Positions 1-64,000 of a stretch of DNA of 64,000 bases are shown here, piece by piece; position 1 is the first letter of the stretch, and each line of letters starts with the position of its first letter. This DNA comes from an uncultured Gemmatimonadales bacterium (GTDB lineage Bacteria > Gemmatimonadota > Gemmatimonadetes > Gemmatimonadales > GWC2-71-9). The position numbers and the translations under genes were made by a program. The stretch covers positions 107,817 through 171,816 of the forward strand of contig CAVOPE010000014.1 of the NCBI GenBank assembly GCA_963697755.1. The letters run 5' to 3'. The notes beneath the pieces are model-generated. The model ran no database searches, was not told the origin of the DNA, and saw nothing but the letters and a program-made list of their open reading frames with translations.

Positions 1-189
1 TCCGAGCGCGGCCACGTACGGAGCCGCGAGCAGGCAGATCGCCCCGGGAATGACGATCGGCCGGCGCAGCACGAGCCCGCCGGCCAGCGCGGCGGCGGCG
101 ACGAATCCCGCCAGCAGCGTCGCGTTGACGAGGTAGCCGTCCTCGGCGATCGCGGCCAGCCAGATCCCGGTCCCGGCAGCGCCCACCAC
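1..189 (-). CDS. membrane protein, 5' portion only (continues beyond window start)
   Basis: Minus-strand frame is stop-free to the window edge with G/C-rich third codon positions. Read from GTG at 189 (or 186) it gives VVGAAGTGIWLAAIAEDGYLVNATLLAGFVAAAALAGGLVLRRPIVIPGAICLLAAPYVAALG, i.e. hydrophobic helices. It lies directly downstream of the DUF58 gene. Not in the ORF track because it runs off the edge; start uncertain. Confidence 0.35.
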   Translation of the reverse strand, partial: MVGAAGTGIWLAAIAEDGYLVNATLLAGFVAAAALAGGLVLRRPIVIPGAICLLAAPYVAALG

Positions 190-206
190 GGCCGCGGCGC
201 CGGCGG

Positions 207-1472
207 CTAGACGCGCGCGATCTGCGCGTGGCGCCTGAATGCCCTCACCCCCTCCAGCACCGCGTCCAGAGGCGCGTCGTCGCTCCAGCTCGCCACGGCG
301 ACGCCGAGCCGCTCGTAGCGCGCGCGGATCTCGCTGCGCCGCAGCACCCAGAGCCGGTGCGCCAGCTTGTCCGACTCGCTCTCGCCCGGCTCGGTGAAAC
401 CGATCGGCGAGACCTCGATCACCGCGAGGTCGAATCCCCGGCCGCGCAGGTCGAGAAGCGCACGGATCACGCGCCAGTCGAGCAAGGGCGTGAGCGCGAC
501 GACGAGCGACTGCGGCGGCAGGACCCGCCGCGGGATCAGCCGCGGGTCGCGCCAGCGGTAGAAACGCGAGCTCTCGCTCGCCAGCACCGCGTCGACGATC
601 CGGTACTGCTGGCGCGCGCCGCCGGACGGAAGCACCCATTGCAGCTCCGCGCCGAAGGCGAGCAGCCCAACCCGGTCGCGCCGGGGGAGGTATGCCGACA
701 CGAGCGCCGCGGCGGCCCGCACGGAGAAGTCGAGCGTGCTCGCCTCCTCGGTCTGCGCCTGTGCGAGCGCGTCGAGGAAGCAGACCACGTCGGAGCTCCG
801 CTCGGGAAGCCGGTCGGCCACCAGCAGCCGCCCCCGGCGGGCGCTCGCGCGCCAGTTGATCCTGCGGACGCGGTCGCCGGCACGAAACTCGCGCGTCTCC
901 GCGAACTCGATGCCCTCGCCGGGCTGGCGCGCGGCGCGGTTGCCGCTCGCCGGCCGGGTCGCGAGCGGGGCGACGACGCGGCGGAGTCGCTCCACACGCG
1001 GGTACACGCGGATCACCTGTCCGCTCGCCGAGTCGGCGCCGACGACCAGCCCGACCGCGTGGCGGCCGGTGAGCTCCGGGCTGAGGGCGTACGCGCCCCA
1101 GCGGGCGCACGCGATCTGTGAACCCGAGCGTGCGCTCCGCGCCCGGTGCGACGCAAAGGATCCGGCGGCCGCTGCCGTCGAGCCCCCGGAGGCGCGGCGG
1201 CAGCGGCAGCTCGACGCTCGAGCCAGTCGAGTGCTGCGGACGCCGTGACGACGACCTTCACCTCGACGCTCGTCACCCTCGAGGACGCGGAGGCTCGACG
1301 CGTCGACCCTCGTGCGCGGAAGCACCGGGCGGCGCGCGGCGAGGCCGTACGCGAGGGGGACGAGGAAGGCGGCTCCGAGCGCCGTCGCGCTCGGCAACGA
1401 GCCGGCGAGCCCGACGAGCAGGCCGGCCGCCGCGAGCGCGGCGTACACCGGCGCCCGGCGGTCGAGTCTCAC
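207..1472 (-). pseudogene. DUF58 (vWA-like) protein of a MoxR operon; frame broken about 3 times as sequenced
   Basis: ORF 207..1775(-) carries DUF58 hallmarks (GEGIEFAETREFRAGDRVRRINWRASARRGRLLV, SSDVVCFLD). GTG at 1472 overlaps a TGA (GTGA). The N-terminal third must be pieced from three frames: [10 protein letters not shown], then VEVKVVVTASAALDWLE (ORF 1013..1276), then VELPLPPRLRGLDGSGRRILCVAPGAERTLGF, then QIACARWGAYALSPEL. The shifts lie near 1275, 1215 and 1125. Confidence 0.75.
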
Positions 1473-2434
1473 GGCAGCCTGTTCGTCGGCGACCGGGGCG
1501 GGCACGCTCGCGACGACTGATCTCACGATCTCCTCGGGATCGACGCGCTGGACCCAGGAGCTCCGGCGAGACGGTGAGCCGGTGGGCCAGTGCGGCGCCG
1601 CCACACGCTTCACGTCGTCGGGCTTCACGTAGTCCCGCCCGTCGAGCGCGGCATTCGCGCGCGCGAGCTTCATCAGCGCCAGCGACCCGCGCGGCGATGC
1701 GCCGACTTCGAGCTGCGGCGAGGCGCGCGTCGCAGCGGCGATCGCCACGGCGTAGGCGGCGACCGCCTCCGACACGTGGACGCCCTCGACGGCGGCCTGA
1801 AGCCGGAGCAGTTCCGTCCCGGTCGCAGACGGCCGCGAGCTCGACCCGCTCCTGCCCGCGCGCCGCGCGCGCGAGCAGCAGGTCGCGCTCCTCGGCCGGC
1901 TGGAGGTAGCCGAGCGAGAGCCGGAGCAGGAACCGGTCGAGCTGCGCCTCGGGCAGCGGGTAGGTGCCCTCGAACTCGATCGGGTTCTGGGTGGCGATCA
2001 CGAGGAGGCGGCGCGAGCGCGCGGTGCGTCCCGTCGATCGTCACCTGGCGCTCGCTCATCGCCTCGAGCAGCGCCGCCTGCGTCTTCGGCGGGGCGCGGT
2101 TGATCTCGTCCGCGAGGAGGATGTTCGTGAAGATCGGGCCCGGCTTGAACGTGAACGTGCTCGTCGCGCTGGTTGTAGATCGATGCAGCCGGTGACGTCG
2201 GTGGGCATGAGGTCGGGCGTGAACTGGACCCGTCCGAAGTCGACGGGCAGACCTCCGCCAGTGAGCGTGCCGATCAGCGTCTTCCCGAGCCCGGGCAGGT
2301 CCTCGATCAGCACGTGCCCCTCGGCAGAGCAGCGCGAGCAGGACGAGCTCGAGCCGGTCCCGCTTGCCGACGACCGCCCGTTCGAGCTCGTCGAGGATGC
2401 GGCCGGCGTGCTCCTGCACCTGTGCGAGCTGCAT
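1469..2434 (-). pseudogene. MoxR-type AAA+ ATPase; frame broken about 7 times as sequenced
   Basis: MoxR motifs are scattered over all three minus frames. They are [37 protein letters not shown] (ATG 2434, ATGA overlap with upstream gene), [13 protein letters not shown] (Walker A) and ASIYNQRDE. Further motifs are [111 protein letters not shown] and [17 protein letters not shown]. The 3' end is approximate. Confidence 0.8.
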
Positions 2435-2880
2435 CAGAGCGCCTCCAGGGAGACGACGACGTGCCGGAGCGACGCCAGGTCGATCCCCTCGGCAAACCGG
2501 TCGTGAGGCGGCTCGCGGTCGGAGCGCACGAGCTCCCACGTGTCGTCGCCGAGGGCACGCCGTGCAACCTCGGGACTTGCGTCGAGGTCGATCCCGCGGC
2601 GCGAACGGAGCAGCTCATACGCGATTCGGCGGAGTGTGGGGCGCAGGCGGAAGTGGAGGTCGAACGCCGTGGTCTGCCCGAGCGTAACCTCGCGCTCGAT
2701 CCGCTCGAGCTCGGGGACGCGCAGGGACGGGCGCGGGCGCCGGTTGAGAGCTGCATCCACGGGCGACGTCGTGCGCTGCGGCAGCGAGGCGCGGAGGCGT
2801 GCCAGCAGGTAGGCGAGGACGAATGCCGCGAGCAGGAGCGCGTAGACGCGCACGACGATCTCGGCCCGTCTCCCACGCAT
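2434..2880 (-). CDS. small membrane-anchored protein, first gene of the MoxR operon
   Basis: Within ORF 2434..2952(-). ATG at 2880 gives [29 protein letters not shown] (one TM helix) followed by a soluble domain. Its stop overlaps the MoxR start (ATGA). No family recognised. Confidence 0.55.
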
Positions 2881-3586
2881 CCTCGATCGCCATCTTGACG
2901 CCGCCCGGCTCCTGGTCGGGGAGGGCACCGTCGATCGAGTCGGTCCGGGCAATGATGACGATATTCACCCCGGTCGCCTCGGCTGCGGCCTTGATGGCCT
3001 TCAGCTTGGCCAGCCACTGCTGGCGGGTCACCAGCACCTTGTTCCGCTTCTGCTTGCCGACGTTGACGATGTGACCGCAGGTGCGGTTGGACGGGTCCTG
3101 GTTCTCCAGGTGGACACCGCCGGCCCCGACCCGGATCAGCTCGGTCGCCAGGGTGAACGTCTGGGTCGGTCCGCCGAAGCCCGCTTCCATATCCACGAAG
3201 GCCGGGGGTGCGTCGAGCAGGTCCTTCCCCTCGGTGTCGTACCAGCGGGTGTTGCGGGCGCCCTCGATGCCCTTCCGCATCTCCAGCACGAGCTCCACCA
3301 TCTGGTGCGATTGATAGATGCCGATGTCCGGGTACAGGCTCTTCGTGGCCGCGAGCTGCCAGCCGCTGCCGTACAACGTCTTGAACCCGAGGGTCGTCAT
3401 GATCGCCGAGGTGAAGGCGTCGTACGCCCCGGCGGTATGAAGGAAGGATTTCTTGGCTCGGGCTTCGTGCAAGAGCCGGCGGAGCTTGTCGGCCGGGACC
3501 TCGCTCTCCGGCGGAGCAAAGAGCCGGCCAACCGCCTCGGCCGGGTAGGACACCTTGGAGGACGAGGGTGGGGTCGCAGTCGCCAT
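2881..3586 (-). pseudogene. isocitrate lyase / PEP mutase family gene, 3'-truncated (about 235 codons of homology)
   Basis: ORF 2615..3586(-) starts after a GAAGGAGAGAG RBS-like stretch. Family motifs are FVDMEAGFGG, NRTCGHIVNVGKQKRNKVLV (ICL-type K-x-CGH signature region) and IIARTDS. Homology stops at about AIEDAWE, exactly where the next gene's ATG (2880) lies. The expected 100-150 C-terminal residues appear in no frame. Confidence 0.6.
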
Positions 3587-3607
3587 GGCTCTCTCCTTCA
3601 GATGGAT

Positions 3608-3637
3608 CGCGGCGCCCCCGTCGGGCGGGGCGCCGCG
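3608..3637. promoter_or_regulatory. perfect 11-bp GC hairpin (CGCGGCGCCCC / GGGGCGCCGCG, 8-nt loop) in the leader of the ICL-like gene
   Basis: Read directly from the sequence. It lies about 20 nt upstream (minus-strand sense) of the RBS/ATG at 3586, in the divergent intergenic region. Function unknown. Confidence 0.3.
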
Positions 3638-3674
3638 CGTCTTGGCCGTGCCGGAGGGCGTCGGCCAAAAGGTT

Positions 3675-3690
3675 TGTGAAACTATTCACA
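3675..3690. promoter_or_regulatory. TGTGA-N6-TCACA palindrome (CRP/FNR-family operator-like)
   Basis: tTGTGAaactatTCACAa is a perfect match to both half-sites of the classical CRP consensus core. It lies in an AT-richer patch of the 230-bp divergent region between the ICL-like gene and the first polysaccharide gene (ATG 3817). Confidence 0.45.
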
Positions 3691-3816
3691 ATATGGCAAG
3701 AGGTCGCCGCTTGCGCCAGACCCCCTAGTTTGGGGTGGCGTCCCGAACCGCGCAATTCCTCGCAGGCCCGGGTCCCGCTTAGATTTGGGCGACCCGAGCC
3801 CTGACCCCCGAGAGCC

Positions 3817-4878
3817 ATGTTCATCACCAAGCCGTTCGTCCGGGACCGGAAGATCCGGTTCGCCCTCGTCGGCTGCGGCCGCATCTCCACCAACCATTTC
3901 GACGCCCTCGACCGGCACAAGGACCGGGCGGAGCTCGTCGGCGTCTGCGACATCGACCTGGACAGCCTGTCCCGCGCCGAGGCGCGGACCGGGGCGCCGG
4001 GGTTCCGGTCGCTCGAGGCGATGCTGGCCGGCACCGAGGCCGACGTGGTTATCCTGGCCACGCCCAGCGGGCTCCACGCCGACCAGGCCATCCAGGTGGC
4101 CGCCGCGGGCCGGCACGTGATGACCGAGAAGCCGATGGCCACCCGCTGGCGGGACGGGAAGCGGATGGTCTACGCCTGCGACCAGGCCGGTGTCCATCTC
4201 TTCGTCGTCAAGCAGAACCGGCGGAACGCCACCCTGCAACTGCTCAAGCGGGCGGTCGAGAAGAAGCGCTTCGGCCGGATCTACATGGTCAACATCAACG
4301 TCTTCTGGGCCAGGCCGCAGTCGTACTACGACAGCGCCGCCTGGCGGGGGACGTGGGAATTCGACGGCGGCGCCTTCATGAACCAGGCCAGCCACTATGT
4401 CGACCTGCTGGACTGGCTGATCGGGCCGGTGGAGAGCGTGCAGGCCTACACGGCCACGCTGGCCCGCAACATCCAGGTGGAAGACACGGGCGTCGTGAGC
4501 ATCCGCTGGCGGACGGGCGCGCTCGGCAGCATGAATGTCACGATGCTGACTTACCCGAAGAACCTCGAGGGCTCGATCACGATCATCGGGGAGAAGGGCA
4601 CGGTCCGGATCGGCGGGGTGGCCGTCAACCAGATCGAGCAATGGTCGTTCGCGGAGCCGGATCCCGACGACGCGAGCGTGCAGCAGGCGAGCTACGATAC
4701 GACGTCGGTCTACGGCATCGGCCATCCGCTGTACTACGACAACGTCATCAAAGCGCTGCGAGGCGAGGAGCCCCCCGCCACCGACGGGCGCGAGGGGCTC
4801 CACTCGCTGGAGATCCTTATCGCCACTTACATCTCCGCGCGAGACGGGCGCCGCGTCGCGCTGCCGCTCGAGGTCTAA
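3817..4878 (+). CDS. Gfo/Idh/MocA-family NAD-dependent sugar oxidoreductase (WbpB-like)
   Basis: ORF 3817..4878. N-terminal Rossmann [16 protein letters not shown], then [30 protein letters not shown], and a C-terminal GFO_IDH_MocA_C-like half. First gene of the sugar cluster. Confidence 0.85.
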
Positions 4879-4898
4879 CGGTGGTCAACGGAAGCGCC

Positions 4899-5783
4899 GT
4901 GGGCCGCAAGGGGATCATCCTGGCCGGCGGCTCGGGCACGCGACTGCACCCGGTCACCCGCGCGATCTGCAAGCAGCTACTGCCGATCTACGACAAGCCC
5001 ATGATCTACTACCCCCTCAGCACGCTGATGCTGGGAGGGATGCGCGAGATCCTGGTCATCTCGACGCCGCAGGACCTGCCGGCGTTCGAGCGCCTGCTCG
5101 GCGACGGCTCCCAATGGGGACTGTCGCTCTGCTACATGGTGCAGCCTTCGCCCGACGGCCTGGCGCAGGCGTTCCTGCTCGGGCGGGAGTTTCTGGGGCG
5201 CGATCCGAGCTGCCTCGTGCTGGGGGACAATATCTTCTACGGGCAGGATCTGAGCGCGACGCTGCAGCGCGCGGCGGCGCGGCCGACGGGCGCCACGGTA
5301 TTCGGCTACCACGTGCACAATCCGTCGGCGTACGGTGTGGTCGAGTTCGACGCCGCCGGCAAAGTGATCGGGATCGAGGAGAAACCCGCCCGTCCGCGCT
5401 CGAACTACGTGGTGACCGGCCTCTACTTCTACGACGCCCACGTGGTGGACATCGCTGGCGAGATCCGTCCCTCGGCGAGAGGGGAGCTAGAGATCTCCGA
5501 CGTGAACGCGCGCTACCTCGCACTGGGCACCCTCGAGGTCGAGATCCTCCGGCGCGGCACCGCGTGGCTCGACACCGGCACGCACGAGTCACTCCTCCAG
5601 GCGGGCACCTTCATCCAGACGATCGAGGAGCGGCAGGGACTCAAGATCGCCTGCCCGGAGGAGATCGCGTATCGGATGGGGTATATCGACGCCGAGCAGG
5701 TCGCGCGGCTGGCGCAGCCGCTGGTGAAGACGACGTACGGGCAGTATCTCCTGCAGATGCTGCAGGACCCCCGCCGTCCGTGA
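4899..5783 (+). CDS. rmlA: glucose-1-phosphate thymidylyltransferase
   Basis: Within ORF 4353..5783. [51 protein letters not shown] plus the rest are textbook RmlA. In-frame GTG at 4899 (alternative 4881). The upstream part of the ORF overlaps the previous gene and is not coding. Confidence 0.95.
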
Positions 5784-6328
5784 TCGCCACGCCGGCTGCC
5801 ATTCCGGAGGTCCTGCTCCTGGAGCCGGTGGTGCACGGCGACCGGCGCGGCTTCTTCCTCGAGACCTGGCACGAGCCCCGGTACGTCGCGGCCGGCATTC
5901 CCGGACCGTTCGTCCAAGACAATCACAGCCGCTCGGTGGGCCACACGCTTCGAGGGCTGCACTACCAGGTGCGGCAGCCGCAGGGAAAGCTGGTGCGTGC
6001 GGCGGCGGGCGCCATCTTCGATGTGGCGGTGGATCTGCGGCGGTCGTCGCCGACGTTCGGGCGCTGGGTGGGTGCGGTGCTCAGCGACGAGAACCACCAC
6101 CAGCTCTGGATCCCGCCTGGCTTCGCCCACGGATTCTACGTCCTGAGCGCGCAGGCCGACGTCATGTACAAGTGCACCGTCCCCTACGCTGCGCAGCTCG
6201 ACCGCGCGCTCCGGTGGGACGATGCGGCGCTGGGAATCGCCTGGCCGCTGGCCGGCGCCGGCCCACCGCTGCTTTCGGCCAAGGACGCGGCGGCGCCTGG
6301 CCTGCAGGACATCGAGGCGTATCCGTGA
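5780..6328 (+). CDS. rmlC: dTDP-4-dehydrorhamnose 3,5-epimerase
   Basis: Within ORF 5114..6328. GTG 5780 overlaps the rmlA TGA (GTGA). Motifs [45 protein letters not shown]. Confidence 0.93.
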
Positions 6329-7209
6329 CGGCCACGCCTGCCAGCCGGGCGCTGATCACCGGTGGGGCGGGACAAGTAGGGTTGGCCCTGCAGGCCAAGG
6401 TTCCGAGCGGGTGGACCGTCGTCGCCTGCGGGGTGGACCAGCTCGACGTCACCCGGCCCGACCAGGTCCGCGAGGTTTTGCGCCGCGAGCGGCCGGCGGT
6501 CGTGATCCACACGGCCGCTTACACCGCGGTCGACGCGGCGGAGTTCGACGTGGCCACGGCCGAGTCGGTGAATGCCCGCGGCACGGCGCACGTGGCCGAG
6601 GCAGCGCGAGAAGTGGGCGCGCGGCTGCTGTACGTGTCGACCGATTTCGTGTTCGACGGCGCTAGCGGCCGGCCGTACGCTCCGGACGATCTGCCCCAGC
6701 CGCTCGGCGTCTACGGCCGGACCAAGCTCGCGGCCGAGGGCGAGGCGAGGCGAGCGCTGGGCGACCGGGCCGTCATCCTGCGCACGGCATGGGTCTACTC
6801 GCGGCACGGCCAGAACTTCGTCCGCACCATGCTCCGGCTCATGCAAGAGCGGGAAGAGGTCGGCGTCGTCGCCGACCAGATCGGCACGCCCACCTGGGCC
6901 GACTCGCTGGCGGACGCACTCTGGGCGGTGGCCATCCGGCCCGTGGCCGGCGTTCTGCACTGGACCGACGCGGGTGTGGCCAGCTGGTACGATTTCGCGG
7001 TGGCGATCCAGGAGGAGGCGGTCGCGGCCGGGCTGCTGCCGCGGGCGGTGCCGATCCGGCCGCTCCGCACCGGCGAGTATCCGGCGGCCGCGCCGCGCCC
7101 GCCCTACAGCGTCCTCGACAAGAGCACCACCTGGGCGCTGCTCGGCCGCACTCCGCCCCATTGGCGGGTCAATCTGCGACGCATGCTTCAGGAGCTCGCC
7201 CGTGGCTAA
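6325..7209 (+). CDS. rmlD: dTDP-4-dehydrorhamnose reductase
   Basis: Within ORF 6172..7209. GTG 6325 overlaps the rmlC TGA. Motifs LITGGAGQVG, VIHTAAYTAVDAAE, YVSTDFVFDG, YGRTKLAAE. Confidence 0.92.
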   Translation: MTATPASRALITGGAGQVGLALQAKVPSGWTVVACGVDQLDVTRPDQVREVLRRERPAVVIHTAAYTAVDAAEFDVATAESVNARGTAHVAEAAREVGARLLYVSTDFVFDGASGRPYAPDDLPQPLGVYGRTKLAAEGEARRALGDRAVILRTAWVYSRHGQNFVRTMLRLMQEREEVGVVADQIGTPTWADSLADALWAVAIRPVAGVLHWTDAGVASWYDFAVAIQEEAVAAGLLPRAVPIRPLRTGEYPAAAPRPPYSVLDKSTTWALLGRTPPHWRVNLRRMLQELARG

Positions 7210-7249
7210 CCTCCTCGTCACCGGCGGAGCCGGCTTCATCGGCGCGAAC
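7202..7249 (+). pseudogene. 16-codon N-terminal stub of a lost dTDP-glucose 4,6-dehydratase gene
   Basis: GTG at 7202 overlaps the rmlD stop (GTGGCTAA) and reads VANLLVTGGAGFIGAN, then unrelated LKPACCRALFEG-stop. The intact rmlB 150 nt downstream starts MRSLLVTGGAGFIGAN, with different (less GC-rich) synonymous positions. Confidence 0.7.
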
Positions 7250-7351
7250 TTGAAGCCCGCGTGCTGCAGGGCTTTATTTGAGGGCTAGGGTGCAATTCAA
7301 CTCCTCCTCGCTGCCAGCGAAGGACCGACGCGCGATCCATGCCTCACTGCC

Positions 7352-8461
7352 TTGCGTAGTCTCCTCGTGACCGGTGGTGCCGGGTTCATCGGCGCCAATT
7401 TCGTCCATTACTGGCTGGGCGCGCATCCTTCCGATCGCGTCCTCGTCCTCGACGCCCTGACCTACGCAGGAAATCTGTCGAGCCTCGAAACCGCCCGGTC
7501 GCAGCCGCAGTTTACGTTCGTGCGCGGCGACATCCGCGACGATGAGCTCACGGCGCGCCTGCTTAGGGAGCACGACGTGACTACCATCGTGCACTTCGCG
7601 GCCGAATCGCACGTGGATCGCTCGATCCACGGCCCCGACGCCTTCGTCGACACCAACATGGTGGGTACCCACGCGATGCTGAAAGCGGCGCGGCGCGTTT
7701 GGCTGGATGAGCGGAACGGCCCGCCCGAGGTTCGGTTCCATCACGTCTCAACGGACGAAGTGTATGGCTCCCTCGGCGCCGACGAGCCCGCGTTCCGCGA
7801 GGACACCGCCTACGCGCCCAATTCGCCTTACGCGGCGAGCAAGGCGGGCTCCGACCACCTGGTTCGGGCCTACCACCATACGTATGGGCTCCCGGTCACG
7901 ACGAGTAACTGCTCGAACAATTACGGTCCGTTCCAGTTTCCTGAAAAGCTGATCCCGTTCATGCTGGTAAACGCGCTCCTGGGGAAGCCGTTGCCGATCT
8001 ACGGCGACGGGCTCAACGTGCGTGACTGGCTCTACGTCGAGGATCACTGCCGGGCGGTGGAGCGTGTGCTGCTCGCGGGCCAGCTGGGCGAGACGTACAA
8101 TGTGGGCGGGCGCAATGAGTGGCCCAACATCGAGATCGTGCGTCTTCTCTGCCAGCTCGTCGATGAGGCGGTGGACGCCGATCCGAATCTTTCGGCGCGC
8201 TTCCCGAGCTGCCCCGCGTCGAGCGGCCGGGAGACGGCCTCGCTCATGACATTCGTGAAGGACCGTCCCGGCCACGATCGCCGCTACGCCATTGACGCCG
8301 ATCGTATCGAGCGCGAGCTCGATTTCACGCCGGCGGAGACCTTCGAGACGGGCATCCGGAAGACCCTCGCCTGGTATCTCGGGAACGAGCCTTGGTGGCG
8401 ACGCGTGATGGACGGCAGCTATCGCGCTTGGCTCGAGCGGCAGTACAGCGCTGCGCTCTGA
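7352..8461 (+). CDS. rmlB: dTDP-glucose 4,6-dehydratase
   Basis: ORF 7352..8461 (TTG start). Motifs LLVTGGAGFIGANF, DALTYAGN, HFAAESHVDRS, YAASKAGSDHLV, SNCSNNYGPFQFPEKLIP. Visibly lower GC than rmlACD. Confidence 0.95.
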   Translation: MRSLLVTGGAGFIGANFVHYWLGAHPSDRVLVLDALTYAGNLSSLETARSQPQFTFVRGDIRDDELTARLLREHDVTTIVHFAAESHVDRSIHGPDAFVDTNMVGTHAMLKAARRVWLDERNGPPEVRFHHVSTDEVYGSLGADEPAFREDTAYAPNSPYAASKAGSDHLVRAYHHTYGLPVTTSNCSNNYGPFQFPEKLIPFMLVNALLGKPLPIYGDGLNVRDWLYVEDHCRAVERVLLAGQLGETYNVGGRNEWPNIEIVRLLCQLVDEAVDADPNLSARFPSCPASSGRETASLMTFVKDRPGHDRRYAIDADRIERELDFTPAETFETGIRKTLAWYLGNEPWWRRVMDGSYRAWLERQYSAAL

Positions 8462-8464
8462 GCG

Positions 8465-9760
8465 ATGCTCCTCGGCCTCTCGCTCGGCGCGATCGCTGGA
8501 ATTGGCATCCTTGTCAACTTTGCGTACCAGTGGTACGTGCTGACGACGCTGGGACCGGGCCTGGCCACCGACGCGCTGTTCGCGGGGACGATCGTCCCGC
8601 AGCTGGTCTTGATCATCGCGAGCGGATCAATCAGCTACGTGCTGATTCCCCTGCTGGCGATCAAGGAGACGGAGGGCCGCGCACGGCTGGCCTGGACGTA
8701 TTTCCAGGTCATCGGTCTCACTTGTCTCGCGCTCGTGGCAGTCCTGATGCTCACTGCCGAATTCTGGGTACCGCTCACGGTGCCCGGGTTTCCGCCCGCC
8801 AACGCGGAATTGGCGGTACACCTGACCCGCATCCAGCTGCTGGCGACCGCCTTCACGGCGGTCACCGGGGTCGAGCTGGCGCTGCACCACGCCAAGAATC
8901 ATTTTCTGCGGGCGGAGAGTGCCGGCGTCGTGGCGTCCGTGGCAGGCCTCGGCTTCATCGTCTGGGGACTTCCCCGCATGGGCATAGAGGCCGGGGCCTG
9001 GGGCATCGTGATCCGGGCCATACTCCAGATGCTGCTTCTCGCGCCTGGGATGGGGGCGTATCGGGCTCCTCATTGGTCGGATCCCGGCCTCGCGCTTGGC
9101 ATTCGACGATCGGCGCCGCTCATCGGCGGCCAATTGTACTTCAAGAGCGACGCCATGTTCGATCGCTTTCTCGCGTCGCTGGCGCCGCCCGGCGCCTTGT
9201 CCCTCTATCACGTCTCCCAGCAGCTCTACGCGTCGGCCGCGATGGTCATGAACCGCGCGGTTGTGGCACCCGTAGTGCCAAGGCTGTCCCGGCTCGCGAG
9301 CGTGAACGACTGGCCGGAGTTCATCGCCCAGATCAACCGGCGACTGGTCGTGATGGTGGCTGTAACAGTCGCGATCTCCGTCGGCCTGGCGCTGCTCGGC
9401 CGGCCGGTTCTGGGTCTGATCTTCGGTCGAGGGGAGTTCACGGCGGACCGGGTGGCGCACCTCTGGTGGCTGCTGCTCCTCCTCTCGGGCGTGTGGGTGG
9501 GAGGACCGCTCGGTCAGATCCTGTCCACGTCCTTCTATGTCCAGGGTGACACGCGAACCCCGACTCGCGTCGGCATCGTTGGCTTCACCCTGGCCATCGG
9601 CCTCAAGCTGTTTGCCTTTCGGAGGTACGGGATCGAAGGGCTGGCCTTGGCCGCGAGTGCCTATTACGTGCTGAACGCGACAGCGTTGCTCATCCTCCTG
9701 CGTTGCAGGACTCGTCGGGTGCCGGGCTCGATGCCGCTCGAAGGGCTGGCCAGCCCGTGA
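8465..9760 (+). CDS. MurJ/MviN-family (MOP superfamily) polysaccharide flippase
   Basis: ORF 8465..9760, with about 12 hydrophobic segments. The MurJ-like central motif is RSAPLIGGQLYFKSDAMFDRFLASLAPPGALSLYHVSQQLYASAAMVMNRAVVAPVVPRLS. Position in a Wzy-type locus fits a Wzx role. Confidence 0.8.
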   Translation: MLLGLSLGAIAGIGILVNFAYQWYVLTTLGPGLATDALFAGTIVPQLVLIIASGSISYVLIPLLAIKETEGRARLAWTYFQVIGLTCLALVAVLMLTAEFWVPLTVPGFPPANAELAVHLTRIQLLATAFTAVTGVELALHHAKNHFLRAESAGVVASVAGLGFIVWGLPRMGIEAGAWGIVIRAILQMLLLAPGMGAYRAPHWSDPGLALGIRRSAPLIGGQLYFKSDAMFDRFLASLAPPGALSLYHVSQQLYASAAMVMNRAVVAPVVPRLSRLASVNDWPEFIAQINRRLVVMVAVTVAISVGLALLGRPVLGLIFGRGEFTADRVAHLWWLLLLLSGVWVGGPLGQILSTSFYVQGDTRTPTRVGIVGFTLAIGLKLFAFRRYGIEGLALAASAYYVLNATALLILLRCRTRRVPGSMPLEGLASP

Positions 9761-10704
9761 GCGCGCCCGTCGCCCTCGAGCGCGTCGGCTGCCCGCTCGG
9801 CTGCCCTAGCGACGACGAGCTCGTGATCACCGGCCGGGATCGGCTCCACGAGCTGCCGGGAGAATTCCGGGTGGTCCGCTGCCGGGGTTGCGGTCTCATG
9901 CGAACCGATCCTCGGCCAACGCTCGACGGGATCGACTTCTACTATCCCGCGGACTACCGGCCCTACCTCACGACGCGTGTTGGCACGACCCCAACCGCCA
10001 AGGTGCCCTCAAGCGGGCGAGTCCGCACCGCGATTCGGCGGCTGCTCAGGCCCGTGGCGCTTGAGCTGCCGCCGCTTCCGCCCGGCCGACTGCTCGAGAT
10101 TGGTTGCGGCTCGGGCGCCTTCTTGCACAGCATGGCCCAGAAGGGGTGGTCCGTCGATGGCATCGAGCGCTCTCCTGACGCCGGTGCCTCGGCGCAGGCA
10201 CTGGGCTACCCGGTGCACATCGGACCGCTTGAAACAGCCCCCGATCCTCCTGCTCCATACGATTTGGTCGTCGGCTGGATGGTGCTGGAACACCTGCACG
10301 AGCCGATCGCGACTCTGGAGAAGCTGGCCCGATGGAGCGCGACCGGGGCGTGGCTGGTGGCCTCGGTGCCCGATGCCGGCGCGCGGGAGTTCACCTGGTT
10401 CGGTGACGCTTGGTACGCGCTACACCTGCCGGGACACCTTTTTCACTATACGCCGCGCACATTAGGGCGAGTGCTGGAGCGTGGGGGATGGAAGCTCGAG
10501 CGCGTATACTGGCACGACAATCCGAACAATCTGCTGCTCAGCCTGCGCTATCTCTGGCTCGAGCGCGGGTGGTCCACCGGCGCCGACCTGCTGCAATCCG
10601 TCGCCGACGGGAAGCGGTTTCCCTGGGCGCGACTCTTCCTTGGCAAGCTCCTGGGCCGTCTGCGGTCCAGTGGGAGGATGACCATTTGGGCGCGACGGAT
10701 CTAG
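9757..10704 (+). CDS. class I SAM-dependent methyltransferase with N-terminal Cys4 zinc-ribbon
   Basis: Within ORF 9703..10704. GTG 9757 overlaps the flippase TGA. CPLGC...CRGCG zinc ribbon, then LLEIGCGSGAF (motif I) and YDLVVGWMVLEHL. Confidence 0.8.
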   Translation: MSAPVALERVGCPLGCPSDDELVITGRDRLHELPGEFRVVRCRGCGLMRTDPRPTLDGIDFYYPADYRPYLTTRVGTTPTAKVPSSGRVRTAIRRLLRPVALELPPLPPGRLLEIGCGSGAFLHSMAQKGWSVDGIERSPDAGASAQALGYPVHIGPLETAPDPPAPYDLVVGWMVLEHLHEPIATLEKLARWSATGAWLVASVPDAGAREFTWFGDAWYALHLPGHLFHYTPRTLGRVLERGGWKLERVYWHDNPNNLLLSLRYLWLERGWSTGADLLQSVADGKRFPWARLFLGKLLGRLRSSGRMTIWARRI

Positions 10705-10757
10705 AACGCTCAGCCGTAGCACCTGACGCCCGGCCCGGCGCGCCGTCCCGGCCGTTC

Positions 10758-11804
10758 TTGGTCGGCTGGCGCCCGACCTGCAGTGACCCCAAGGTCGCTA
10801 GTGTCCGGATCCGCTGCCTCAACCCGCTGGGCGAGTTGCATCGGCAGAACTACCCCGTCGAACTGTACCAGGCCGCTCGGCGAAGCTCGTATGCGGCAGT
10901 GATCTTCTCCAAGGTTTACGACGAAGCCACCCAGGCCGAAGCGGACAAACTTCGGTCCTCTGGGGCAAGGGTCGTGCTGGATCTGTGCGACAATCACTTC
11001 CTTGATGCCTCGGGAGCGGAAGTTGTCCGCAAGGCGTCGATCCGGCTACGCCGGATGGTCGAACTGGCCGACGAGTTCGTGGCGTCCACCGATGCGATGG
11101 CAGAGGTGCTGCGGCAGGAGGCCGGCGGGCAGAGGCCGGTGACAGTAATCGGCGATGCGGTGGAGACGAGCATCGACAGCGTCCGGAGTGCCCCATGGCA
11201 CGAATGGCTCGCACGGCGACGCCTGCGGGCGCTCACCGAGCGACTGGCGGTCCAATCGGTCTCGCGGCTGGTCTGGTTCGGCTCGCATGGGGGGCCATCG
11301 GGCGACCATGGCATGGCCGATCTGGAGACGATCCGCCCACTGCTGGAATCGCTCCATCAGGAGCGCCCGCTGAGTCTCACGGTCATCAGCAACTCGGCAG
11401 AGAAGTTCGACCGGCTCATTCGGCCGTGGCGCTTGCCCACCGAGTACCTCGAGTGGAGTCCGATCACTTTTCTGTCGGCGCTCCGCTTGCACGAGATCGC
11501 GGTTATCCCGATTCGGCAGACCCCCTTCACTCGCTGTAAGACCAACAATCGCCTGGTCACGGCCCTGGCCGCCGGGCTCGCGGTGGTGGCGAGCTCGATT
11601 CCGAGCTATCTGCCGTTTGCCTCGACCTGTACGCTCGACGACTGGTCCGGAGGGCTTCGACGATACATCCTCGACCCGGAGTCCCGGCGCCGCGCGGTGG
11701 CGGCGGGGCAGGCCCTGGTGCAGCGGGAGTGGACCCTCCCGGTGATCGCGGATCACTGGCGGCACTATTTTGACGGCTTTCGCGAGAGGGCACCGCAGCG
11801 CTGA
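10758..11804 (+). CDS. putative glycosyltransferase (GT-B-like, family not assigned)
   Basis: Within ORF 10410..11804, whose first third overlaps the previous gene. Coding begins about VRIRCLNP. The C-terminal half (LVWFGSHGG..., TRCKTNNRLVTALAAGLAVVASSIPSY) looks like a GT-B nucleotide-sugar binding half. TTG 10758 is the nearest in-frame start; start uncertain. Confidence 0.5.
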   Translation: MVGWRPTCSDPKVASVRIRCLNPLGELHRQNYPVELYQAARRSSYAAVIFSKVYDEATQAEADKLRSSGARVVLDLCDNHFLDASGAEVVRKASIRLRRMVELADEFVASTDAMAEVLRQEAGGQRPVTVIGDAVETSIDSVRSAPWHEWLARRRLRALTERLAVQSVSRLVWFGSHGGPSGDHGMADLETIRPLLESLHQERPLSLTVISNSAEKFDRLIRPWRLPTEYLEWSPITFLSALRLHEIAVIPIRQTPFTRCKTNNRLVTALAAGLAVVASSIPSYLPFASTCTLDDWSGGLRRYILDPESRRRAVAAGQALVQREWTLPVIADHWRHYFDGFRERAPQR

Positions 11805-12044
11805 TTCCGCCAGTGCGGGCATGATGGAGCGCCGCGTGGAGCGCTGTTCGAGTGGTTCAGACGGCAGCCCGGTCCTGAGGGCGACGAGAGCTCCCATGGG
11901 GGCCGGCTCGCTGAAGGACGCCGCGGATGTCCGGGAGCGACGCACTCGCTACTTCAGCACGAGGGACAAGCGATCGTGCCAGGTGCAGCCGCCCAGCTTC
12001 TGATTCGAAGTCGGTCACGAGCGTTGTATGGTTTTCTCGAGCGG

Positions 12045-12782
12045 ATGTCATTCGCCCGACGGGCCCTGGCGTCTCTCGGAGCCAACCGGCGGTTCCGGCA
12101 GACTCATCCCCGAGTTGCCGTCCCCCCCTTGCGACTGCTTTGGGACGCGCAGTCCTACACGGACTACCAGCGGTACTGGGACTCGGGGCGGACGAGCGCC
12201 GAATACTACTGGGACCTGATCCGGACCAGACTTCCTGCTTCCCCTGGCGAGCCGATCCGCGTGTGCGAATGGGGGTGCGGACCTGCTCGAATAATCCGAC
12301 ACTTCCCTGACCTCTGCGTCGGCTACCCGGCGACGATCCTTGCCACCGACTACAACGCCGCGTCGATCCGATGGTGCAAGGCCCACATTGCCGGTGTGAG
12401 CTTCCATCACAACGATCTGGCGCCTCCTCTCCCGTTCGAACGCGGGCAGCTCGACGCGCTCTACTGCCGCTCCGTGTTCACCCATCTGTCCGAAGAAATG
12501 CACTACCGCTGGATCGAGGAGCTCGGACGGGTCGTTCGGGCCGGAGGGTTGATTGTTTTGTCGACTCAGGGCGCCGCTCATGCGAGCCGTCTTCTGCCCG
12601 AGGAGCGCGAACAATATGATCGAGGCGAGCTGGTCGTGCGACAACTCGCGCAGGAGGGTAAGCTGTTTTTCGCTGCATTTCACAATCCGGCCTTTGTCCG
12701 GGGGAGGCTCCTGGCCGGCATGCGCGTGGAGGAGCATCAGGAAGGTCGCAATACGCAGGATGTCTGGGTGGTACGTCGTTAG
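12045..12782 (+). CDS. class I SAM-dependent methyltransferase
   Basis: Within ORF 11976..12782. ATG 12045. Motif I VCEWGCGPARI, then LDALYCRSVFTHLSEE and VVRAGGLIVLS. Confidence 0.7.
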   Translation: MSFARRALASLGANRRFRQTHPRVAVPPLRLLWDAQSYTDYQRYWDSGRTSAEYYWDLIRTRLPASPGEPIRVCEWGCGPARIIRHFPDLCVGYPATILATDYNAASIRWCKAHIAGVSFHHNDLAPPLPFERGQLDALYCRSVFTHLSEEMHYRWIEELGRVVRAGGLIVLSTQGAAHASRLLPEEREQYDRGELVVRQLAQEGKLFFAAFHNPAFVRGRLLAGMRVEEHQEGRNTQDVWVVRR

Positions 12783-12947
12783 CCTGAGGCTGCTTGTCAA
12801 TTGCGGCACACTCGGAGGACGTGTGTCGCATTCCGGGTCGCTTGGAAGCCCATTTTGCCCCTAGCGGGGGCCGAATCTCACCGTAGCATCCAAAGCATGC
12901 CAGGTCCCCTGGAAGGCATCTCCGGCTGTGACGCAGGAGCTACGCGC

Positions 12948-12971
12948 GAAGTCACTATAGAAGTCACTATA
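12948..12971. repeat. perfect tandem duplication of a 12-mer (GAAGTCACTATA x2)
   Basis: Read directly: gcGAAGTCACTATAGAAGTCACTATAacgg, 42 nt upstream of the GTG (13013) of the TolB-like gene, in an AT-richer intergenic region. Confidence 0.9.
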
Positions 12972-13012
12972 ACGGACCTTGCCGCTGGTCGAGGCGAGGA
13001 AGAGGCATCGGC

Positions 13013-14098
13013 GTGGGATCACTGCCATTGAGGCTCGAGGAGCTTGTTAAGACTCGCATTGCGGAGGTCGCCGCCACCCTCCTCGGTATCCTCGCGTTGA
13101 CCGCTTGCGGCGCTGAGACAGGTCCGCCCGAGCCCCTCCCCAAACCCGACATCCTCGACAACCAGATCGTGTTCGCGTCCGATCGCGGCGGACACAAAGA
13201 GATCTACGTCACGAATCCCGACGGATCCGGCGTCATCAAGCTGTTGGACAGCCCCACCGGCGACCTCAATCCGGTGCCGTCGCCGGACGGGACCCGAGTC
13301 GCCTTCTTCCGTCATGTCGACACCGTCATCCTCCTGCAGATCATGAACACCGACGGTAGCAACCTGATCAGCACCTACTTTCGGACAGACGACGCCACCT
13401 GGTCGCCCGACGGCTCCCGGCTGGCGATGCTGGTAACCGATGCTCGCGGGATTTGGTTCACACCCAAAGTCGTCGATCGGACGGGCTCCGTGGTGTCCGC
13501 GCTCGATCTCTCTGCCTGCGGCGGCACCAGTCCGTCCTGGTCACCCGAGGGGTCCCGCTTGGCATACGTGCTTTGCCCCTCTGGCGCGGTTTACGTGCGT
13601 GACGTCGCCGCCGGCACCACAACCACGCCTGTGCCCGATTCCGAGATTGACGATGACGCCTATCTTCCCGCCTGGTCGCCTGACGGGGCGGCGATCGCCT
13701 TCGCAATCCGCGTCGACGACCCGGACCGGACTGGCATTTTCGTGGTCGGGCCGGACGGAAGTGGCCTCACCAGACTGGCGCCCGACTCCGCGGTCCGGAC
13801 GCTGCGATGGTCCCCAGACGGCTCCAAACTGGCGTTCGTCTCGGGTGCCGGCGGGGACAACGAGGTGTATGTGATAAACCCCGACGGGGCAGGACGGTTG
13901 AACCTCACGCAGAATCCCGCTGACGACAGTCACGTGACCTGGGCCCCGAGCGGCACCCGACTGGCATTCCAGAGCGACCGCACTGGCAATCGCGAGATCT
14001 TCGAGATGGATGTCGACGGCACGCACGTGGCCAACCTCACCAATAGCCCGGCGGACGATGCCGAGCTGGCCTGGAGTTCGGCCAGGGTCGCCCCATAG
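13013..14098 (+). CDS. TolB-like beta-propeller lipoprotein (PD40/WD40-like repeats)
   Basis: ORF 13013..14098. Lipobox-like LALTAC. Repeated SPDG/WSPDG blades (VPSPDGTRVAF, TWSPDGSRLAM, SWSPEGSRLAY, AWSPDGAAIAF, RWSPDGSKLAF, TWAPSGTRLAF) with IYV..PDGSG linkers. Confidence 0.8.
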   Translation: MGSLPLRLEELVKTRIAEVAATLLGILALTACGAETGPPEPLPKPDILDNQIVFASDRGGHKEIYVTNPDGSGVIKLLDSPTGDLNPVPSPDGTRVAFFRHVDTVILLQIMNTDGSNLISTYFRTDDATWSPDGSRLAMLVTDARGIWFTPKVVDRTGSVVSALDLSACGGTSPSWSPEGSRLAYVLCPSGAVYVRDVAAGTTTTPVPDSEIDDDAYLPAWSPDGAAIAFAIRVDDPDRTGIFVVGPDGSGLTRLAPDSAVRTLRWSPDGSKLAFVSGAGGDNEVYVINPDGAGRLNLTQNPADDSHVTWAPSGTRLAFQSDRTGNREIFEMDVDGTHVANLTNSPADDAELAWSSARVAP

Positions 14099-14104
14099 CG
14101 GAGC

Positions 14105-15745
14105 ATGAACGCGGACGGTCCTGGCGCTGCCGCGGGCGCTGGCGCGCAGGACCGGACCAAGGTTGTTTTCAGCGCGTCGCGGAGGCCGGCGACACCACTG
14201 ACCAGGGGGCATGTGCAACATTTTTTCGACTGGGCCAGGGGAGCCGTTCGGAGCGAGGAACCCTGGCTGATTCTCGGTAAAGGACCGAGCTTTTCGCAGC
14301 GCGATCTTTACGACCTCTCGGGCTACCGACTGTTGAGCCTGAACCACGTCGTGCGCGAGCTGCCGGTCGCGCTGGCGCACATGATCGATCTGGATGTCGC
14401 GGACGCGTGCGCCGAGGCGCTGGGCGAGAACGCCGAGTTCTTGGTGATGCCGTGGTATCCGCATGTCAGGAACCGCGCTGGCAGCGAGAGCCTGGCGGAG
14501 CTGGTCCCGAAGTTCCCCGGCCTCCGGCGTCTGGAGGCCGAGGGCCGGCTCCTATGGTATGACCTGAGCACGTCACCGGTCCGCCACGGCCCGGGCCCGG
14601 TTGTGCAGGCGACCTATTTTAGCGCCGAGGCGGCGCTGAGCCTCCTGGCTTTGGCCGGGGCCCGGCGGGTCCGCTCGCTCGGCGTGGACGGGGGTAACGC
14701 ATACAGCCAAGCGTTCGACGACCTCAAGGACAAAACGCTGCTGGCCAACGGCCGGCCGAACTTCAACCTGCAGTTCAAGGGACTGGCCAGGACCATCATG
14801 AGCACAGGTGTGGACTACGCTCCGCTCGACGTCGAGAGCCCGATTCGAGTGTACGTCGGCAGCCAGGAAGCCCAGATGCTGCCGGTGAAAGTGCTCGAAT
14901 ACTCGATCCGCAAGCACGCCAGCATGACGGTCGAGGTCTTTCCGCTGCATCAGGCCCACGTCGACTTCTCGATGCCCGCCGCGGTCGAGAACCGTCCGCG
15001 CACGCCGTTCTCATTCCAGCGGTTCTACATCCCGCAGCTCGCCGGATTTCGCGGGCGGGCGATCTACGTCGACTCGGACATGCAGGTCTTTCAGGACATC
15101 CGGAAGCTGTGGACGCTGCCGTTCGAGGGAGCCGACCTCCTGGCCGCGCGCGAAGCGGGCGAGAGCGGCCGTAAACCGCAGTTCAGCGTCATGCTGCTCG
15201 ATTGCGCGGCCCTCCGGTGGGATCTGAACGACATCGTAGCGCGGCTGGATCGCGGCGAGCTGACCTACGAGACCCTCATGTACGAGATGAAGGTCGCTCG
15301 GAGCATCCGGGCGGGCATCGACCCGACCTGGAACTCGCTTGAGCGCTATGAGGATGGCCGCACGGCCCTCCTTCATTACACCGACATGATGACACAGCCC
15401 TGGATCTCCCAGAACAATCCCCTGGGGTATCTCTGGGTGCGTGACCTGATCGGGGCGGTCGATGCGGGCGCAATCACCCGCGCCTTCGTCGAGGAGCACG
15501 TGCGCGAGGGCAACGTCCGCCCCACGCTGCTCTATCAGCTGGACCACCGGGTGGAAGAGACGGCACTCCTGCCCAAGGTCGCCCGAGAGCTCGACGACGC
15601 GTTCGTCCCTCCCTACCGGAAGATGGGGGCGCATGCCGGCACCCGACTGGGGCGCCTGGGACGCGTGCGCGCCATCCTGCGGCACGTCTACCAGCGGAGC
15701 CCACTCTTCCGCATCGAGCGAAAGCTGCGAGCGCCGGACAATTGA
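14105..15745 (+). CDS. two-domain protein: N-terminal DUF115/MptE-like domain fused to a C-terminal GT8 glycosyltransferase
   Basis: ORF 14105..15745. The C-terminal half has a GT8 look (IRVYVGSQEAQMLPVKVLEYSI, FSFQRFYIPQLAGFRGRAIYVDSDMQVFQDIRKLW with a DxD, and LHYTDMMTQPW). The N-terminal about 230 aa has LILGKGPSF ... HMIDLD ... SLGVDGGNAY, a pattern I associate with DUF115/Maf-type domains. That assignment is from memory only. Confidence 0.7.
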   Translation: MNADGPGAAAGAGAQDRTKVVFSASRRPATPLTRGHVQHFFDWARGAVRSEEPWLILGKGPSFSQRDLYDLSGYRLLSLNHVVRELPVALAHMIDLDVADACAEALGENAEFLVMPWYPHVRNRAGSESLAELVPKFPGLRRLEAEGRLLWYDLSTSPVRHGPGPVVQATYFSAEAALSLLALAGARRVRSLGVDGGNAYSQAFDDLKDKTLLANGRPNFNLQFKGLARTIMSTGVDYAPLDVESPIRVYVGSQEAQMLPVKVLEYSIRKHASMTVEVFPLHQAHVDFSMPAAVENRPRTPFSFQRFYIPQLAGFRGRAIYVDSDMQVFQDIRKLWTLPFEGADLLAAREAGESGRKPQFSVMLLDCAALRWDLNDIVARLDRGELTYETLMYEMKVARSIRAGIDPTWNSLERYEDGRTALLHYTDMMTQPWISQNNPLGYLWVRDLIGAVDAGAITRAFVEEHVREGNVRPTLLYQLDHRVEETALLPKVARELDDAFVPPYRKMGAHAGTRLGRLGRVRAILRHVYQRSPLFRIERKLRAPDN

Positions 15746-16797
15746 TCCCGCCGCCGCGCAAGCGCCGCCGATGGCCGGCGGAGTGGACCCTAACTGTCGG
15801 CCTGATGGCTTGTCTCGGGACGCATCCGTATCAGGCTCCCCGGATCAGCCGGAACCCAAGCCTTGGCGAAGGGATGGTAGTCGACGGCGGCGGCTTCCGC
15901 GCCGCGCGTGGGTCTTGGCTGGAGCTGCGAGCGCCCGCGGGCGCGAACGGCGGCCAGGTGACCATCAAGTCCAACCTCTCCGCGGGCTGCTCGCTCTGGT
16001 CGTGGGTGTGGAACGACTTCGAGTTCGTCAACGTGCACGACTACGGCCGCCAGATCCAGACGGCCTTCGTGAGCGACCGCGGCGCGGCCCACGAAGCCAA
16101 CCCGACCGAGGCCGGCAGCCGCTTCTCGGCTTGGCCCGGCTCGCACAAGGGCTCGCCATGCGTGCGGGCCGCCAACGTGCTGCCCGCGACGCAGGTGACC
16201 TCTGCTTCGCCCTTCGAATACGAGCCGACGCGGTGGGGTGGCGGCTACCGGCGGCCGTTCCTCTGGAAGGACGTTCGCATAGGCAAGGAGATCACCCTCG
16301 ACTACCTCGGGCTCGGCCCGGTGGCCCGCTACGCCAGCCTCGTGACCGTGCCGGCGGACGTGCCGAGCTCGGGTGTGGAGATTCCCTCCGTCTACCTGCA
16401 TGCCAGCCTCCGCCGGTTCTACGGCTACGACGCCGCCACGCGGACGTTGTCGCTCCAGGATCCGGCGACCGTCGAAGGCGGGACGCTGCCGCCGTCGGGC
16501 TACGGCGGAGTCATCGCATCCACTCCGGACGGGTCGCGGGCGTTCGGCCAGTACGGCGTCGTGGACTCGCTCGGCGGCTCGGTGACTCCCGCTGCTGGCG
16601 GATTCAGCTACTTCCTGTTCCCGGACCCGACCGACACCCTCGGACCCGCGGCCAACGCGACGGCCAAGATCCGCGCGCTCCACGGCGGGCTCGTGCGCGG
16701 GGAAAATCGGATGACCACCTACCTGATGAGCGGGACCCTCGCCGAGGTCACGGCGCTGATGGACAGCCTGTACGCGCACCGGGAAGTGGCGCGCTGA
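15742..16797 (+). CDS. hypothetical protein (possible lipoprotein), no family recognised
   Basis: ORF 15742..16797. TTG 15742 overlaps the preceding TGA (TTGA). N-terminus RKRRRWPAEWTLTVGLMACLG is signal/lipobox-like. Alternative ATG at 15874. High GC3 throughout supports coding. Confidence 0.55.
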   Translation: MIPPPRKRRRWPAEWTLTVGLMACLGTHPYQAPRISRNPSLGEGMVVDGGGFRAARGSWLELRAPAGANGGQVTIKSNLSAGCSLWSWVWNDFEFVNVHDYGRQIQTAFVSDRGAAHEANPTEAGSRFSAWPGSHKGSPCVRAANVLPATQVTSASPFEYEPTRWGGGYRRPFLWKDVRIGKEITLDYLGLGPVARYASLVTVPADVPSSGVEIPSVYLHASLRRFYGYDAATRTLSLQDPATVEGGTLPPSGYGGVIASTPDGSRAFGQYGVVDSLGGSVTPAAGGFSYFLFPDPTDTLGPAANATAKIRALHGGLVRGENRMTTYLMSGTLAEVTALMDSLYAHREVAR

Positions 16798-16798
16798 G

Positions 16799-18106
16799 GT
16801 GACCGCGGCGCCCGCGCAGGCCGGCATTCTTCGCCTGAGGTGGTGGCTCTTTCTCCTCCCCGCCTGCTTCCTGGTGGAGGTGATTCTCGGCGGACCGCTG
16901 GGGATCTACGGCGGCATGCCCGTCCGCTTCATCCTGTTCGGCGCCTGCGGCGTCGAGCTCACTCTCGGGCTCGGCATCCGGGGTCGGATCACCGGCGCCC
17001 ACCTGGTGGCCCTGGCGAGCGTCACCGGCTTCCTCCTCGTCACCGCACTCTGGGTCGTGGTCGTGCCGGTGCTCACCCGCGGGCGATTCGTCTACGCCAT
17101 CGGCGAGGCGCGCTCGTTTCTAGTCTTGATCCTGGTGGTGCTCCTGCTCGCGCTCACGCCCGCCAGCCAGCTCGGCGTGCTCGTGAGCTACCTGCAGCGG
17201 ATCGTGGTGTGGTCCTCCGTTCTGCTCGCGGTGTTTCAGATCGCGATCTGGCTGGTCGGGACGCTGCTGCCCCAGCTCAAATGGGTCATCGGGCCCGTGC
17301 TCTCCGGTGCGTTCGGCGGCGCATCCGACTTCATCTACGTAGGGCCCATGCCCGACGGCTTCTTCCGGGTGTTCTGGATCTCGACGCTGTGGGTCCTGGT
17401 CAGCGTGTTCTGGCTCCCGCTGGTTGTGCCACCCGGGCCGCGCCGCACCGCGCTCTTCGCCATCCTGCTGTTCGGGCTGTTCGTCTCGTACTCCCGAGGG
17501 ATCTGGCTCGGGCTCGTCGCGGGGTGGGTCGTGGCCTATTTCACGGGACTCGACCGGCGGCACATCGTGCGCGGCCTGGTGCGCGCCAGCGTGGCCGCCG
17601 GCCTGCTGCTGACGCTGCTGCTCGGGATGCTGGCCGCCACGGGGCAGTTGAACCGCAGCACCGAGCGGCTCACGTCGACCGTCTCGCCCGATGACCCGAG
17701 CGTGGGGGTGCGCGTGGAGCAGGGACGGTACCTCGTGGATCTCTGGCTCGAGCACCCGTTCATCGGGAACGGATACGGCGCCTACTCGGCGCACTACACC
17801 CGGTCCACCGAGGCCCCGTTCAGCTACGAGCATATGTCCTACGCCTTCCTCGCCAAGCTCGGCCTGCTGGGGCTCGCGGCCAGCGGTGCGTTCGTGCTGT
17901 TCTGGGTCGGCACCGCGTGGCGGGCGCGCCGGACCGCGCCCGAGTCGGCGTCCGCCTTCCTCGGCGGGGCGAGCGCGCTGCTGCTGGCCTCGATGACCAA
18001 CCCGCTGATCGTCAACCTGGTGGGGATGAGCATCCTCGGCTGCCTGCTGCTGCAGTGGGCCAGCTTCGCCGCTCCCGCCCGCCCGCCGGCTCCGCATGAC
18101 GTCTGA
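16799..18106 (+). CDS. O-antigen polymerase/ligase family membrane protein (Wzy-like)
   Basis: ORF 16799..18106, with about 10-12 TM segments. Wzy_C-type motif LFVSYSRGIWLGLVAGWVVAYF followed by a periplasmic loop with GNGYGAY. Confidence 0.8.
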   Translation: MTAAPAQAGILRLRWWLFLLPACFLVEVILGGPLGIYGGMPVRFILFGACGVELTLGLGIRGRITGAHLVALASVTGFLLVTALWVVVVPVLTRGRFVYAIGEARSFLVLILVVLLLALTPASQLGVLVSYLQRIVVWSSVLLAVFQIAIWLVGTLLPQLKWVIGPVLSGAFGGASDFIYVGPMPDGFFRVFWISTLWVLVSVFWLPLVVPPGPRRTALFAILLFGLFVSYSRGIWLGLVAGWVVAYFTGLDRRHIVRGLVRASVAAGLLLTLLLGMLAATGQLNRSTERLTSTVSPDDPSVGVRVEQGRYLVDLWLEHPFIGNGYGAYSAHYTRSTEAPFSYEHMSYAFLAKLGLLGLAASGAFVLFWVGTAWRARRTAPESASAFLGGASALLLASMTNPLIVNLVGMSILGCLLLQWASFAAPARPPAPHDV

Positions 18107-19166
18107 CGGGGTAGTGATCGTGCTCAGCGCCTACGACGGCGCCCGCCACATCGAAGCGCAGATCCGCAGCATCCAGCGCCAGCATCACCAGGACTGGCTG
18201 CTGTTGGTGCGGGACGACGGCTCAAGCGACGGCACCCCCGCGCTGGTCGAAGCGCTGGCACGTGAGGACCTGCGGATCCGCCTGGTGTCCTCCGGCGGGA
18301 AGAACCTCGGCGCCGTCGCCAGCTTCGGCGCGCTGCTCGCCGAGGCGGCGGCGGGAAACGCCCGCTACGTCTTTCTCGCCGATCAGGACGATCTCTGGCT
18401 GGAGGACAAGCTCGGCCGACAGCTCGAGGCCATGACCAGCGCCGAAGTCCGCCTCGGGTCCGACGTGCCCATCCTCGTGCACTCGGATCTCTCGGTGGTC
18501 GACGACCGCCTGCGGCCGATTCACCCGTCGTTCCTCCGCTACCAGAGCGGTCTCGCCACGCCGACGGGCCTTTCGCTCCGCACGCTGCTCGCTCAGAACC
18601 TCGTGACCGGCTGCGCGACGGCGGTCAACCGCGCGCTCCTGCGCCTGGCGCTGCCGCTTCCCGACGTGGTCATGCACGACTGGTGGCTCGCGCAGTGCGC
18701 CGCGGGCGCTGGGGCGGTGGTCTCCCTGCCGGACGCGCTCGTGCTCTACCGCCAGCACGCGGCCAACGTCGTCGGCGCGAGCGGGTTCTACGGGCTGGTG
18801 GCGCGGGCGCTGCGAAGCCCGGTGGCATGGTGGGAGCGTGGCGGACGGAATTTCGTGCGCGGCGTGCGCCAAGCGGCCATGCTCCGGGAGCGACTGGAAG
18901 GAGAGCGACTGGTACCGGGACGGTCGGAGCGTGAGCACTCCGGCGAGAGTGCCGATCTCGTGGCCCGGTACGCGACGGCCTTCGCCGGAACAGCGTCACC
19001 TCTCCAACGTCTCCGGAAAGTGCGCGCCCTGGGCGTCCACCCGGCGAGCCGGGTCCCGCGACTGCTGTACTACCTCCGCGTGCTGTTGTACGAGCGGCTC
19101 CGTGGCAATGTGGGGCCCGCCCGCCCGGCGGCTCAGCGTAGCAGCTCGTCCACGATCGGCGCGTAG
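18096..19166 (+). CDS. GT2-family glycosyltransferase
   Basis: ORF 18096..19166. VIVLSAYDGARHIEAQIRSIQRQ, LLVRDDGSSDGT, FLADQDDLW (DxD region). The 11-nt overlap with the Wzy-like gene suggests coupling. Confidence 0.85.
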   Translation: MTSDGVVIVLSAYDGARHIEAQIRSIQRQHHQDWLLLVRDDGSSDGTPALVEALAREDLRIRLVSSGGKNLGAVASFGALLAEAAAGNARYVFLADQDDLWLEDKLGRQLEAMTSAEVRLGSDVPILVHSDLSVVDDRLRPIHPSFLRYQSGLATPTGLSLRTLLAQNLVTGCATAVNRALLRLALPLPDVVMHDWWLAQCAAGAGAVVSLPDALVLYRQHAANVVGASGFYGLVARALRSPVAWWERGGRNFVRGVRQAAMLRERLEGERLVPGRSEREHSGESADLVARYATAFAGTASPLQRLRKVRALGVHPASRVPRLLYYLRVLLYERLRGNVGPARPAAQRSSSSTIGA

Positions 19167-20386
19167 GTGCGGGTCCGGTCGAGGTGGGCGGCGGCGAATG
19201 CCATCACGTAGACACGCTGCCGCGCCGCCCGCTCGGGATCCTTGAGGGCATGGTGCATCGCAACCGCCAGTTCGTCGCCGTTGCCGGCGGCGTAGTTGTA
19301 TCCCAGATCGTTCCCCTCGACCATCTCCCAGGCCTCGCCCGGCAGGCTGTTGATGACCGGGATCCCCGCCAGCAGGTAGTCGTTCAGCTTGTAGGAGTAC
19401 GCCACGTTGCCGCCGACCGCGAAGGTGTTGAGCCCGTAGTCCATGTGGCGGAGCAGCGCGACCAGGTCGCGGTGCGGCAGCAGGCCGGAGAACCAGCTTC
19501 GAAGTCCGATCTCCGCCGCGAGGGCGCGGAGCACCGGCTCAAGCTCACCCGCACCAAGACAGACGAGACAGGCCCCGGGGTGGTCCGTCTGCACCGCGCG
19601 CGCGGTGCGGACCACCAGCTCGAGGTCGTAGTTGCGTCCCAGGGTCCCCACGTACACGAAGCGGAAATCGGCTGCCGCAATCTCGGGCGGCAGCGCGACC
19701 GACGACACCGCCTCCGCGTAGTACGCCAGGTCGCCGCCGAGGTAGACGCAACGCGCCGGCGGAAGCCCGCGCGGCCCGCGCACGCGGTCGGCGCCCTCGG
19801 CGTAGCGCGCCGATTCGGCCACGACGGTGTCGGCCAGGCCGAGGGCCGCGTCGGCGGTCCAGCGCCAGAGCCGGAACAGCGGGCGCTCGTACGGCCTGAG
19901 CCGGTGCACGGCCAGCAGCGACTCGGGCCAGGTGTCGTGCACATCGATCACCAGCCGGCTGCCTATCGCCCGGGCGAGGAGGCCCAGCAGCAGCGCGCTA
20001 AGATTGTGCGGGATTGGGCAGTAGATGCTGCGCGGGCGGCCCCTGCGCACGAGCTCCCACACTGCCGCCAGCGCGAGGCCCAGGTCGAACACGAGGTGGC
20101 TCAGCACCCGCCGCACGCTGACGTTCGCCGAGTAGCCCGGCTCGAACACGCGTACGAAGCGCAGACCGGGCCGCTCGAGCGCTGGCTTGGGGCGCTTGGC
20201 CTGATGGTCGAACCCGCTCGTGAAGAAAGTGACACGCGCCCCCCGCGCGCGCACCCGCTCCGCGAGGTAGAGAAACCGGTCGCCCTCGGCCATGCGGGCC
20301 GGGTTGGTGAACGGCCCCACGACCCAGACCAGTGGCGGCTCCGCCGCTTGAATCCGGCCGGGTGCCGGGTTAGCTATCTCGCTCAT
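19133..20386 (-). CDS. GT4-family glycosyltransferase (WbuB/WcaI-like)
   Basis: ORF 19133..20386(-). GT-B N-terminal half (VWVVGPFTNP...RFLYLAERVRARGARVTFFT) and C-terminal half (FVYVGTLGRNYDLELVV, GIPVINSLPGEAWEMVE). Convergent with the GT2 gene, overlapping it by 34 bp. Confidence 0.85.
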   Translation of the reverse strand: MSEIANPAPGRIQAAEPPLVWVVGPFTNPARMAEGDRFLYLAERVRARGARVTFFTSGFDHQAKRPKPALERPGLRFVRVFEPGYSANVSVRRVLSHLVFDLGLALAAVWELVRRGRPRSIYCPIPHNLSALLLGLLARAIGSRLVIDVHDTWPESLLAVHRLRPYERPLFRLWRWTADAALGLADTVVAESARYAEGADRVRGPRGLPPARCVYLGGDLAYYAEAVSSVALPPEIAAADFRFVYVGTLGRNYDLELVVRTARAVQTDHPGACLVCLGAGELEPVLRALAAEIGLRSWFSGLLPHRDLVALLRHMDYGLNTFAVGGNVAYSYKLNDYLLAGIPVINSLPGEAWEMVEGNDLGYNYAAGNGDELAVAMHHALKDPERAARQRVYVMAFAAAHLDRTRTYAPIVDELLR

Positions 20387-20402
20387 GCCTCATAACCGCC
20401 GG

Positions 20403-21608
20403 ATGCGGATCTACCTCTCCGTGCCGCACATGGGCACGCTCGAGCAGACGTACGTCGCCGAGGCCTTCGCCACCAACTGGCTCTCGTCCGCGGGTCCGCA
20501 TCTGCAAGCCTTCGAGAACGAGGTGGCCGAGCTGCTCGGCGGCGGCGTGAGCACCCTGGCCACCTCGAGCGGCACCGCGGCGCTGCACCTCGTACTCCGA
20601 GCGGCTGGAGTGGGGGCCGGGGACCGGGTGGCGGTCTCGACGCTCACGTTCGCCGGCTCGGTGTTCCCTATCGACTACCTCGGCGCGCGGCCGGTCTTTC
20701 TCGACAGCGAGCCCGAGTCCGGCAACCTCGATCCGGCGCTGTTGCGCGACTATTTGCGGGCGGCGGCGGCGCGCGGCGAGCTGCCCAAGGCCCTCATCGT
20801 CGTGCATCTCTACGGGCAGCACGCCGACCTGGACGCGATCGCCGCCGCGTGCGCCGAGTACAACGTACTGATGATCGAGGACTCGGCCGAATCGCTGGGC
20901 GCCACCTACAAAGGGCGGCAGACCGCCGTCACCGCACCGCTCTCCATCCTGAGCTTCAACGGCAACAAGATTATCACCACGACTGGCGGCGGCATGGTGG
21001 TTGCCAAGGACCCGGCGGTGCTGGCTCGAATGCGGAACTGGGCCAACCAGGCGCGCGAGCCCGCCGTGGAGTACCTCCACCGGCAGGTCGGGTTCAACTA
21101 CCGGATGAGCAACGTGCTCGCCGCAATCGGGCGGGGGCAGCTCACCGTCCTCGAGGACCGGGTACTGGCCAGACGTGCCGTCGCCGAGCGCTACGGCCGC
21201 CTCCTGGGCGACATTCCCGGCGTCGAACTGCAGCGGGAAGGTCCATGGGGACGCCACACGCGGTGGCTGTCGGTGATCTACCTCCATCCGGCCACGCATC
21301 CCGGCGGACCCCGGCGTGTGATCGAAGCGCTCGGCACGCGCGGCATCGAGGCCCGCCCGGTCTGGCGGCCGATGCACACGCAGCCGCTCTACGCCGAGGC
21401 CGAGCGGGTCGGAGGGGAAGTGGCAGAGCGGTTGTACGGCACCGGCCTCTGCCTCCCGTCGTCGTCCAGTCTCACGATCCACGAGCAGGACGAGGTCATC
21501 GAAGCGATCAGACAGACGCTGGTCCGCGCGGACGCAGCAGCACCTCGGCCAGCTCCTCGATCGACTGGGTCGTCCAGTCCGGCTGGTGTTCGGCGGTCGC
21601 CGGGGTGA
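20403..21608 (+). CDS. DegT/DnrJ/EryC1/StrS-family PLP-dependent sugar aminotransferase (PglE-like)
   Basis: Within ORF 20385..21608; ATG 20403 preferred (MRIYLSVPHMG). Motifs SSGTAALHLVL, LIVVHLYGQHADLDAI, SILSFNGNKIITTTGGGMVV (PLP-lysine region), GFNYRMSNVLAAIG. The last 33 codons overlap the convergent HAD gene. Confidence 0.9.
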   Translation: MRIYLSVPHMGTLEQTYVAEAFATNWLSSAGPHLQAFENEVAELLGGGVSTLATSSGTAALHLVLRAAGVGAGDRVAVSTLTFAGSVFPIDYLGARPVFLDSEPESGNLDPALLRDYLRAAAARGELPKALIVVHLYGQHADLDAIAAACAEYNVLMIEDSAESLGATYKGRQTAVTAPLSILSFNGNKIITTTGGGMVVAKDPAVLARMRNWANQAREPAVEYLHRQVGFNYRMSNVLAAIGRGQLTVLEDRVLARRAVAERYGRLLGDIPGVELQREGPWGRHTRWLSVIYLHPATHPGGPRRVIEALGTRGIEARPVWRPMHTQPLYAEAERVGGEVAERLYGTGLCLPSSSSLTIHEQDEVIEAIRQTLVRADAAAPRPAPRSTGSSSPAGVRRSPG

Positions 21609-22203
21609 GCCCGTGGTACTCTCCCGCCGCATGGCGGGCCCACACAGCCTGCATGCCCGCTGCCTTGGCCCCGCGGAAGTCCTTCGCCGGATTGTCTCCC
21701 ACATAGACGCAGTCGGACGGTAGCACCCCGAGCGCCCGACTCACCGCCAGAAACGGCTCGGGGCTCGGCTTCCACGCGCTTCGACCCAGCGTGTCGGAGA
21801 ACACCACCGCGTCGAACCAGGGCGCCAGTCCGCTGGCCAGCCACTTCCGTTCCTGCATCGTCGCCGGCCCGTCCGACACCAGCCCCAACCGATAGATCCG
21901 CTTGAGCTCGCCTAGGAGCCGCTCGACGCCGGGAAGCGGCGTGAGGACAGGGGAGTGCGTCCGGTAGGCCTCGACCAGCGCGTCCACGGTGACGTCGAGG
22001 CCCGGACGGCTGGCCAGCCAGCGATCGAAGGTGCTGCCGCGCATGCCACTCCGGTACAGACCGACCAGCTCGTCGTACGCCGCCGCCGCGGCGACACCCC
22101 CGGCGAGGGCGGCCCGATCGGCCGCGGCCCGAAATCCGCCGAGCACGAAGTCGCGCTCGGCGACCAGCGTGTCGTCAAGGTCAAAGACGACGGCGCGCCA
22201 CAT
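21508..22203 (-). CDS. HAD-superfamily hydrolase
   Basis: ORF 21508..22203(-). Motif I VVFDLDDTLV, motif II LGLVSDG, motif III/IV KPSPEPF ... VYVGDNPAKD. Confidence 0.85.
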   Translation of the reverse strand: MWRAVVFDLDDTLVAERDFVLGGFRAAADRAALAGGVAAAAAYDELVGLYRSGMRGSTFDRWLASRPGLDVTVDALVEAYRTHSPVLTPLPGVERLLGELKRIYRLGLVSDGPATMQERKWLASGLAPWFDAVVFSDTLGRSAWKPSPEPFLAVSRALGVLPSDCVYVGDNPAKDFRGAKAAGMQAVWARHAAGEYHGLTPATAEHQPDWTTQSIEELAEVLLRPRGPASV

Positions 22204-23182
22204 TGGCCAGGTCGCTCTCGCTGAGAAAGAACGCGTCGTCGAACCGGGTCACGTACAGGCCCTCGCGGAAGCCGTCCGGGCGGCCGGGGTCGTAGGGGAC
22301 GCCAGCGACCTCGGCGAGCAGGAGCGCCGGGCCGTGGACGCCCGCGGCGATCCCCAGGGGCGCGCCCCCGCCGAAGCGGGCGTTGATCTCGGTGAAGTGT
22401 GGCTCGCCGTCGCGCAGCATGCACTGCACCGTGAGGGGCCCGCGGCCGGGCAGGGCTTCGGCGATCCGCCGGCAGCCGTCCAGGATGCGGTCGTCGCGCA
22501 CCGTCACGCCCTTCACCACCTCTCCGCCGCGGACTTCGAGACGCCGCCGCGAGACCAGCCCTCGGACGCGGCCGTCGAGCCCGCACACGACGTCGGTCGT
22601 GATCTCGGGGCCGGGCAGGTGCTCCTCGATCATGGGGAACGGCACGTAGCCGAGGAAGAAGCGCAGCTCGTCGGGGCTTCGGGCCAGGAAGGCGTGCTGG
22701 GCGGCGCTCCCATCGCGGGGCTTTAAAAACACCGGGTACGTGAGTGCCTCCGGATCCACCCCGTCGGCCACCCAACCCTGCGCCACGGCCAGGCCGAGCT
22801 TCCGGAAGAAGGCCTTGGTTCGCCACTTGTCACGGGTGATGTCGGCCGCCTCGGCGGAGATCACCCCGGCCTCGGCGCCGGCCTCGTGAAACGCCTCGCG
22901 GTGGCGCGCGAGCACGGGAATGTCCGGGTCGGTGAGGGGCAGCACGAGGGCGACGCCCTCCTCGCGGCAGATTCCGAGGAGCTCGGGGACAAACGCCGGG
23001 TCGCGGGTGGGGGGCACCAGATACCTGCCATCGGCTACCTGCAGGGTGGGCGCAAGCGGGTTGATGTCGGTCGCCAGCACCCGGACCTCGATGCCGAGGC
23101 GAGGCCCGGCGTCGTGGAAGGCGCGGACGAGCTCCACCCGGCGCCCTGCGCTGGTCAGGAGAACGGTGACCCGAGCGGTCAT
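22181..23182 (-). CDS. ATP-grasp domain ligase
   Basis: Within ORF 22181..23218(-); ATG 23182 (MTARVTVLLTSAGRRVELV) sits behind a GGGGAG RBS-like stretch. ATP-grasp features DKWRTKAFFRKLG, YPVFLKPRDGSAA, MIEEHLPGPEITTDV, FTEINARFGGG. Confidence 0.85.
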   Translation of the reverse strand: MTARVTVLLTSAGRRVELVRAFHDAGPRLGIEVRVLATDINPLAPTLQVADGRYLVPPTRDPAFVPELLGICREEGVALVLPLTDPDIPVLARHREAFHEAGAEAGVISAEAADITRDKWRTKAFFRKLGLAVAQGWVADGVDPEALTYPVFLKPRDGSAAQHAFLARSPDELRFFLGYVPFPMIEEHLPGPEITTDVVCGLDGRVRGLVSRRRLEVRGGEVVKGVTVRDDRILDGCRRIAEALPGRGPLTVQCMLRDGEPHFTEINARFGGGAPLGIAAGVHGPALLLAEVAGVPYDPGRPDGFREGLYVTRFDDAFFLSESDLANVARRRL

Positions 23183-23186
23183 GCTG

Positions 23187-23771
23187 TCAGCTCCCCTGGA
23201 ATTCCGTGGTGCCTCCATCGACCGGGCTCACGCCCCGTCCTTCCAGCACTCGCGCGACTGTTCGCACCAGGATCGAGAGGTCGAGGCCGAGCGAGTGGTG
23301 ATCGACGTACCAGACGTCGAGTGCCAGCCGCTCGGGCCAGGTCTGCGCGTTCCGGCCCTGTATCTGGGCCCAGCCCGTCAGGCCGGGCGGTACTTCGTGG
23401 CGCCGGGCCTGCAGCGGCGTGTAGCGGGATAGATAGCGGACGGGCAGGGGCCGGGGACCCACCAGGCTCATGTCGCCCCGGCAGATGTTCCAGAGCTGCG
23501 GCAGCTCATCGAGGCTCCAGCGCCGGAGCCAGCGGCCCAGCGGGGTGAGCCGGATGGCGTCGGTCGCGACTTCGAGCTCAGGGCTCGGGGCGGGGCGCAT
23601 CGTCCGGAACTTGTACAGCCGGAATGGACGGCCTCCCAGGCCGGCGCGCTCCTGCACGAAGATGACCGGCGGGCCGAGTCGCGCGCGCACTGCGAGGGCG
23701 ATCGCGAGCAGGAGCGGCGCGGTGAGGAGCAGTCCCATGCCGGCGAGCGCGAGGTCCAGGGCGCGTTTCAT
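23187..23771 (-). CDS. undecaprenyl-phosphate sugar phosphotransferase, small single-TM type (PglC/WbaP C-terminal domain family)
   Basis: Within ORF 23187..23825(-); ATG 23771 (MKRALDLALAGMGLLLTAPLLLAIALAV). Motifs GPPVIFVQERAGLGGRPFRLYKFRTM, DELPQLWNICRGDMSLVGPRP, PGLTGWAQIQG. Confidence 0.9.
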   Translation of the reverse strand: MKRALDLALAGMGLLLTAPLLLAIALAVRARLGPPVIFVQERAGLGGRPFRLYKFRTMRPAPSPELEVATDAIRLTPLGRWLRRWSLDELPQLWNICRGDMSLVGPRPLPVRYLSRYTPLQARRHEVPPGLTGWAQIQGRNAQTWPERLALDVWYVDHHSLGLDLSILVRTVARVLEGRGVSPVDGGTTEFQGS

Positions 23772-23949
23772 CGAATCCCGGGTGGCGGTTGCGGTATGGT
23801 AGACTAGCCTCGGGACGGTCCGCAAGTCTCAGTCGGGCAAGGCCCAGAGGCCCGGCGGAGGTGTACATCAGGGCGGGGGCCCTTATCTTCCAATCGCCCC
23901 GCGCCCCTCCGCGCGCGTCCATGCTAACTAGGAGCTCGACGTCCGCGAA

Positions 23950-25017
23950 ATGGCTTCCGACCAGCCCGACGACCTGTCCTTCGCTGCCGCGCTGACGTTC
24001 CTGCTTGCGCACCGACGGCTGGTGCTCGGCACCGGTCTGCTCGTCTTCGTCCTGGTTACCGCCGTTTCGCTGCTCCGGTCACGCACGTTCACGTCGACCG
24101 CCTCCTTCATGCCGCAGACCTCCGAGAGCGTGCTCTCACGTTTCTCGGGCCTCGCCGCCACGTTCGGCGTGCCGGTGCCGGCGAGTGATCCCGGCTCGTC
24201 GCCCGCCTTCTATGTGACGCTGCTCAAGTCCCGGGACGTGCTCCGCCGCACGGTCCAGACACCGTACCTGATCCGCGTGGGCGGCGACACCATCCGGCGC
24301 ACGCTGGTGGACTTTTACAAGGCAGAGGGGGCCACGCCGGCGGCCCGCCGGGACGCCGCGGCCGAGCGGCTGCTCGAGGACCTGATGGTCTCCACCGGCC
24401 GGGAGACGGGGATCGTCAAGCTCGAGGTGACCACAGTCGACCCGGCGTTGAGCCAGCAGGTGAGCCAGCGGATGATCGGGCTGGTGAGCGAGTTCAACAT
24501 GCTACGCCGGCAGAGCAACGCCGGCAGCGAGCGCCGGTTCGTGGAGGGTCGGAGCGCCGAGGCCAAGCGAGCGCTCGAGGCCGCGGAAGGCCGTCTGCAA
24601 GGGTTCCTCCAACGCAACCGCGAATACCGGAACGCGCCGCAGCTGGTGTTCGAGTATGAGCGGCTGCAGCGCGACGTGCAGATGCAGCAGCAGATCTACT
24701 CCTCCCTGGCCCAGGCGCTCGAGCAGTCCCGCATCGACGAGGTGCGCAACACCCCCGTGATCACCCTGATCGAGCCGCCCGACCTCCCGGCCAAGCCCGA
24801 CGGCCGCTTCGCCCTGGTCAAAGGCATCCTCGGGTTGCTGGTGGGACTGGGACTGGGAGCGCTGTTCGCGGCCTGGAGACAGCTGCTCGCCGGCATGGGG
24901 CGACTCCGCGCGCCCAGCGTGCCTCCCGCGCAAGGGCGAACGGGTCCGGGATTGGCGCGCAATCTGCAGGATATGGCAGGCTCGGAGTCTGGTTTTGGAG
25001 CTCGCAAGTCGGGCTAA
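23950..25017 (+). CDS. polysaccharide chain-length determinant (Wzz/PCP-type, no kinase domain)
   Basis: ORF 23950..25017. N-terminal TM (LVLGTGLLVFVLVTAVSLL), a long coiled periplasmic region (FNMLRRQSNAGSERRF..., QQQIYSSLAQALEQSRIDE) and a C-terminal TM (ILGLLVGLGLGALFAAW). Confidence 0.75.
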   Translation: MASDQPDDLSFAAALTFLLAHRRLVLGTGLLVFVLVTAVSLLRSRTFTSTASFMPQTSESVLSRFSGLAATFGVPVPASDPGSSPAFYVTLLKSRDVLRRTVQTPYLIRVGGDTIRRTLVDFYKAEGATPAARRDAAAERLLEDLMVSTGRETGIVKLEVTTVDPALSQQVSQRMIGLVSEFNMLRRQSNAGSERRFVEGRSAEAKRALEAAEGRLQGFLQRNREYRNAPQLVFEYERLQRDVQMQQQIYSSLAQALEQSRIDEVRNTPVITLIEPPDLPAKPDGRFALVKGILGLLVGLGLGALFAAWRQLLAGMGRLRAPSVPPAQGRTGPGLARNLQDMAGSESGFGARKSG

Positions 25018-25072
25018 GTTGCACTTCCCGAATGCCTTGACTCTCACCAGCCAGGTGTAGATACTCTTCGCA

Positions 25073-26985
25073 ATGTCTCCACACCAGCCCCTCCCACCCC
25101 GTCCACAGATCCGGAACCGATACCTCTTTGCGTCGGACGTGTGTCTTTTCGTCTCAGCCACGATCCTCGCGTACGCCCTTCGGTTCGAAGGATTCGAGTG
25201 GGGCCCGGAACAACAGCAGGCGGCGGTCGTCTATCTCCTCGTCTCCCTCCCCATCAAGCTGTACGTCGCGTGGTGGGTCGGCATCTATCGCCGGCTGTGG
25301 CGCTACGCCGGGATCATCGAGGTTGAGCGGCTGATCTCGTCGGCGGCCATTTCCGGGCTGGCATGCCTGGTCCTGGGCGGCCTGGTCCTCCCGATTCTGG
25401 GTGTCACCGCCGTGCGAGTGCCGCTGTCGGTCCTGTTCATGGACGGGCTGCTGACCGCGGTCTTCGCGGCGCTGCCCCGGCTGGGTGTCGCGCCTTCGGG
25501 CGGCGGACAGCAGCGCCGCCGGGTCGACAGCGACCGGGTGATCATCGTGGGTGCCGGGGCCGCCGGTGAACTGATCGGGAAAGAACTGCTGGGCCATCCA
25601 CAGCTCGGGCTCCAGCCGATCGGCTTCGTGGATGACGACCCCTCGAAGCACGGACACCGCATGCTGGACCTGCCGGTGCTCGGTGCCCTCAAGGACCTGA
25701 CCGGTCGTCATCGACGAACTGGCGCGCACGAGGTGATCATCGCGATGCCGCGCGCGCCGGGAAAGGCGGTGCGCGCAGGTCGTGGATGCGGCGCACTGCG
25801 GCCGGCGCGCGCGCGCGCACGGTGCCAGGCATGTTCGACATTCTTTCGGGCCGCGTCTCGGTTACGGCGCTGCGCGAGGTCCAGATCGAGGACCTGCTGC
25901 GGCGCGAGCCGATCATCACCGACCTGGCCCAGGTGCGAGAGCTGGCGACCGGCGAGACCGTGCTGGTGACCGGCGCAGGCGGCTCGATCGGCAGCGAGTT
26001 CTGCCGGCAGCTCGCCCGGCTGGAGCCGGCCCGCATCATCATGCTGGGCCACGGCGAGAACTCGATCTTCGACATCCTAGCACGAGCTGGTCCGGCTCGT
26101 TCCCAATGTCACCGCGTGCCCGTCATCGCCGACGTGCGTGACCGCGAGCGGCTGCAGCACGTGTTCGAGTCATTACCGCCCGTACGCGGTCTTCCACGCC
26201 GCCGCCCACAAGCACGTGCCCGCTCATGGAAGACGAACATCGCCGAGGCCGTGACGAACAACGTCCTGGGCACCCGCAACGTCGCCGAGCTGTCGGCCGA
26301 GTATCGGCGTCAAGCACTTCGTGCTGATCTCGACCGACAAGGCCGTGCGGCCCACCAACGTGATGGGCGCCACCAAGCGGGTGGCCGAGCAGATCGTGCA
26401 GCGAGATCGCGGAGGCGCAGAGCGGAAGAACTTCGTCGCGGTGCGGTTCGGCAACGTGCTCGGCAGCCGGGGCAGCGTGGTGCCGACGTTCCTGCGCCAG
26501 ATCCGCGAGCGGCGGCCCGGTCACGGTCACCCACCCCGAGATGCGGCGCTACTTCATGACGATCCCGGAGGCGGTCCAGCTGGTGCTGCAGGCCGGCGCG
26601 CTCGGGCGAGGGCGGCGAGGTGTTCGTCCTCGACATGGGCGAGCCGCTCAAGATCGTCGACCTGGCGACCGACCTGATCCGGCTGTCGGGCCTCGAGGTC
26701 GGCGACATCGAGATCCGGTTCAGCGGGACGCGGCCGGGCGAAAAGCTGTACGAGGAGCTGTTCTTCGACTCGGAGAATGCCGTGCCCACCGACCATCCGA
26801 AGGTGCTGCGGGCGCGGAACGGCACCTTGCCCATCGGACTGAGCACCGGGGTCGATGCGCTGGTGGAGGGCGCGCGCAGCGGGAGGCCGGACGACGAGAT
26901 CCGCAGTCTGCTCGTGCGACTCGTCCCCGACTTCCGGCTGTCCGAGCACACCGCCGCGGAAGTGCTGGACCTCGCCCAGAGCTGA
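25073..26985 (+). pseudogene. membrane-bound nucleotide-sugar 4,6-dehydratase, CapD/PglF/WbpM family; about 10 frame changes as sequenced
   Basis: N-terminal TM domain in ORF 25073..25969. The catalytic domain is then spread over all three frames. Segments in order: QVVDAAHCG, RTVPGMFDILSGRVSVTALREVQIEDLLRREPI...VLVTGAGGSIGSEFCRQL...GHGENSIFDI, HELVRLVPNVTA, VPVIADVRDRERLQHVFE and YRPYAVFHAAAHKHVP. The remainder are [52 protein letters not shown]...[48 protein letters not shown] and [19 protein letters not shown]... to the stop at 26985. Confidence 0.85.
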
Positions 26986-27006
26986 CGCGGCCTCGCCCGC
27001 TAGGCG

Positions 27007-29622
27007 CTAGCGCCGCGCCACCACGATGATGGTGGCCAGCACGCCGATCACCTGGGCGATGGTGCTGATGACTCCGGTGGCGTTGCTCGACGGCTCCTGC
27101 TCGGTCCGCGTGGCCACGAACACAACCGCTCCGGGCAGGGGCCGCGGCACCTGGTCCGGGATGAGCGTCCGCCGTTTCACTCCCTGTCGCACGCCGTTCG
27201 GCTGCGTCACGTACGGATGGCGCGTGTCGCCCCGCTGGGTATATCCCCCCGCAGCATCCACATACCAGTCGAGGTTTCGGCCCGGCGTGTAGGCCACCGG
27301 CCCCGGAGAATTGACGGCGCCCTGGACCATCACGATGGGATTGAACTCGGGGATGACGATCGAGTCGCCGCCGACCAGAATGACGTTGTCGCGGTACTTG
27401 GGATCCTTAAGTACGCGAGGCAGGTTGATGCCGACCCGCTCCGGCAGCCCTGGCCTGGTGGAGTCCCGCGTGGCGCCGTTCGCCGAGGGCACCAGTGACA
27501 GCCGATCGGTTCCGGTGGGTCGCGTTCCCGCATACGAACGATAGAACTCGATGCCCCCGGGGTAGGCCTCGGCCGTCAGGCCACCGGCGCGCGCGATCAG
27601 ATCCGCCAAGCGCTCCGTCTTGGAGCGGAGCGAGTAGCGTCCCGGCGACTTGACCTGTCCGCTGACGACCACGGTGCGCTGCAGGGACCAGCCGCCCTGG
27701 CGGAGCACCAGCACGTTGTCGTAGGGCGCGAGCGGTGCATCAGCCGGCGACGCCGCGCCGGTCGCGGCATGCCCCGCCACGAAGCTCGAATCGAGCGGCA
27801 CGCGCACGGTCTCCGCCAGGGAGCCGACCGGGCGATCGGCGGGGAGGCGCGCGATCTCGGTCTCGAGCTGCGCGTCGTCCGTCAGGCCGTCGGCCAGGAG
27901 AATGACGTCCCGAACGGTCATACCCTCACGGTAGGCCACGCGGCCCGGCCGCCGCACCCCGCCGACGATGGCGACGTACTTCTCGACCCGGAACGTGGTC
28001 CGCGAGAAGATCCGGACCTCATCCTCGTCCTGCAGCGTCAGGTCCTCGCGCAGCGCGCCGGTCGAATCGGTGAAGGCCGAGCGCAGCTGGATGAAGCTGG
28101 AATCCTCGCGCATGCGGGTGACCAGAATGCGGTCGAGGTACACGTCCGGCTTGGGCCCCCCGGCCAGGCGGATGGCGTCGCTCAGCTTCATTCCCGGCGT
28201 GAAGCCCACTTCTCCCTCGACCCAGACGTTACCGCGCACCGTCACGTAGCCACGCTGCCGTGTGGCGACGGGGTGGACCGTGACCGAGTCCCCGGGCGCC
28301 ATCGGCACGGCGGGGGCCACTCCGCCGCTGAACTGATCGGCGCCGACGGCGATGACGATCCGCGCCCGGCCGCCCGCGCCGCGCGATTCCGGCGGCAGAA
28401 TCCGATGGATGGTGACGCGCGCCTCGACGGCGGAGGGATCGAAGCCGCCGGCGAAGGCGATGGCGTCGCGGAGCGTCTCGCCCGGACGCACCTCGTAGAT
28501 CGCCGGCCGGAGCACCTTGCCCGCCACGGCGGCGAATCCGCCGTGCACCGGCACGAACACGACGTCACCGGTCTGCAGCCGGATGTTCGTCGGGTTCTTC
28601 CCGCTGGTGAGGTAGTCGTAGAGGTCGAGGCTGTCGACCAGAGCCGTGCCGCGCCGGATCATCACCCGCCGGAAGGTGCCGTTGGCCGTCGGACCCCCGG
28701 CGGCGTACAGGGCGGTGAGGACGGTGCCGGCGCCCGAGATCTGGTAGGCGCCGGGGCGCACGACGTCGCCCGCGACATAGACCTGGATGTTCCGGAGCTT
28801 GGCCAGCGAGAGCTGGAAGCGCGTGGTTCCGGCTCCGTTGCTCCGAACGCCGGAGTAGACCCTTGCGAGCCGGCCGGACAGCTGCTTCTGCACCTCGGCG
28901 AGCGTCAGGTTGGCGACATACACCTGGCCCACCTGGGGAATCACCACGAATCCCTCGCGGGTGACCTCGAGGGTGTACGACCGCTCGACGTCGCCGGTCA
29001 GGATCAGGACGAGGACGTCCCCGGGCCCGAGCCGGTAATTCTCGTCCACCGGGCCCGTCTGCGCGGCCTGAAACCGGGTCGACGCGCGGCGGAAGGTCTC
29101 CAGACCGAACACCTTGAGCCCACCGCGGAGCACGGTGAGCGTGTCCGCCAGGGAATCGGTGCGAAGGGAATCGGCGCGGACCTGCTGAATCGAGTCCAGG
29201 AGCGCGCGCAGCGAATCAGAGCTGACCTTGACCGAGTCCGCGAGCCTGAGTGAATCGGCCTCCTCATCGCTCAACACCCCCAGGGCTCGCACCGCGTCCA
29301 GCGTGCGCGGCCCATACGGCGCCGGGAGCGTGGTGTCGGCGCCTTGGACATAGCTGTCGAGCAGGTTGTCGGGGTAGCCGGCGGCGCGAAGGCGCGAGCG
29401 CACCTGGTCGGGGGTCATTCCCGACTGCTGGATGCGCTGGCGGAGCTGTTCGATGAGCTGCGGCTGGTTCCGGAGGAGGTCCTGCGCCTGCTCCGGCGAG
29501 GGGGGTTGCTGGCCTGCGCCGGGAATCTGGGCCAACGCCGGCGTCGCGAACGCGAGCAGGATGACGGCCAGGCCGAGCCACGCCCTGCGGGGCAGGGACC
29601 TACGCGAGACCGAGTTGGGCAT
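27007..29622 (-). CDS. large polysaccharide export protein (Wza/OPX family with multiple SLBB-like modules)
   Basis: ORF 27007..29622(-), 871 aa. Signal peptide [32 protein letters not shown]. Repeated export/SLBB-like modules ([62 protein letters not shown]). C-terminal hydrophobic helix [22 protein letters not shown]. Confidence 0.8.
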
Positions 29623-29655
29623 GGGGGGCGAAGATCGCTCGTAAGTAAGGCGAAG

Positions 29656-30767
29656 TCAAGCGGTTGCGCGCAGGAGGTCGTGCCAGAATGCAAGCGTTCG
29701 GTCGGCGATCGCCGCGTCAGTATACCGCTCCATCACGCGGCGCCGGCCGGCCGCGCCCAGACGCCGGACCTCCTCCGGCTGATCGTGCAGGCGCTGCAGC
29801 GCGTCGGCGAGGGCCCCCACGTCCTCTTCGGGCACCACCAGGCCGGCGTCGCCGAGCGACTCCGGGATGGCCCCCGCGGCGCTTCCCACCACCGCGATCC
29901 CGTGGGCCATCGCCTCCAGCCGGCGCGGGGCGCCACCTCGATCCAGCGCGGGGTCGTGCGCGACGGTAGCACCACGACATCGAGCCGCGGCCAGACCTCA
30001 TCCACCGCGCTCCGAGGCAAGGCGCCGCGCCAAGTCACCCGGCCGGCAATGCCAAGACGTTCCGCCAGGCCCTCCAGCTCTTCCTGGGCCGGACCGGTGC
30101 CGACCACCGTGAGCGTCCACCGGCCCACCAACTTCACCGCAGCCCGGAACAGGAGGTCGAGGCCCTTCTCCGGAATCAGCCGGCCAACGAATCCCAGGCT
30201 GAGGCCGGGATGGCCCGGTCGGTCAGGCGCGAGTGGGAGCGCGACGCCGAGCTGGGGAATTGTGCGATGGGGCAGGGATGGATGGCCGCGCAGCGCAAGG
30301 CGCCCGGCGAACTCGTTCACCGAGATGACCCCTGCCGCCCCGGCCAGGGCGCGGTTCCGCCGCAGCCTCGTGAGCGTGCCTCGGCTCACCGGCAGGCTCT
30401 CGCGGGTGACGAGCACGTACGGGATCTTGAGCCGCCGTGCCGTCCGCGCGATCGCCGCGGCGCCGTTGCTCCACGGCTCTTCCTCGAGCTGCACCACGTC
30501 GGGCCGGAAGTCGGTGAGCAATCCGCGGATGGTGCCGCCATGCCAGAACGGATCGGCCGCAGGGAGCGCGCTCCCGCGAATCGGGATGGGTACGGTGCGG
30601 ACTCCGCCGTCGTCCCCCCAGCTCGTCTGCTGCTGCCGCTCCAGTCCTGCGGGCACCCAGCGATCGGGCACCGCGGCGGCCACGGTCACGCCCAGGCCGG
30701 CGAGGGCGCGGAGCTTGCCTCTCGCGGCGGGGTCCGCGTAGACGCGGGAGATCACCAGTGCGCGCAC
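29656..30767 (-). CDS. GT4-family glycosyltransferase; one frameshift near 29920 as sequenced
   Basis: ORF 29733..30767(-) gives the N-terminal three quarters (MRALVISRVY..., LGFVGRLIPEKGLDLLF, VVVLPSR). The C-terminal EAMAHGIAVVGSAAGAIPESLGDAGLVVPEED... lies in ORF 29656..29910(-). The join needs a 1-nt correction around 29920-29922. Confidence 0.8.
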
Positions 30768-30860
30768 GCCCCCAATCTCACCTCACATCGCGTCAGGACC
30801 AAGGGTGGTTGCGCGGTTGACTTCGGTCGCCGGTCTAGGCCAACTTGGCGACACACCATC

Positions 30861-31940
30861 ATGCGCATCCTCCATCTCGCGAAGTACTACTGGCCGCGCT
30901 CCGGCGGCATGGAACGGGTGGTCCAAGGTCTCGCCGAAGGCGCCGCGAACCTGGGTCATCAGGTCCAGGTCGTCGCGGTCGAGAGCCGCGGCAAGGCGGG
31001 GAGCGCGGGCCGGGCGCGGATGGGCGTCACCCGCGCGTTCTCGTTCGCGGCGCTGGGCTCGCAGGAGATCGCGCCCGGGTACATCGCCGCGGTCTGGAAA
31101 CGCGCCGACATCATTCACGTCCATCATCCACACCCGCTCGCCGACGTCGCCTGCTTGCTGCGGGCCGGCGGGACGCCGGTGGTGGTCACCCAGCACGCGG
31201 ACTCGCGCCGGTCGATGTACCGGCCCGTGACCGGTCTCGTGCTGCGGCGCGCCGCGGCGGTCGTGGTGCCGAGCCGGGCCCACCTGGCGCTGTCCACGGA
31301 ACTGGAGGGATGGGAGAGCAAGGTCGAGGTCATTCCGTTCGGCATCGACCAGACCCGGTGGGAAACCGTGCCGCCTCCGCCGCCCGGGGCGACGCCCCGG
31401 GCCATCTTCATCGGTCGGCTGGTGGCCTACAAAGGCCTCGACATCCTGCTGCGCGCGCTCGAGCGGGTCCCGGAGCTCCGGCTGGACATCGTCGGGGCGG
31501 GTCCCGAGGGACCGCGGCTGCGGACGCTGGCGCAGGCCTTGGCCGTCACGGACCGGGTGCGGTGGTACGGGGAGTATCCGGACGAGGATCTGCCGCGCCG
31601 CATGGCCGACGCCGATTTCCTGGTGCTGCCGTCGGTGACGGTCGAAGAGATGTTCGGGCTGGTGGTCCTCGAGGCGATGGCCGCGGGTCGGCCGGTGATC
31701 ACCACGGCGCTTCCCAGCGCGGTCCGGGAGGTGAACGTTCCCGGCGTCACCGGCCTCGAGGTGCCGCTGCGCGATGTGCCGGCGTTGGCCTACGCGCTCG
31801 AGGCCATGAGCCGCGACCCCGCCCGTCGGCGGACCATGGGCGAGGCGGGGCGGCGGCGGGTGGCCGAGCGGTTCACCCAGTCCATGATGGCGGAGCGGCA
31901 CGTGGAGCTGTACGAGAAGATTCGCGCGTTGCGCGTGTAA
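30861..31940 (+). CDS. GT4-family glycosyltransferase
   Basis: Within ORF 30210..31940; ATG 30861 (MRILHLAKYYWPRSGGMERVV). Motifs FIGRLVAYKGLDILL, FLVLPSVTVEEMFGLVVLEAMAAGRPVITT. Divergent from the previous GT4. Confidence 0.88.
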   Translation: MRILHLAKYYWPRSGGMERVVQGLAEGAANLGHQVQVVAVESRGKAGSAGRARMGVTRAFSFAALGSQEIAPGYIAAVWKRADIIHVHHPHPLADVACLLRAGGTPVVVTQHADSRRSMYRPVTGLVLRRAAAVVVPSRAHLALSTELEGWESKVEVIPFGIDQTRWETVPPPPPGATPRAIFIGRLVAYKGLDILLRALERVPELRLDIVGAGPEGPRLRTLAQALAVTDRVRWYGEYPDEDLPRRMADADFLVLPSVTVEEMFGLVVLEAMAAGRPVITTALPSAVREVNVPGVTGLEVPLRDVPALAYALEAMSRDPARRRTMGEAGRRRVAERFTQSMMAERHVELYEKIRALRV

Positions 31941-32000
31941 CGCCCCCTGACGTCGCGGTGAGTGCGCTCGCGGCGGTGGTCATATGCCAGTGAGGTCGAC

Positions 32001-32261
32001 ATGGCGAAGTTCGGACGACCGGCGGGCCCCGAGCGGCAGGCGCGGTTGAAGCTGCCGTTCGAGGGCCTGTATCCCGGTATCGTGGCCGGCGAGTGGATGC
32101 CGGCATGGCTGTTGGCGGAGCAGCTGCTCGCCGCGGCGGAGCGGCAAGGCCTCAACCCCGGCGAACGGGTGTGCGTGCCGGCGCACTTCGAGTTCCGTGG
32201 CGGCGGCAAGCGGCCGCCCGAGTTCCGCGGACTGAGAACGCGCGCGATAGAGGTGCCGTAG
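32001..32261 (+). CDS. hypothetical small protein (86 aa)
   Basis: Within ORF 31962..32261; ATG 32001 (MAKFGRPAGPERQARLKLPFEGLYPGIVAGEWMPAWLLAEQ...). Third-codon positions are strongly G/C, consistent with coding. No family recognised. Confidence 0.35.
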   Translation: MAKFGRPAGPERQARLKLPFEGLYPGIVAGEWMPAWLLAEQLLAAAERQGLNPGERVCVPAHFEFRGGGKRPPEFRGLRTRAIEVP

Positions 32262-32403
32262 GCGATCCTTCGCGCCGAGCACCAGCTTCCCCCTCCCGGC
32301 ACGATCGTCTAGTACGCGCGCGGGCGCATACCGGATCTCCCATCCGCAGGCCTGCTCCGGGCGTAGCTGAGGTGTCCAACCACCACCTCAACCGGAGATC
32401 CAC

Positions 32404-32997
32404 ATGCGATTGCTGTACACCACCCGTTCGGCGTTCGTCCTGAGCCTCGCCCTCGCCGCCGCCTCGGCGGCCTCCGCGCAGGAGCGCTCGGCCGAGATGA
32501 GCATGGACAAGGGCACCACCATGGTCGGCGGGCAGGCGATGTTCCGCACCAAGGATATCGTGGACAACGCCGTCAACTCGGCGGACCACACCACGCTCGT
32601 CGCCGCCGTCAAGGCGGCCGGCCTGGTGGAGACGCTGAAGGGCGAGGGCCCGTTCACCGTGTTCGCACCGACCAACGCCGCCTTCGGGCTCCTGCCGGAG
32701 GGCACGGTCAGCACCCTCCTCCGGCCGGAGAACAAGGGGCAGCTCACCAAGGTGCTCACCTACCACGTCGTCGCGGGGCGGTACGACGCGTCGGCGCTGA
32801 TGAAGGCCATCAAGGAGGGTCACGGCCGAGCCACCCTCAGGACCGTGCAAGGCGAGCCGCTGACGCTCACGATGAACGGCGACCGCAACATTGTAGTGCG
32901 CGATGCCAAGGGCGACGTGGCCGACATCTCGACCTACGACGTGGTGCAGTCGAACGGCGTCATCCACGTGGTGGACAAGGTGCTGCTGCCGAGCTGA
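32404..32997 (+). CDS. secreted fasciclin (FAS1) domain protein
   Basis: ORF 32404..32997. Signal peptide ...LALAAASAASAQE. FAS1 motifs TLVAAVKAAGLVETLKGEGPFTVFAPTNAAF, LTYHVV, NGVIHVVDKVLLP. Confidence 0.9.
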   Translation: MRLLYTTRSAFVLSLALAAASAASAQERSAEMSMDKGTTMVGGQAMFRTKDIVDNAVNSADHTTLVAAVKAAGLVETLKGEGPFTVFAPTNAAFGLLPEGTVSTLLRPENKGQLTKVLTYHVVAGRYDASALMKAIKEGHGRATLRTVQGEPLTLTMNGDRNIVVRDAKGDVADISTYDVVQSNGVIHVVDKVLLPS

Positions 32998-33019
32998 GTC
33001 GCCGGCCAGCAGGAAGGGC

Positions 33020-33049
33020 GGGGCCTGGCTGCGATCGCGGCCAGTCCCC
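33020..33049. terminator. GC-rich hairpin between convergent genes (possible bidirectional terminator)
   Basis: GGGGCCTGGC-tgcgatcgcg-GCCAGTCCCC: a 10-bp stem with one mismatch, 23 nt after the fasciclin stop and about 60 nt after the kinase stop. No U-tract, so weak. Confidence 0.3.
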
Positions 33050-33107
33050 GTCTCGCCATGGCCGGTTGCCTCACCCGGGCGAAGGGGGAGACGAGCAGGG
33101 CGGACGG

Positions 33108-36100
33108 CTACCGGGCGGGCGCCAGCGCCTCGAGCCGCTGCCGCACGACGCCCACCGCGGCCTCGGCACCCAACCCCTCGAGCAGCCGCACTGCCTCGGC
33201 TACGAGAGCCGGCGTGTCGGCCTCCGCGAGTGCCAGCGCCTGCTCGTGCGGGCAGCCGAGCCGTGCCCATTCCTCCGCCGCGCCGACGGCGTCGCCCCGG
33301 AGCTCCAGGAGGCAGGCGCCCGGGATGTCTTCCGGCACCCGGGGAAGCGCGCCGGCGCGATGCAGCCACACCGCCAGGCAACCGCGGATCCAGGGGCTGT
33401 TCCTGGTCAGCGACAACTCGTAGACGGCCCGGGCCTCCATTGCCATCTCCGCCGGCCGGCGGGCCAGCCACGCTGCCTCGGCCCGGGCCAGCGCCACCGG
33501 TCCGAGCCGCTGCAGCTCCGCCGTGCTCTCCGCCAGCGTGTGCGCCTCGTCGAGCAGCTCGCTGACGCCGGCTTGGCCGCAGCGGGCGCGAAACAGCCCC
33601 AGCACGACCAGCGCGTGGATCCTCGCCGGAGCGAAGAGCTTGGTCTGCTCCAGCAGCTCGGCCGCCTCGAGGCGGGCCTCTTCCCAGGCCCCGGTGTCGA
33701 GGTGGAGCTGCGCTCGCCACGCGCGCATATACGCGGTCCAGAAATCGAGGTCCCGTGCCTCAGTGTACTCCAGCCCTTCGCGCAGGTAATGCTCGGCCTC
33801 CTGATACCTCCGGTCCGCCACGAAGCTGGTGAAGTTGGCATAACACCGGGACACGTGCTCCTGGTAGCTGCCCTCGCGCGCAAGGCGAAGCGCACGGGTG
33901 AGCTTGGGGTAGCCTTCGTCCGGCCGCGACCGGATCTCGGCGCTCCCGACGTTGGTGAGCGCATGCACCAGGGTCTCGCTGTCGCCGAGGCGCTCGGCGA
34001 GCGCGATGGCCTTGTCGCCCCAGGTCACCGCTCCCTCTGTCTCGCCGGCGAGCATGTGGAGCTGGGACAGGTTGCTGTACGCCATCGCCAGCTCCGGGCC
34101 GAGACCGAGCGGCTCGAGGACCGCGATTGCCTCCCCCGCGTAGCCCTCCGCGTCCGCCCGTCGGCCCCCAGACCAGGCCAGGCGCGAGAGCCATCGCAGC
34201 GCGGCGCCCTCCCGCCGGCGATCGCCGAGACGCCGCCAGGTTTCCAGCGCCTCCTCCCGCGCGGCGAACGCCTCGGCCATGCGGCCGATCAGGTAGTCCT
34301 CATAGGACCGGCCTTCCAGCAGCGTCGCCCGCTCGTCCGGCGCCAACCCTTCGGCGGAGCGCAGTCCCACGCTGTAGTGCGCCGAGGCCTCGCGATGGGC
34401 GCCGAGCGCGGAGGCTTGCGAGGCGGCCAGGGGAACCCAGCGTTGGACCGACTCGGTGTCGCCGGCGCCTTCCGCATGATGCACCAGTCTGGCCGGCGCG
34501 ACAGGTGACGCGGCCGTCTCGAGCGCTGCGAACACGCGCGCGTGCAACCCGCGCCGCCGGCTAGAGACGAGGCTCTCCTCGACCGCGCGCCGCGCGAGCT
34601 CGTGGCGAAAGCCGACGCCCTGCTGGTCGCTGGTCAGCATGCCCGCGGAGAAGCATTCCTCCACCGCCGCCGAGTCGCGACCGAAGAGCCGCTCCACCAG
34701 CCAGGACTCGGCCTTTCCCGGAATCACCGAGACGACCTCCATGGCCGCGCGCGCCTCGGGCGAAGCGCGCGACGCCCGGCCCAGCACCGCGTCCCGCACC
34801 GTCGCGGGGATGCCCGACTGGTAGCTGGCGAGGACCTCGGAGAGGTAGAAGGGGTTCCCGCCGGTCGCCGCGTGGAGCCCGCGATGGCCGCGTCCAGCAC
34901 GGCGGGCGAGCGTCGCGACGGCCGACTCGGAGAGCGGACGCAGCTCGAGGCGGCGCACCGCGCCGCGCGGGAGATCGCCGAGCACCGATCGCAGCGGATG
35001 GGCGGGGCCGATCTCGTCATCCCTCACGGTCACGATCACCAGCAGTGGGAGCCGGTGCGCCCGCCGCCCCAGGAACTTGAGGAGGTCGAGCGTCGCTCCG
35101 TCGGCCCAGTGCACGTCCTCCAGCACGAGCACGGTCGGCGTGCGGCCGAGCCCGAGCTCATCGAGGAGCGTACCAAAGATCGCTTCGCGGCTGGACGCGT
35201 TCCGGAGCGCCGCGTCGAGCGCGCCGCCGAGCTGGGCGGCGATGTCGTACAGCGGGCCGAGCGGGCGCGGGGTGAACAACGCCTCGCACCAGCCCCAGAG
35301 CAGGCGGACGGAGCGCTGCCCGCGGGTGAACTCCTCCACCAGCGAGGTCTTGCCGATGCCCGCCTCCCCGGAGACCAGGACGAGCGCGCCGCTGCCGGCG
35401 ACCGCCGCCACCAGGAGACGCTCGAGCTCGTCCAGGAACTCCTCCCGCTCGACCAGCGCCGTCTCCCGGGTTGCGGGCTGCGGCAGGGCACTCTGCGCGG
35501 CGGTCACGCCGGTCGCGGCGATCGGTTCCGCGAGCGCCTGGGCGAGCTCGGCCGCGCCTGCGAAGCGGTCGACGGGGTCACGGGCCAATGCCCGTCTGAC
35601 CGCGGTCTCCAGCCAAGGCGGGACGTCCGCGCGCAGTGGCCGCAGCTCCGGCGGCGCTTCCACCAGGCGGCGGGACATCAGGGCCATCGCAGTCCGACCG
35701 GTGAAGGGTGTCTGCCCGGCGAGCATCTCGAAGAGCACGCACCCGAGCGCGTACACGTCCGAACGCCCGTCCACCGGCTCGCCGGCGACCTGCTCGGGGC
35801 TCATGTATGCCGGGCTGCCAACCGCGGTGCCGGCGACGGTCAGCGCCGCGTCGAGCGGTCCGACCACCCGGGCGACTCCGAAGTCCGCGACCAGGGCATG
35901 GCCGCCGGACAGGAGTATGTTCTCCGGCTTGATGTCGCGGTGCACCACGCGGTGCGCATGGGCGTACGCCAAGGCGTCGGCGATCTCCCGGGCGAGACCG
36001 ATGGCCTCCGCCAACGGAAGCGCCCCCTCGCGCTCGAGCCGTCGGCGGAGCGACTCGCCGGCGACATACGGCATCGTGTACCAGGACTGGCCGGCGGTCC

Positions 36101-36368
36101 GACCCGAGTCGAAGACCGGGAGGATGTTCGGATGCTGCAGGGCTGCCGTCACCCGGATCTCGCGATGGAAGCGGTCGGCTCCACCGGCGCTGTCGGCGGT
36201 CGGGAGGATGACCTTGAGCGCGACGGGCCGCTCGTGTCTGAGGTCGCGGGCGAGGTACACGATCGCCATGCCGCCATGTCCGAGCTCGCGCTCGAATCGG
36301 TAGCGGTCACGCAGCGCGTCGGCGAGCGCTGCGGGTAGGTCCGGCGCGGTCGGCAGATCGGAAGGCAC
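33108..36368 (-). CDS. Ser/Thr protein kinase fused to an AAA/STAND-type ATPase and a long TPR-like region
   Basis: ORF 33108..36368(-), 1086 aa, GTG start. Kinase motifs GHGGMAIVYLARD, VALKVI, HRDIKPENILL, DFGVAR, SPAYMSPEQ. P-loop LVLVSGEAGIGKTSLVEEF and Walker-B-like VLVLEDVHWAD. The C-terminal about 450 aa is helical repeats (AMAYSNLSQLHMLAGE..., YANFTSFVADRRYQEAEHYLREGLEY...). Confidence 0.9.
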   Translation of the reverse strand: MPSDLPTAPDLPAALADALRDRYRFERELGHGGMAIVYLARDLRHERPVALKVILPTADSAGGADRFHREIRVTAALQHPNILPVFDSGRTAGQSWYTMPYVAGESLRRRLEREGALPLAEAIGLAREIADALAYAHAHRVVHRDIKPENILLSGGHALVADFGVARVVGPLDAALTVAGTAVGSPAYMSPEQVAGEPVDGRSDVYALGCVLFEMLAGQTPFTGRTAMALMSRRLVEAPPELRPLRADVPPWLETAVRRALARDPVDRFAGAAELAQALAEPIAATGVTAAQSALPQPATRETALVEREEFLDELERLLVAAVAGSGALVLVSGEAGIGKTSLVEEFTRGQRSVRLLWGWCEALFTPRPLGPLYDIAAQLGGALDAALRNASSREAIFGTLLDELGLGRTPTVLVLEDVHWADGATLDLLKFLGRRAHRLPLLVIVTVRDDEIGPAHPLRSVLGDLPRGAVRRLELRPLSESAVATLARRAGRGHRGLHAATGGNPFYLSEVLASYQSGIPATVRDAVLGRASRASPEARAAMEVVSVIPGKAESWLVERLFGRDSAAVEECFSAGMLTSDQQGVGFRHELARRAVEESLVSSRRRGLHARVFAALETAASPVAPARLVHHAEGAGDTESVQRWVPLAASQASALGAHREASAHYSVGLRSAEGLAPDERATLLEGRSYEDYLIGRMAEAFAAREEALETWRRLGDRRREGAALRWLSRLAWSGGRRADAEGYAGEAIAVLEPLGLGPELAMAYSNLSQLHMLAGETEGAVTWGDKAIALAERLGDSETLVHALTNVGSAEIRSRPDEGYPKLTRALRLAREGSYQEHVSRCYANFTSFVADRRYQEAEHYLREGLEYTEARDLDFWTAYMRAWRAQLHLDTGAWEEARLEAAELLEQTKLFAPARIHALVVLGLFRARCGQAGVSELLDEAHTLAESTAELQRLGPVALARAEAAWLARRPAEMAMEARAVYELSLTRNSPWIRGCLAVWLHRAGALPRVPEDIPGACLLELRGDAVGAAEEWARLGCPHEQALALAEADTPALVAEAVRLLEGLGAEAAVGVVRQRLEALAPAR

Positions 36369-36534
36369 GTCGCAATCTCACGCAGTGGCCGGGCCGTCGC
36401 CAGCGCAGCGGAGGCTCGCCGAAGGCTGTGAAGGGCGATGTTCAGAGGAGGGTGATGCGGAGCCGGCTCTCTGAGGCGTCGGCGGCTGGGGATCCTGTCG
36501 CTCGAACGCGGAGTGTAGATTCTGGTGGCTTGTC

Positions 36535-36580
36535 GGGCCCTTAGCTCAGGTGGTTAGAGCAGCGGACTCATAACCGTTGG
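36535..36580 (+). pseudogene. 5' fragment (46 nt) of a tRNA with CAT anticodon
   Basis: GGGCCCTTAGCTCAGGTGGTTAGAGCAGCGGACTCATAACCGTTGG matches the first about 47 nt of the intact tRNA at 37611. Differences are 2 D-loop substitutions (GT vs TC), a missing T after the anticodon loop and one C/T change. No T-arm or 3' acceptor follows (cgccggtgagcg...). Confidence 0.75.
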
Positions 36581-37610
36581 CGCCGGTGAGCGCTGCCTTT
36601 ACCGAAGTGTGGGGGTACTGCAACCTCAGGTACCGCTCCGCTCCGTCAATCCATTGCAACCGTGGTGGCCGAAATTTATCCCTATTGCCTGTGAGCAATT
36701 TGCCAGAGTGGAGCGGATTGATTGAAGCAAGTCCTCAGTGGACTTGGCGCGACGGTCGGCTCGTGCATGTCGAGGCCACTTTCACGAGTGAGCCGCCTGC
36801 CGCTCTCTCCCTGCTGCGCCATTTCGTCGTCCGTCATTGCTACGCCAAACATAATGACTCCGCCAAAGTCCTTCGTACGATCGCGGGTCTGTTGGCGGAC
36901 ATAAAAACGGGGGATTGGGGCCTGAACCTCGGTGCCGGCACGACGACGCTTCATCCCCAGATTCTCAACCTCGACATCAGCACAGCTCCTTCCGTGCATA
37001 TCGTTGCGCACGATCAAAAGCTTCCCTTCCAGGACAACTCCCTCAAACTGGTGATCTCGCAGGAAGTGCTGGAGCACTTGCCCGATCCTGCTTTCACCGT
37101 CCGCGAGGTTCTACGCGTCCTGCAAGTCGGCGGGAAGTTCTACTGCCAGGTTCCTTTCATCATCGGATATCATCCGGGCCCTAACGATTATTGGCGCTTT
37201 ACCAAAGAAGGTATGGCCCAACTTTTTGTCGATCCGGCCTGGCAGATGTTGAACCTGGACACGTCAGTCGGACATGGCACGGGCGCGTATCGTATCGCGG
37301 TCGAATGTGTCGCCGTTACAGCCAGCCTTGTGAGCAATGCGTTGTACATCCCTGCGAAAGGCTGCGCTTCCCTGGCTTTGGCTCCTATTAAACTCCTCGA
37401 TTTTGTCTCGGATCGTTCTGTGCAAAAACATCGAATTCCTGGCGGGTATTTTTGCGTTGTACAGAAGCTGGCGACATGACCTCCGTACGGCTCGTCTCCA
37501 GTTGGCGTCTAGTGCAATCAGGGAAACACGACAGCGTCAGATGTCCAGGGGCACGCTTTCCTCTATCCTGACGCTTTCGGTTAGATTGTAGTTGCGCCGT
37601 AAGCTATGAC
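36581..37610 (+). other. about 1-kb lower-GC islet between the tRNA fragment and the intact tRNA (possible remnant of an integrated element)
   Basis: Hand counts on several 60-nt lines give roughly 48-63% G+C here, against about 70% in flanking lines. It contains one methyltransferase ORF and no integrase. Confidence 0.5.
36691..37479 (+). CDS. class I SAM-dependent methyltransferase (Methyltransf_11-like)
   Basis: Within ORF 36577..37479, whose 5' end starts inside the tRNA fragment. GTG 36691 or TTG 36685 are plausible starts. Motif I GLNLGAGTT, LKLVISQEVLEHLPDP, LRVLQVGGKFYCQVP. Codon usage is visibly less GC-biased than in neighbours. Confidence 0.7.
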   Translation: MSNLPEWSGLIEASPQWTWRDGRLVHVEATFTSEPPAALSLLRHFVVRHCYAKHNDSAKVLRTIAGLLADIKTGDWGLNLGAGTTTLHPQILNLDISTAPSVHIVAHDQKLPFQDNSLKLVISQEVLEHLPDPAFTVREVLRVLQVGGKFYCQVPFIIGYHPGPNDYWRFTKEGMAQLFVDPAWQMLNLDTSVGHGTGAYRIAVECVAVTASLVSNALYIPAKGCASLALAPIKLLDFVSDRSVQKHRIPGGYFCVVQKLAT

Positions 37611-37684
37611 GGGCCCTTAGCTCAGTCGGTTAGAGCAGCGGACTCATAATCCGTCGGTCCCTGGTTCGAATCCAGGAGGGCCCA
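37611..37684 (+). tRNA. tRNA with CAT anticodon (ileX-type tRNA-Ile2-like; elongator Met not excluded)
   Basis: 74-nt cloverleaf folded by hand. Acceptor GGGCCCT/AGGGCCC, D-arm GCTC-AGTCGGTTA-GAGC, anticodon arm GCGGA-CTCATAA-TCCGT, variable CGGTC, T-arm CCTGG-TTCGAAT-CCAGG, discriminator A, no encoded CCA. Overall sequence resembles E. coli ileX from memory. Confidence 0.9.
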
Positions 37685-37709
37685 TGCGGCACGGATCCGT
37701 CCTGCTTCG

Positions 37710-38696
37710 CTACTCCCTCGCCCCCTCCTCCCGCGCCGATAGCTCCGGTGCGTGGTGGTCCAGCGCTCCGACCGCGTGACCGCGCTGCTTGCGCGCGATG
37801 GCGGGAAAGCCGTGCTTCCGCCGAACCAGCATCCAGAGGATCGGCGCGATGAGCAGCACCAACAGCAGGATGATTCCCGTCTGCTGGTTGGAGAAGTTGA
37901 GCAACTTGAGGGCCGAGGCGAGCAGCACGAAGGCCAAGGCACGACGAACCAGTCCGCCCGGCGCCCGCGCCGAGAGGTGCGCCCCGACCCACACGCCAGG
38001 GATGCAGCCGATCAGCAGCGAGGTGGTCAGATCCATGTGGAAGTCGCCGAACAGGATGTGACCCAGGGCAGCGGACGCGACCAAGGGGACCGCCTGGACC
38101 AGATCGGTGCCCACCAGCTCGCTGGCTTTGAGCGTCGGGTAGAGGGCCATCAGTGCGATGATGATGAGCGAGCCCGAGCCGACCGACGTGAGCCCGACGA
38201 CGATCCCGCCCAGCGCGCCCAGCACCACCGTCGGCAGGACCCGTACGTTGATCGTCGGTCGTCCTTGCGGCAGGGGGTCCGCCCGGCCGTCGCGCCGGCG
38301 CGCACGCTCGGTGAGCCGGATGTACGCCCGAACGGTCAGGCCGGCGGCGGCGAGCAGGAGTGCCGCGCCCAGCGCCAAGCGAATCACATCCTGCACCGCC
38401 TGGCCACGCCCGAGCGCCCGTGCGATCAGCACGCCACTGAACGCCCCCGGGATGGATCCGAGGCACAGCCATTTCACCAGGCCGAGATGGACCGTACCCC
38501 GTCGCAAGTGCACGATGGAGCCTACGGGCTTCATGACGGCGCTGGCGACGAGGTCCGAAGAGACGGCGGTGAGCGGAGGGATGTTGAAGAACAGCACCAG
38601 AACAGGGGTCATCAGCGCGCCGCCGCCCATCCCGGTAAGCCCGACGACGATGCCGATGCCGAAGGACGCGATGGCGAGCAGCGGATCGATGGTCAT
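37710..38696 (-). CDS. TauE/SafE (DUF81) family anion exporter
   Basis: Within ORF 37710..38912(-); ATG 38696 (MTIDPLLAIASFGIGIVVGLTGMGGGALMTPVLV). Two-fold repeated 4-TM architecture with a second VGLTSVGSGSLII motif. Confidence 0.85.
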   Translation of the reverse strand: MTIDPLLAIASFGIGIVVGLTGMGGGALMTPVLVLFFNIPPLTAVSSDLVASAVMKPVGSIVHLRRGTVHLGLVKWLCLGSIPGAFSGVLIARALGRGQAVQDVIRLALGAALLLAAAGLTVRAYIRLTERARRRDGRADPLPQGRPTINVRVLPTVVLGALGGIVVGLTSVGSGSLIIIALMALYPTLKASELVGTDLVQAVPLVASAALGHILFGDFHMDLTTSLLIGCIPGVWVGAHLSARAPGGLVRRALAFVLLASALKLLNFSNQQTGIILLLVLLIAPILWMLVRRKHGFPAIARKQRGHAVGALDHHAPELSAREEGARE

Positions 38697-38898
38697 GAAG
38701 CCGAATGGTAGCACAACCCGGGCCCAAAAGCGCCCACGCCCCTGCAATTCATGGCACCCTTGACGAGAGGCCCTGACGAGAGGCCCTCTCCCGAAGCACC
38801 GTACATACGGTTTCCTCCGTTCATCCCCGATCCTTAGTACCGAAGTACCGACGTGGAGCTGACGGGCTCGCTCCGCGCCTCGCCGCTCGAGGCTGCGC

Positions 38899-39660
38899 AT
38901 GTTTCCGCTCAAATTCCGATTCGGACTGGCCGTTGTCCTGGCCGCCCTGGTCTCTGTCCTCTTCGTCCTTCACGGTTGCCAGGAGCCGCCGGAGGTCAGT
39001 GAGCCCTCCGCGGCCGTGGCCGCGGCCGCGACCGACGTTCCCTGACCATCACCGGCACCGGCACCGGCTCCGGCATCGGCGCCGTGACCTCCAGCCCGGC
39101 GGGCATCAACTGCACCATCACCGCAGGGCGGACGAGTCCTCGCCGGTGCGCTACGCTGAGCTGTGGAACCCGACCACGGAGACCTGGTCCACGCTCGCGA
39201 TCGAGGCCGAGGGACGGATGTATCACTCGACCTCGATCCTGCTGCCCGACGGCCGCGTGATGTCGAGCGGGAGCGGCGACGGCAACGGGGCCGTCAACCA
39301 CCGCACGGCGCAGATCTTCACGCCGCCGTATCTGTTCCGGCCGGACGGCACCCTCGCCGATCGACCGCAGATCACCACCGCGCCCTCCTCCCTCTCCTAT
39401 GGCCAGACGTTCGCCGTCGAGACGCCCGACTCGGGCTCGATCGTCCGCGGGACCCTGATCCGGCTCTCTTCCGTGACGCACGCCTTCAACGAGAGCCAGC
39501 TGATCTATCCGCTGACCTTCACGGCGACCGGACCGACGACCCTCTCGACGACCGCGCCGCCGGACGGCAACCTCGCACCCCCCGGTCCGTACATGATCTT
39601 CCTGATCGACGCCAACGGCGTGCCCTCGGTCGGACGCATGGTGAGCGTCGGGCCGTCGCC
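38899..39660 (+). pseudogene. decayed lipoprotein gene: signal peptide + partial InlB-B-repeat-like module + C-terminal part of a galactose/glyoxal-oxidase-like protein (DUF1929 region)
   Basis: ATG 38899 gives MFPLKFRFGLAVVLAALVSVLFVLHGC (lipobox), then a stop at 39043-39045. The next frame reads LTITGTGTGSGIGAVTSSPAGINCTITAG. The third frame (ORF 38933..39991) reads AELWNPTTETWSTLAIEAEGRMYHSTSILLPDGRVMSSGSGDG...TAQIFTPPYLF...LIRLSSVTHAFNESQ...APPGPYMIFLIDANGVPSVGRMVSV. Most of the expected Kelch propeller is absent. No stop follows the homology; the end given is approximate. Confidence 0.55.
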
Positions 39661-41940
39661 TTACCGGGCGGTGGTGCCGGCGCGCTCGAGGAGCGCGGAG
39701 GCGCTGTCGAGCACCACCGCCTCGGCTTCCAGCGCTCGACCCAGCACGGCCGCCTGGCTCTCGGCCTCATCCCATCGTTTCGCTTCGATCGCCTCACGGA
39801 CACCGGGCATCGTCTTGGCCGAGTACCCGGTGTACCAGCCCGGCGCCGAGAGGAGCTGCCGGTACCAGGGACGGCGCGGCAGGCCGCTCTCCGGTGCGAG
39901 CGCGCGTTCCGCGTTGAGCAGCAACCCATTGACCCGGCCGACCGTCGCCGAGTCCAGCTCCGACGCCCCGCTCTTCATGGCGGCGCCGTAGGCGACCTCG
40001 AACCGGGAGGTGGACGACTTGAGCCGGGTCGAGCCGTTCTGCAGCGGGGCGAAGTTGAGGAAGGGTGGCACGATCCCGCGTGTGGGGATGACCAGCGGGT
40101 GCCGCGGGTCGTTCATCGCCACGAAGGTGCTCTCGTCGACCTGGCGGTTCTGCTCCTCGATCGAGTCCCGCACGGTGGTGTGGAGCTCCTGCGCGTCCTT
40201 CAGGTTGGCGGTCACCCGGTCGGACAGGCGACCGAACTCGTAAGGCAGCACGTCCGCGGAGGCGAGCCGCATCGTGGCGAGCCCGACCGTCTGCGCCAGG
40301 GCCCGCCCGTAGACGAAGGCGGTATCGCTGAACGTGGTGTACCAGTGGAAGCTGTCGTAGATGGAGTGGTAGATGCCGCCGTCGTCCTCGCCGCCGAAGC
40401 CGAGGTGGAGCGACGGGATACCCAAGTGGTGATAGAAAACCGTGTAGTCCGAGCCGGCCCCCATGGGATCCACCGTCAGGTCGCTCCGATCGCGCGCCTC
40501 CTTCCGCCGATCGGCGTTCCGCGCGGCGGCGATCTCGCCCAGATGCGAGCGCTTCCACACCGACATACCGGTCTCCGGGTCGTTGACCTCACGCGCCACT
40601 TCCGAGATCAGGCGCGCCAAGGCCGGGGATCCCTCGACGTTGAGCCGGCCGCGCCCGTTTCCGTCGGTGTTGAGGTAGGCGACCGCACCGCGGCGGAGCT
40701 CGTCGGCGTGGGTTTCCCCCCATTCGGTGCTGCCGAGCAGCATCTGCTCTTCGCCGTCCCACAGCGCGAGCACGATCGTACGCCGGGGCCGCCATCCCTG
40801 CTTGAGGAGCGCACCGTACGCGCGCGCCTCCTCGAGCAGCGCGACCGCGCCCGATATGGGATCCTCGGCGCCGTTGACCCAGGCGTCGTGGTGATTGCCC
40901 CGCACGACCCATTCGTCGGGCCGGGTGGCGCCGGGGATCCGGGCGATCACGTCGTACGCCGGGACGATCCGCCAGTCGAAGCGGAGCTTGAGATGGACTC
41001 GCGCAGGGCCGGGCCCGACGTGATAGGTGATCGGCAGTCCCCCGGCCCACCCGGCCGGCGCGGGCCGGCCGCCGATCGCGGCGAGCAGCGGTTGCGCATC
41101 GGCCCAGGAGAGCGGCTGGACTGGAATCGTCGGGAGCGTCGGCGCCTTGGCTCGGTCGAGCCGCTTCGCGTCCTTCGTCGCGCCGATCCCGGGGGTCAGC
41201 GGGTCGCCGACGAAGAGCGGCATGTCCATCACGCTCCCGCGCTGCACGCTCTCCCGCGGGCGGAATGGACCGGTCGGGTAGGTGTCCCCCGCGTGATAGC
41301 CGTCGTCCTCCGGGTCCGAGTAGATGAGGCAGCCCACGGCGCCGTGCTCCGCGGCCAGCTTCGGCTTGATGCCGCGCCAGGACCGGCCGTACTTGGCGAT
41401 CACGATCGCGCCCTTGACCGACACGCCGAGGCGCTCGAGTCGGTCGTAGTCCTCCGGAATGCCGTAGTTGACGAAGACGAGCGGCGCGGTGACGTCGCCG
41501 TCGGGCGAGTACGCGTTGTAGGTCGGGAGCTGCTCCGCCTGCTGTCCGCTGGTGGGGTCCTGCTTGACGGGCGGCTCCCGCAGCGCGGCGGCGAACCGCT
41601 GCGGCGCCACCAGCTCGACGACCCGTTCCCGCGGGGTGGGGAACAGCACGTGGAAGGTCTCGATCCGGGCGTCGAGCCCCCAGGACTTGAAGCGGTCCAG
41701 GATCCACGCGGCGTTCGCGCTGTCGCGGGGGGAGCCGAGGTGGTGGGGCCGGGCCGACAGGACGCGCATGTACTCCCGCAGTGAGTCGGGATCGGGGATG
41801 GCCTGAAACTTGGACTCCCACGCCCGCTGGGCGCGGACCGCGGACGGCAGGAAGCCGCGGATGGGTCCGTCGCCGGGCAGAAAGGCGCGCGGGGCAAGGA
41901 GCAGGGCACACAGCATGAGCGCGGTGCGGATGGACAGCAT
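39661..41940 (-). CDS. M28-family metallopeptidase with PA and TfR-like dimerisation domains (glutamate carboxypeptidase II / PSMA-like)
   Basis: C-terminal 759 aa of ORF 39661..43092(-); ATG 41940 gives signal peptide MLSIRTALMLCALLLAPRAF. Motifs VNYGIPEDYDRLERLGVSVKGAIVIAKYG (PA), RGNHHDAWVNGAEDPISG, WDGEEQMLLGSTEW, GAGSDYTVFYHHLGIPS, IYHSIYDSFHWY, RPWYRQLLSAPGWYTGY. Confidence 0.9.
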   Translation of the reverse strand: MLSIRTALMLCALLLAPRAFLPGDGPIRGFLPSAVRAQRAWESKFQAIPDPDSLREYMRVLSARPHHLGSPRDSANAAWILDRFKSWGLDARIETFHVLFPTPRERVVELVAPQRFAAALREPPVKQDPTSGQQAEQLPTYNAYSPDGDVTAPLVFVNYGIPEDYDRLERLGVSVKGAIVIAKYGRSWRGIKPKLAAEHGAVGCLIYSDPEDDGYHAGDTYPTGPFRPRESVQRGSVMDMPLFVGDPLTPGIGATKDAKRLDRAKAPTLPTIPVQPLSWADAQPLLAAIGGRPAPAGWAGGLPITYHVGPGPARVHLKLRFDWRIVPAYDVIARIPGATRPDEWVVRGNHHDAWVNGAEDPISGAVALLEEARAYGALLKQGWRPRRTIVLALWDGEEQMLLGSTEWGETHADELRRGAVAYLNTDGNGRGRLNVEGSPALARLISEVAREVNDPETGMSVWKRSHLGEIAAARNADRRKEARDRSDLTVDPMGAGSDYTVFYHHLGIPSLHLGFGGEDDGGIYHSIYDSFHWYTTFSDTAFVYGRALAQTVGLATMRLASADVLPYEFGRLSDRVTANLKDAQELHTTVRDSIEEQNRQVDESTFVAMNDPRHPLVIPTRGIVPPFLNFAPLQNGSTRLKSSTSRFEVAYGAAMKSGASELDSATVGRVNGLLLNAERALAPESGLPRRPWYRQLLSAPGWYTGYSAKTMPGVREAIEAKRWDEAESQAAVLGRALEAEAVVLDSASALLERAGTTAR

Positions 41941-41982
41941 GTCGACCTCGGTCGGGGTGGCGGGGAATAGTACATTGTCCCC

Positions 41983-43212
41983 ATGAAAACCCGTCGCGTC
42001 GCCGTCATCGGCGCCGGTGCCGCCGGCTCCATGGCGGCGATCTTCGCGGCGGCCGCCGGCGCGGAGACGTTCCTGCTCGAGCGGACGCGCGACGGCGGCC
42101 GGAAGATTCTCATCAGCGGCGGCGGCCGTTGCAACATCCTTCCCGCCCGCGTCGACGAGGCGCGCTTCGTCACCGACTCCTCCCCTCACACTCTGCGCAA
42201 CATCGTCCGCTCGTGGCCCCTCGCCGAGCAGATTGCTTTCTTCGAGCGCGAGCTCGGGCTGACGCTGGTGGAGGAGCCCGAGTCGGCCAAGCTGTTTCCT
42301 GCCTCCAATCGCGCGCGCGACGTGCGGGACGGCCTGCTCTCGCTCGCGGCACAACGCGGCGCGCGCTTCCTGCCGGACACTCGGGTGACCGGTCTGATCC
42401 CGGGCGGAGCCGGGTGGCGGGTCGAGCGACTCGGGGCCGCGCCGCTCGACGTGGACGCGGTGGTCGTCGCGACCGGCGGCTTGTCCGTCCCGACGACCGG
42501 CAGCGACGGCGCCGGGCTCGCGATCCTGGCGGCGCTCGGCCACGTGGTGCATCAGACCTACCCCGCGCTCACCCCGGTGCTCGCGGAGCCCCCGGCGTTC
42601 GGTGCCCTGAGCGGCATCTCCCTGCCGGTGTCGGTGTCCGCCCGCGACGGGCCTCGATCGGCCTCGAGTCAGGGCGGCTTCCTGTTCACCCACCACGGCT
42701 ACAGCGGACCTTCGATCCTCGACGTGTCGCACGTCTTGGTCAGGTCCCGGACCGAAGCGGATGGAGTGGCTCGGCTCCTGGTGCGCTGGACGGCCCTCGA
42801 CGACGAGGCATGGGAAGCGGCGCTGCGGCCGGCCGGCACGCGGACCGTCGCGGGGGCCCTCCGACGCGAGCTGCCCGAGCGCCTGGCCGATGCGCTGGCG
42901 GCGTGGGCCGGGGTGTCCGGCAGTCGTCCGCTGGCCCAGCTCCGCAGGGCCGAGCGCCTGCGGCTGATCGAGGTGCTGACGAGAGCCGAGCTCCCGTGGA
43001 CTGGTGACGAGGGCTACCGGAAGGCCGAAGTCACCGGCGGAGGCATAAGCCTCGCAGAGGTGGACCCCCGTACACTCCGAAGTCGCCGTCACGCCGGACT
43101 TTACATCTGCGGTGAGGCGCTGGATGCGTTCGGCCCGATTGGTGGTTACAACTTCCTCTGGGCCTGGGCGACGGGGCGGGCGGCTGGGCTTGGGGTGGCG
43201 ACAGGCGGGTAG
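41983..43212 (+). CDS. HI0933-like FAD-dependent flavoprotein (BaiN / aminoacetone-oxidase family)
   Basis: ORF 41983..43212. VAVIGAGAAGSMAAIFAA, KILISGGGRCNI, VVVATGGLSVPTTGSDGAG, GFLFTHHGYSGPSILD, TGGGISLAEVDP, LYICGEALDAFGPIGGYNFLWAWATG. Confidence 0.88.
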   Translation: MKTRRVAVIGAGAAGSMAAIFAAAAGAETFLLERTRDGGRKILISGGGRCNILPARVDEARFVTDSSPHTLRNIVRSWPLAEQIAFFERELGLTLVEEPESAKLFPASNRARDVRDGLLSLAAQRGARFLPDTRVTGLIPGGAGWRVERLGAAPLDVDAVVVATGGLSVPTTGSDGAGLAILAALGHVVHQTYPALTPVLAEPPAFGALSGISLPVSVSARDGPRSASSQGGFLFTHHGYSGPSILDVSHVLVRSRTEADGVARLLVRWTALDDEAWEAALRPAGTRTVAGALRRELPERLADALAAWAGVSGSRPLAQLRRAERLRLIEVLTRAELPWTGDEGYRKAEVTGGGISLAEVDPRTLRSRRHAGLYICGEALDAFGPIGGYNFLWAWATGRAAGLGVATGG

Positions 43213-43411
43213 TCACTCTTGTGCCTTGGATCACCGCGACTCCTCCTCAGGTTGGGCTTATTAACCGGTGAGTGGGGTCGTCGGTTTTCCCTGTGATCAC
43301 GAGGGCCGGCACCCGCGCAGATCCAACCGCGGGCGAGTTCGCCACGTGCCACAACCTCGCCCTCGCGCGGCGACGGCGTTCGAGACACCGACCCAACGTG
43401 CCGGAGTGTTC

Positions 43412-45667
43412 ATGCGATTCGCGGGAGCCTACAGACTCAGCGTGCTGGCCGGACTACTCGCAGGCTGCGGGGGAGGGAGCGACCTCCTGCTCCCCGGAGC
43501 GGGCGATCCGGCGTCGGTCACCCTGATCCAGGGCGACCAGCAGAACGGACGAGTCGGGGAGGTGTTGCCGCAGCCGCTGGTCGCCGCGGTGGAGGACGGC
43601 AGCGGGCGCCCGGTCGAAGGTGCGACGGTAGTATTCGTGCTGACCGATGCGGCACCCGGTGCATCCATCACCCCTGACACGGTGACGACCGACGCCGATG
43701 GGCAGGCCACCGCCTCGGTCACGCTCGGGACGCGCCCAGGTGCCCAGGGTGGCGAGGTACGCGCGCTTGGCGGAGGTGGCAGCCCGACGGCCACCGCGCC
43801 ATTCACGCTCACCGCGCTCTCCGAGAACGCCAATGGTATCCGGTCGGCCGGGGGCGAGGATCAGACCGCGCCGGTCAACGCCGCGCTCCCGTTGCCGCTC
43901 GTGGTCGAGATCGCCGACGCCTTCGGCAACCCGATCGCCGGGGTCACGGTGACCTGGAGCATCGAGGGCGGCGGCAGCGTGAGCGAGACCTCCACGGTCA
44001 CCGGGGAGGATGGCCGCACATCGGTGACCCGCACGCTCGGCGCCGCCGCCGGCGTGCAACGGACCCTGGCCAGTGTGGATGGCCTCGCCGGCTCGCCGGT
44101 CGCGTTCGTCCACACCGCCACCGCGGGCGCCGCGTCGGGCGTGACCGTCGTCTCGGGCGACGACCAGACCGGACCGGTGAGCACGGAGCTGCCGCAGCCG
44201 CTGGTGGTGGAAGTGCGCGATGCCGGCGCCAATCCGGTTCCGAATGTGGCCGTGACGTGGGTGATCGGCAGCGGTGGGGGGGCCGTCACACCCACGACGT
44301 CGACCACCGATGCCAGCGGGCGCGCCAGCGCGGCGTGGACTCTGGGTAGCGCTCCCGGGCCGAACACCTTGAGCGCCGTGGTGAGCGGCATTGGCGTTGG
44401 CGAGTTCAGTGCCACCGCCACGGCGGGCGCGCCCGCCCGGCTCATCGTGGTGACGCAGCCCGCGTCCAGCGCCGTGAGCGGGGTGGTCCTGTCGCAGCAG
44501 CCGGTGATTCAGCTGCTCGACGCACAAGGGAACGAGTCGAAGCAGAGCGGGGTGCCGGTGGGGGTTACGATCGGCTCGGGCGGTGGAACGCTCGCCGGGC
44601 CCAGCACCGCGACGACGGACGCAGAGGGCCGCGCGGCCTTCACCGGCCTCGCCCTGCTCGGAGCGAGCGGCACCCGGACGCTCCGGTTCTCGGCCGACGG
44701 CTTCGCCTCTGTCACCAGCGCGCAGATCGCGCTGACGGCGGCTTCCACTGTCACCACCATCACGGCCGACACGCCCGACCCGTCGCAGGCCGGGGCGCAG
44801 GTCACCGTCCAGTTCACCGTCACGGCGGACGCAGGGACCCCGACGGGTTCGGTCCGGATCCGGGACGGGGGCGACGAGTGCACCGGCTCGCTGTCGGGCG
44901 GGCAGGGGAGCTGCACTCTCACGCTGTCGAACACCGGCACCCGCACGCTCACGGCGGACTATCAGGGAGCCGACGGCTTCGCCGGCAGCAGTGACACCGA
45001 GAGTCACACGGTGGAAGCGCCGCCGACACCCGAGCTCGCCGTCGCCCGGCAGCCCTCCTCGACGGCCACGGTGGGTGTGCCGTTCGATCAGCAGCCGATC
45101 GTGCAGCTTCGCGACGGGAATAGCGGAGACTTGAACACCGCGGGCGTCGCGGTCTCGGTTGCGATCGTCTCGGGGGGCGGAACGCTCACGGGGACGACGA
45201 CGCGGACCACCGACGGCTCGGGACGGGTCGAGTTCACCGATCTCGCCATCACCGGCGACCCCGGCACGCGAACGCTGGTGTTCACGGCGAGCGGATTCAC
45301 CAGCGTCAACTCGGCGGACATCGATGTGCAGGCGCCGCCCCCAGCCGGCACTACGACCACGATCACGTCCGCCAACCCGAACCCGTCGACGGCGGGCACG
45401 GCCGTGCTGGTTCAGTTCAGCGTCACCTCGTCGGCCGGCACGCCGACCGGATCGGTCACCGTCAGCGACGGGGTGGACACCTGCACGGGGGACCTGTTGA
45501 ATGGCGCGGGCAGCTGCTCGATCACGCTCACCACCGTCGGCCCACGGACGCTCACCGCCCAGTTCCAGCCATCCGGCAGCGGGTTCGCCGGAAGCAACGG
45601 CACGGCGCCTCATCAAGTCGACGCGCCAACGTCCGGCGTGAGCGCTGTCCAAGGGGAGACGCGGTGA
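43412..45667 (+). CDS. surface lipoprotein built of bacterial Ig-like (Big_1-like and related) repeats
   Basis: Within ORF 43268..45667; ATG 43412 gives MRFAGAYRLSVLAGLLAGCGG (lipobox). Three Big_1-like modules (GDQQ.G.VG..LPQPLVV.V.D..G.PV.G..V.W). These are followed by a twice-repeated unit of about 195 aa (...TATTDAEGRAAFTGLAL.../...TRTTDGSGRVEFTDLAI... each followed by ...TPTGSV.I.DG...CTG.L..G.GSC.L.L...G.RTLTA.Y). Confidence 0.8.
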   Translation: MRFAGAYRLSVLAGLLAGCGGGSDLLLPGAGDPASVTLIQGDQQNGRVGEVLPQPLVAAVEDGSGRPVEGATVVFVLTDAAPGASITPDTVTTDADGQATASVTLGTRPGAQGGEVRALGGGGSPTATAPFTLTALSENANGIRSAGGEDQTAPVNAALPLPLVVEIADAFGNPIAGVTVTWSIEGGGSVSETSTVTGEDGRTSVTRTLGAAAGVQRTLASVDGLAGSPVAFVHTATAGAASGVTVVSGDDQTGPVSTELPQPLVVEVRDAGANPVPNVAVTWVIGSGGGAVTPTTSTTDASGRASAAWTLGSAPGPNTLSAVVSGIGVGEFSATATAGAPARLIVVTQPASSAVSGVVLSQQPVIQLLDAQGNESKQSGVPVGVTIGSGGGTLAGPSTATTDAEGRAAFTGLALLGASGTRTLRFSADGFASVTSAQIALTAASTVTTITADTPDPSQAGAQVTVQFTVTADAGTPTGSVRIRDGGDECTGSLSGGQGSCTLTLSNTGTRTLTADYQGADGFAGSSDTESHTVEAPPTPELAVARQPSSTATVGVPFDQQPIVQLRDGNSGDLNTAGVAVSVAIVSGGGTLTGTTTRTTDGSGRVEFTDLAITGDPGTRTLVFTASGFTSVNSADIDVQAPPPAGTTTTITSANPNPSTAGTAVLVQFSVTSSAGTPTGSVTVSDGVDTCTGDLLNGAGSCSITLTTVGPRTLTAQFQPSGSGFAGSNGTAPHQVDAPTSGVSAVQGETR

Positions 45668-45757
45668 CAAAGTGGCCCATCCTCATCGAGCGCCGAAGCC
45701 CGACGTTCGGCTTGCCTGAGCCGCGGGGGAGGTGTAAACTCCCGCTCCCGTTGCTCC

Positions 45758-45831
45758 GGGCGATTAGCTCAGCCGGTTAGAGCGCGCGCCTCACATGCGC
45801 GAGGTCGGGGGTTCGAGCCCCTCATCGCCCA
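45758..45831 (+). tRNA. tRNA-Val (CAC)
   Basis: 74-nt cloverleaf by hand. Acceptor GGGCGAT/ATCGCCC, D-arm GCTC-AGCCGGTTA-GAGC, anticodon arm CGCGC-CTCACAT-GCGCG (anticodon CAC), variable AGGTC, T-arm GGGGG-TTCGAGC-CCCTC, discriminator A. Confidence 0.92.
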
Positions 45832-45973
45832 TTTTCCGCGGACCCGCCCCCCTCGTCGGTCCCCCAGCAGCGCTCCGTGATCAGTTTGGCCCTTGCCCGT
45901 ACGAGGTTTTGGGGAAAGTTTGTTGCCCAATGCCTACGCTTGGGGATCTCGTGGACCAGAGCGCCGAGGGCAC

Positions 45974-47032
45974 ATGACCATCTCTTCACCGCCAAGTCCT
46001 GTCTCCGACCTGCGGGCCTTCACGGACGGGCAGGGACATCCCGATTACCCGTGCCTGTCGCGCACGCACACACCTTCGAGCTGCGTACCCTGCGCCGATT
46101 TCTCGCCCTGGTTGCGGGAGCGGGTCGCGCGGGCCGACGTCGAAGCGGTGAGCGAGTATCTGTTCCGGATGCGCGAGGCCAACCCGGGTCTCGGCGAGAG
46201 CGTCGAAGAGCTTCGCGCCACCTACGCCCAGCTCGCGCACCGAATCCTCACCGCGCCGCTCGATCGCTACCTGCAGAACGGCGACGAGCCCGCCTACCTC
46301 GATCTCCAGGTCTCCCTCGTCCTGCTCGCCGTGCACGAAGGCTTCTCCGGGTTCATCATGACCGGTGAGGCGGCCGATTTCATGGCGTCGGTGATGGCGC
46401 CGCACGTGCTGACGGTGTGCGAGGCGAACGAGCTGATCGACGCGCGGAACCGCTTCGTGTACGAAATGGCGAAGGAGATGAGCTATTGGGCCGCTTGGCC
46501 CATGCTCGAGCCCGGCACTCTTCCGATCGTGGCGCCGCCGGATCATCCCGCGCTCCGCCACGTGCTCTCCGTGCTCCTCACGCTCCCGCTCGGCGCTCGC
46601 GCGCATGCGGTCGACGCCATTCGGCACCTGAGCGCGCATCCCCACGTGCCGAAGACCCTCGCCAGCCTGAGCCGCTACGAGACCCGGAAGCGCGGACTGG
46701 ACGTATCGGTCTCGTCGCGCCTCATTCTCGCTAGCGGAGTGGTGGTACCCGCGACCGATCTGGACGGGTGGCTCGGGAGCTGGACCCGGCGCGATCTGCT
46801 CGGATTTCTGGCGCAGAGCGGGGTGGGCGCGCGCAACTCCTGGGGCAAGGAGCGGTTGGCCGAAGTGGCCAAGACCGAATGCGCGGATCTGCTGCGCGCG
46901 CGCATGCACGACGCCGGCGTGGTCGAGCTGGCGCCGGAACAGGTCGACGGCGCGGCGCTCCTCCGCGAGCACGTCGAGGCCACGCGCGAGTGCTGGCGCG
47001 TCTGGCTCGCCTTCGGGACGGGTATCGCCTAG
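45974..47032 (+). CDS. hypothetical protein, no family recognised
   Basis: Within ORF 45893..47032; ATG 45974 (MTISSPPSPVSDLRAF...). N-terminal Cys cluster CLSRTHTPSSCVPC; the rest is helical-looking. GC3 bias supports coding. Confidence 0.5.
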   Translation: MTISSPPSPVSDLRAFTDGQGHPDYPCLSRTHTPSSCVPCADFSPWLRERVARADVEAVSEYLFRMREANPGLGESVEELRATYAQLAHRILTAPLDRYLQNGDEPAYLDLQVSLVLLAVHEGFSGFIMTGEAADFMASVMAPHVLTVCEANELIDARNRFVYEMAKEMSYWAAWPMLEPGTLPIVAPPDHPALRHVLSVLLTLPLGARAHAVDAIRHLSAHPHVPKTLASLSRYETRKRGLDVSVSSRLILASGVVVPATDLDGWLGSWTRRDLLGFLAQSGVGARNSWGKERLAEVAKTECADLLRARMHDAGVVELAPEQVDGAALLREHVEATRECWRVWLAFGTGIA

Positions 47033-47036
47033 GGGC

Positions 47037-48071
47037 TCAGATGAGGCCGCCGCGGCGCAGGCGGCCGATCTGGTCGTAGCGCTCCTCGTGCACCGCGAGG
47101 ACCTCCTCGAGCGAGACCGTGGCCACGCCTGTCTTGCCGACCTCGACTCCCGCCGCGTAGTTCGCCAGCTGTGCCGCCTCTCGCACCGACGCGCCCGCCG
47201 CCAGTGCCGCGCCCATCCACGCCGTCACCGTATCCCCAGCGCCGGACACGTCGAAGATCGCCCGAGCGATACTGGGGATGTGGGTGAGGCTGCCGTCCTT
47301 CATCACCAGCACCATGCCCTCCGCCCCCAGCGTCACCAGCAGATTGTCCACCTTGAGCCGAGCCAGCACTTCGGGCAGGGCGTTGCCGTTCTGCAGGTCC
47401 ACGGCCGCGCCCAGTGCCGACTCCAGCTCGCGCCGGTTGGGCTTGAAGACGGTGGCGCCGGCGTACTCGAAGAACTGGCGATACTTCGGGTCCACCACGA
47501 TGGGAATGCCGCGGCGGCGAGCCACTTCCATCACGGTCGCGATGAGCGCCGGCGGGAGCGCCCCCTTGTTGTAGTCCTCGAGCAGGAGCGCATCGGCATC
47601 CGCCAGCGCGTCGCGCGCGACGCGCACCAGCCGTTCGAGGTCCGGGCCCTCCAGCAGCGCCTCGACCTCGTCGTCGATGCGGACGATCTGCTGGGACCGG
47701 GCGATGATGCGGGTCTTGGAGGTGGTCGGCCGGCCCGCCAGCGTGATGACGTGGCGGTCCTCGAGCCGCGCGACGGCCAGCTCCTGACGGATGGCTGCGC
47801 CGTCGACATCGTCGCCCACCGTGCCGACGAGCAGGCAGCGCGCGCCCAGCGCCGCGACGTTCGCCGCGACGTTGGCGGCGCCCCCCAGCGCGGCGTGGCG
47901 CTCGCGCACCGTCACGACCGGCACCGGCGCTTCCGGGCTCAACCGCTCGGTGTCACCGATCAGATAGCGGTCGAGCATGATGTCACCCACCACCACGACC
48001 CGGCTGTCCTTCATCTTGCCCGTCAGGTGCAGGAGGCGGTCGCGGGTGAGCGGCGCGGGCGGCGGCCTCAT
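47037..48071 (-). CDS. D-glycero-beta-D-manno-heptose-7-phosphate kinase (RfaE/HldE domain I, PfkB family)
   Basis: C-terminal 344 aa of ORF 47037..49112(-); ATG 48071 overlaps the upstream gene's stop by 4 nt. Motifs VVVVGDIMLDRYLIGDTERLSPEAPVPVV, GGAANVAANVAALG, KPNRRELE, FDVSGAGDTV. No adenylyltransferase domain follows. Confidence 0.85.
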   Translation of the reverse strand: MRPPPAPLTRDRLLHLTGKMKDSRVVVVGDIMLDRYLIGDTERLSPEAPVPVVTVRERHAALGGAANVAANVAALGARCLLVGTVGDDVDGAAIRQELAVARLEDRHVITLAGRPTTSKTRIIARSQQIVRIDDEVEALLEGPDLERLVRVARDALADADALLLEDYNKGALPPALIATVMEVARRRGIPIVVDPKYRQFFEYAGATVFKPNRRELESALGAAVDLQNGNALPEVLARLKVDNLLVTLGAEGMVLVMKDGSLTHIPSIARAIFDVSGAGDTVTAWMGAALAAGASVREAAQLANYAAGVEVGKTGVATVSLEEVLAVHEERYDQIGRLRRGGLI

Positions 48072-49573
48072 CGTAGCACCCCGCGGGCGCCCAGGCCGAG
48101 CGTGGCCTCCAGCCGTCCTTCGAATCGGTTCACGGTGCGGCCCTCCTCGTGGTCCGCGTTGACGACGTGGTGGAAGCCGGCGTTCAGGTGCAGATCCAGC
48201 GGCCCCTGGCGGCCGCGCAGGTCTACGGCCGCGCGCCAGGTATGCTCCACCACGCCGATGAAGATCTGGGGCAGCTGTCCGGCTTCGACGTCGTTGGCCG
48301 GAAACGGGTCGCTGATGTCGCCCTCGCCCTGGCGCAGCAGGGTGAGCTCGGGCATCACCAGCCAGCGCGTCGCATATGGGAGGCTGACCGTCAGGGTGAG
48401 TTGGTCCATGTCGTCGAAGTTGCGGCCGGTCCCGACCCCGGCGTCGGTGAAGTTCTCGAACGGATCCAGCGTGCGGAAGGCCAGGCTCGAGGCCTGGGTG
48501 TAGAATGCGCGCCACGCGAGCGAGCGGCCGAGCGGGCCGAAGCCGGCGAGCGTGAGGGCCCACCGGTTCGGATAGCGTGTCGCGCCGGAGGTGTTCTCGT
48601 ACTGCAGGTCGTCGATGCCGAGCTGTGCCTGCAGCGTGGCGCGCCCGCGGAAGCGCCAGGAGGCGTCGAGCCCGAACAGGACGTTGCCGTTCGCCCCCAG
48701 CCCGTACTGGTTGGCGAACAGCAGCAGGCTGAGTGGGTTCCGGTAGCGCCCGTCGAACTCCCGGTCGATGCCCGAGATGACGCTGGTCTCCCACAGCCCG
48801 ACGCGCAATCGGTCGCTCAGCCGCGCGCCGACGCGGTGGGCGAAGAAGTAGCGATGTACCGTGCGCCCCAGCGAGTCCGCTTCGTCCCTCAGCTGCCGCG
48901 CGTACGCCTCGAGCTGCAGGCTCGGCACCCCGACCAGAAGGCCCGCCTCGACCTGTGGATAGGCGTAGTTGCTGACCCCGATGCCCGACAGTCCCACCGG
49001 TCCCCAATTCCGCTCCATCTGCCCGTAGAACACGCTCCCGTACTTGAACTGCGCGCTGAGGTAGGCCTCGGGAAAGCGGTACAAGAGCTCGAGATCGCGC
49101 CGCCCCGGCCACTCCGGATCGTCGCTGAGCCGCGGCTCGGCGGCGAGCCGGCTGACGAGCGCGATGGGGCCGGTCACCGCCTCACCGGTGAACTCGGCGT
49201 AGGGGCGCGCACCGTCCGTCCCGAGCGGGTGGAGCACGTCCCGCCGGATGTGGCTGAAGGCCTGCCCGCCGGCGCGCGCGGCCACCCGCCAGGTCTGCAT
49301 GCCCGGCAGCTCCTGGAGCGAGGCGCGGAGCGCCCGGACGAGGAGCTGCGTCGTATCGCCGGCGGCCAGCACCCGCAGCGCGTCGGCGCGGCGGAACGGC
49401 CGCACCATCGGCGATGGATCCTCGATGTCACCCCGGGCGATGAGGTGCTCGAGCAGTGGCAGGCGGGGGTCGTCGAGCGGAAGGTAAGGCGACGCCTGGG
49501 CGCGAACGCACGGCGGGGCCAACGCGCCGGCGAGGACGACGGCGGCCGCGAGGGCGCGAAGGGATGGTCGCAT
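48068..49573 (-). CDS. outer-membrane beta-barrel protein, capsule-assembly Wzi-like (tentative)
   Basis: Within ORF 48068..49744(-); ATG 49573 gives signal peptide MRPSLRALAAAVVLAGALAPPCVRAQ. Aromatic/Gly-rich alternating segments throughout (YLSAQFKYGSVFYGQMERNWGP, LLLFANQYGLGANGNVLFGLDASWRF, LAWRAFYTQASSLAFR). The Wzi family call is from memory only. Confidence 0.5.
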   Translation of the reverse strand: MRPSLRALAAAVVLAGALAPPCVRAQASPYLPLDDPRLPLLEHLIARGDIEDPSPMVRPFRRADALRVLAAGDTTQLLVRALRASLQELPGMQTWRVAARAGGQAFSHIRRDVLHPLGTDGARPYAEFTGEAVTGPIALVSRLAAEPRLSDDPEWPGRRDLELLYRFPEAYLSAQFKYGSVFYGQMERNWGPVGLSGIGVSNYAYPQVEAGLLVGVPSLQLEAYARQLRDEADSLGRTVHRYFFAHRVGARLSDRLRVGLWETSVISGIDREFDGRYRNPLSLLLFANQYGLGANGNVLFGLDASWRFRGRATLQAQLGIDDLQYENTSGATRYPNRWALTLAGFGPLGRSLAWRAFYTQASSLAFRTLDPFENFTDAGVGTGRNFDDMDQLTLTVSLPYATRWLVMPELTLLRQGEGDISDPFPANDVEAGQLPQIFIGVVEHTWRAAVDLRGRQGPLDLHLNAGFHHVVNADHEEGRTVNRFEGRLEATLGLGARGVLR

Positions 49574-49757
49574 CGGCCCGTAAGGTATCCGGAGGGCCGG
49601 GAGCGACGTAAGAGCGCGGGGCCCGGTGCGTGGTGCCATCGCTTCGCCCGGGGTGAGAGGACTTGCTATCTTCCGGCGCATGCCGGGCCTTCTGCGTGTT
49701 CGTGATCGCGCCCGCGGAGATCCGGCGCCGGAGGCTTCCCTCACCGAGGTAGACTGG

Positions 49758-50402
49758 ATGGCGGCGAAACAGGACAGTCTCGATCCGCAGACTCGGGATC
49801 TCGTGCGGTTCGCCGCGGCGGTCGCCCAGGGCTACGAGCCAGAGCTGCGCGAGCGGGTGGGGCCGCTCCGCTCGTCGCAGGTTCCCGCGCAGTGGGTCGA
49901 AGAGCTGCTGCTCCAGTCGGTGCTGATGGTCGGGTATCCGCGCGCGCTGATCGCGTTCGGCGTGTGGCGGAAGTTCAGCGGCGTGCCGGCACCACAGACC
50001 GACGAGGGGCAGGACTACAGCCAGGTCGGAGAGTGGACCCGGCGGGGAGAAGAGGTCTGCGCCACGGTCTACGGCGAGAACTATCGCAGGCTCCGCGACA
50101 GCGTCCGCGTGCTGCATCCCGCCATCGACGCGTGGATGATCTCGGAAGGGTATGGCCGTACACTCGGCCGCCCCGGGCTCGACCTCATGCGGCGCGAGCT
50201 GTGCACGGTTGCCCAAACCGCGGTGCTGGAGGCGCCCAAACAGCTGCACTCGCACCTCCGGGGAGCGCTCAACGCGGGTGCCTCGTTCGGACAGATCGAC
50301 GGCGTGCTGTCGATCGTCAACCCGCTCCTCTCCTTCGACCAGTGGAAGAAGGTCAAGGAGCTCTGGCGCACGGTGCGTGAGGGCTGGTCGCCGGGGAACT
50401 GA
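49758..50402 (+). CDS. carboxymuconolactone decarboxylase (CMD/AhpD-like) family protein
   Basis: Within ORF 49626..50402; ATG 49758. Two CMD-like halves ([18 protein letters not shown]; [40 protein letters not shown]). The stop overlaps the obg ATG (TGATG). Confidence 0.75.
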
Positions 50403-51461
50403 TGTTCATCGATCGCGCGGTGGTGCGGGTGGCAGGAGGCACGGGCGGCTCGGGAGCCAGCTCGTTCGCCCGGTTCAAGTACAAGCCCAAAGGCGGGCCG
50501 GACGGCGGCGACGGCGGCCGCGGCGGCAGCGTGTACGTCCGGGGCGATGCCAACCTCGCCACACTGCTCGACTACCGCTACAAGACCGTCTGGAAGGCGG
50601 AACGGGCCGAGCACGGGAAGGGAAAGACCAAGACCGGCGCGTCCACCGACGACGTCTACCTGCCGGTCCCGCCGGGCACCGTCGTGCGGGACGCCGACAC
50701 CGGCGCGCTCCTCGGCGAAGTGCTGCGCGAGGGTGACACCCTCCTGGTCGCGCGCGGCGGCCGCGGTGGTCGCGGCAACGCCCGGTTCGCCACGCCGACG
50801 CACCAGGCGCCGCGAGAGTGGGAGCCCGGCGAGGAGGGGCAGGAGCGGCAGATCGAGCTGGTGCTCAAGCTCATCGCCGACGTCGGCCTGGTGGGCGAGC
50901 CCAACGCCGGCAAGAGCACGCTGCTCTCCGTGCTCTCGGCGGCGCGACCCAAGATCGCGGACTATCCCTTCACCACGCTGGAGCCGAATCTCGGCGTCGT
51001 CCCGCTGTCCGGCCACCGGACGTTCGTGATGGCCGACATCCCCGGCATCATCGAGGGCGCGCATGCGGGCAAGGGACTCGGGCTCAAGTTCCTGCAGCAC
51101 GTGGAGCGCACTCGCGCGCTGGCGTTCCTGGTGCCGCTCGACAGCCCGGACCTCCGCCGCGGCCTATGAACGGCTGCGGGCGGAAGTCCGGCAATACAGT
51201 GCCGCGCTGGCCGACACGCCGCACGTGCTGGTGCTCACCAAGCGCGATCTGCTGCCTTCGGCCGATACACTGCCCGAGGTCCCTGCGCCCGACGCTGCCG
51301 CTGTGCTCGCCGTGTCGAGCGCGGCCGGCACCGGCCTCGAGGACCTGAAGGAATTCCTCTGGAAGTTCGTGGAGGGCTTCAAGGCCGCCGAGACGCCGCC
51401 CGACGCCGAGGCGAGCGTGGCCGAAGACTCGGGCTACTGGGAGTTCATGGACGACGAATAG
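50402..51461 (+). CDS. obg: GTPase Obg; one frameshift near 51150-51156 as sequenced
   Basis: ORF 50402..51169 carries the Obg fold and G domain ([72 protein letters not shown]). The rest of the G domain ([15 protein letters not shown]...[10 protein letters not shown]...[12 protein letters not shown]) is in ORF 51063..51461. The break is at gacCTCCgccgcg. Confidence 0.9.
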
Positions 51462-51472
51462 CGATCAATTGC

Positions 51473-52574
51473 ATGGATCCCGCTCGCCTCGCCTATCTGG
51501 CGCTGGTGCAGGTGCCCGGCCTGGGCCCCACCCGCCTCCAATCGCTCCTTGAGGTCTTCGACTCCGCACTCGGCGCCCACTCGGCGCCGATCGCGTTTTT
51601 GCGCGCCGTGCCCGGTATCTCCGGCCCCTGTGCCTCGGCCATCAAGGCGACGCCGCTGTCCGCGGGGCGCCGGTTGGTGGAGGATGCCGAACGACTGGGC
51701 GCCCGGATCCTGATTCCCGACGACGCCGGGTTCCCGCCGCTGCTGCGGACGATCGCGGAGCCGCCGCCGGTCCTCTTCGCGCTGGGCAATCTGGCCTTGC
51801 TCGAGCGACCGGCGCTCGCGGTGGTCGGGAGCCGCGATCACACCGGGTACGGTGAGACGGTGGCCCGCAGCGTGGCGGCCCAGGCTGCGCGCGCCGGCAT
51901 CGTCGTCGTGAGCGGCATGGCGCGAGGTCTCGACGCAGTCGCCCATACCGCGGCCCTCGACGCGGGCGGCGCCACGGTCGGCGTGCTGGGCAACGGGCTC
52001 GGCGTCATCTACCCCGCGGCGAATCGCCGGCTGTACGAGCGCGTGGCCGCCAACGGCCTCTTGCTCACCGAATTTCCACCAGGGGAGCGGCCGCACGCCG
52101 GCAGCTTCCCTCGGCGAAACCGGCTCATCAGCGGGCTCGCGCGGGTCACGCTCGTGGTCGAGGCCGCGGTGGGCTCGGGTGCGCTGATCACCGCGGGCGC
52201 GGCGCTGGACCAAGGCCGGGAGGTACTGGCCGTACCGGGCCCGATCACCAGCGCCGTGTCGGCGGGGACCAACCGCCTGATCCGGGACGGCGCTACGCCG
52301 TACCTCGAGCCGGTGGACCTGTTCACGCACTATCCGGAACACGGGTTCGTTCCCGAGGAAGCTCCTGAGCCCGACGGCGGCCCGGCCGCTTCCGGACACC
52401 TTGACCGAGGATGAGCGACAAGTGGCCCGTCTGATCGGTCCCGAGCCGGTGCCGCTCGACGTGCTGGCCGAGCGGGCGGCCAAACCGGTGGGTGTGCTCC
52501 TGGCGCTGCTGTGCGGGCTGGAGCTGCAGGGCATCGTCGAACAACGGCCGGGTCGCCGATTCCGGCGCTGTTAG
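51473..52574 (+). CDS. dprA: DNA-processing protein DprA; one frameshift around 52330-52392 as sequenced
   Basis: ORF 51473..52414. LAVVGSRDHTGYG, VVSGMARGLDAVAHTAAL, GVLGNGLGVIYPAANRRLYE, LLTEFPPGERPHAGSFPRRNRLISGL, VVEAAVGSGALITA. The C-terminal winged-helix part LTEDERQVARLIGPEPVPLDVLAERAAKPVGVLLALLCGLELQGIVEQRPGRRFRR is in another frame and ends at TAG 52572-52574. Confidence 0.85.
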
Positions 52575-52584
52575 CCCGCCGCAT

Positions 52585-53712
52585 GTGGGCGTAGGTGCAT
52601 ATTTCGGGGTGCACGTTTACGTCCATGTCCCGTTCTGCGCCCGTCGCTGCAGTTACTGCGACTTCGCCATCGCGGTGCGACGCGACGTCCCGTCGCGTGC
52701 CTTCGTGGACGCCGTGCAGGGCGAATGGCTCGACTGGCAGCACCACCCGGTGTGGGCCAGCGCAGGTGACGTGCGCACGGTCTATTTCGGCGGCGGGACG
52801 CCGTCTCGGCTCGAGCCCGCAGGTATCGGAGAACTGCTGGACACCATCGGTCGCTCGCGGACGATCGCCGCCGGCGCCGAGGTAACGCTGGAGGCGAATC
52901 CCGACGACGTGACCCGTGCGGCGGCCGTGGCCTGGCGCGGCGCCGGCATCAACCGGGTGTCACTCGGGGTGCAGACGTTCGATGCGTCCGTCTTGCGGTG
53001 GATGCACCGGACGCACAGCGCGGATCAGGTCGCCCCCGCGGTGGATACCCTGCGCGCGGCCGGGATCGGTGAGGTCTCGCTCGATCTCATCTTCGGCCTT
53101 CCGGCAGCGCTCGAACGGGTCTGGGATCGCGACCTCGCCGCGGCGTTCGCGCTGGCGCCGGACCACCTGTCGCTGTACGGACTCACCGTCGAGGATCACA
53201 CGCCGCTCGGCCGCTGGACGGCGCGCGGAGAGGTCACCCCGGTGGACGAAGAGCGCTACGCAGAGGAATTTCTCGCCGCGGACCGGGCGCTAGTCAGTCA
53301 AGGCTTCGAGCACTACGAAGTGTCGAACGCCGCCCGGCCCGGGCATCGCGCCCGGCATAACAGCGCCTATTGGAGCCGATCGCCCTTCATCGGATTGGGA
53401 CCTTCGGCCCACAGCGGTTTCGGCCGCACGCGGCAATGGAACCTGCGGGAATGGTCGGCCTACGAGCGGGCGAGCGCAGGAGGGCAGTCGCTCGTCGCTG
53501 GATCAGAGATGTTGTCCGACGAGGCCGTGGCGCTGGAGGAGCTGTATCTGGGCCTCAGGACCACCGACGGCCTGCCGGTCGAGCGCCTCGACCCGGAGGC
53601 CCTCACGGCATGGACCGGCTTGGGCTGGGCGGAGACCGCCGACGGCAGGGTCCGGCTGACCCCGGAAGGCTGGCTCCGCCTCGATGCCCTTGTGGGGTCG
53701 GCTACGACGTAG
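52585..53712 (+). CDS. hemW: radical SAM heme chaperone / coproporphyrinogen-III-oxidase-like protein (HemW family)
   Basis: Within ORF 52492..53712; GTG 52585 (alternative 52609). VYVHVPFCARRCSYCDF (CxxxCxxC), YFGGGTPS, GINRVSLGVQTF, HYEVSN. Confidence 0.85.
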   Translation: MGVGAYFGVHVYVHVPFCARRCSYCDFAIAVRRDVPSRAFVDAVQGEWLDWQHHPVWASAGDVRTVYFGGGTPSRLEPAGIGELLDTIGRSRTIAAGAEVTLEANPDDVTRAAAVAWRGAGINRVSLGVQTFDASVLRWMHRTHSADQVAPAVDTLRAAGIGEVSLDLIFGLPAALERVWDRDLAAAFALAPDHLSLYGLTVEDHTPLGRWTARGEVTPVDEERYAEEFLAADRALVSQGFEHYEVSNAARPGHRARHNSAYWSRSPFIGLGPSAHSGFGRTRQWNLREWSAYERASAGGQSLVAGSEMLSDEAVALEELYLGLRTTDGLPVERLDPEALTAWTGLGWAETADGRVRLTPEGWLRLDALVGSATT

Positions 53713-54064
53713 CGCCCGCCATCTCGGCGCAGGTTTCGGCGCAGCGGCGGCAGATCTCCGCGCAGGACGCCATGTAGGGGTCTTCGCCCATCCGGTCGCA
53801 CTCGTCGGCGCAGTGATTGCAGATGGCGGCACAGGCCCGGCAGGTATGCTGGTGCAGGTCCGACCCCCGGATCATGAAATCGGCGCTGGTCCGGCAGATC
53901 TCGGCACAGTCGAGGAGCAGCCGGACAAGGGGCTCGGTGAGACGGGGGGCGCGCTCACCCCGAAAGTGCCGGGCGGCGGTCTCCAGACAGATCCGATGGC
54001 AGTTGGTGCAGTTGTCGATGCACTGCTCCATGGTATGGATCCGCGGGGTGGTGGAGCGGGCCAT
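53702..54064 (-). CDS. cysteine-rich four-helix-bundle protein (DUF326 / copper-binding type)
   Basis: Within ORF 53702..54076(-); ATG 54064 follows GGGAGGA. Repeated Cys motifs CIDNCTNCHRIC, CAEICRTSADF, CRACAAICNHCADECD, CAEICRRCAETC. Confidence 0.75.
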   Translation of the reverse strand: MARSTTPRIHTMEQCIDNCTNCHRICLETAARHFRGERAPRLTEPLVRLLLDCAEICRTSADFMIRGSDLHQHTCRACAAICNHCADECDRMGEDPYMASCAEICRRCAETCAEMAGATS

Positions 54065-54172
54065 GTATCCTCCCAAGACGTTGGTGTCGTAGCGGTTCAG
54101 GGATCGGTTGTCCGACCCCTCGCACCTTAGGACCGGGGCGGAGAGCGGTCAACCCGAATAGATTTCTCCGTC

Positions 54173-55210
54173 ATGCCCCCAACCGACCAACTGAGCGAAC
54201 GGGAGCTCCGGGTCCTCGAGGCGGTCGTCCAGACCTATATCGAGACGGCCGAGCCCGCGGGGAGCCAGACCATCGCCCGGCGGTTCGGGCTGGGCGTGTC
54301 GCCGGCGACGATCCGGAACACCATGAGCGAGCTGGAGGACAAGGGGTACCTCTTTCATCCGCACACGTCCGCGGGCCGGATTCCGACCGATCGCGCGTAC
54401 CGCGTGTACGTGAACGAGATCATGCGCCTGGCGCCTCCGAGTCACGAGGCGCGGCACACCCTCAAGTCGGAGCTGGTCGGTTCGCGCAACGTGGCGGAGG
54501 AGATCCTGCGCCGCGCCGCCCAGGTACTCGGGGTCCTGACCCAGGAGCTGGGCGTGGCCGTGGCTCCGGCGCTGGACGAGATGGTGCTCGAGCGGCTCGA
54601 GCTGGTGCCGGTGAGCTCGGAGCGACTGCTCCTGGTCTTCAACCTCCGGAGCGGCATCGTCCGGACGATCTTCGTCGAAGTGCCCGGACGGGTGCGGCCC
54701 GAGACCGTGCACGAGGTCGCCCGGATCCTCCATGAGCGGCTCTCGGGGCACACGTTGCAGCGGATCCGGTCCACGCTGTCCGAGCGCCTCCGGGACGTTG
54801 GCGGAGGCGACGGAGGGCGGGAGCTGCTCAACATCTTCATCGCCGAGGGCGAGGGGATCTTCGATCTGTCCAACGAGCCCAACGCGGTGGTGCTGGGAAG
54901 CGCGCAGATGCTGGCCGATCAGCCGGAATTCGCCTCCAACGCGCGCATGCGCGAGCTGCTCCGGCTCACCGAGGGGCGCGACCTGCTCAAGCAGGCGCTC
55001 GCCGCGCGGCGACAGACCGGGCTGTCGATCACGATCGGGGCCGAGAACCCGGACGCGAGGCTGACCGACTTCACGCTGGTCACGGCGTCCTACGAGACCG
55101 GCGGCCTCAAGGGTGTCATCGGCGTGATGGGACCGACCCGGATGCCGTACGACAAGATCATCGGGCTGGTGGAGCACACCAGCCGCATGGTGGAGGATCT
55201 CCTGGAGTGA
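54173..55210 (+). CDS. hrcA: heat-inducible transcription repressor HrcA
   Basis: ORF 54173..55210. LSERELRVLEAVVQTYIETAEPAGSQTIARRFGLGVSPATIRNTMSELEDKGYLFHPHTSAGRIPTD, and C-terminal GVIGVMGPTRMPYDKIIGLV. Confidence 0.93.
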   Translation: MPPTDQLSERELRVLEAVVQTYIETAEPAGSQTIARRFGLGVSPATIRNTMSELEDKGYLFHPHTSAGRIPTDRAYRVYVNEIMRLAPPSHEARHTLKSELVGSRNVAEEILRRAAQVLGVLTQELGVAVAPALDEMVLERLELVPVSSERLLLVFNLRSGIVRTIFVEVPGRVRPETVHEVARILHERLSGHTLQRIRSTLSERLRDVGGGDGGRELLNIFIAEGEGIFDLSNEPNAVVLGSAQMLADQPEFASNARMRELLRLTEGRDLLKQALAARRQTGLSITIGAENPDARLTDFTLVTASYETGGLKGVIGVMGPTRMPYDKIIGLVEHTSRMVEDLLE

Positions 55211-56335
55211 CTGAATTTTACGCCCTGCTCGGCGTCGCCCGCGACGCGTCCGACGCCGACATCAAGAAGGCCTACCGGAAATTGGCCATGGAGTACCACC
55301 CGGACCGGAATGCCGCGCCCGAGGCGGAGGCCAAGTTCAAGGAGATCACCGAGGCGTACGAGGTCCTCCGGGATCCGCAGAAGCGCGCGACCTACGATCG
55401 GTACGGAAAGGCGGGCCTCGGCGGCGCGGCCGGCGGGTTCGGCTTCCACCACGTCGATCTCAGTGAGGCGCTCAACATCTTCATGCGCGACTTCGGCGGG
55501 ATGGGCGGCCTGGAGTCGCTCTTCGGCGGGCGGCCGCGCGCCGACACGCGCCGCGGGCAGGACGTGCGGGTGACGGTCAAGCTGAGCCTTGCCGACGTCG
55601 CGACCGGGATCAAGAAGAACGTGCGGTTCAAGGCGCCCGACCGCTGCGCCGTCTGTGAGGGTACCGGCGCCAAGCCGGGGAGCCGACCCACCACCTGCAG
55701 CACCTGCGGGGGCAGCGGCGAAGTGCGGCGCGCGGCGCGCAGCATGTTCGGGCAGTTCGTGTCCGTGTCCCCGTGCCCGACCTGCGCCGGCGAAGGCAGC
55801 GTGATCCTCGAGCCGTGCGAGGTCTGCCGGGGCGAGGGACGGGTGCGGGGCGAGAAGACCGTCACGGTCGAGATCCCGGCCGGCGTGTCGGCCAGCAACT
55901 ATCTGACGCTCCGTGGGCAGGGGGCGTCGGGGCCGCGGAACGGCCCGCCGGGCGATCTCCTCGTGATGCTGGACATCAAGGACGACGACCGGTTCGAGCG
56001 CCAGGGTGACGATCTGATCTACGATCTCGCGCTCTCGTTCTCCCAGGTGGCCCTCGGCGTGGCGACCAAGGTCCCCACGCCCTACGGCGAGGAAGAGGTC
56101 AAGATTGCGGCGGGGACGCAGCCGGAGACGATCGTCCGGCTGCGCGGCCGGGGCCTCCCGGTGCTCGGACAGAACGCCAAGGGCGATATGATCGTGCGCG
56201 TGCACGTCTGGACGCCCGAGCGGCTCAACGCCGAGCAGGAGCGGGTCTTCCGCGAGCTGTCGAAGCTGGAGGGCGAGCCCGCCCAAGCGGTCCCCGGGCT
56301 TCTGGTCCAAGCTCAAGGAGGCGCTGGGCGCATGA
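55207..56335 (+). CDS. dnaJ: chaperone DnaJ; one frameshift near 56280-56290 as sequenced
   Basis: GTG 55207 overlaps the hrcA TGA. J domain FYALLGVARDASDADIKKAYRKLAMEYHPDRN. Four CxxCxG motifs (CAVCEGTG, CSTCGGSG, CPTCAGEG, CEVCRGEG). The true C-terminus GFWSKLKEALGA-stop (TGA 56333-56335) is in the +1 frame relative to the body. The frame error creates the artificial 653-aa ORF 55207..57168. Confidence 0.92.
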
Positions 56336-57168
56336 CCTGGTGGGCGATCGACGTGCGGCCCGAGCCGTCCCGCCGCGGCCAAGTCGGCGCGTGGCTGGTG
56401 GCGCGCACGGGCCACGCGGTCGAGGAGCGGGAGGACGGCACGCTCGTCACCTTCGCCGAGGACGAGCACGCGGCCGAGGCGCTGATCGCGGCGCTCGCGT
56501 CGGCGGAAGACGCGCCGCTGGAGACGGCGCGCCGTCCGCTGGAGTCGGTGGACTGGTCGACGCGCTGGCGTGAGGGCCTCGGTCCGCGTCGCGTCGGCCG
56601 GCTCACCGTGGTGCCGTCCTGGTTCGAGTCGCCGGAGACGCTTCGTCAGCCCGTGGTCGTGCTGGATCCCGAGACCGCGTTCGGCAGCGGCGAGCATGGG
56701 TCCACCCGAGCGGCCCTCGCGCTGCTCGAACGCCACCTGCGACCCGGCGACCGGGTGCTCGACCTGGGAAGCGGGAGCGGGATTCTGGCGATCGCCGCGG
56801 TGAAGCTCGGCGCCGTGAGCGCCGTGGGGATCGAAAACGATCCGGAGGCCAACCCGGTGGCCTGGCGGAACGCCGAGCGCAACGATGTCGTCGGCGCGGT
56901 GCAGTTCCTCGAAGGCGACGCCGGCGACCTCGCCCCGCTGCTCGGCCCGGCTGACGTGGTGCTGTCCAACATTCTCCGCACGGTGAACACCGCGCTCCTG
57001 CCCGCGATCGTGTCGGCCGTTCGCCCCGGCGGCGGGTTGGCCGTCTTTTCTGGAATGGAGCGGGCGGAAGCGCCGGTATTCCTGCCCGCCCTGGCTGCCG
57101 CGGGACTGACGGTGCGAGACGACGTCGTAGACAGCGGCTGGTGGGCGGTGGCCGCGGCGCGGGTGTGA
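56332..57168 (+). CDS. prmA: ribosomal protein L11 methyltransferase
   Basis: ATG 56332 overlaps the dnaJ TGA (ATGA). VVVLDPETAFGSGEHGSTRAALALLE, VLDLGSGSGILAIAAVKLGA, GIENDPEA. Confidence 0.88.
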   Translation: MTWWAIDVRPEPSRRGQVGAWLVARTGHAVEEREDGTLVTFAEDEHAAEALIAALASAEDAPLETARRPLESVDWSTRWREGLGPRRVGRLTVVPSWFESPETLRQPVVVLDPETAFGSGEHGSTRAALALLERHLRPGDRVLDLGSGSGILAIAAVKLGAVSAVGIENDPEANPVAWRNAERNDVVGAVQFLEGDAGDLAPLLGPADVVLSNILRTVNTALLPAIVSAVRPGGGLAVFSGMERAEAPVFLPALAAAGLTVRDDVVDSGWWAVAAARV

Positions 57169-57875
57169 TCACGCTGTTGGTTCCCCATGGGATCGTCGCG
57201 GGTCGCCGCGAGCCGATCGACGAGGGCGAGCAGCATCACCTGCGGGTGCGTCGCGCCGCGGAAGGTGAGCCCGTGGCGTTACGCGACGGCGCCGGTCTCG
57301 TGGGGACTGGCAGGCTCGTGGTCTCGGGCCGCGAATGGCAGGTCGAGGTAGAGGCCGTCGAGCGTCGCCCCCGGCCGGCCGAGCTGACACTGGCCGTCGG
57401 GGCGGGGGATCGGGAGCGCTTCGCCTGGCTGGTCGAGAAGGCCGCCGAGCTCGGCGCGACCGCCATCGTGCCGCTGGAAACCGAGCACGTCCGTGGCGTC
57501 GCCAGCCGCGTGCGCGAGGGGCACGTGGCCAAACTGCGCCGACAGGCGCTGGAAGCGGTGAAGCAGTGCGGGGCGGCGTGGGCGCCGGGCGTCGAGGCGC
57601 CTGTCGGGATCAACGAGTTCGTGGCGCGCGCGCGCGCCGGTCACCAGTGGCTGGCCGACGCCGGCGGCACCGCGCCGCCGGCCTCGCTTGACGCCCAGCC
57701 GGTGACGGTGGTGGTCGGCCCCGAGGGCGGACTCACCGACCAGGAGCGCCGAACGCTCGCCGCCGCGGGCTATCGCCCGGTGGCCCTGGCAGCCCACACG
57801 CTTCGATTCGAGACCGCCGCCCTGGCCGCCGCGTCGGCGGTCGGCAACGCTCGCCTCCGGGGGACGCATGGCTGA
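57165..57875 (+). CDS. rsmE: 16S rRNA (uracil1498-N3)-methyltransferase RsmE
   Basis: Within ORF 57141..57875; GTG 57165 overlaps the prmA TGA. HHLRVRR, KRERFAWLVEKAAELGATAIVPL-type core (DRERFAWLVEKAAELGA), VVVGPEGGLTDQE, LRFETAALAA. Confidence 0.85.
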   Translation: MITLLVPHGIVAGRREPIDEGEQHHLRVRRAAEGEPVALRDGAGLVGTGRLVVSGREWQVEVEAVERRPRPAELTLAVGAGDRERFAWLVEKAAELGATAIVPLETEHVRGVASRVREGHVAKLRRQALEAVKQCGAAWAPGVEAPVGINEFVARARAGHQWLADAGGTAPPASLDAQPVTVVVGPEGGLTDQERRTLAAAGYRPVALAAHTLRFETAALAAASAVGNARLRGTHG

Positions 57876-58212
57876 TTGTCTGTTTTGCAAGGTCGTGGCG
57901 GGCGAGATCCCGGCCAAAGTCGTAAAGCGAACCGACGACGCGCTGGCGTTTCACGACATCGACGCCAAAGCTCCGGTGCACGTCCTCGTGATTCCCACCC
58001 GCCACATTCCCGCCGTTCGCGATGCCGGCCCCGATGGCGAGGCCCTGCTCGGGCGACTGCTCGCCTTCAGTGCCGAGGTCGCGCGCGACCTCGGTCTCGA
58101 TGCCCGGGGCTACCGCATCGTGACCAACACCGGCCCTGACGCCGGCCAGAGTGTGGACCATCTCCACTTGCACGTGCTCGGCGGGCGGAAGTTCACCTGG
58201 CCGCCGGGCTGA
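57868..58212 (+). CDS. HIT-family (histidine triad) nucleotide hydrolase
   Basis: ORF 57868..58212. CLFCKVVAGEIPAKVV, APVHVLVIP, GQSVDHLHLHVLGG. Confidence 0.9.
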   Translation: MADCLFCKVVAGEIPAKVVKRTDDALAFHDIDAKAPVHVLVIPTRHIPAVRDAGPDGEALLGRLLAFSAEVARDLGLDARGYRIVTNTGPDAGQSVDHLHLHVLGGRKFTWPPG

Positions 58213-58226
58213 CCCCGCGGCGGCGC

Positions 58227-58255
58227 TTGATCCATCGCCGGTCGCTGGCTAAATT
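58227..58255 (+). promoter_or_regulatory. sigma70-like promoter candidate for rpsU (TTGATC-17 nt-TAAATT)
   Basis: Read directly: TTGATC (58227-58232), a 17-nt spacer, TAAATT (58250-58255), about 50 nt upstream of the rpsU ATG. The consensus used is the generic bacterial one and may not apply to this lineage. Confidence 0.35.
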
Positions 58256-58306
58256 CGCCCCTCGGTACATTTTACGCCGACAGGCGCGAGAGGGGTGATC
58301 ACAGGA

Positions 58307-58504
58307 ATGCCGGAAGTCATCATCCACGATGACGAGAGCTTCGATCGGGCGCTCAAGCGGTTCAAGAAAAAGTGCGAGAAGGCGGGGATCCTCTCGGACC
58401 TGCGCAAGCACCGCCACTTCGAGAAGCCCAGCGAAAAGCGGAAGCGGAAGATGAACGCCGCGGTCCGCAAGAATCGTCGTGGACCTCGTGTCCCCCGAGC
58501 CTAA
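58307..58504 (+). CDS. rpsU: 30S ribosomal protein S21
   Basis: Within ORF 58295..58504; ATG 58307. [48 protein letters not shown]. Confidence 0.92.
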
Positions 58505-58943
58505 TCCCGGCGTCGGCGAGGCCTTGCGGGCCGCGATGAACGCCGCCCGCAAAGCCCAGGACAAGGATCGAACCCTCGTGCTGGGCACGATCCTCGCCAA
58601 TCTGAAGAACCGCGAGATCGAGCTGCGACGGCCCCCCACCGACGAGGACGTGCTCGAGGTGCTGCGGAAAGGCATCAAGACCCGCCGCGAATCCGTGGAG
58701 CAGTACACCGCCGCCAACCGGCCGGAGCTGGCCGAGACCGAGCGGAAGCAGATCCAGGTGCTGGAGGAATTCCTCCCGCCGGCGGTGGACCCCGAGGAGA
58801 TCCGGGCCGCCGTCCGAGCCGCCATCGCCGGCGGCGCGAAGGACCTCGGGAAGGTGATGGGCCAGGTGCTCCCCAAGTTCAAGGGGCGGGCCGACGGCAA
58901 GACCGTGAACCAGATCGTGCGCGAGGAGCTGCAGGCGGGCTGA
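58479..58943 (+). CDS. GatB/YqeY-domain protein
   Basis: ORF 58479..58943. ...[21 protein letters not shown]..., [54 protein letters not shown]. Start uncertain (GTG 58479 or 58488; overlaps the rpsU end). Confidence 0.85.
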
Positions 58944-61396
58944 TGTCGCTGTCGCCAGACGCGGTTTCTCCCGGGGTGCCGGCCCAGACTGAGGGCGGCA
59001 CCCCGTCGCCTTTACCCCCCGACCAGAGCGCCGACGCGCTGGAGACGATCGAGTTCGACCAGGTGGTCGAGCTGGTCGCCACGCGTGCCGTCGGGCCGCT
59101 GGGTGCCGCCAGGATCCGGGCCCGGCGCCCGACCGACGATCTCGCCTGGATCGGCGGCGAGCTGGCGGGCGTGGGCGAGGTGGCCGGTCTCTTTCGCCGA
59201 GGCGACGCACTGCTGGTCGAGCCGATCCCCGATGTCGGCCGCGCGCTCGGCCGCCTGCGGATCGACGGCAGCGTGCTCGAAGGCGGCCAGCTCGCCGGAA
59301 TTCACCGCGTGCTCGTGGCGGCGCGGCTCATCCAGGCGGATCTCCGGCGGGTCGCCGAGATCGCGCCGCGCGCCGGCGCGATGGCGCGCCCGCTCCCGGA
59401 CAAGACGATCGAGCGGCGGCTCGAGCAGTCGGTGGACCCCGAAGGCGGGGTGCTCGATACCGCGAGCCCGCGCCTGGCCGCCGCGCGGCGCGAGGTGCAC
59501 GCGGCGCGCCACCGCCTGCTGCGCAAGCTCGAGACGCTGCTCCGCGGACTCGACGCGAGCACGGCCCCGGCCGATGCCTCCGTCACGGTCCGCGGCGGAC
59601 GGTACGTCATCCCGGTGCGCCGGGACTCGCGGAGCCGGCCGGGCGGCATCGTGCACGACGAGAGCGGCAGCGCCGGCACGCTGTTCATCGAGCCGTCCGA
59701 GGCCATCGAGCTGGGCAACGCCCTGCGCGAAGCGGAGGTCAACGAGGAGCGCGAGACACTCCGCGTGCTGCGCGAGCTGACCGACCTGCTCCGGCCCGAG
59801 CTGCCGCTGCTCCGCGACCTGGTGGAGATGTGCGTCGCCGTGGACGATCTCGTCGCCCGGGCGCGCTACGCGATGGACGTCGGCGGCGAGGTGCCCGAGA
59901 TGGCGGCGGCGCCGGCCGCGCTCCGGGTGGTGAACGGACGGCATCCGCTGCTGCTCGCGGGCGCGGACCCCGTCGTGCCCTTCGATCTCGAGCTCCCGTC
60001 CGAGGAGCGCACGCTGCTCATCAGCGGGCCGAACACGGGCGGGAAGACCGTGCTGCTGAAGGCGGTCGGCCTCGCGACCGCACTGGCCCAGAGCGGCATC
60101 GTGCCGCCGGTGGGGGCGGGCAGCCGGCTGCCGGTCTTCCGGCGCTACTTCGCCGACATCGGGGATCGCCAGAGCATCGCGGCGAGCCTCTCGACGTTCA
60201 GCGCGCACGTCCGCATGCTCCGCCGGATCCTCGACCAGGCCGACGACGCGACGCTGGTCCTGCTCGACGAGGTCGGCAGCGGGACCGATCCGGCGGAAGG
60301 CGCCGCGCTCGCGGCGGCGACGCTGGTGTCGCTGACCGGGCGGGGCACGCTCACGCTCGCGACCACGCACCTCGGATCGCTCAAGGACGTGGCGAGTCAC
60401 ACGCCTGGCGTGGTGAACGCGTCCCTTCAGTTCGACGCGGCCACGCTCACGCCGACCTACCGGTTCCTGAAGGGGGTGCCCGGCCGCTCCTATGGGCTGG
60501 CCATCGCGCGCCGCCTCGGCGTACCGCCCGCGATCCTGACCGATGCCGAAGCCCGCGTGCCCGACGCGGAGCGCAGTCTCGACGCCCTGCTGGCGGCCGT
60601 GGAGGAGCGTCAGCGTGAGCTCGCCGCCGCCCAGGCGGCCCAGGCGGAGCGCACCGTGGAGCTCGACGCCTTGGAGGCAAGGCTCTCGGTCCAGCAGACG
60701 TCGCAGGCGGCGCGAGAGGCGGAGCTCAAGCGGCGGGAGAAGGACGCCGAGCGCGCGGGCCGGCAGCAGGCCCGCGCCTTCCTCCTCGAGGCGCGGCAGC
60801 GGGTCGAGGACGCCCTCGGCGCGGCGCGCGGCGCTGCCGACGACGCGGCGCGCGAGGCCCGGCGACTGGTCGAGGAGGGTATTCGGGAGCAGGGGGAGGA
60901 GTTGGAGAGGACGGAGAGGACGGAGAGGACGGAGAAGACGGAGAGGGAGAGTGCGATCGAGGTCGGCGATCGAGTCCGGCTGGCCAGTGGGGGAGCGGGG
61001 CAGGTGCTCGAGGTCCGGCCGGACGGCAAGCTCGTCGTGGCGATGGGGGCGATGAAGATGGTGGTGGACGCCAACCAGGCCACCCGCACGGCGGGCCAGC
61101 CTCAGGTGGCGACACCCTCTCCGTCCTCTCCGTCCTCTCCGTCCTCTCCGTCCTCTCTCGAGATCGACCTCCGCGGCATGACGGGCGACGAGGCCGAGAT
61201 GGCCACGGTCGCGGCGGTGGACGCCGCCGTGTTGGCGGAGCAGCCGTACCTGCGCATCATTCATGGGATGGGCACCGGCGTGGTGCGTGAGCGCGTGCGG
61301 CGGGTCGTCTCGGGCGACCGGCGCGTGGCGCGCTTCGGCTTCGCGCCGCGGAACCAGGGCGGCACCGGGGTCACCATCGTCGAGTTCTCGGCGTGA
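58943..61396 (+). CDS. mutS2: endonuclease MutS2 (MutS domain V ATPase + C-terminal Smr)
   Basis: ORF 58943..61396; the ATG overlaps the preceding TGA. LLISGPNTGGKTVLLKAVGL (Walker A), LVLLDEVGSGTDPAEGAAL, a long coiled-coil, then Smr LEIDLRGMTGDEAEMATV...LRIIHGMGTGVVRERV. Contains the two inverted 9-mer arrays listed separately. Confidence 0.92.
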   Translation: MSLSPDAVSPGVPAQTEGGTPSPLPPDQSADALETIEFDQVVELVATRAVGPLGAARIRARRPTDDLAWIGGELAGVGEVAGLFRRGDALLVEPIPDVGRALGRLRIDGSVLEGGQLAGIHRVLVAARLIQADLRRVAEIAPRAGAMARPLPDKTIERRLEQSVDPEGGVLDTASPRLAAARREVHAARHRLLRKLETLLRGLDASTAPADASVTVRGGRYVIPVRRDSRSRPGGIVHDESGSAGTLFIEPSEAIELGNALREAEVNEERETLRVLRELTDLLRPELPLLRDLVEMCVAVDDLVARARYAMDVGGEVPEMAAAPAALRVVNGRHPLLLAGADPVVPFDLELPSEERTLLISGPNTGGKTVLLKAVGLATALAQSGIVPPVGAGSRLPVFRRYFADIGDRQSIAASLSTFSAHVRMLRRILDQADDATLVLLDEVGSGTDPAEGAALAAATLVSLTGRGTLTLATTHLGSLKDVASHTPGVVNASLQFDAATLTPTYRFLKGVPGRSYGLAIARRLGVPPAILTDAEARVPDAERSLDALLAAVEERQRELAAAQAAQAERTVELDALEARLSVQQTSQAAREAELKRREKDAERAGRQQARAFLLEARQRVEDALGAARGAADDAAREARRLVEEGIREQGEELERTERTERTEKTERESAIEVGDRVRLASGGAGQVLEVRPDGKLVVAMGAMKMVVDANQATRTAGQPQVATPSPSSPSSPSSPSSLEIDLRGMTGDEAEMATVAAVDAAVLAEQPYLRIIHGMGTGVVRERVRRVVSGDRRVARFGFAPRNQGGTGVTIVEFSA
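60904..60951. repeat. tandem 9-bp array (GGAGAGGAC x3 perfect + GGAGAAGAC + GGAGAGGGA), left arm of an inverted pair
   Basis: Read directly; translated in the mutS2 frame as ERTERTERTEKTERE. Confidence 0.95.
61115..61158. repeat. tandem 9-bp array (CCGTCCTCT x4 perfect, preceded by CCCTCT), reverse complement of the left arm
   Basis: Read directly. CCGTCCTCT is the reverse complement of AGAGGACGG, the same repeat in another phase. Translated in the mutS2 frame as PSPSSPSSPSSPSS. Confidence 0.95.
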
Positions 61397-63261
61397 GCAT
61401 GATTCCGGACGAGATCGTCGAGCAGGTGCGCGACAGCGCCGACCTGGTCGGCATCATCGGCGAAGCCGTCGAGCTCAAGCGCACCGGCGCCGACTATCGC
61501 GGCCCCTGTCCGTTCCACGGTGGCACCCACCGCAACTTCGCCGTCATCCCCAAGAAAGGCCGCTACTACTGCTTCGTGTGCCACGAGAGCGGGGACGTCT
61601 TCTCGTGGCTCATGAAGCGGCTCGGCCTGGACTATCCGACCGCGGTGCGCGAGGTCGCGCGACGCGTCGGGATCGTCATCCCCGAGCGCGCCGCGCGCGC
61701 GGGGCCTGACCCGCTCGAGCCACTGTTCGGCGCGGTGGCCGTAGCCCAGGACTGGTTCACCCGGCAGCTGCTCGAGTCGGCGGACGCCAAGACCGCTCGG
61801 GAATATCTCGAGGGCCGCGACGTGCCGATCGACACCGCGGCGGTGCACGGGCTCGGCTTCGCGCCGCCCGGCAAGGCCTTCCTCGCGGCGATGGCCCAGC
61901 TCGGCATCGAGCAGACCGTGCTGATCGACGCGGGGCTCGCCGCGGTGCGGGATGACGGCAGCGTGATCCCCCGGTTCCGCTCGCGGCTCCTGTTCCCGAT
62001 TCACGATCTCCGGGGACGCGTGGCCGGGTTCGGCGGCCGGCTGCTGGGTCCGGGAGAGCCCAAGTACCTCAACTCGCCGGAGAACGCGATCTTCCACAAG
62101 GGTCGCCAGCTCTACAACCTGCACCAGGCGAAGAGCGCCATCCGAAAGGAGGAGTCGGTCATCCTCGTGGAAGGGTATCTCGACGTGCTGCGGCTGGTGT
62201 GGGCCGGCATCGAGCACGTCGTCGCGCCGCTCGGCACCGCCCTCACGCCGGACCAGGGGACCCTGCTTCGCCGCTTCGCGCCGGCGGCCGTGCTGCTCTA
62301 CGACAGCGATCAGGCCGGGCTCCGCGCCACGTTCCGCGCGGGCGACGAGCTGCTCCGCCACGGTGTCCGCGTGCGAGTGGCCACCATGCCCGCCGGCGAC
62401 GATCCCGACACGCTCGTGCGCCGGGGTGGGGCGGCGGCGCTGGAGCCGATCCTCGGCGACGCCATCGATCTGCTCGAGCGGAAGCTTCAGCTGCTGGAGC
62501 AGAAGGGCTGGTTCGAAGGGGTGGACCATCAGCGCGATGCGCTCGACCGGCTGCTGCCGACCATCCGCGCCGCCGCCGACCCGATCACCCGTGACCTGTA
62601 CCTGAAGGAAGTCTCCGAGCGCACGGGGGTCAGTCGCGAGACGCTGCTCCGTCAGGTCACCGCACGCCCGGCGCCCGGCACGGGGGCGGGGTCGGGGCCG
62701 GTCTCGGGGAGGGAGCAGGGACCTGGACGTCCGGACGGCCAAGGCAACGGCGATGCGCACCGCGCGCGCTCCCCCGGTCGGGCGCGCCGAGCCAGCGCGG
62801 CCGAACGGGATCTGCTGAGGGTGCTGATGAAAGACCGCGCGTGGATCCAGCGCGCGGCGCAGGAGGTGCCGCCCGAGCGCGTGGAAACCCCGGCGTTTCG
62901 TGAGGTGTACGAGGCGTTGCTTCGCAGTCCCGAAAACGCGGGGTCCCAAATATTCTTGGAAGAGCTGTCCCCGCTCGCCCAGCGCGCCTGGGCCTGGCTG
63001 GACAGCGTGGAAAGGAAGTACGGGTCGCCTGACCTGGACCGGATGTACGTCGGGGCGTGCAACGAGCTCGAGATCCGACCGCTCCGCCGCCAGCTCGCGA
63101 CGCTCAACCGTCAGCTCCGCGAGCGGGACCGGGCGATGACCGCCGAAGATTTTGACACGCTGATTCAGGAGCGTACCCGATTGAACCGGGAAATCCTCCA
63201 GCGGTTTCCCGAGGAGCAACAGAAACGATCGATTCGGAAAGGCGATGTCGATGCACGCTGA
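61393..63261 (+). CDS. dnaG: DNA primase
   Basis: ORF 61393..63261 (GTG overlapping the mutS2 TGA; alternative ATG 61399). Zinc finger CPFHGGTHRNFAVIPKKGRYYCFVCHESGD. TOPRIM VILVEGYLDVL ... LLYDSDQAG. Confidence 0.93.
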   Translation: MSMIPDEIVEQVRDSADLVGIIGEAVELKRTGADYRGPCPFHGGTHRNFAVIPKKGRYYCFVCHESGDVFSWLMKRLGLDYPTAVREVARRVGIVIPERAARAGPDPLEPLFGAVAVAQDWFTRQLLESADAKTAREYLEGRDVPIDTAAVHGLGFAPPGKAFLAAMAQLGIEQTVLIDAGLAAVRDDGSVIPRFRSRLLFPIHDLRGRVAGFGGRLLGPGEPKYLNSPENAIFHKGRQLYNLHQAKSAIRKEESVILVEGYLDVLRLVWAGIEHVVAPLGTALTPDQGTLLRRFAPAAVLLYDSDQAGLRATFRAGDELLRHGVRVRVATMPAGDDPDTLVRRGGAAALEPILGDAIDLLERKLQLLEQKGWFEGVDHQRDALDRLLPTIRAAADPITRDLYLKEVSERTGVSRETLLRQVTARPAPGTGAGSGPVSGREQGPGRPDGQGNGDAHRARSPGRARRASAAERDLLRVLMKDRAWIQRAAQEVPPERVETPAFREVYEALLRSPENAGSQIFLEELSPLAQRAWAWLDSVERKYGSPDLDRMYVGACNELEIRPLRRQLATLNRQLRERDRAMTAEDFDTLIQERTRLNREILQRFPEEQQKRSIRKGDVDAR

Positions 63262-63970
63262 TCTTGTCAAGCTCCTCGACCTCCAGGCCAAGGACGCTAC
63301 CGTCGCGGACGTGGATCGGCGGCTGACGGAGCTGAAAACCGAGGCCGCCACGCTCGACGCGGCCGTGCAGCGCGCCCGGGACGCGCTGGACGGGGCCCGT
63401 CGGGCCGCGGCCGAGGGCGCCCGACGGCGGGACGAGCTGGAGGCCAAGGTCGAGAGCTACCGCGTGCTCCAGGACCGCCGGGTGCAGCGCCTCGAGTCGG
63501 TGCGCAATCCCAAGGAGGCCTCCACGCTCATGGCCGAGCTCGACCTGGCCCGCTCGGTCATGGCCAAGGAGGAGAACGAATGGGTCCGGAGCGCGGAGGC
63601 CGTCACCGTGCTCGAGCGCAAGGTCGGCGAGGAGGAGACCAAGGTGGCCGCGGTGGACCTCGAGCAGGCGCCCGAGCGCGCTCGGCTGGAGGAACGGCGG
63701 CGCGCGCTCGAAGCGGAGCGCGAGGCGGCCGTGCAGCAGCGGGAGGCGAGCGCGGAGCAGATCGACAAGCCGCTCCGGACCCGCTACGACCGCCTCCGTC
63801 GATCGCGCGCACGCGACGTGATCGTGCCCCTGGTCGGCGGGACCTGCGGGGCCTGCCACACGTCCGTTCCACTCAACCGGCGCAGCCAGATCCGAAGCGG
63901 CGCCATTCTGGACGGCTGCGAGGGCTGCGGCGCGATCCTGTACCCGGCCGACGGCGCAGGGTCGGCGTGA
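63245..63970 (+). CDS. coiled-coil protein with C-terminal C4 zinc ribbon (COG1579/DUF164-like)
   Basis: ORF 63245..63970. Long heptad-like region, then CGACHTSVP...CEGCGAILY. Confidence 0.8.
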   Translation: MSMHADLVKLLDLQAKDATVADVDRRLTELKTEAATLDAAVQRARDALDGARRAAAEGARRRDELEAKVESYRVLQDRRVQRLESVRNPKEASTLMAELDLARSVMAKEENEWVRSAEAVTVLERKVGEEETKVAAVDLEQAPERARLEERRRALEAEREAAVQQREASAEQIDKPLRTRYDRLRRSRARDVIVPLVGGTCGACHTSVPLNRRSQIRSGAILDGCEGCGAILYPADGAGSA

Positions 63971-64000
63971 GCCGCCCGCTGCGCGGTATCCTGTCGTGGT

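Follow-up and report, generated by a model that had tools for sequence, protein, structure and literature searches.

A 1.03-kb islet of foreign composition, with one methyltransferase gene as its cargo, lies between a displaced 5' fragment and the intact copy of a tRNA gene with anticodon CAT in a 64,000-nucleotide stretch of Gemmatimonadales DNA, referred to here as the window (Table 1). We consider it likely that the islet goes back to the insertion of a small foreign circle at the resident tRNA-Ile2(CAU) gene, with a crossover at or near the anticodon loop. In its present state it is best read as a remnant or cassette that lacks an integrase and is non-autonomous, comparable to a cis-mobilizable element (CIME).

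Table 1. Features of the tRNA(CAT) locus, in window coordinates
Feature	Position	Strand	Basis or remark
Left flank, outside the islet: Ser/Thr kinase-AAA_16 (STAND)-TPR gene (Pkinase-AAA_16-TPR)	33108..36368	-	domain search
Native upstream region of the displaced tRNA copy	36369..36534	+	GC 65-71%; intergenic, from kinase start codon to fragment
Displaced 5' fragment of the resident tRNA-Ile2(CAU) gene	36535..36586	+	repeat finder, blastn-short; clean to 36573
Left end of the islet, non-coding leader (fragment to methyltransferase)	36587..36690	+	GC ~57%
Class I SAM-dependent methyltransferase (most likely span)	36691..37479	+	Pfam Methyltransf_11
Right end of the islet, replacement tRNA upstream region	37480..37610	+	GC 52%; composition continuous with the islet
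Intact tRNA-Ile2-type gene, anticodon CAT, without encoded CCA	37611..37684	+	ARAGORN, Rfam
Right flank: TauE/SafE permease, convergent with the tRNA	37710..38696	-	domain search

Results

The tRNA repeat

Both ARAGORN and Rfam (74.4 bits) called the intact 74-nt tRNA where a sequence-only reading of the locus had placed it, and domain searches found the kinase-STAND-TPR and TauE genes which that reading had named as its flanks. A repeat finder aligned 36531-36573 with 37607-37649 (43 nt, 93%), and blastn-short located tRNA positions 1-39 at 36535-36573 (+) with 2 mismatches (E = 1.8e-12), both of which fall in the D loop (GT versus TC). This clean part of the fragment comprises the acceptor 5' strand, the D arm, and the anticodon stem and loop, and the remainder (36574 to ~36586) is degenerate: past position 39 one T is missing, CCGT matches, T stands for C, and GG follows, with similarity weak after 36573 and unrecognisable by ~36586. 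The earlier description of 36535-36580 as a repeat of the 5' part of the tRNA with four small differences fits this alignment. Fragment and tRNA lie on the same strand (+) at a repeat spacing of 1076 nt, the 5' fragment upstream, and blastn-short found no further fragment of the tRNA(CAT) gene in the 64-kb window. Rfam at a relaxed E-value did not call the fragment as a truncated tRNA, reported no riboswitch or sRNA, and had no family for the leader, and fragment plus leader showed no unusually stable RNA fold relative to shuffles (z = +1.4).

The islet is carried by three near-identical metagenome contigs of the same species (L081, L082, and L083). Since the structure recurs in these three independent assemblies, it is real and no assembly artefact. 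The fragment is decaying, with T39 missing in the window and in L082 and G10C instead in L081.

Judged by its sequence, this tRNA belongs to the tRNA-Ile2 (CAU, lysidine) type. Its best E. coli match, with 85% identity over 74 nt, is the annotated tRNA-Ile gene adjoining mug, known as ileX, and an antisense Rfam match to Plastid-ycf2, which adjoins the plastid trnI-CAU, likewise points to tRNA-Ile2. In E. coli, C4-G69, C5-G68, and G27-U43 are TilS identity elements; the tRNA of the window shows C4-G69, C5-G68, and G27-T43. An identity as tRNA-Met was rejected on account of the closest E. coli match and these elements.

The two copies differ in a way that reveals polarity. The D loop reads GGTGG in the fragment versus GTCGG in the intact tRNA, and the upstream DNA is high-GC at the fragment and low-GC at the intact copy. 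Since it is the fragment that has the D loop of the tRNA in the syntenic relatives L006 and L317, together with high-GC upstream DNA, and the intact copy that differs, the crossover lay 3' of position 17. Furthermore, the window tRNA is identical to copy 1 of L081, and its downstream flank is that of L081 copy 3. The intact tRNA thus appears to be a hybrid, with its 5' part derived from the islet and its 3' part and downstream flank resident.

Upstream of the two copies the DNA is weakly similar, with ATCCTGnCGCT and TGTAG in common. A TAGATT -10-like box is located at 36516-36521 upstream of the fragment, and TTAGATT at 37581-37587 upstream of the intact tRNA; a TAGATT, TAGGTT, or TAAGTT box near the tRNA start also occurs in L317, L081 copy 3, and L297. 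These boxes are candidate tRNA promoters. A sigma-70 consensus scan and an intrinsic terminator scan found no site, and the leader has no terminator-like one.

Composition of the islet

The islet (36581-37610, 1.03 kb) has a GC content of 55.6% versus 70.0 ± 2.6% in sliding 1030-nt windows elsewhere in the window (minimum 61.4%; z = -5.5), and is the strongest composition outlier in the 64 kb. In 41 likely genes GC3 is 86.4 ± 3.5% (minimum 80.5%), but in the methyltransferase it is 62%. The islet also accounts for the window's four largest tetranucleotide distances, and the composition boundary coincides exactly with the fragment and the tRNA. The islet DNA is foreign in composition. A lower GC content of the ~1.03 kb between the copies had already been proposed from hand counts, and the computed GC, GC3, and tetranucleotide (k-mer) values all deviate from the surroundings. 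Horizontal acquisition is indicated by this deviant composition and codon usage and by the absence of the methyltransferase from the syntenic L006 and L317, which carry other inserts. By blastn, the islet had no match in plasmid and phage collections, and a metagenome scan for its right-end junction found none.

A local event without horizontal transfer, in which the tRNA and its promoter were partly duplicated in tandem around an atypical native gene, would account for the short motifs common to both upstream regions and for a left copy that decays like a pseudogene. We hold such an origin to be very improbable, and it is already disfavoured by a GC3 of 62% against 86% in the neighbours, by the strongest tetranucleotide deviation in 64 kb, by nearest homologues situated in lower-GC contigs, and by the lack of the gene in the two syntenic relatives; moreover, a tandem duplication would copy the intervening gene too.

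The methyltransferase

The sole credible gene of the islet encodes, as the sequence-only reading had it, a class I SAM methyltransferase and nothing else (Pfam Methyltransf_11, E = 1e-10; 42.5 bits versus a cutoff of 21.2, hence above the gathering threshold). The protein most likely has 262 aa, starting from GTG 36691, whereas P0001, the public gene call, has TTG 36718 as its start and a length of 253 aa; homologues of 261-272 aa open with M..LP.W, which agrees with the start at 36691. The SAM-binding LNLGAGTT motif and all family-invariant residues are kept, and 4/4 polymorphic sites among the window, L081, L082, and L083 are third-position and synonymous, showing that the gene is intact and under purifying selection. 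It is thus foreign but functional.

The closest homologues (77-59% identity) sit in contigs of 49-61% GC, inside polysaccharide operons and in other contexts than the islet, never beside a tRNA. The family's gene context is Bac_transf-MTase-ATP-grasp-HAD-DegT-Polysacc_synt_2, and by this context the family belongs to surface-polysaccharide or amino-sugar clusters. Methylation of a cell-surface glycan is therefore a likely role, the substrate being suggested by the neighbours of the family; a strain-variable polysaccharide cluster lies nearby, at ~26.8-31.9 kb of the window. An NCBIfam equivalog search returned no model at cutoff for the methyltransferase, and PDB matches were limited to the SAM-binding motif. 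A direct functional link between the enzyme and the tRNA was rejected, as the conserved context of the family is sugar biosynthesis and not tRNA genes.

The gene is co-oriented with the stranded tRNA promoter and begins 118 nt past the clean end of the fragment, with no terminator between. Owing to this arrangement, its transcription is probably driven by the native promoter left behind with the fragment, and probably yields a joint transcript with the tRNA.

Same-site insertions in relatives

A scan of genome contigs with TauE as the query gave 80 loci, only two of which (L006 and L012) are syntenic. Exact look-ups of the TauE and methyltransferase of the window returned only the two or three contigs of the same species. 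The relatives hold different inserts at the tRNA-Ile2 site. L081 has an extra 3.4-kb unit exactly between the tRNA copies, consisting of YfhO, one degenerate tRNA, an ORF of 112 aa, and a tRNA whose D arm is of a third type, and the window equals L081 minus that unit. In L006, a syntenic Gemmatimonadales genome, a fragment is followed by a 7-kb chromate island and then the tRNA, and in both L317 (syntenic) and L248 one co-oriented gene lies between two tRNA(CAT) copies ~0.9 kb apart. The flanks vary as well: the kinase-AAA_16-TPR gene is absent from the syntenic L317 and L006, and in L006 and L012 TauE adjoins the GT4 block, left of the tRNA fragment. The empty site that the sequence-only reading had proposed to look for (kinase, single tRNA, TauE) had no exact case among the 80 TauE loci, including L006 and L012, or among the same-species contigs, all three of which carry the islet. 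Taken together, these loci indicate that tRNA-Ile2(CAU) is an active and dynamic insertion hotspot in this ~70% GC Gemmatimonadales genome.

Integrase search and comparison with other elements

The searches for an integrase agree with the earlier statement that none remains. Using a P4-like profile and a jackhmmer profile built from three metagenome integrases, i.e. local profiles from few sequences, we found no tyrosine recombinase in the window, L081, L082, or L006. In tblastn searches of integrases against the islet, nothing fell below E = 0.4 and no integrase remnant was found; the islet likewise holds no excisionase. Repeats of the arm type in the islet ends were unconvincing, with nine 7-mers versus 4.8 ± 2.5 and three 8-mers versus 1.1 ± 1.3 in shuffles.

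The same architecture recurs elsewhere at the same tRNA, in part with an integrase. In six Moraxellaceae proviruses at tRNA(CAT), the distance from the 5' fragment to the intact tRNA downstream is 39-77 kb, with a Phage_integrase + Arm-DNA-bind_3 gene ~160 nt ahead of that tRNA; these integrases share 63% identity with their counterparts in Moraxella phages Mcat4/6/8 and 36-50% with Acinetobacter phage integrases. In soil metagenomes, 11/120 matches were displaced 5' fragments adjoining mobile-type cargo. Soil elements with an integrase also occur, and in these its gene ends 33-57 nt short of the tRNA or a fragment, on the upstream side. Clean identity ends at the anticodon loop, at CTCATAA(T), in L006, in the 11 metagenome fragments, and in the six prophages. 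In the window fragment, by comparison, an imperfect similarity runs ~13 nt beyond the anticodon loop, whereas the fragments in L006 and in the metagenomes end sharply.

Discussion

The sequence-only reading saw in the locus either what erosion has spared of an integrative element that targeted the tRNA's 5' half, or a cargo cassette of minimal size. The foreign composition, the contexts of the methyltransferase homologues, the polarity of D loop and upstream DNA, the inserts of the relatives, and the lack of a detected integrase all agree with this pair of readings. According to the origin that we favour, small circular foreign DNA would have carried a polysaccharide-type methyltransferase and an attachment region, the latter made up of a tRNA promoter-like upstream segment and the 5'-terminal ~40-50 nt of a tRNA-Ile2 gene. 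A crossover between this circle and the resident tRNA gene, at the anticodon loop or close to it, would have left the resident promoter and 5' half stranded at the left (36369-36586), followed by the foreign DNA (36587-37610), and the functional tRNA (37611-37684) would owe its promoter and 5' part to the foreign DNA and its 3' part to the resident gene. The product would be the mirror image of the usual 3'-fragment island. By analogy with the prophages and soil elements, a tyrosine integrase most likely carried out the recombination; either its gene was part of a larger parent element and has since been lost, or the enzyme acted in trans. The order of the insertion events is what we infer from the present arrangement.

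What speaks against this explanation is that integrase, excisionase, and arm-type repeat are all missing from the islet, that site-specific recombination would have to be argued from comparable elements, and that the loci compared include no exact empty site. In addition, the left copy may be a truncated full-length tRNA copy, given the similarity that continues for ~13 nt beyond the anticodon loop. A parent that retained its integrase at the end is difficult to reconcile with a methyltransferase that fills the tRNA-adjacent place which the integrase has in the prophages and soil elements, as a very precise deletion would have been needed. Four other integrase-less units (in L006, L081, L248, and L317) suggest a process more systematic than random erosion.

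An origin without any integrase, in which a piece of foreign chromosomal DNA with a methyltransferase beside a tRNA-Ile2 gene was inserted by RecA-dependent recombination, the conserved tRNA being its sole homology, seems to us unlikely, though it deserves more weight than the local duplication. The insertion would have been either a Campbell-type event of a circularised fragment or homology-facilitated illegitimate recombination. In soil bacteria, the gene directly preceding this tRNA is often a class I methyltransferase or a glycosyltransferase (8, plus 1 TylF-type, 5, and 4 of 71 loci), and donor fragments of the type methyltransferase-tRNA therefore exist; however, the methyltransferase family of the window was never found beside a tRNA among the homologue loci. 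Such an origin would also be consistent with the weak upstream similarity common to both copies and with the absence of integrase and arm-type repeats, and the difference between L081 and the window can be explained by homologous recombination between tRNA copies sharing 45 identical nt. Yet the homology amounts to just ~40-74 nt, which we consider short for efficient RecA recombination, and the precise stop of identity at the anticodon loop in L006, the 11 metagenome fragments, and the six prophages marks a fixed crossover site, not a random homologous exchange.

More doubtful still is a gene-capture platform analogous to an integron, in which the single genes between tRNA-Ile2 copies would be mobile cassettes, with a recombinase encoded elsewhere and expression from displaced tRNA promoters. 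Five short single-gene units (the methyltransferase of the window, YfhO and the 112-aa ORF of L081, a methyltransferase in L248, and ORF233 in L317) are all co-oriented with the tRNA, none of the five has an integrase, three stand in a row in the L081 array, and in four the left copy is full length and followed by CTT. But the sample is small and comes from partly related genomes, 5/5 co-oriented units give only p of about 0.03, no candidate recombinase was identified, no conserved cassette-end motif was found besides the tRNA itself, and the erosion of ordinary tRNA-locked islands would look alike. With a similarly low expectation, we speculate that tRNA-Ile2 bordering surface-polysaccharide loci might act as an integron-like capture platform in Gemmatimonadales and other soil bacteria, with mostly single-gene units, a trans-acting recombinase, mRNA-tRNA co-transcripts, and an enrichment of glycan-modifying cargo.

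Returning to insertion of a foreign circle, the persistence of so small a remnant would find an explanation in the dependence of the tRNA on islet DNA. tRNA-Ile2 is generally essential and single-copy, which we assume here. The functional tRNA would then need the promoter and 5' half supplied by the islet, and the right end of the islet could therefore not be lost by ordinary deletion.

Several known systems resemble the islet in part. Serotype-converting prophage remnants, such as the gtr/oac modules of Shigella and Salmonella phages, place glycan-modifying genes beside att at tRNA genes; they are alike in that cargo of the glycan-modification type adjoins a tRNA attachment site and is able to survive as a cryptic remnant, but they differ in enzyme class, tRNA, and phylum, and glycan methylation by the islet enzyme is suggested by gene context. 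Integron gene cassettes are likewise ~1-kb single-gene units that have no recombinase of their own, are co-oriented with an upstream promoter, and occur in arrays (as in L081), but here the repeats are tRNA gene copies, and we claim no membership. The Moraxellaceae prophages share the tRNA species, the 5'-fragment polarity, and the end of identity (CTCATAAT), and in them, too, the element brings new upstream DNA and a new 5' half, whereas they are 39-77 kb long and functional-looking, with a divergent integrase and low-GC gammaproteobacterial hosts. CIMEs are att-flanked elements whose integration and transfer genes have been lost (PMC6323972). Similarly, the islet is bounded by putative attL and attR, has neither recombinase nor transfer genes, and, in L081, forms an array with further units at a single att site; the putative att core of the window copy has a 1-nt deletion (T39) beside the anticodon loop.

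A formal comparison can be made with tDNA islands. According to the rule used by Islander, a 5' fragment lies upstream of the tDNA and a 3' fragment downstream, and the criteria include a tyrosine integrase within or overlapping the island and a length of 2-200 kb (Hudson, Lau & Williams 2015, PMC4383910). The window has a full-length tDNA and a cognate same-orientation fragment on the same replicon, with the 5' fragment upstream of the tDNA. It resembles the 5'-fragment islands in its intact tRNA with an upstream direct-repeat 5' fragment whose identity ends at the anticodon loop, in foreign-composition DNA between the copies, and in tandem arrays at one tDNA. In contrast, the methyltransferase is the islet's sole gene where an integrase is demanded, and the repeat spacing of 1076 nt falls short of the length range; an islet of 1.08 kb without an integrase inside would thus be filtered out by Islander. 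A 5' tDNA fragment was listed for 159/3919 islands and an anticodon-centred site for 2083/3919 (PMC4383910). The earlier view that duplication of the 5' half is unusual consequently holds insofar as this layout is a minority configuration of islands, but the layout is not new, and it is frequent at tRNA-Ile2. Integration on the 5' side of tRNA-Ile2 appears to be recurrent across the elements compared, and is documented here in Gemmatimonadales.

The locus illustrates the extent to which a tRNA-integrated island can be reduced without disappearing: a single cargo gene is left, together with the promoter and 5' half on which the host tRNA now depends. Scars of this kind would escape island finders that demand an integrase and a length of at least 2 kb. 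The present one retains a gene that selection maintains and whose product probably modifies a surface glycan. tRNA-Ile2 often borders polysaccharide loci in soil bacteria, and the Gemmatimonadales are a little studied group. If the single-gene units did turn out to be cassettes of a capture platform, they would represent a new route of gene capture and expression.

Architecture and composition of the locus

At tRNA-Ile2, the window contains a genuine mini-island that is foreign, lacks an integrase and has the 5'-fragment layout. What the sequence-only reading had described here, namely a tRNA repeat, a GC-poor islet, a lone methyltransferase and the flanking genes, proved right in every point when examined with ARAGORN, a repeat finder and composition analysis. 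ARAGORN detects two tRNAs in the window, tRNA(CAT), with an Rfam score of 74.4 bits, and tRNA-Val(CAC); their 8-kb spacing compares with 0.56-0.8 kb in the metagenome loci L275 and L272. The direct repeat extends over 43 nt (93% identity), within which tRNA positions 1-39 are matched with E = 1.8e-12 by blastn-short, the two mismatches both lying in the D loop (GT vs TC); the same search found no further fragments of tRNA(CAT) in the 64-kb window. Past position 39, one T is missing from the left copy, which keeps CCGT and then has T for C followed by GG, similarity being gone by ~36586. The regions 5' of both copies are weakly alike, as ATCCTGnCGCT and also TGTAG, inside a TAGATT-like box, are common to them.

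The DNA between the copies has 55.6% GC, the window minimum, against 70.0 +/- 2.6% in the rest of the window (z = -5.5). The GC3 of the methyltransferase is 62% against 86.4 +/- 3.5% across 41 likely genes, and the four largest tetranucleotide distances in the window all fall in the islet. The kinase-STAND-TPR ORF of the left flank is unbroken in the window (1086 aa); in two contigs of the same species, L082 and L081, gene calling splits it into two or three parts, which may reflect true frameshifts or faulty assembly.

Coordinates of features in the window and in related loci
Sequence	Feature	Position	Strand	Remark
Window	Polysaccharide export and glycosyltransferase cluster	26797-31300		
Window	Pkinase-AAA_16-TPR gene	33108-36368	-	left flank
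Window	Direct repeat, left	36531-36573		
Window	tRNA 5' fragment (positions 1-39)	36535-36573		
Window	Methyltransferase, predicted GTG start	36691		
Window	Direct repeat, right	37607-37649		
Window	tRNA(CAT)	37611-37684	+	
Window	Plastid-ycf2 5'UTR match	37611-37685	-	antisense of tRNA
Window	TauE permease	37710-38696	-	right flank
Window	Galactose-oxidase-like ORF	39146-39592		after TauE
Window	tRNA-Val(CAC)	45758-45831		downstream of tRNA(CAT)
L081	Additional segment	10969-14362		window junction 37684/37685
L081	YfhO-like membrane protein			first in segment; 882 aa
L081	Degenerate full-length tRNA copy			second; ARAGORN reading 'Ile gat'
L081	TolB-like fragment			third; 112 aa
L081	Third intact tRNA(CAT)			fourth; different D arm
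L006	Island	2904-9800		EamA, ChrB, DUF1259, DUF5916, ChrA
L006	Region compared with TauE and the Kelch gene	10027-10923		as cited
L317	Kelch gene	3451-4974		508 aa; directly 3' of tRNA
L248	Unit with Methyltransf_11 gene	361-1361		tRNA orientation
L303	Displaced fragment	403-450		tRNA orientation
L239	Displaced fragment	1760-1810		tRNA orientation

Identity of the tRNA

ARAGORN calls every CAT anticodon Met. The closest E. coli genes to tRNA(CAT) are annotated as tRNA-Ile (85% over the full length), the top one adjoining mug, the ileX position. An Rfam Plastid-ycf2 5'UTR match (34 bits, under the gathering score) is attributed to family overlap with plastid trnI-CAU, the neighbour of the ycf2 leader, and not to a separate feature. 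Furthermore, the tRNA bears C4-G69, C5-G68 and G27-U43, pairs that are TilS identity elements. Based on these three lines, we treat it as tRNA-Ile2(CAU).

The islet methyltransferase

The sole credible ORF of the islet encodes a Methyltransf_11 class I methyltransferase. Its homologues have 261-272 aa and begin with M..LP.W, and since the predicted GTG start (262 aa) matches this beginning, it is preferred to the TTG at 36718 of the public gene call P0001. Every family-invariant residue is present. When the window is compared with three metagenome copies, all four polymorphic sites are third-position and synonymous, so the gene is maintained by selection. A look at its relatives, suggested by the sequence-only reading, placed the closest (77%, 67% and 59% identity) in contigs of 61% and 49% GC, within surface polysaccharide or amino-sugar operons (e.g. 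Bac_transf-MTase-ATP-grasp-HAD-DegT-Polysacc_synt_2); GT4, Wzy_C and AsnB also occur in these contexts, none of which contains a tRNA. Curated NCBIfam models and solved structures gave no substrate assignment; from gene context, we infer that the enzyme acts on a glycan or sugar.

A dynamic hotspot

The mini-island forms part of a dynamic hotspot. The TauE protein shares 84% amino-acid identity with several Gemmatimonadales MAGs, which places the window in this order; outside it, the best matches are Actinomycetota (77%). The islet is present in three contigs of the same species, L081, L082 (97.9% identical to the window over 12.2 kb) and L083. L081 has an additional 3.4 kb of 59-66% GC between TauE and its first tRNA copy, which follows the methyltransferase and is identical to the window tRNA; the window equals L081 without this unit. 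The two forms are linked by recombination between tRNA copies with a common last 45 nt, and insertion and excision of a circle carrying a whole tRNA gene both fit the data.

In a Gemmatimonadales MAG contig ~80% identical to the window and syntenic on both sides (L006), the tRNA 5' fragment breaks off within the anticodon loop (…CTCATA), and 7 kb of a chromate-resistance-type island with native-like GC and no integrase separate it from the intact tRNA, whose D loop, GGTGG, is that of the window's left fragment. In the metagenome contig L317, where synteny extends over a galactose-oxidase-like gene and a GT4 gene with 73% amino-acid identity, a single 233-aa gene is preceded by a degenerate tRNA copy and followed by the intact tRNA. 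The comparison with relatives that the sequence-only reading had called for thus revealed three different inserts at tRNA-Ile2 in three related genomes; the exact empty site was not found in any genome compared. In L248, a degenerate full-length tRNA(CAT) copy and the intact tRNA enclose a different, unrelated Methyltransf_11 gene; the relative L275 reads WecG-like, same methyltransferase, tRNA, without the extra copy. CTT directly follows all four full-length left copies (L081 10969, L081 13749, L248 and L317) and other sequences follow the functional right copies, a difference that could be accidental or could mark the junction.

The right flank varies as well. TauE lies right of the tRNA in the window; in L006 and a second syntenic contig, L012, it is on the left side of the tRNA fragment. 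Of the Kelch gene that comes directly after the tRNA in L317, the window's galactose-oxidase-like ORF retains just the C-terminal E_set portion, so TauE has apparently taken the place of the gene's 5' portion.

Polarity, mechanism and the missing integrase

With direct repeats at both ends of the unit, the polarity is unambiguous: resident DNA is what lies left of the fragment and right of the crossover in the intact tRNA, and all between is insert. The D-loop difference puts the crossover 3' of position 17, and, from where clean identity ends, it lies no further 3' than the anticodon loop. Once the insert is in, the functional tRNA draws on foreign upstream DNA, a dependence that would keep the islet's right end from being lost. 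The stranded native promoter, in turn, probably reads into the co-oriented methyltransferase, as no terminator or stable hairpin was found between them.

Integrase profiles detected no recombinase in the window, L081, L082 or L006, and the islet contains neither an integrase remnant, as the sequence-only reading had stated, nor convincing arm-type repeats. In integrase-bearing elements the gene adjoining the tRNA is the integrase, whereas in the window it is the methyltransferase, 131 nt away. A parent element may have lost its integrase by a deletion sparing the last ~130 nt; alternatively, the unit would never have had one and would have moved in trans or by homologous recombination. That all five short units are co-oriented single genes, none with a recombinase, would suit a tRNA-based cassette platform, which, from so small a sample as five units, we regard as improbable.

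Occurrence of the 5'-fragment layout

The 5'-half duplication is present, as the sequence-only reading had noted, but is less unusual than it held: it represents a known minority type, with a 5' tDNA fragment in 159 of 3919 Islander islands and anticodon-centred sites in 2083 of them (PMC4383910). A scan with a 5'-half 30-mer retrieved six IMG/VR proviruses, each containing two copies. The second copy comprises, in every case, tRNA positions 1-39, ends right after CTCATAAT and precedes the intact tRNA by 39-77 kb. About 160 nt upstream of this tRNA, and divergent from it, lies a Phage_integrase + Arm-DNA-bind_3 gene similar to Moraxella and Acinetobacter phage integrases. With the 39-nt 5' half as query, 120 metagenome loci were obtained, 11 of them displaced fragments ending at position 38 or 39 next to a histidine kinase, DDE transposase, terminase + resolvase, or DUF4062. 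A broader profile furthermore identified co-oriented tyrosine integrases, confirmed with Pfam, that end 33-57 nt upstream of the tRNA (L286/L319, L291, L276). An integrase of this kind immediately precedes a displaced fragment in L246, pointing to elements arranged in tandem. From these proviral, metagenomic and integrase-tRNA cases, elements carrying the tRNA-Ile2 5' half with an anticodon-loop crossover are real and widespread. In L303 and L239, CTCATAA is joined straight to GGGCCCAC or GGGCCTCTTAGCC; these odd junctions resemble the 3' end of the tRNA or the beginning of a further tRNA-like copy.

Association with glycan loci

Among 71 non-identical, phylogenetically non-independent metagenome loci with this tRNA (L206-L325), the gene immediately upstream encodes a class I methyltransferase in eight and a TylF-type one in a further locus; WecG/TagA transferases take this place in five loci and GT4/GT1 transferases in four. 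In the window, the polysaccharide export and glycosyltransferase cluster differs from L081 by 15-23%, the rest from about 31800 onward being 98-99% identical; the cluster resembles a surface-glycan locus that varies between strains and was exchanged by recombination. Taken together, the survey and this cluster show that tRNA-Ile2 frequently sits at the border of variable glycan loci, a theme that the cargo, the methyltransferase and the YfhO-like protein, fits.

What the first reader, a model, noticed from the sequence alone, without database searches (positions are those of the whole stretch)
60904..61158. Inverted arrays of a 9-bp tandem repeat bracket a small domain inside mutS2
Seen:
- 60904-60951 is five units of GGAGAGGAC (three perfect, two degenerate), read in frame as ERTERTERTEKTERE.
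- 61115-61158 is the exact reverse-complement array (CCGTCCTCT x4 plus a degenerate unit), read in frame as PSPSSPSSPSSPSS.
- Together they form an interrupted palindrome of about 45 nt per arm with a 163-nt spacer.
- The spacer encodes AIEVGDRVRLASGGAGQVLEVRPDGKLVVAMGAMKMVVD, the small beta-rich segment that precedes the Smr nuclease domain in MutS2 proteins.
- I do not know of MutS2 genes described with such symmetric low-complexity linkers.

Geometry:
- Arms plus spacer total 255 nt, or 85 codons.
- By hand, an in-place inversion about the repeat axis brings the minus-strand frame of ORF 60726..61115 into the mutS2 frame. That frame is stop-free across the whole segment.
- Both orientations would therefore keep a full-length ORF with Smr in frame.

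Possible meanings (inference):
- a recombination-invertible or deletable cassette;
- a strong mRNA hairpin or DNA cruciform;
- repeat-number variation;
- the footprint of a palindromic insertion.

Caveat: open antisense frames are common at this GC content, so the frame preservation is weak evidence.
Basis: partly seen in the sequence, partly recalled or inferred. Interest (0 to 1): 0.7.

Follow-up and report, generated by a model that had tools for sequence, protein, structure and literature searches.

The report
Split repeat hairpin inside mutS2 gene
Two mirror-image runs of a 9-base repeat really do flank a small folded domain inside a MutS2 gene, but they look like one copy of a widespread, apparently undescribed family of repeat hairpins in Gemmatimonadales-type bacteria that has taken over the protein's two floppy linkers, not like a DNA flip-switch.

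Summary
A 43-nt inverted repeat (42/43 complementary, 167 nt apart) made of GGAGAGGAC / GTCCTCTCC tandem units sits in the two low-confidence linkers flanking the SH3-like (MSSS/KOW) domain of a Gemmatimonadales MutS2.

It is not a one-off:
- 30 of 78 orthologues carry an inverted repeat in the same two linkers.
- The units differ by lineage (9-mers, or 8-mers such as GGGGCAGC and GGACGGGC).
- The two arms share the same period in 20 of 21 cases and match their own partner better than other genomes' partners.
- Linker length is the same with or without arrays.

The same arrays are common elsewhere as hairpins, mostly intergenic. The G-rich arm is always 5'. In relatives such arrays flank 23S-rRNA-IVS-protein genes, and one flanks a tRNA.

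The invertible-cassette idea is not supported. No orthologue has the domain inverted. A profile of the hypothetical inverted peptide hits nothing among 5.8 billion protein clusters. The inverted frame carries stops in 18 of 30 orthologues. Arm mismatches show no G·U bias, so RNA-level selection is not evident.

Best reading: a self-homogenising DNA repeat hairpin tolerated in unconstrained linkers. Any effect at mRNA level is inferred only.

The parts
58943..61396 (+). mutS2 coding sequence (817 aa) that contains the whole feature
   Evidence: ORF list. Pfam MutS_V at aa 359-538, MSSS at aa 674-711 and Smr at aa 741-815. Full-length match to B. subtilis MutS2 chain 7qv3_v, E = 6.5e-119. Orthologues at 46-86% identity in 80 Gemmatimonadota genome loci.
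60904..60951 (+). Left, G-rich arm. GGAGAGGAC x4.8, 92% purine, read as ERTERTERTEKTERE (aa 655-669). It forms the linker between the coiled coil and the SH3 domain.
   Evidence: AlphaFold2 places it at the end of the long helix, with pLDDT falling below 50 at aa 664-669.
60948..61114 (+). The 167-nt 'loop' between the arms. It contains the native SH3-like domain coding segment.
   Evidence: the repeat finder I1. Its length is fixed: the SH3 segment is 108 nt in nearly all orthologues.
60962..61075 (+). MSSS / KOW-like SH3 domain (Pfam aa 674-711)
   Evidence: PF20297, E = 1.4e-7, 31.5 bits against a cut-off of 26.8. Five beta strands at aa 677-715 with pLDDT above 90. It aligns to the corresponding segment of B. 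subtilis MutS2.
61115..61158 (+). Right, C-rich arm. CCTCTCCGT x4.7, 91% pyrimidine, read as PSPSSPSSPSSPSS (aa 725-738). It forms the linker that abuts the Smr domain.
   Evidence: pLDDT is below 50 at aa 719-734.
61163..61387 (+). Smr nuclease domain, immediately downstream of the right arm
   Evidence: PF01713, E = 6.4e-20. pLDDT is about 90 or above.

Best explanation
The two arms are one member of a lineage-wide family of 'tandem-array hairpins'. Each hairpin has a G-rich array of 8-9-nt units, a loop, and the complementary C-rich array. The family is common in Gemmatimonadales-type genomes and is usually intergenic.

In this MutS2 clade the hairpin occupies the two unconstrained linkers on either side of the SH3/KOW-like domain. 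The domain's coding segment is therefore the loop, and the arms are translated as ERT-type and SPS-type low-complexity linkers.

Shown:
- The arms are true mirror copies.
- Their unit and period change together from lineage to lineage.
- They overwrite existing linker sequence rather than adding length.
- They decay in some lineages and are near-perfect in others.

Inferred:
- Replication slippage keeps each array homogeneous.
- Intrastrand template switching or repair in the folded-back hairpin copies one arm onto the other (quasipalindrome correction). This is concerted evolution at the DNA level, tolerated because the linkers carry no sequence constraint.
- As a by-product the mRNA can form a 43-bp duplex of about -98 kcal/mol. 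That duplex would be an RNase III substrate and a barrier to the first ribosome.

It is not a DNA inversion switch.
For: Reality and context.

Comparative evidence in mutS2:
- 30 of 78 orthologues have an inverted repeat (score at least 14, arms 17-50 nt) between the same two linkers, always G-rich arm first. Units differ by lineage: GGAGAGGAC, GGAGAGGGC, GCAGAGGAC, GGACGGGC/GGCGGACA, GGGGCAGC, GGGGGGCA.
- Composite arms in L020 and L025 keep their two unit types in mirror order.
- Both linkers are tandem-repetitive in 21 orthologues, with the same period in 20 of 21; Spearman 0.60, p = 9e-9.
- The own-genome partner beats shuffled partners in 10000 of 10000 permutations.
- With the window's stem imposed on the alignment, 30 of 43 pairs show changes on both sides, against 22.3 in shuffles (0/500) and 8-19 in slid controls.
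- Repeat-bearing genes are confined to the clade with at least about 78% core identity, and are patchy inside it.
- Linker lengths are the same in repeat-bearing, repeat-free and outgroup genes: medians 96/99/96 nt on the left and 87/90/94.5 nt on the right.
- Arm mismatches: 26 G·U-type, 39 A·C-type and 69 transversions. This fits decay of DNA copies rather than RNA-constrained pairs.

Family evidence:
About 60 have a C-rich partner 11-450 nt downstream and none has one upstream. Most are intergenic.
- One complete hairpin lies in frame between two DnaA-ATPase domains and reads ETERTEK...PSPSSPSSPSSPS.
- 11 of 12 23S_rRNA_IVP genes in the fetched loci are flanked by such arrays, G-arm 5' whatever the gene's strand.
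- One hairpin loop holds a tRNA.
- The HIT-rpsU spacer next to mutS2 is a second hot spot in 23 of 54 relatives.
- Copy number varies between samples: 4 against 11-12 units.
Against: - The 64-kb window contains no other array hairpin, so the family may be rare in this particular genome.
- The taxonomy of the metagenome contigs that carry the identical unit was not established.
- The slippage plus template-switch mechanism is inferred from patterns and was not observed.
- Clade-wide persistence at 20% protein divergence, and the covariation signal, fit selection for pairing equally well.
- How arms came to flank a pre-existing domain is unexplained.
- The universal G-first polarity is unexplained. 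It could reflect an RNA-level or replication-level function.
- In the GGGGCAGC lineages the right-arm peptide (APLPRGPAAP) is conserved across many proteins, which hints at some protein-level constraint.
Confidence: 0.58

Rival explanations
1. The long-range stem is a selected cis-regulatory structure of the mutS2 transcript (or a DNA cruciform). Pairing of the two linkers' RNA would create an RNase III site or a translation or termination barrier that sets the level of full-length MutS2. Selection, not copying, would keep the arms complementary.
For: - Very stable predicted fold: z = -8, and the arms alone give -98 kcal/mol.
- The position is conserved across a clade while the sequence changes, and there is a covariation signal.
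- The polarity is universal: the G-rich arm is 5' on either strand's transcript.
- Related hairpins enclose a tRNA and IVP genes. Stems of 23S rRNA IVS elements that carry the same gene family are cut by RNase III (PMC4990558).
Against: - There is no G·U over A·C preference among 134 arm mismatches, and half are transversions.
- About half of the genes inside the clade, including the window's nearest relatives (83-86% protein identity), have lost the repeat.
- RNAalifold finds no column-wise consensus stem, so the register is not conserved.
- A translating ribosome would keep the arms apart.
Confidence: 0.2
2. The arms are what is left of insertions of a mobile palindromic element (IVS-like / IVP-cassette termini, or a MITE-like hairpin) into the linkers. 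The SH3 segment would have ended up between surviving half-elements.
For: - The same kind of arrays bound IVP-gene cassettes that are present or absent at an otherwise 81-130-nt spacer.
- A complete hairpin sits in frame in another protein's linker.
Against: - Linker lengths are unchanged with and without arrays, and also in outgroups.
- Each linker holds only one arm type, never a full hairpin.
- The SH3 domain is ancestral: it is present in outgroups and in B. subtilis MutS2.
- No transposase or target duplication was seen.
Confidence: 0.1
3. The feature is an intragenic inverton: recombination between the arms flips the SH3-coding segment and produces an alternative MutS2 isoform.
For: - Inverted repeats of 43 nt lie inside a CDS.
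- In this window the inverted version stays open and keeps Smr in frame.
- Intragenic invertons exist in other bacteria (PMC10028968).
Against: - No inverted SH3 segment in 78 orthologous genomes.
- No protein matching the inverted peptide profile among 5.8 billion clusters.
- Stops appear in the inverted frame in 18 of 30 orthologues.
- All three antisense frames are open here anyway at this GC content.
- The arm sequence is not conserved, so it is not a recombinase site.
Confidence: 0.03
4. Nothing links the arms. Two low-complexity linkers (E/R/T-rich and P/S-rich) in a high-GC genome would be complementary by composition alone, or the arrays are an assembly artefact.
For: - Purine-rich codons for E/R/G and pyrimidine-rich codons for P/S are partly complementary.
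- Repeat arrays break and confuse assemblies: many database fragments start at the arms.
Against: - Codon-shuffled linkers reach at most 16.5, against 40.5 observed.
- Period and unit match between arms in 20 of 21 orthologues.
- Independent assemblies from many projects show the same architecture.
- The ORF is intact, and the segment between the arms is orthologous.
Confidence: 0.03

Closest known systems
23S rRNA intervening sequences (IVS) carrying an S23p / 23S_rRNA_IVP ORF
   Same: - Long terminal inverted repeats form a stem around a cargo.
- The Coxiella IVS has a 28-bp stem cut by RNase III, plus strain-variable tandem heptamers at its 5' end (PMC4990558).
- In relatives of this genome, 11 of 12 IVP genes are flanked by the same kind of inverted tandem arrays.
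   Different: - There is no IVP gene here, and the feature is not in rRNA.
- The 'cargo' is a native protein domain of the host gene, and the arms are translated.
- The arms are made entirely of tandem 8-9-mers.
- RNase III cleavage was not tested.
Palindromic repeat elements inside protein-coding genes (Rickettsia palindromic elements; also REP and Correia elements). RPE from my own knowledge (Ogata et al. 2000); Correia/RNase III from PMC2649163 (listed).
   Same: - A dispersed hairpin-forming repeat family is tolerated in frame in coding sequence, at sites without structural constraint.
- A complete in-frame hairpin of this family exists in a DnaA-domain protein.
   Different: - Those elements insert as a unit and add residues.
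- Here the two arms are split by a 167-nt native segment, and linker length is unchanged.
- The arm sequence turns over between lineages while staying self-complementary.
Intragenic invertons (Chanin, West et al.; PMC10028968)
   Same: An inverted-repeat pair inside a CDS flanks a segment whose inversion would recode the protein.
   Different: - No second orientation was found in any assembly or protein set.
- The inverted frame is not conserved.
- The repeats are variable tandem arrays rather than a conserved recombinase site.
Short tandemly repeated heptamers of cyanobacteria and Beggiatoaceae (STRR, TAACTGA arrays; PMC4679880)
   Same: Short-unit tandem arrays are dispersed through genomes, mostly intergenic, with variable copy number and occasional occurrence inside ORFs.
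   Different: - Those are direct arrays; one indirect repeat was reported among 170 sets.
- Here the defining feature is the paired inverted array with fixed G-first polarity, in high-GC genomes.
Quasipalindrome correction by intrastrand template switching (Ripley; Lovett and co-workers; from my own knowledge)
   Same: This is a DNA-level process that makes imperfect inverted repeats perfect. It is the inferred way the arms stay complementary.
   Different: - It is described for short quasipalindromes as a mutational hotspot.
- It is not described as the long-term maintenance of tandem-array arms across a 167-nt coding loop.
- It was not observed here.

Membership tests
MutS2 (Smr/MutS family; host gene) | MutS domain V ATPase, a C-terminal Smr nuclease domain, and a small SH3/KOW-like domain before Smr | tested here: met
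   Pfam MutS_V 8.3e-30, Smr 6.4e-20, MSSS 1.4e-7, all above their cut-offs. End-to-end match to B. subtilis MutS2, E = 6.5e-119.
Intragenic inverton | Inverted repeats flanking a segment inside a CDS | tested here: met
   43-nt arms, 98% complementary, both inside the mutS2 ORF.
Intragenic inverton | Both orientations present in the population or in related genomes | tested here: not met
   No antisense SH3 segment in 78 orthologues. The inverted-peptide profile finds nothing among 5.8 billion protein clusters. Raw reads could not be examined.
Intragenic inverton | A conserved recombinase-recognised repeat, and a coding frame maintained in the flipped state | tested here: not met
   The arm sequence differs between lineages. 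The flipped frame has stops in 18 of 30 orthologues. Nearby recombinase genes were not searched for.
IVS-like element (S23p / 23S_rRNA_IVP cassette) | Terminal inverted repeats forming a long stem | tested here: met
   The same array type flanks IVP genes in relatives.
IVS-like element (S23p / 23S_rRNA_IVP cassette) | An S23p/IVP ORF in the loop, with the element located in 23S rRNA | tested here: not met
   The loop encodes the MutS2 SH3 domain. tblastn finds no IVP gene in the window.
IVS-like element (S23p / 23S_rRNA_IVP cassette) | Excision of the stem-loop by RNase III | not testable with these tools
   This needs RNA end mapping or an in vitro RNase III assay.
Dispersed palindromic repeat in coding sequence (RPE / REP-like) | Many copies of the same hairpin unit at unrelated loci | tested here: inconclusive
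   At least 120 metagenome contigs carry the identical array, and about 60 carry it as hairpins. Second and third sites exist in relatives. No other copy occurs in this 64-kb window. The whole genome is not available.
Dispersed palindromic repeat in coding sequence (RPE / REP-like) | Presence adds an inserted peptide relative to orthologues that lack it | tested here: not met
   Linker lengths are the same in repeat-bearing, repeat-free and outgroup genes.
Conserved structured RNA | Column-wise conserved pairs with compensatory changes and G·U tolerance | tested here: inconclusive
   RNAalifold finds 0 consensus pairs. With the window's stem imposed, double changes exceed the controls. There is no G·U bias, 26 against 39 A·C. 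No Rfam family matches.
Simple-sequence contingency locus (phase variation by slippage) | Unit length not a multiple of 3 inside a CDS, with copy number varying within populations | tested here: not met
   The window's unit is 9 nt, so slippage stays in frame. Other lineages have 8-nt units. Population variation at mutS2 could not be tested.

The most novel reading that the evidence does not exclude
The tandem-array hairpins would be a distinct, undescribed class of self-renewing repeat with an obligatory polarity, the G-rich arm being 5' on both strands. They would be regenerated by hairpin-templated DNA synthesis and would act at RNA level as RNase III processing or insulation stems. They enclose tRNA and IVP genes. 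In mutS2 they would make production of the SH3-Smr module of a ribosome-collision sensor conditional on stem formation. The split hairpin would then be a regulatory device rather than tolerated junk.
Probability: 0.12. Interest if true: 0.8.

Novelty: new variant of a known kind. Interest (0 to 1): 0.58.

Why it matters
If the reading holds, it shows that a hairpin-forming repeat family can take over both flexible linkers around a folded domain of a housekeeping protein and keep its two halves matched across a coding 'loop' for a long evolutionary time. That is a clean natural case of concerted evolution between separated inverted repeats.

It also gives a source of low-complexity protein linkers that is dictated by DNA dynamics rather than by protein function.

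The wider family is not covered by Rfam, and the open-access literature searched does not contain its sequences. Its features are:
- arrays of 8-9-mers;
- strict G-first polarity;
- association with 23S-rRNA-IVS-protein genes and a tRNA;
- positional hot spots whose unit sequence turns over.

The family offers a handle on the old question of what IVS/S23p cassettes are and how their stems arise.

For annotation, it warns that ERT/SPS-type or AGQRGSG/APLPRGP-type linkers in these genomes are repeat-derived. The arrays also break assemblies.

Tried and rejected
- RNAalifold on 29 repeat-bearing orthologues gave no consensus pair, because the pairing register shifts between lineages. I therefore used per-genome arm detection and an imposed-stem count.
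- Rfam, at gathering thresholds on 8 hairpin loci and at E <= 1 on window 56-64 kb, found only a tRNA and one chance sRNA hit.
- The search for the inverted-cassette peptide profile found nothing.
- The exact-protein look-up for the window's MutS2 found nothing on record. The best database relative is 86% identical over the C-terminal 217 aa. Strain-level copy-number variation at mutS2 could therefore not be assessed.
- A literature search for the array strings returned no paper. Searches on Gemmatimonadetes repeats and on STRR returned only loosely related work.
- I tested whether the SH3-less MutS2 genes (L066, L068, L071, L072) hide an inverted SH3 segment. They do not.
- I tested whether any of the 120 metagenome contigs with the identical array was mutS2. 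None was.
- blastn of those contigs against the window was uninformative about their taxonomy.
- One apparent C-first exception (L062) turned out to be self-complementarity of the GTCCGACC array. The real hairpin there is G-first.
- I rejected ectopic conversion from a single dominant genomic repeat as the cause of arm matching, because different sites in one genome carry different units. L059 has three sites with three units, and L007 and L014 also differ.
Full report
**1. The observation**

TRF reports GGAGAGGAC x4.8 at 60904-60946 and CCTCTCCGT x4.7 at 61116-61157. These are the two best tandem repeats in the 64-kb window. The repeat finder pairs them as 43-nt arms (60905-60947 and 61115-61157), 98% complementary and 167 nt apart.

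The 18-mer occurs only inside the arms: 8 matches against 0.15 expected. No comparable inverted repeat exists elsewhere in the window. Shuffling the codons of the two linkers never gives more than 16.5 on a scale where the real pair scores 40.5.

The region folds far better than shuffles, both as RNA (-188.3 kcal/mol, z = -8.1) and as DNA (-99.2 kcal/mol, z = -8.1). The arms alone form a -98 kcal/mol RNA duplex with one A·C mismatch.

**2. The coding context**

Both arms are in frame in an 817-aa ORF, 58943..61396. The ORF is a MutS2: it has MutS_V, the MSSS 'MutS2 and Smr-associated SH3 domain' (aa 674-711) and Smr (aa 741-815). It matches B. subtilis MutS2 end to end, E = 6.5e-119.

The arms encode ERTERTERTEKTERE (aa 655-669) and PSPSSPSSPSSPSS (aa 725-738). 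An AlphaFold2 model built on 60 sequences gives:
- a confident five-stranded barrel for aa 677-715, and a confident Smr domain;
- pLDDT below 50 at aa 664-669, the end of the long helix, inside the left-arm peptide;
- pLDDT below 50 at aa 719-734, covering the right-arm peptide.

So the arms occupy the two flexible linkers around the SH3/KOW-like domain.

**3. Orthologues**

A genome scan returned 80 Gemmatimonadota loci with MutS2 at 46-86% identity. Seventy-eight had a usable C-terminus.

- In 30 of them the left and right linkers contain an inverted repeat (ungapped score at least 14, arms 17-50 nt), always with the G-rich arm upstream.
- The repeat unit differs by lineage: GGAGAGGAC, GGAGAGGGC, GCAGAGGAC, GGACGGGC/GGCGGACA, GGGGCAGC, GGGGGGCA.
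- At protein level this shows as complementary peptide pairs such as AGQRGSGAAGQ...AAPLPRGPAAP and ADGRTGGQ...PSARPPVRP.
- L020 and L025 have two unit types per arm, arranged in mirror order.
- Both linkers are tandem-repetitive in 21 genes, and in 20 of these the period (8 or 9) is the same on both sides.
- Each left linker matches its own genome's right linker better than chance pairing, in 0 of 10000 permutations.
- With the window's stem imposed on a MAFFT alignment, 30 of 43 pairs show changes on both sides, against 22.3 in shuffles and 8-19 in slid controls.
- RNAalifold finds no column-wise consensus, because the register shifts.
- Repeat-bearing genes are confined to the clade with at least about 78% core identity to the window. 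They are patchy within it, and the window's nearest relatives (L001, L002, L003, L005, L039) have only decayed remnants.
- Linker lengths are the same in repeat-bearing, repeat-free and outgroup genes. The arrays therefore replace linker sequence rather than add to it.

**4. The arms belong to a dispersed family**

The same units occur at other sites in the fetched loci.
- A general inverted-repeat scan found array-type hairpins mainly in the HIT-to-rpsU spacer, 0.7-1.3 kb upstream of mutS2.
- That spacer is 81-130 nt when empty, and 95 nt in the window.
- It carries palindromic inserts in 23 of 54 relatives.
- Units there again differ by genome: GGAAGGAC, GGACGGTCAGAC, GGCGGACA, GGAACGTG, GGCGGTAG and others.

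Inserts with long loops contain a 23S_rRNA_IVP gene (PF05635, E = 2.9e-29). Of 12 IVP genes in all held loci, 11 are flanked by inverted arrays, with the G-arm 5' whichever strand the gene is on.

- About 60 have the complementary array 11-450 nt downstream, and none has it upstream.
- The reverse complement of G-loop-C is again G-loop-C, so this polarity is a real asymmetry.
- The one apparent exception was an artefact.
- Most are intergenic, often right after a stop codon or between convergent genes. Only about 5 of 120 lie in convincing ORFs.
- Loops can hold a tRNA (L110), REP-like hairpins, or an IVP gene (L185).
- One complete hairpin lies in frame between two DnaA-ATPase domains and reads ETERTEKREKADRTETTER-LYSQ-PSPSSPSSPSSPS.
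- At an IVP cassette sampled in several metagenomes, the C-arm has 4 units in one sample and 11-12 in others.

No Rfam family covers these hairpins. No paper in the library contains the array strings.

The nearest described things are:
- IVS elements of 23S rRNA. The Coxiella IVS has a 28-bp terminal stem cut by RNase III, an S23p ORF and strain-variable tandem heptamers (PMC4990558).
- Direct heptamer arrays of cyanobacteria and Beggiatoaceae (PMC4679880).

**5.

Inversion:
- In this window the flipped version would stay open. However, all three antisense frames are open here, and 18 of 30 repeat-bearing orthologues would acquire stops.
- No orthologue has the SH3 segment in antisense, including the four that lack the domain.
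- A profile of hypothetical inverted peptides (A1) finds nothing among 5.8 billion protein clusters.
- The arms are not a conserved site.
- The inverton reading is therefore not supported, although reads were not available.

RNA structure: the potential is strong. Among 134 arm mismatches, though, G·U-type (26) does not exceed A·C-type (39), and 69 are transversions. That looks like decay of DNA copies rather than constrained RNA pairs.

Insertion footprint: the link to a palindromic family is right, but the unchanged linker length argues against simple insertion.

Artefact: independent assemblies show the same architecture.

**6. Most likely mechanism**

Shown:
- The arms are mirror copies that co-vary in unit and period.
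- They overwrite unconstrained linkers.
- They are refreshed in some lineages and decay in others.
- They belong to a polarity-constrained hairpin family.

Inferred:
- Slippage homogenises each array.
- Fold-back of the nascent or template strand lets one arm template the other (quasipalindrome correction).
- This could also explain the polarity. If copying of the G-rich template arm is the step that stalls, only a G-first hairpin already has a nascent complementary arm available to switch to at that moment.
- The mRNA consequence, a 43-bp duplex that RNase III could cut, follows from known RNase III behaviour on IVS stems but is untested.

Rivals with non-trivial weight are a selected RNA or DNA structure (0.2) and remnants of mobile-element insertion (0.1).

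**7. Verdict**

Its most exciting interpretation, an invertible cassette, is not supported.

It is best filed as a new variant of known kinds: palindromic repeats tolerated in coding sequence, and IVS-like stems. Its unusual features are:
- arms split around a native domain;
- tandem-array arms that turn over yet stay matched;
- strict G-first polarity.

Interest is moderate to high. Confidence in the mechanism is moderate.

Noticed in passing
window 58213-58307 (HIT stop to rpsU start); relatives L003, L005, L007, L021, L029, L033, L042, L044, L075, about 1.6-2.3 kb in locus coordinates: This spacer is empty in the window (95 nt). In 23 of 54 relatives it is a hot spot for palindromic inserts. 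Long-loop inserts are [G-rich array]-23S_rRNA_IVP gene-[C-rich array] cassettes, and the unit sequence differs from genome to genome.
   Followed up: yes
L006, L009, L018, L027, L032, L001, L024 (upstream of mutS2); loops of L136, L152, L184: A second repeat type occurs, GTCATCC[CT]GAGCG.AGCGA[AG]GGA. It forms inverted pairs about 270-300 nt apart, or sits as a hairpin nested inside array-hairpin loops. It looks like a separate REP-like family.
   Followed up: no
window 62669-62709 (dnaG linker); L046 about 6737; L059 6710-6740: The DnaG inter-domain linker carries a weak G-rich 6/12-nt array in the window. Two relatives have clear (GGGGCAGC)n arrays there, without an inverted partner. Single arrays therefore also colonise protein linkers.
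   Followed up: partly
L110 3568-3800: A tRNA gene (Rfam 48.7 bits) sits in the 151-nt loop of a GGAGAGGAC-type array hairpin.
   Followed up: partly
L183 (minus strand of the contig), aa about 310-345 of a 717-aa ORF: A complete array hairpin is translated in frame as ETERTEKREKADRTETTER-LYSQ-PSPSSPSSPSSPS, between two DnaA-type ATPase domains. L123 (DnaE) and L087/L138 (cation antiporter) carry single arrays read as GEDGEDGED.
   Followed up: partly
L066, L068, L071, L072 (Gemmatimonadaceae MutS2): These MutS2 orthologues lack the SH3/MSSS domain altogether. A short unrelated linker joins the coiled coil to Smr. No inverted copy of the domain is present.
   Followed up: partly
P0118 (336 aa, JGI metagenome): A class I methyltransferase domain is fused to the MutS2 C-terminus (linker arrays, SH3, Smr). 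It is either a real fusion or a chimeric assembly near the repeats.
   Followed up: no
L211-L219 (one IVP cassette sampled in several metagenomes): The C-rich arm has 4 units in L213 and 11-12 in L211/L212, and contigs often end inside the arrays. This shows population-level copy-number variation and assembly breakage at these repeats.
   Followed up: partly
Orthologues with 8-nt units (e.g. L009, L013, L024, L027, L073, L080; L021, L023, L030): Because the unit is not a multiple of three, gain or loss of a single unit would frameshift MutS2 upstream of SH3 or Smr. That is a potential on/off contingency behaviour, absent from the window's 9-nt version.
   Followed up: no
window 59012-61264 (minus strand) and other antisense ORFs: All three antisense frames are open across the finding, including a 750-aa antisense ORF. 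This is typical of the GC content, and it means open antisense frames carry no information here.
   Followed up: yes
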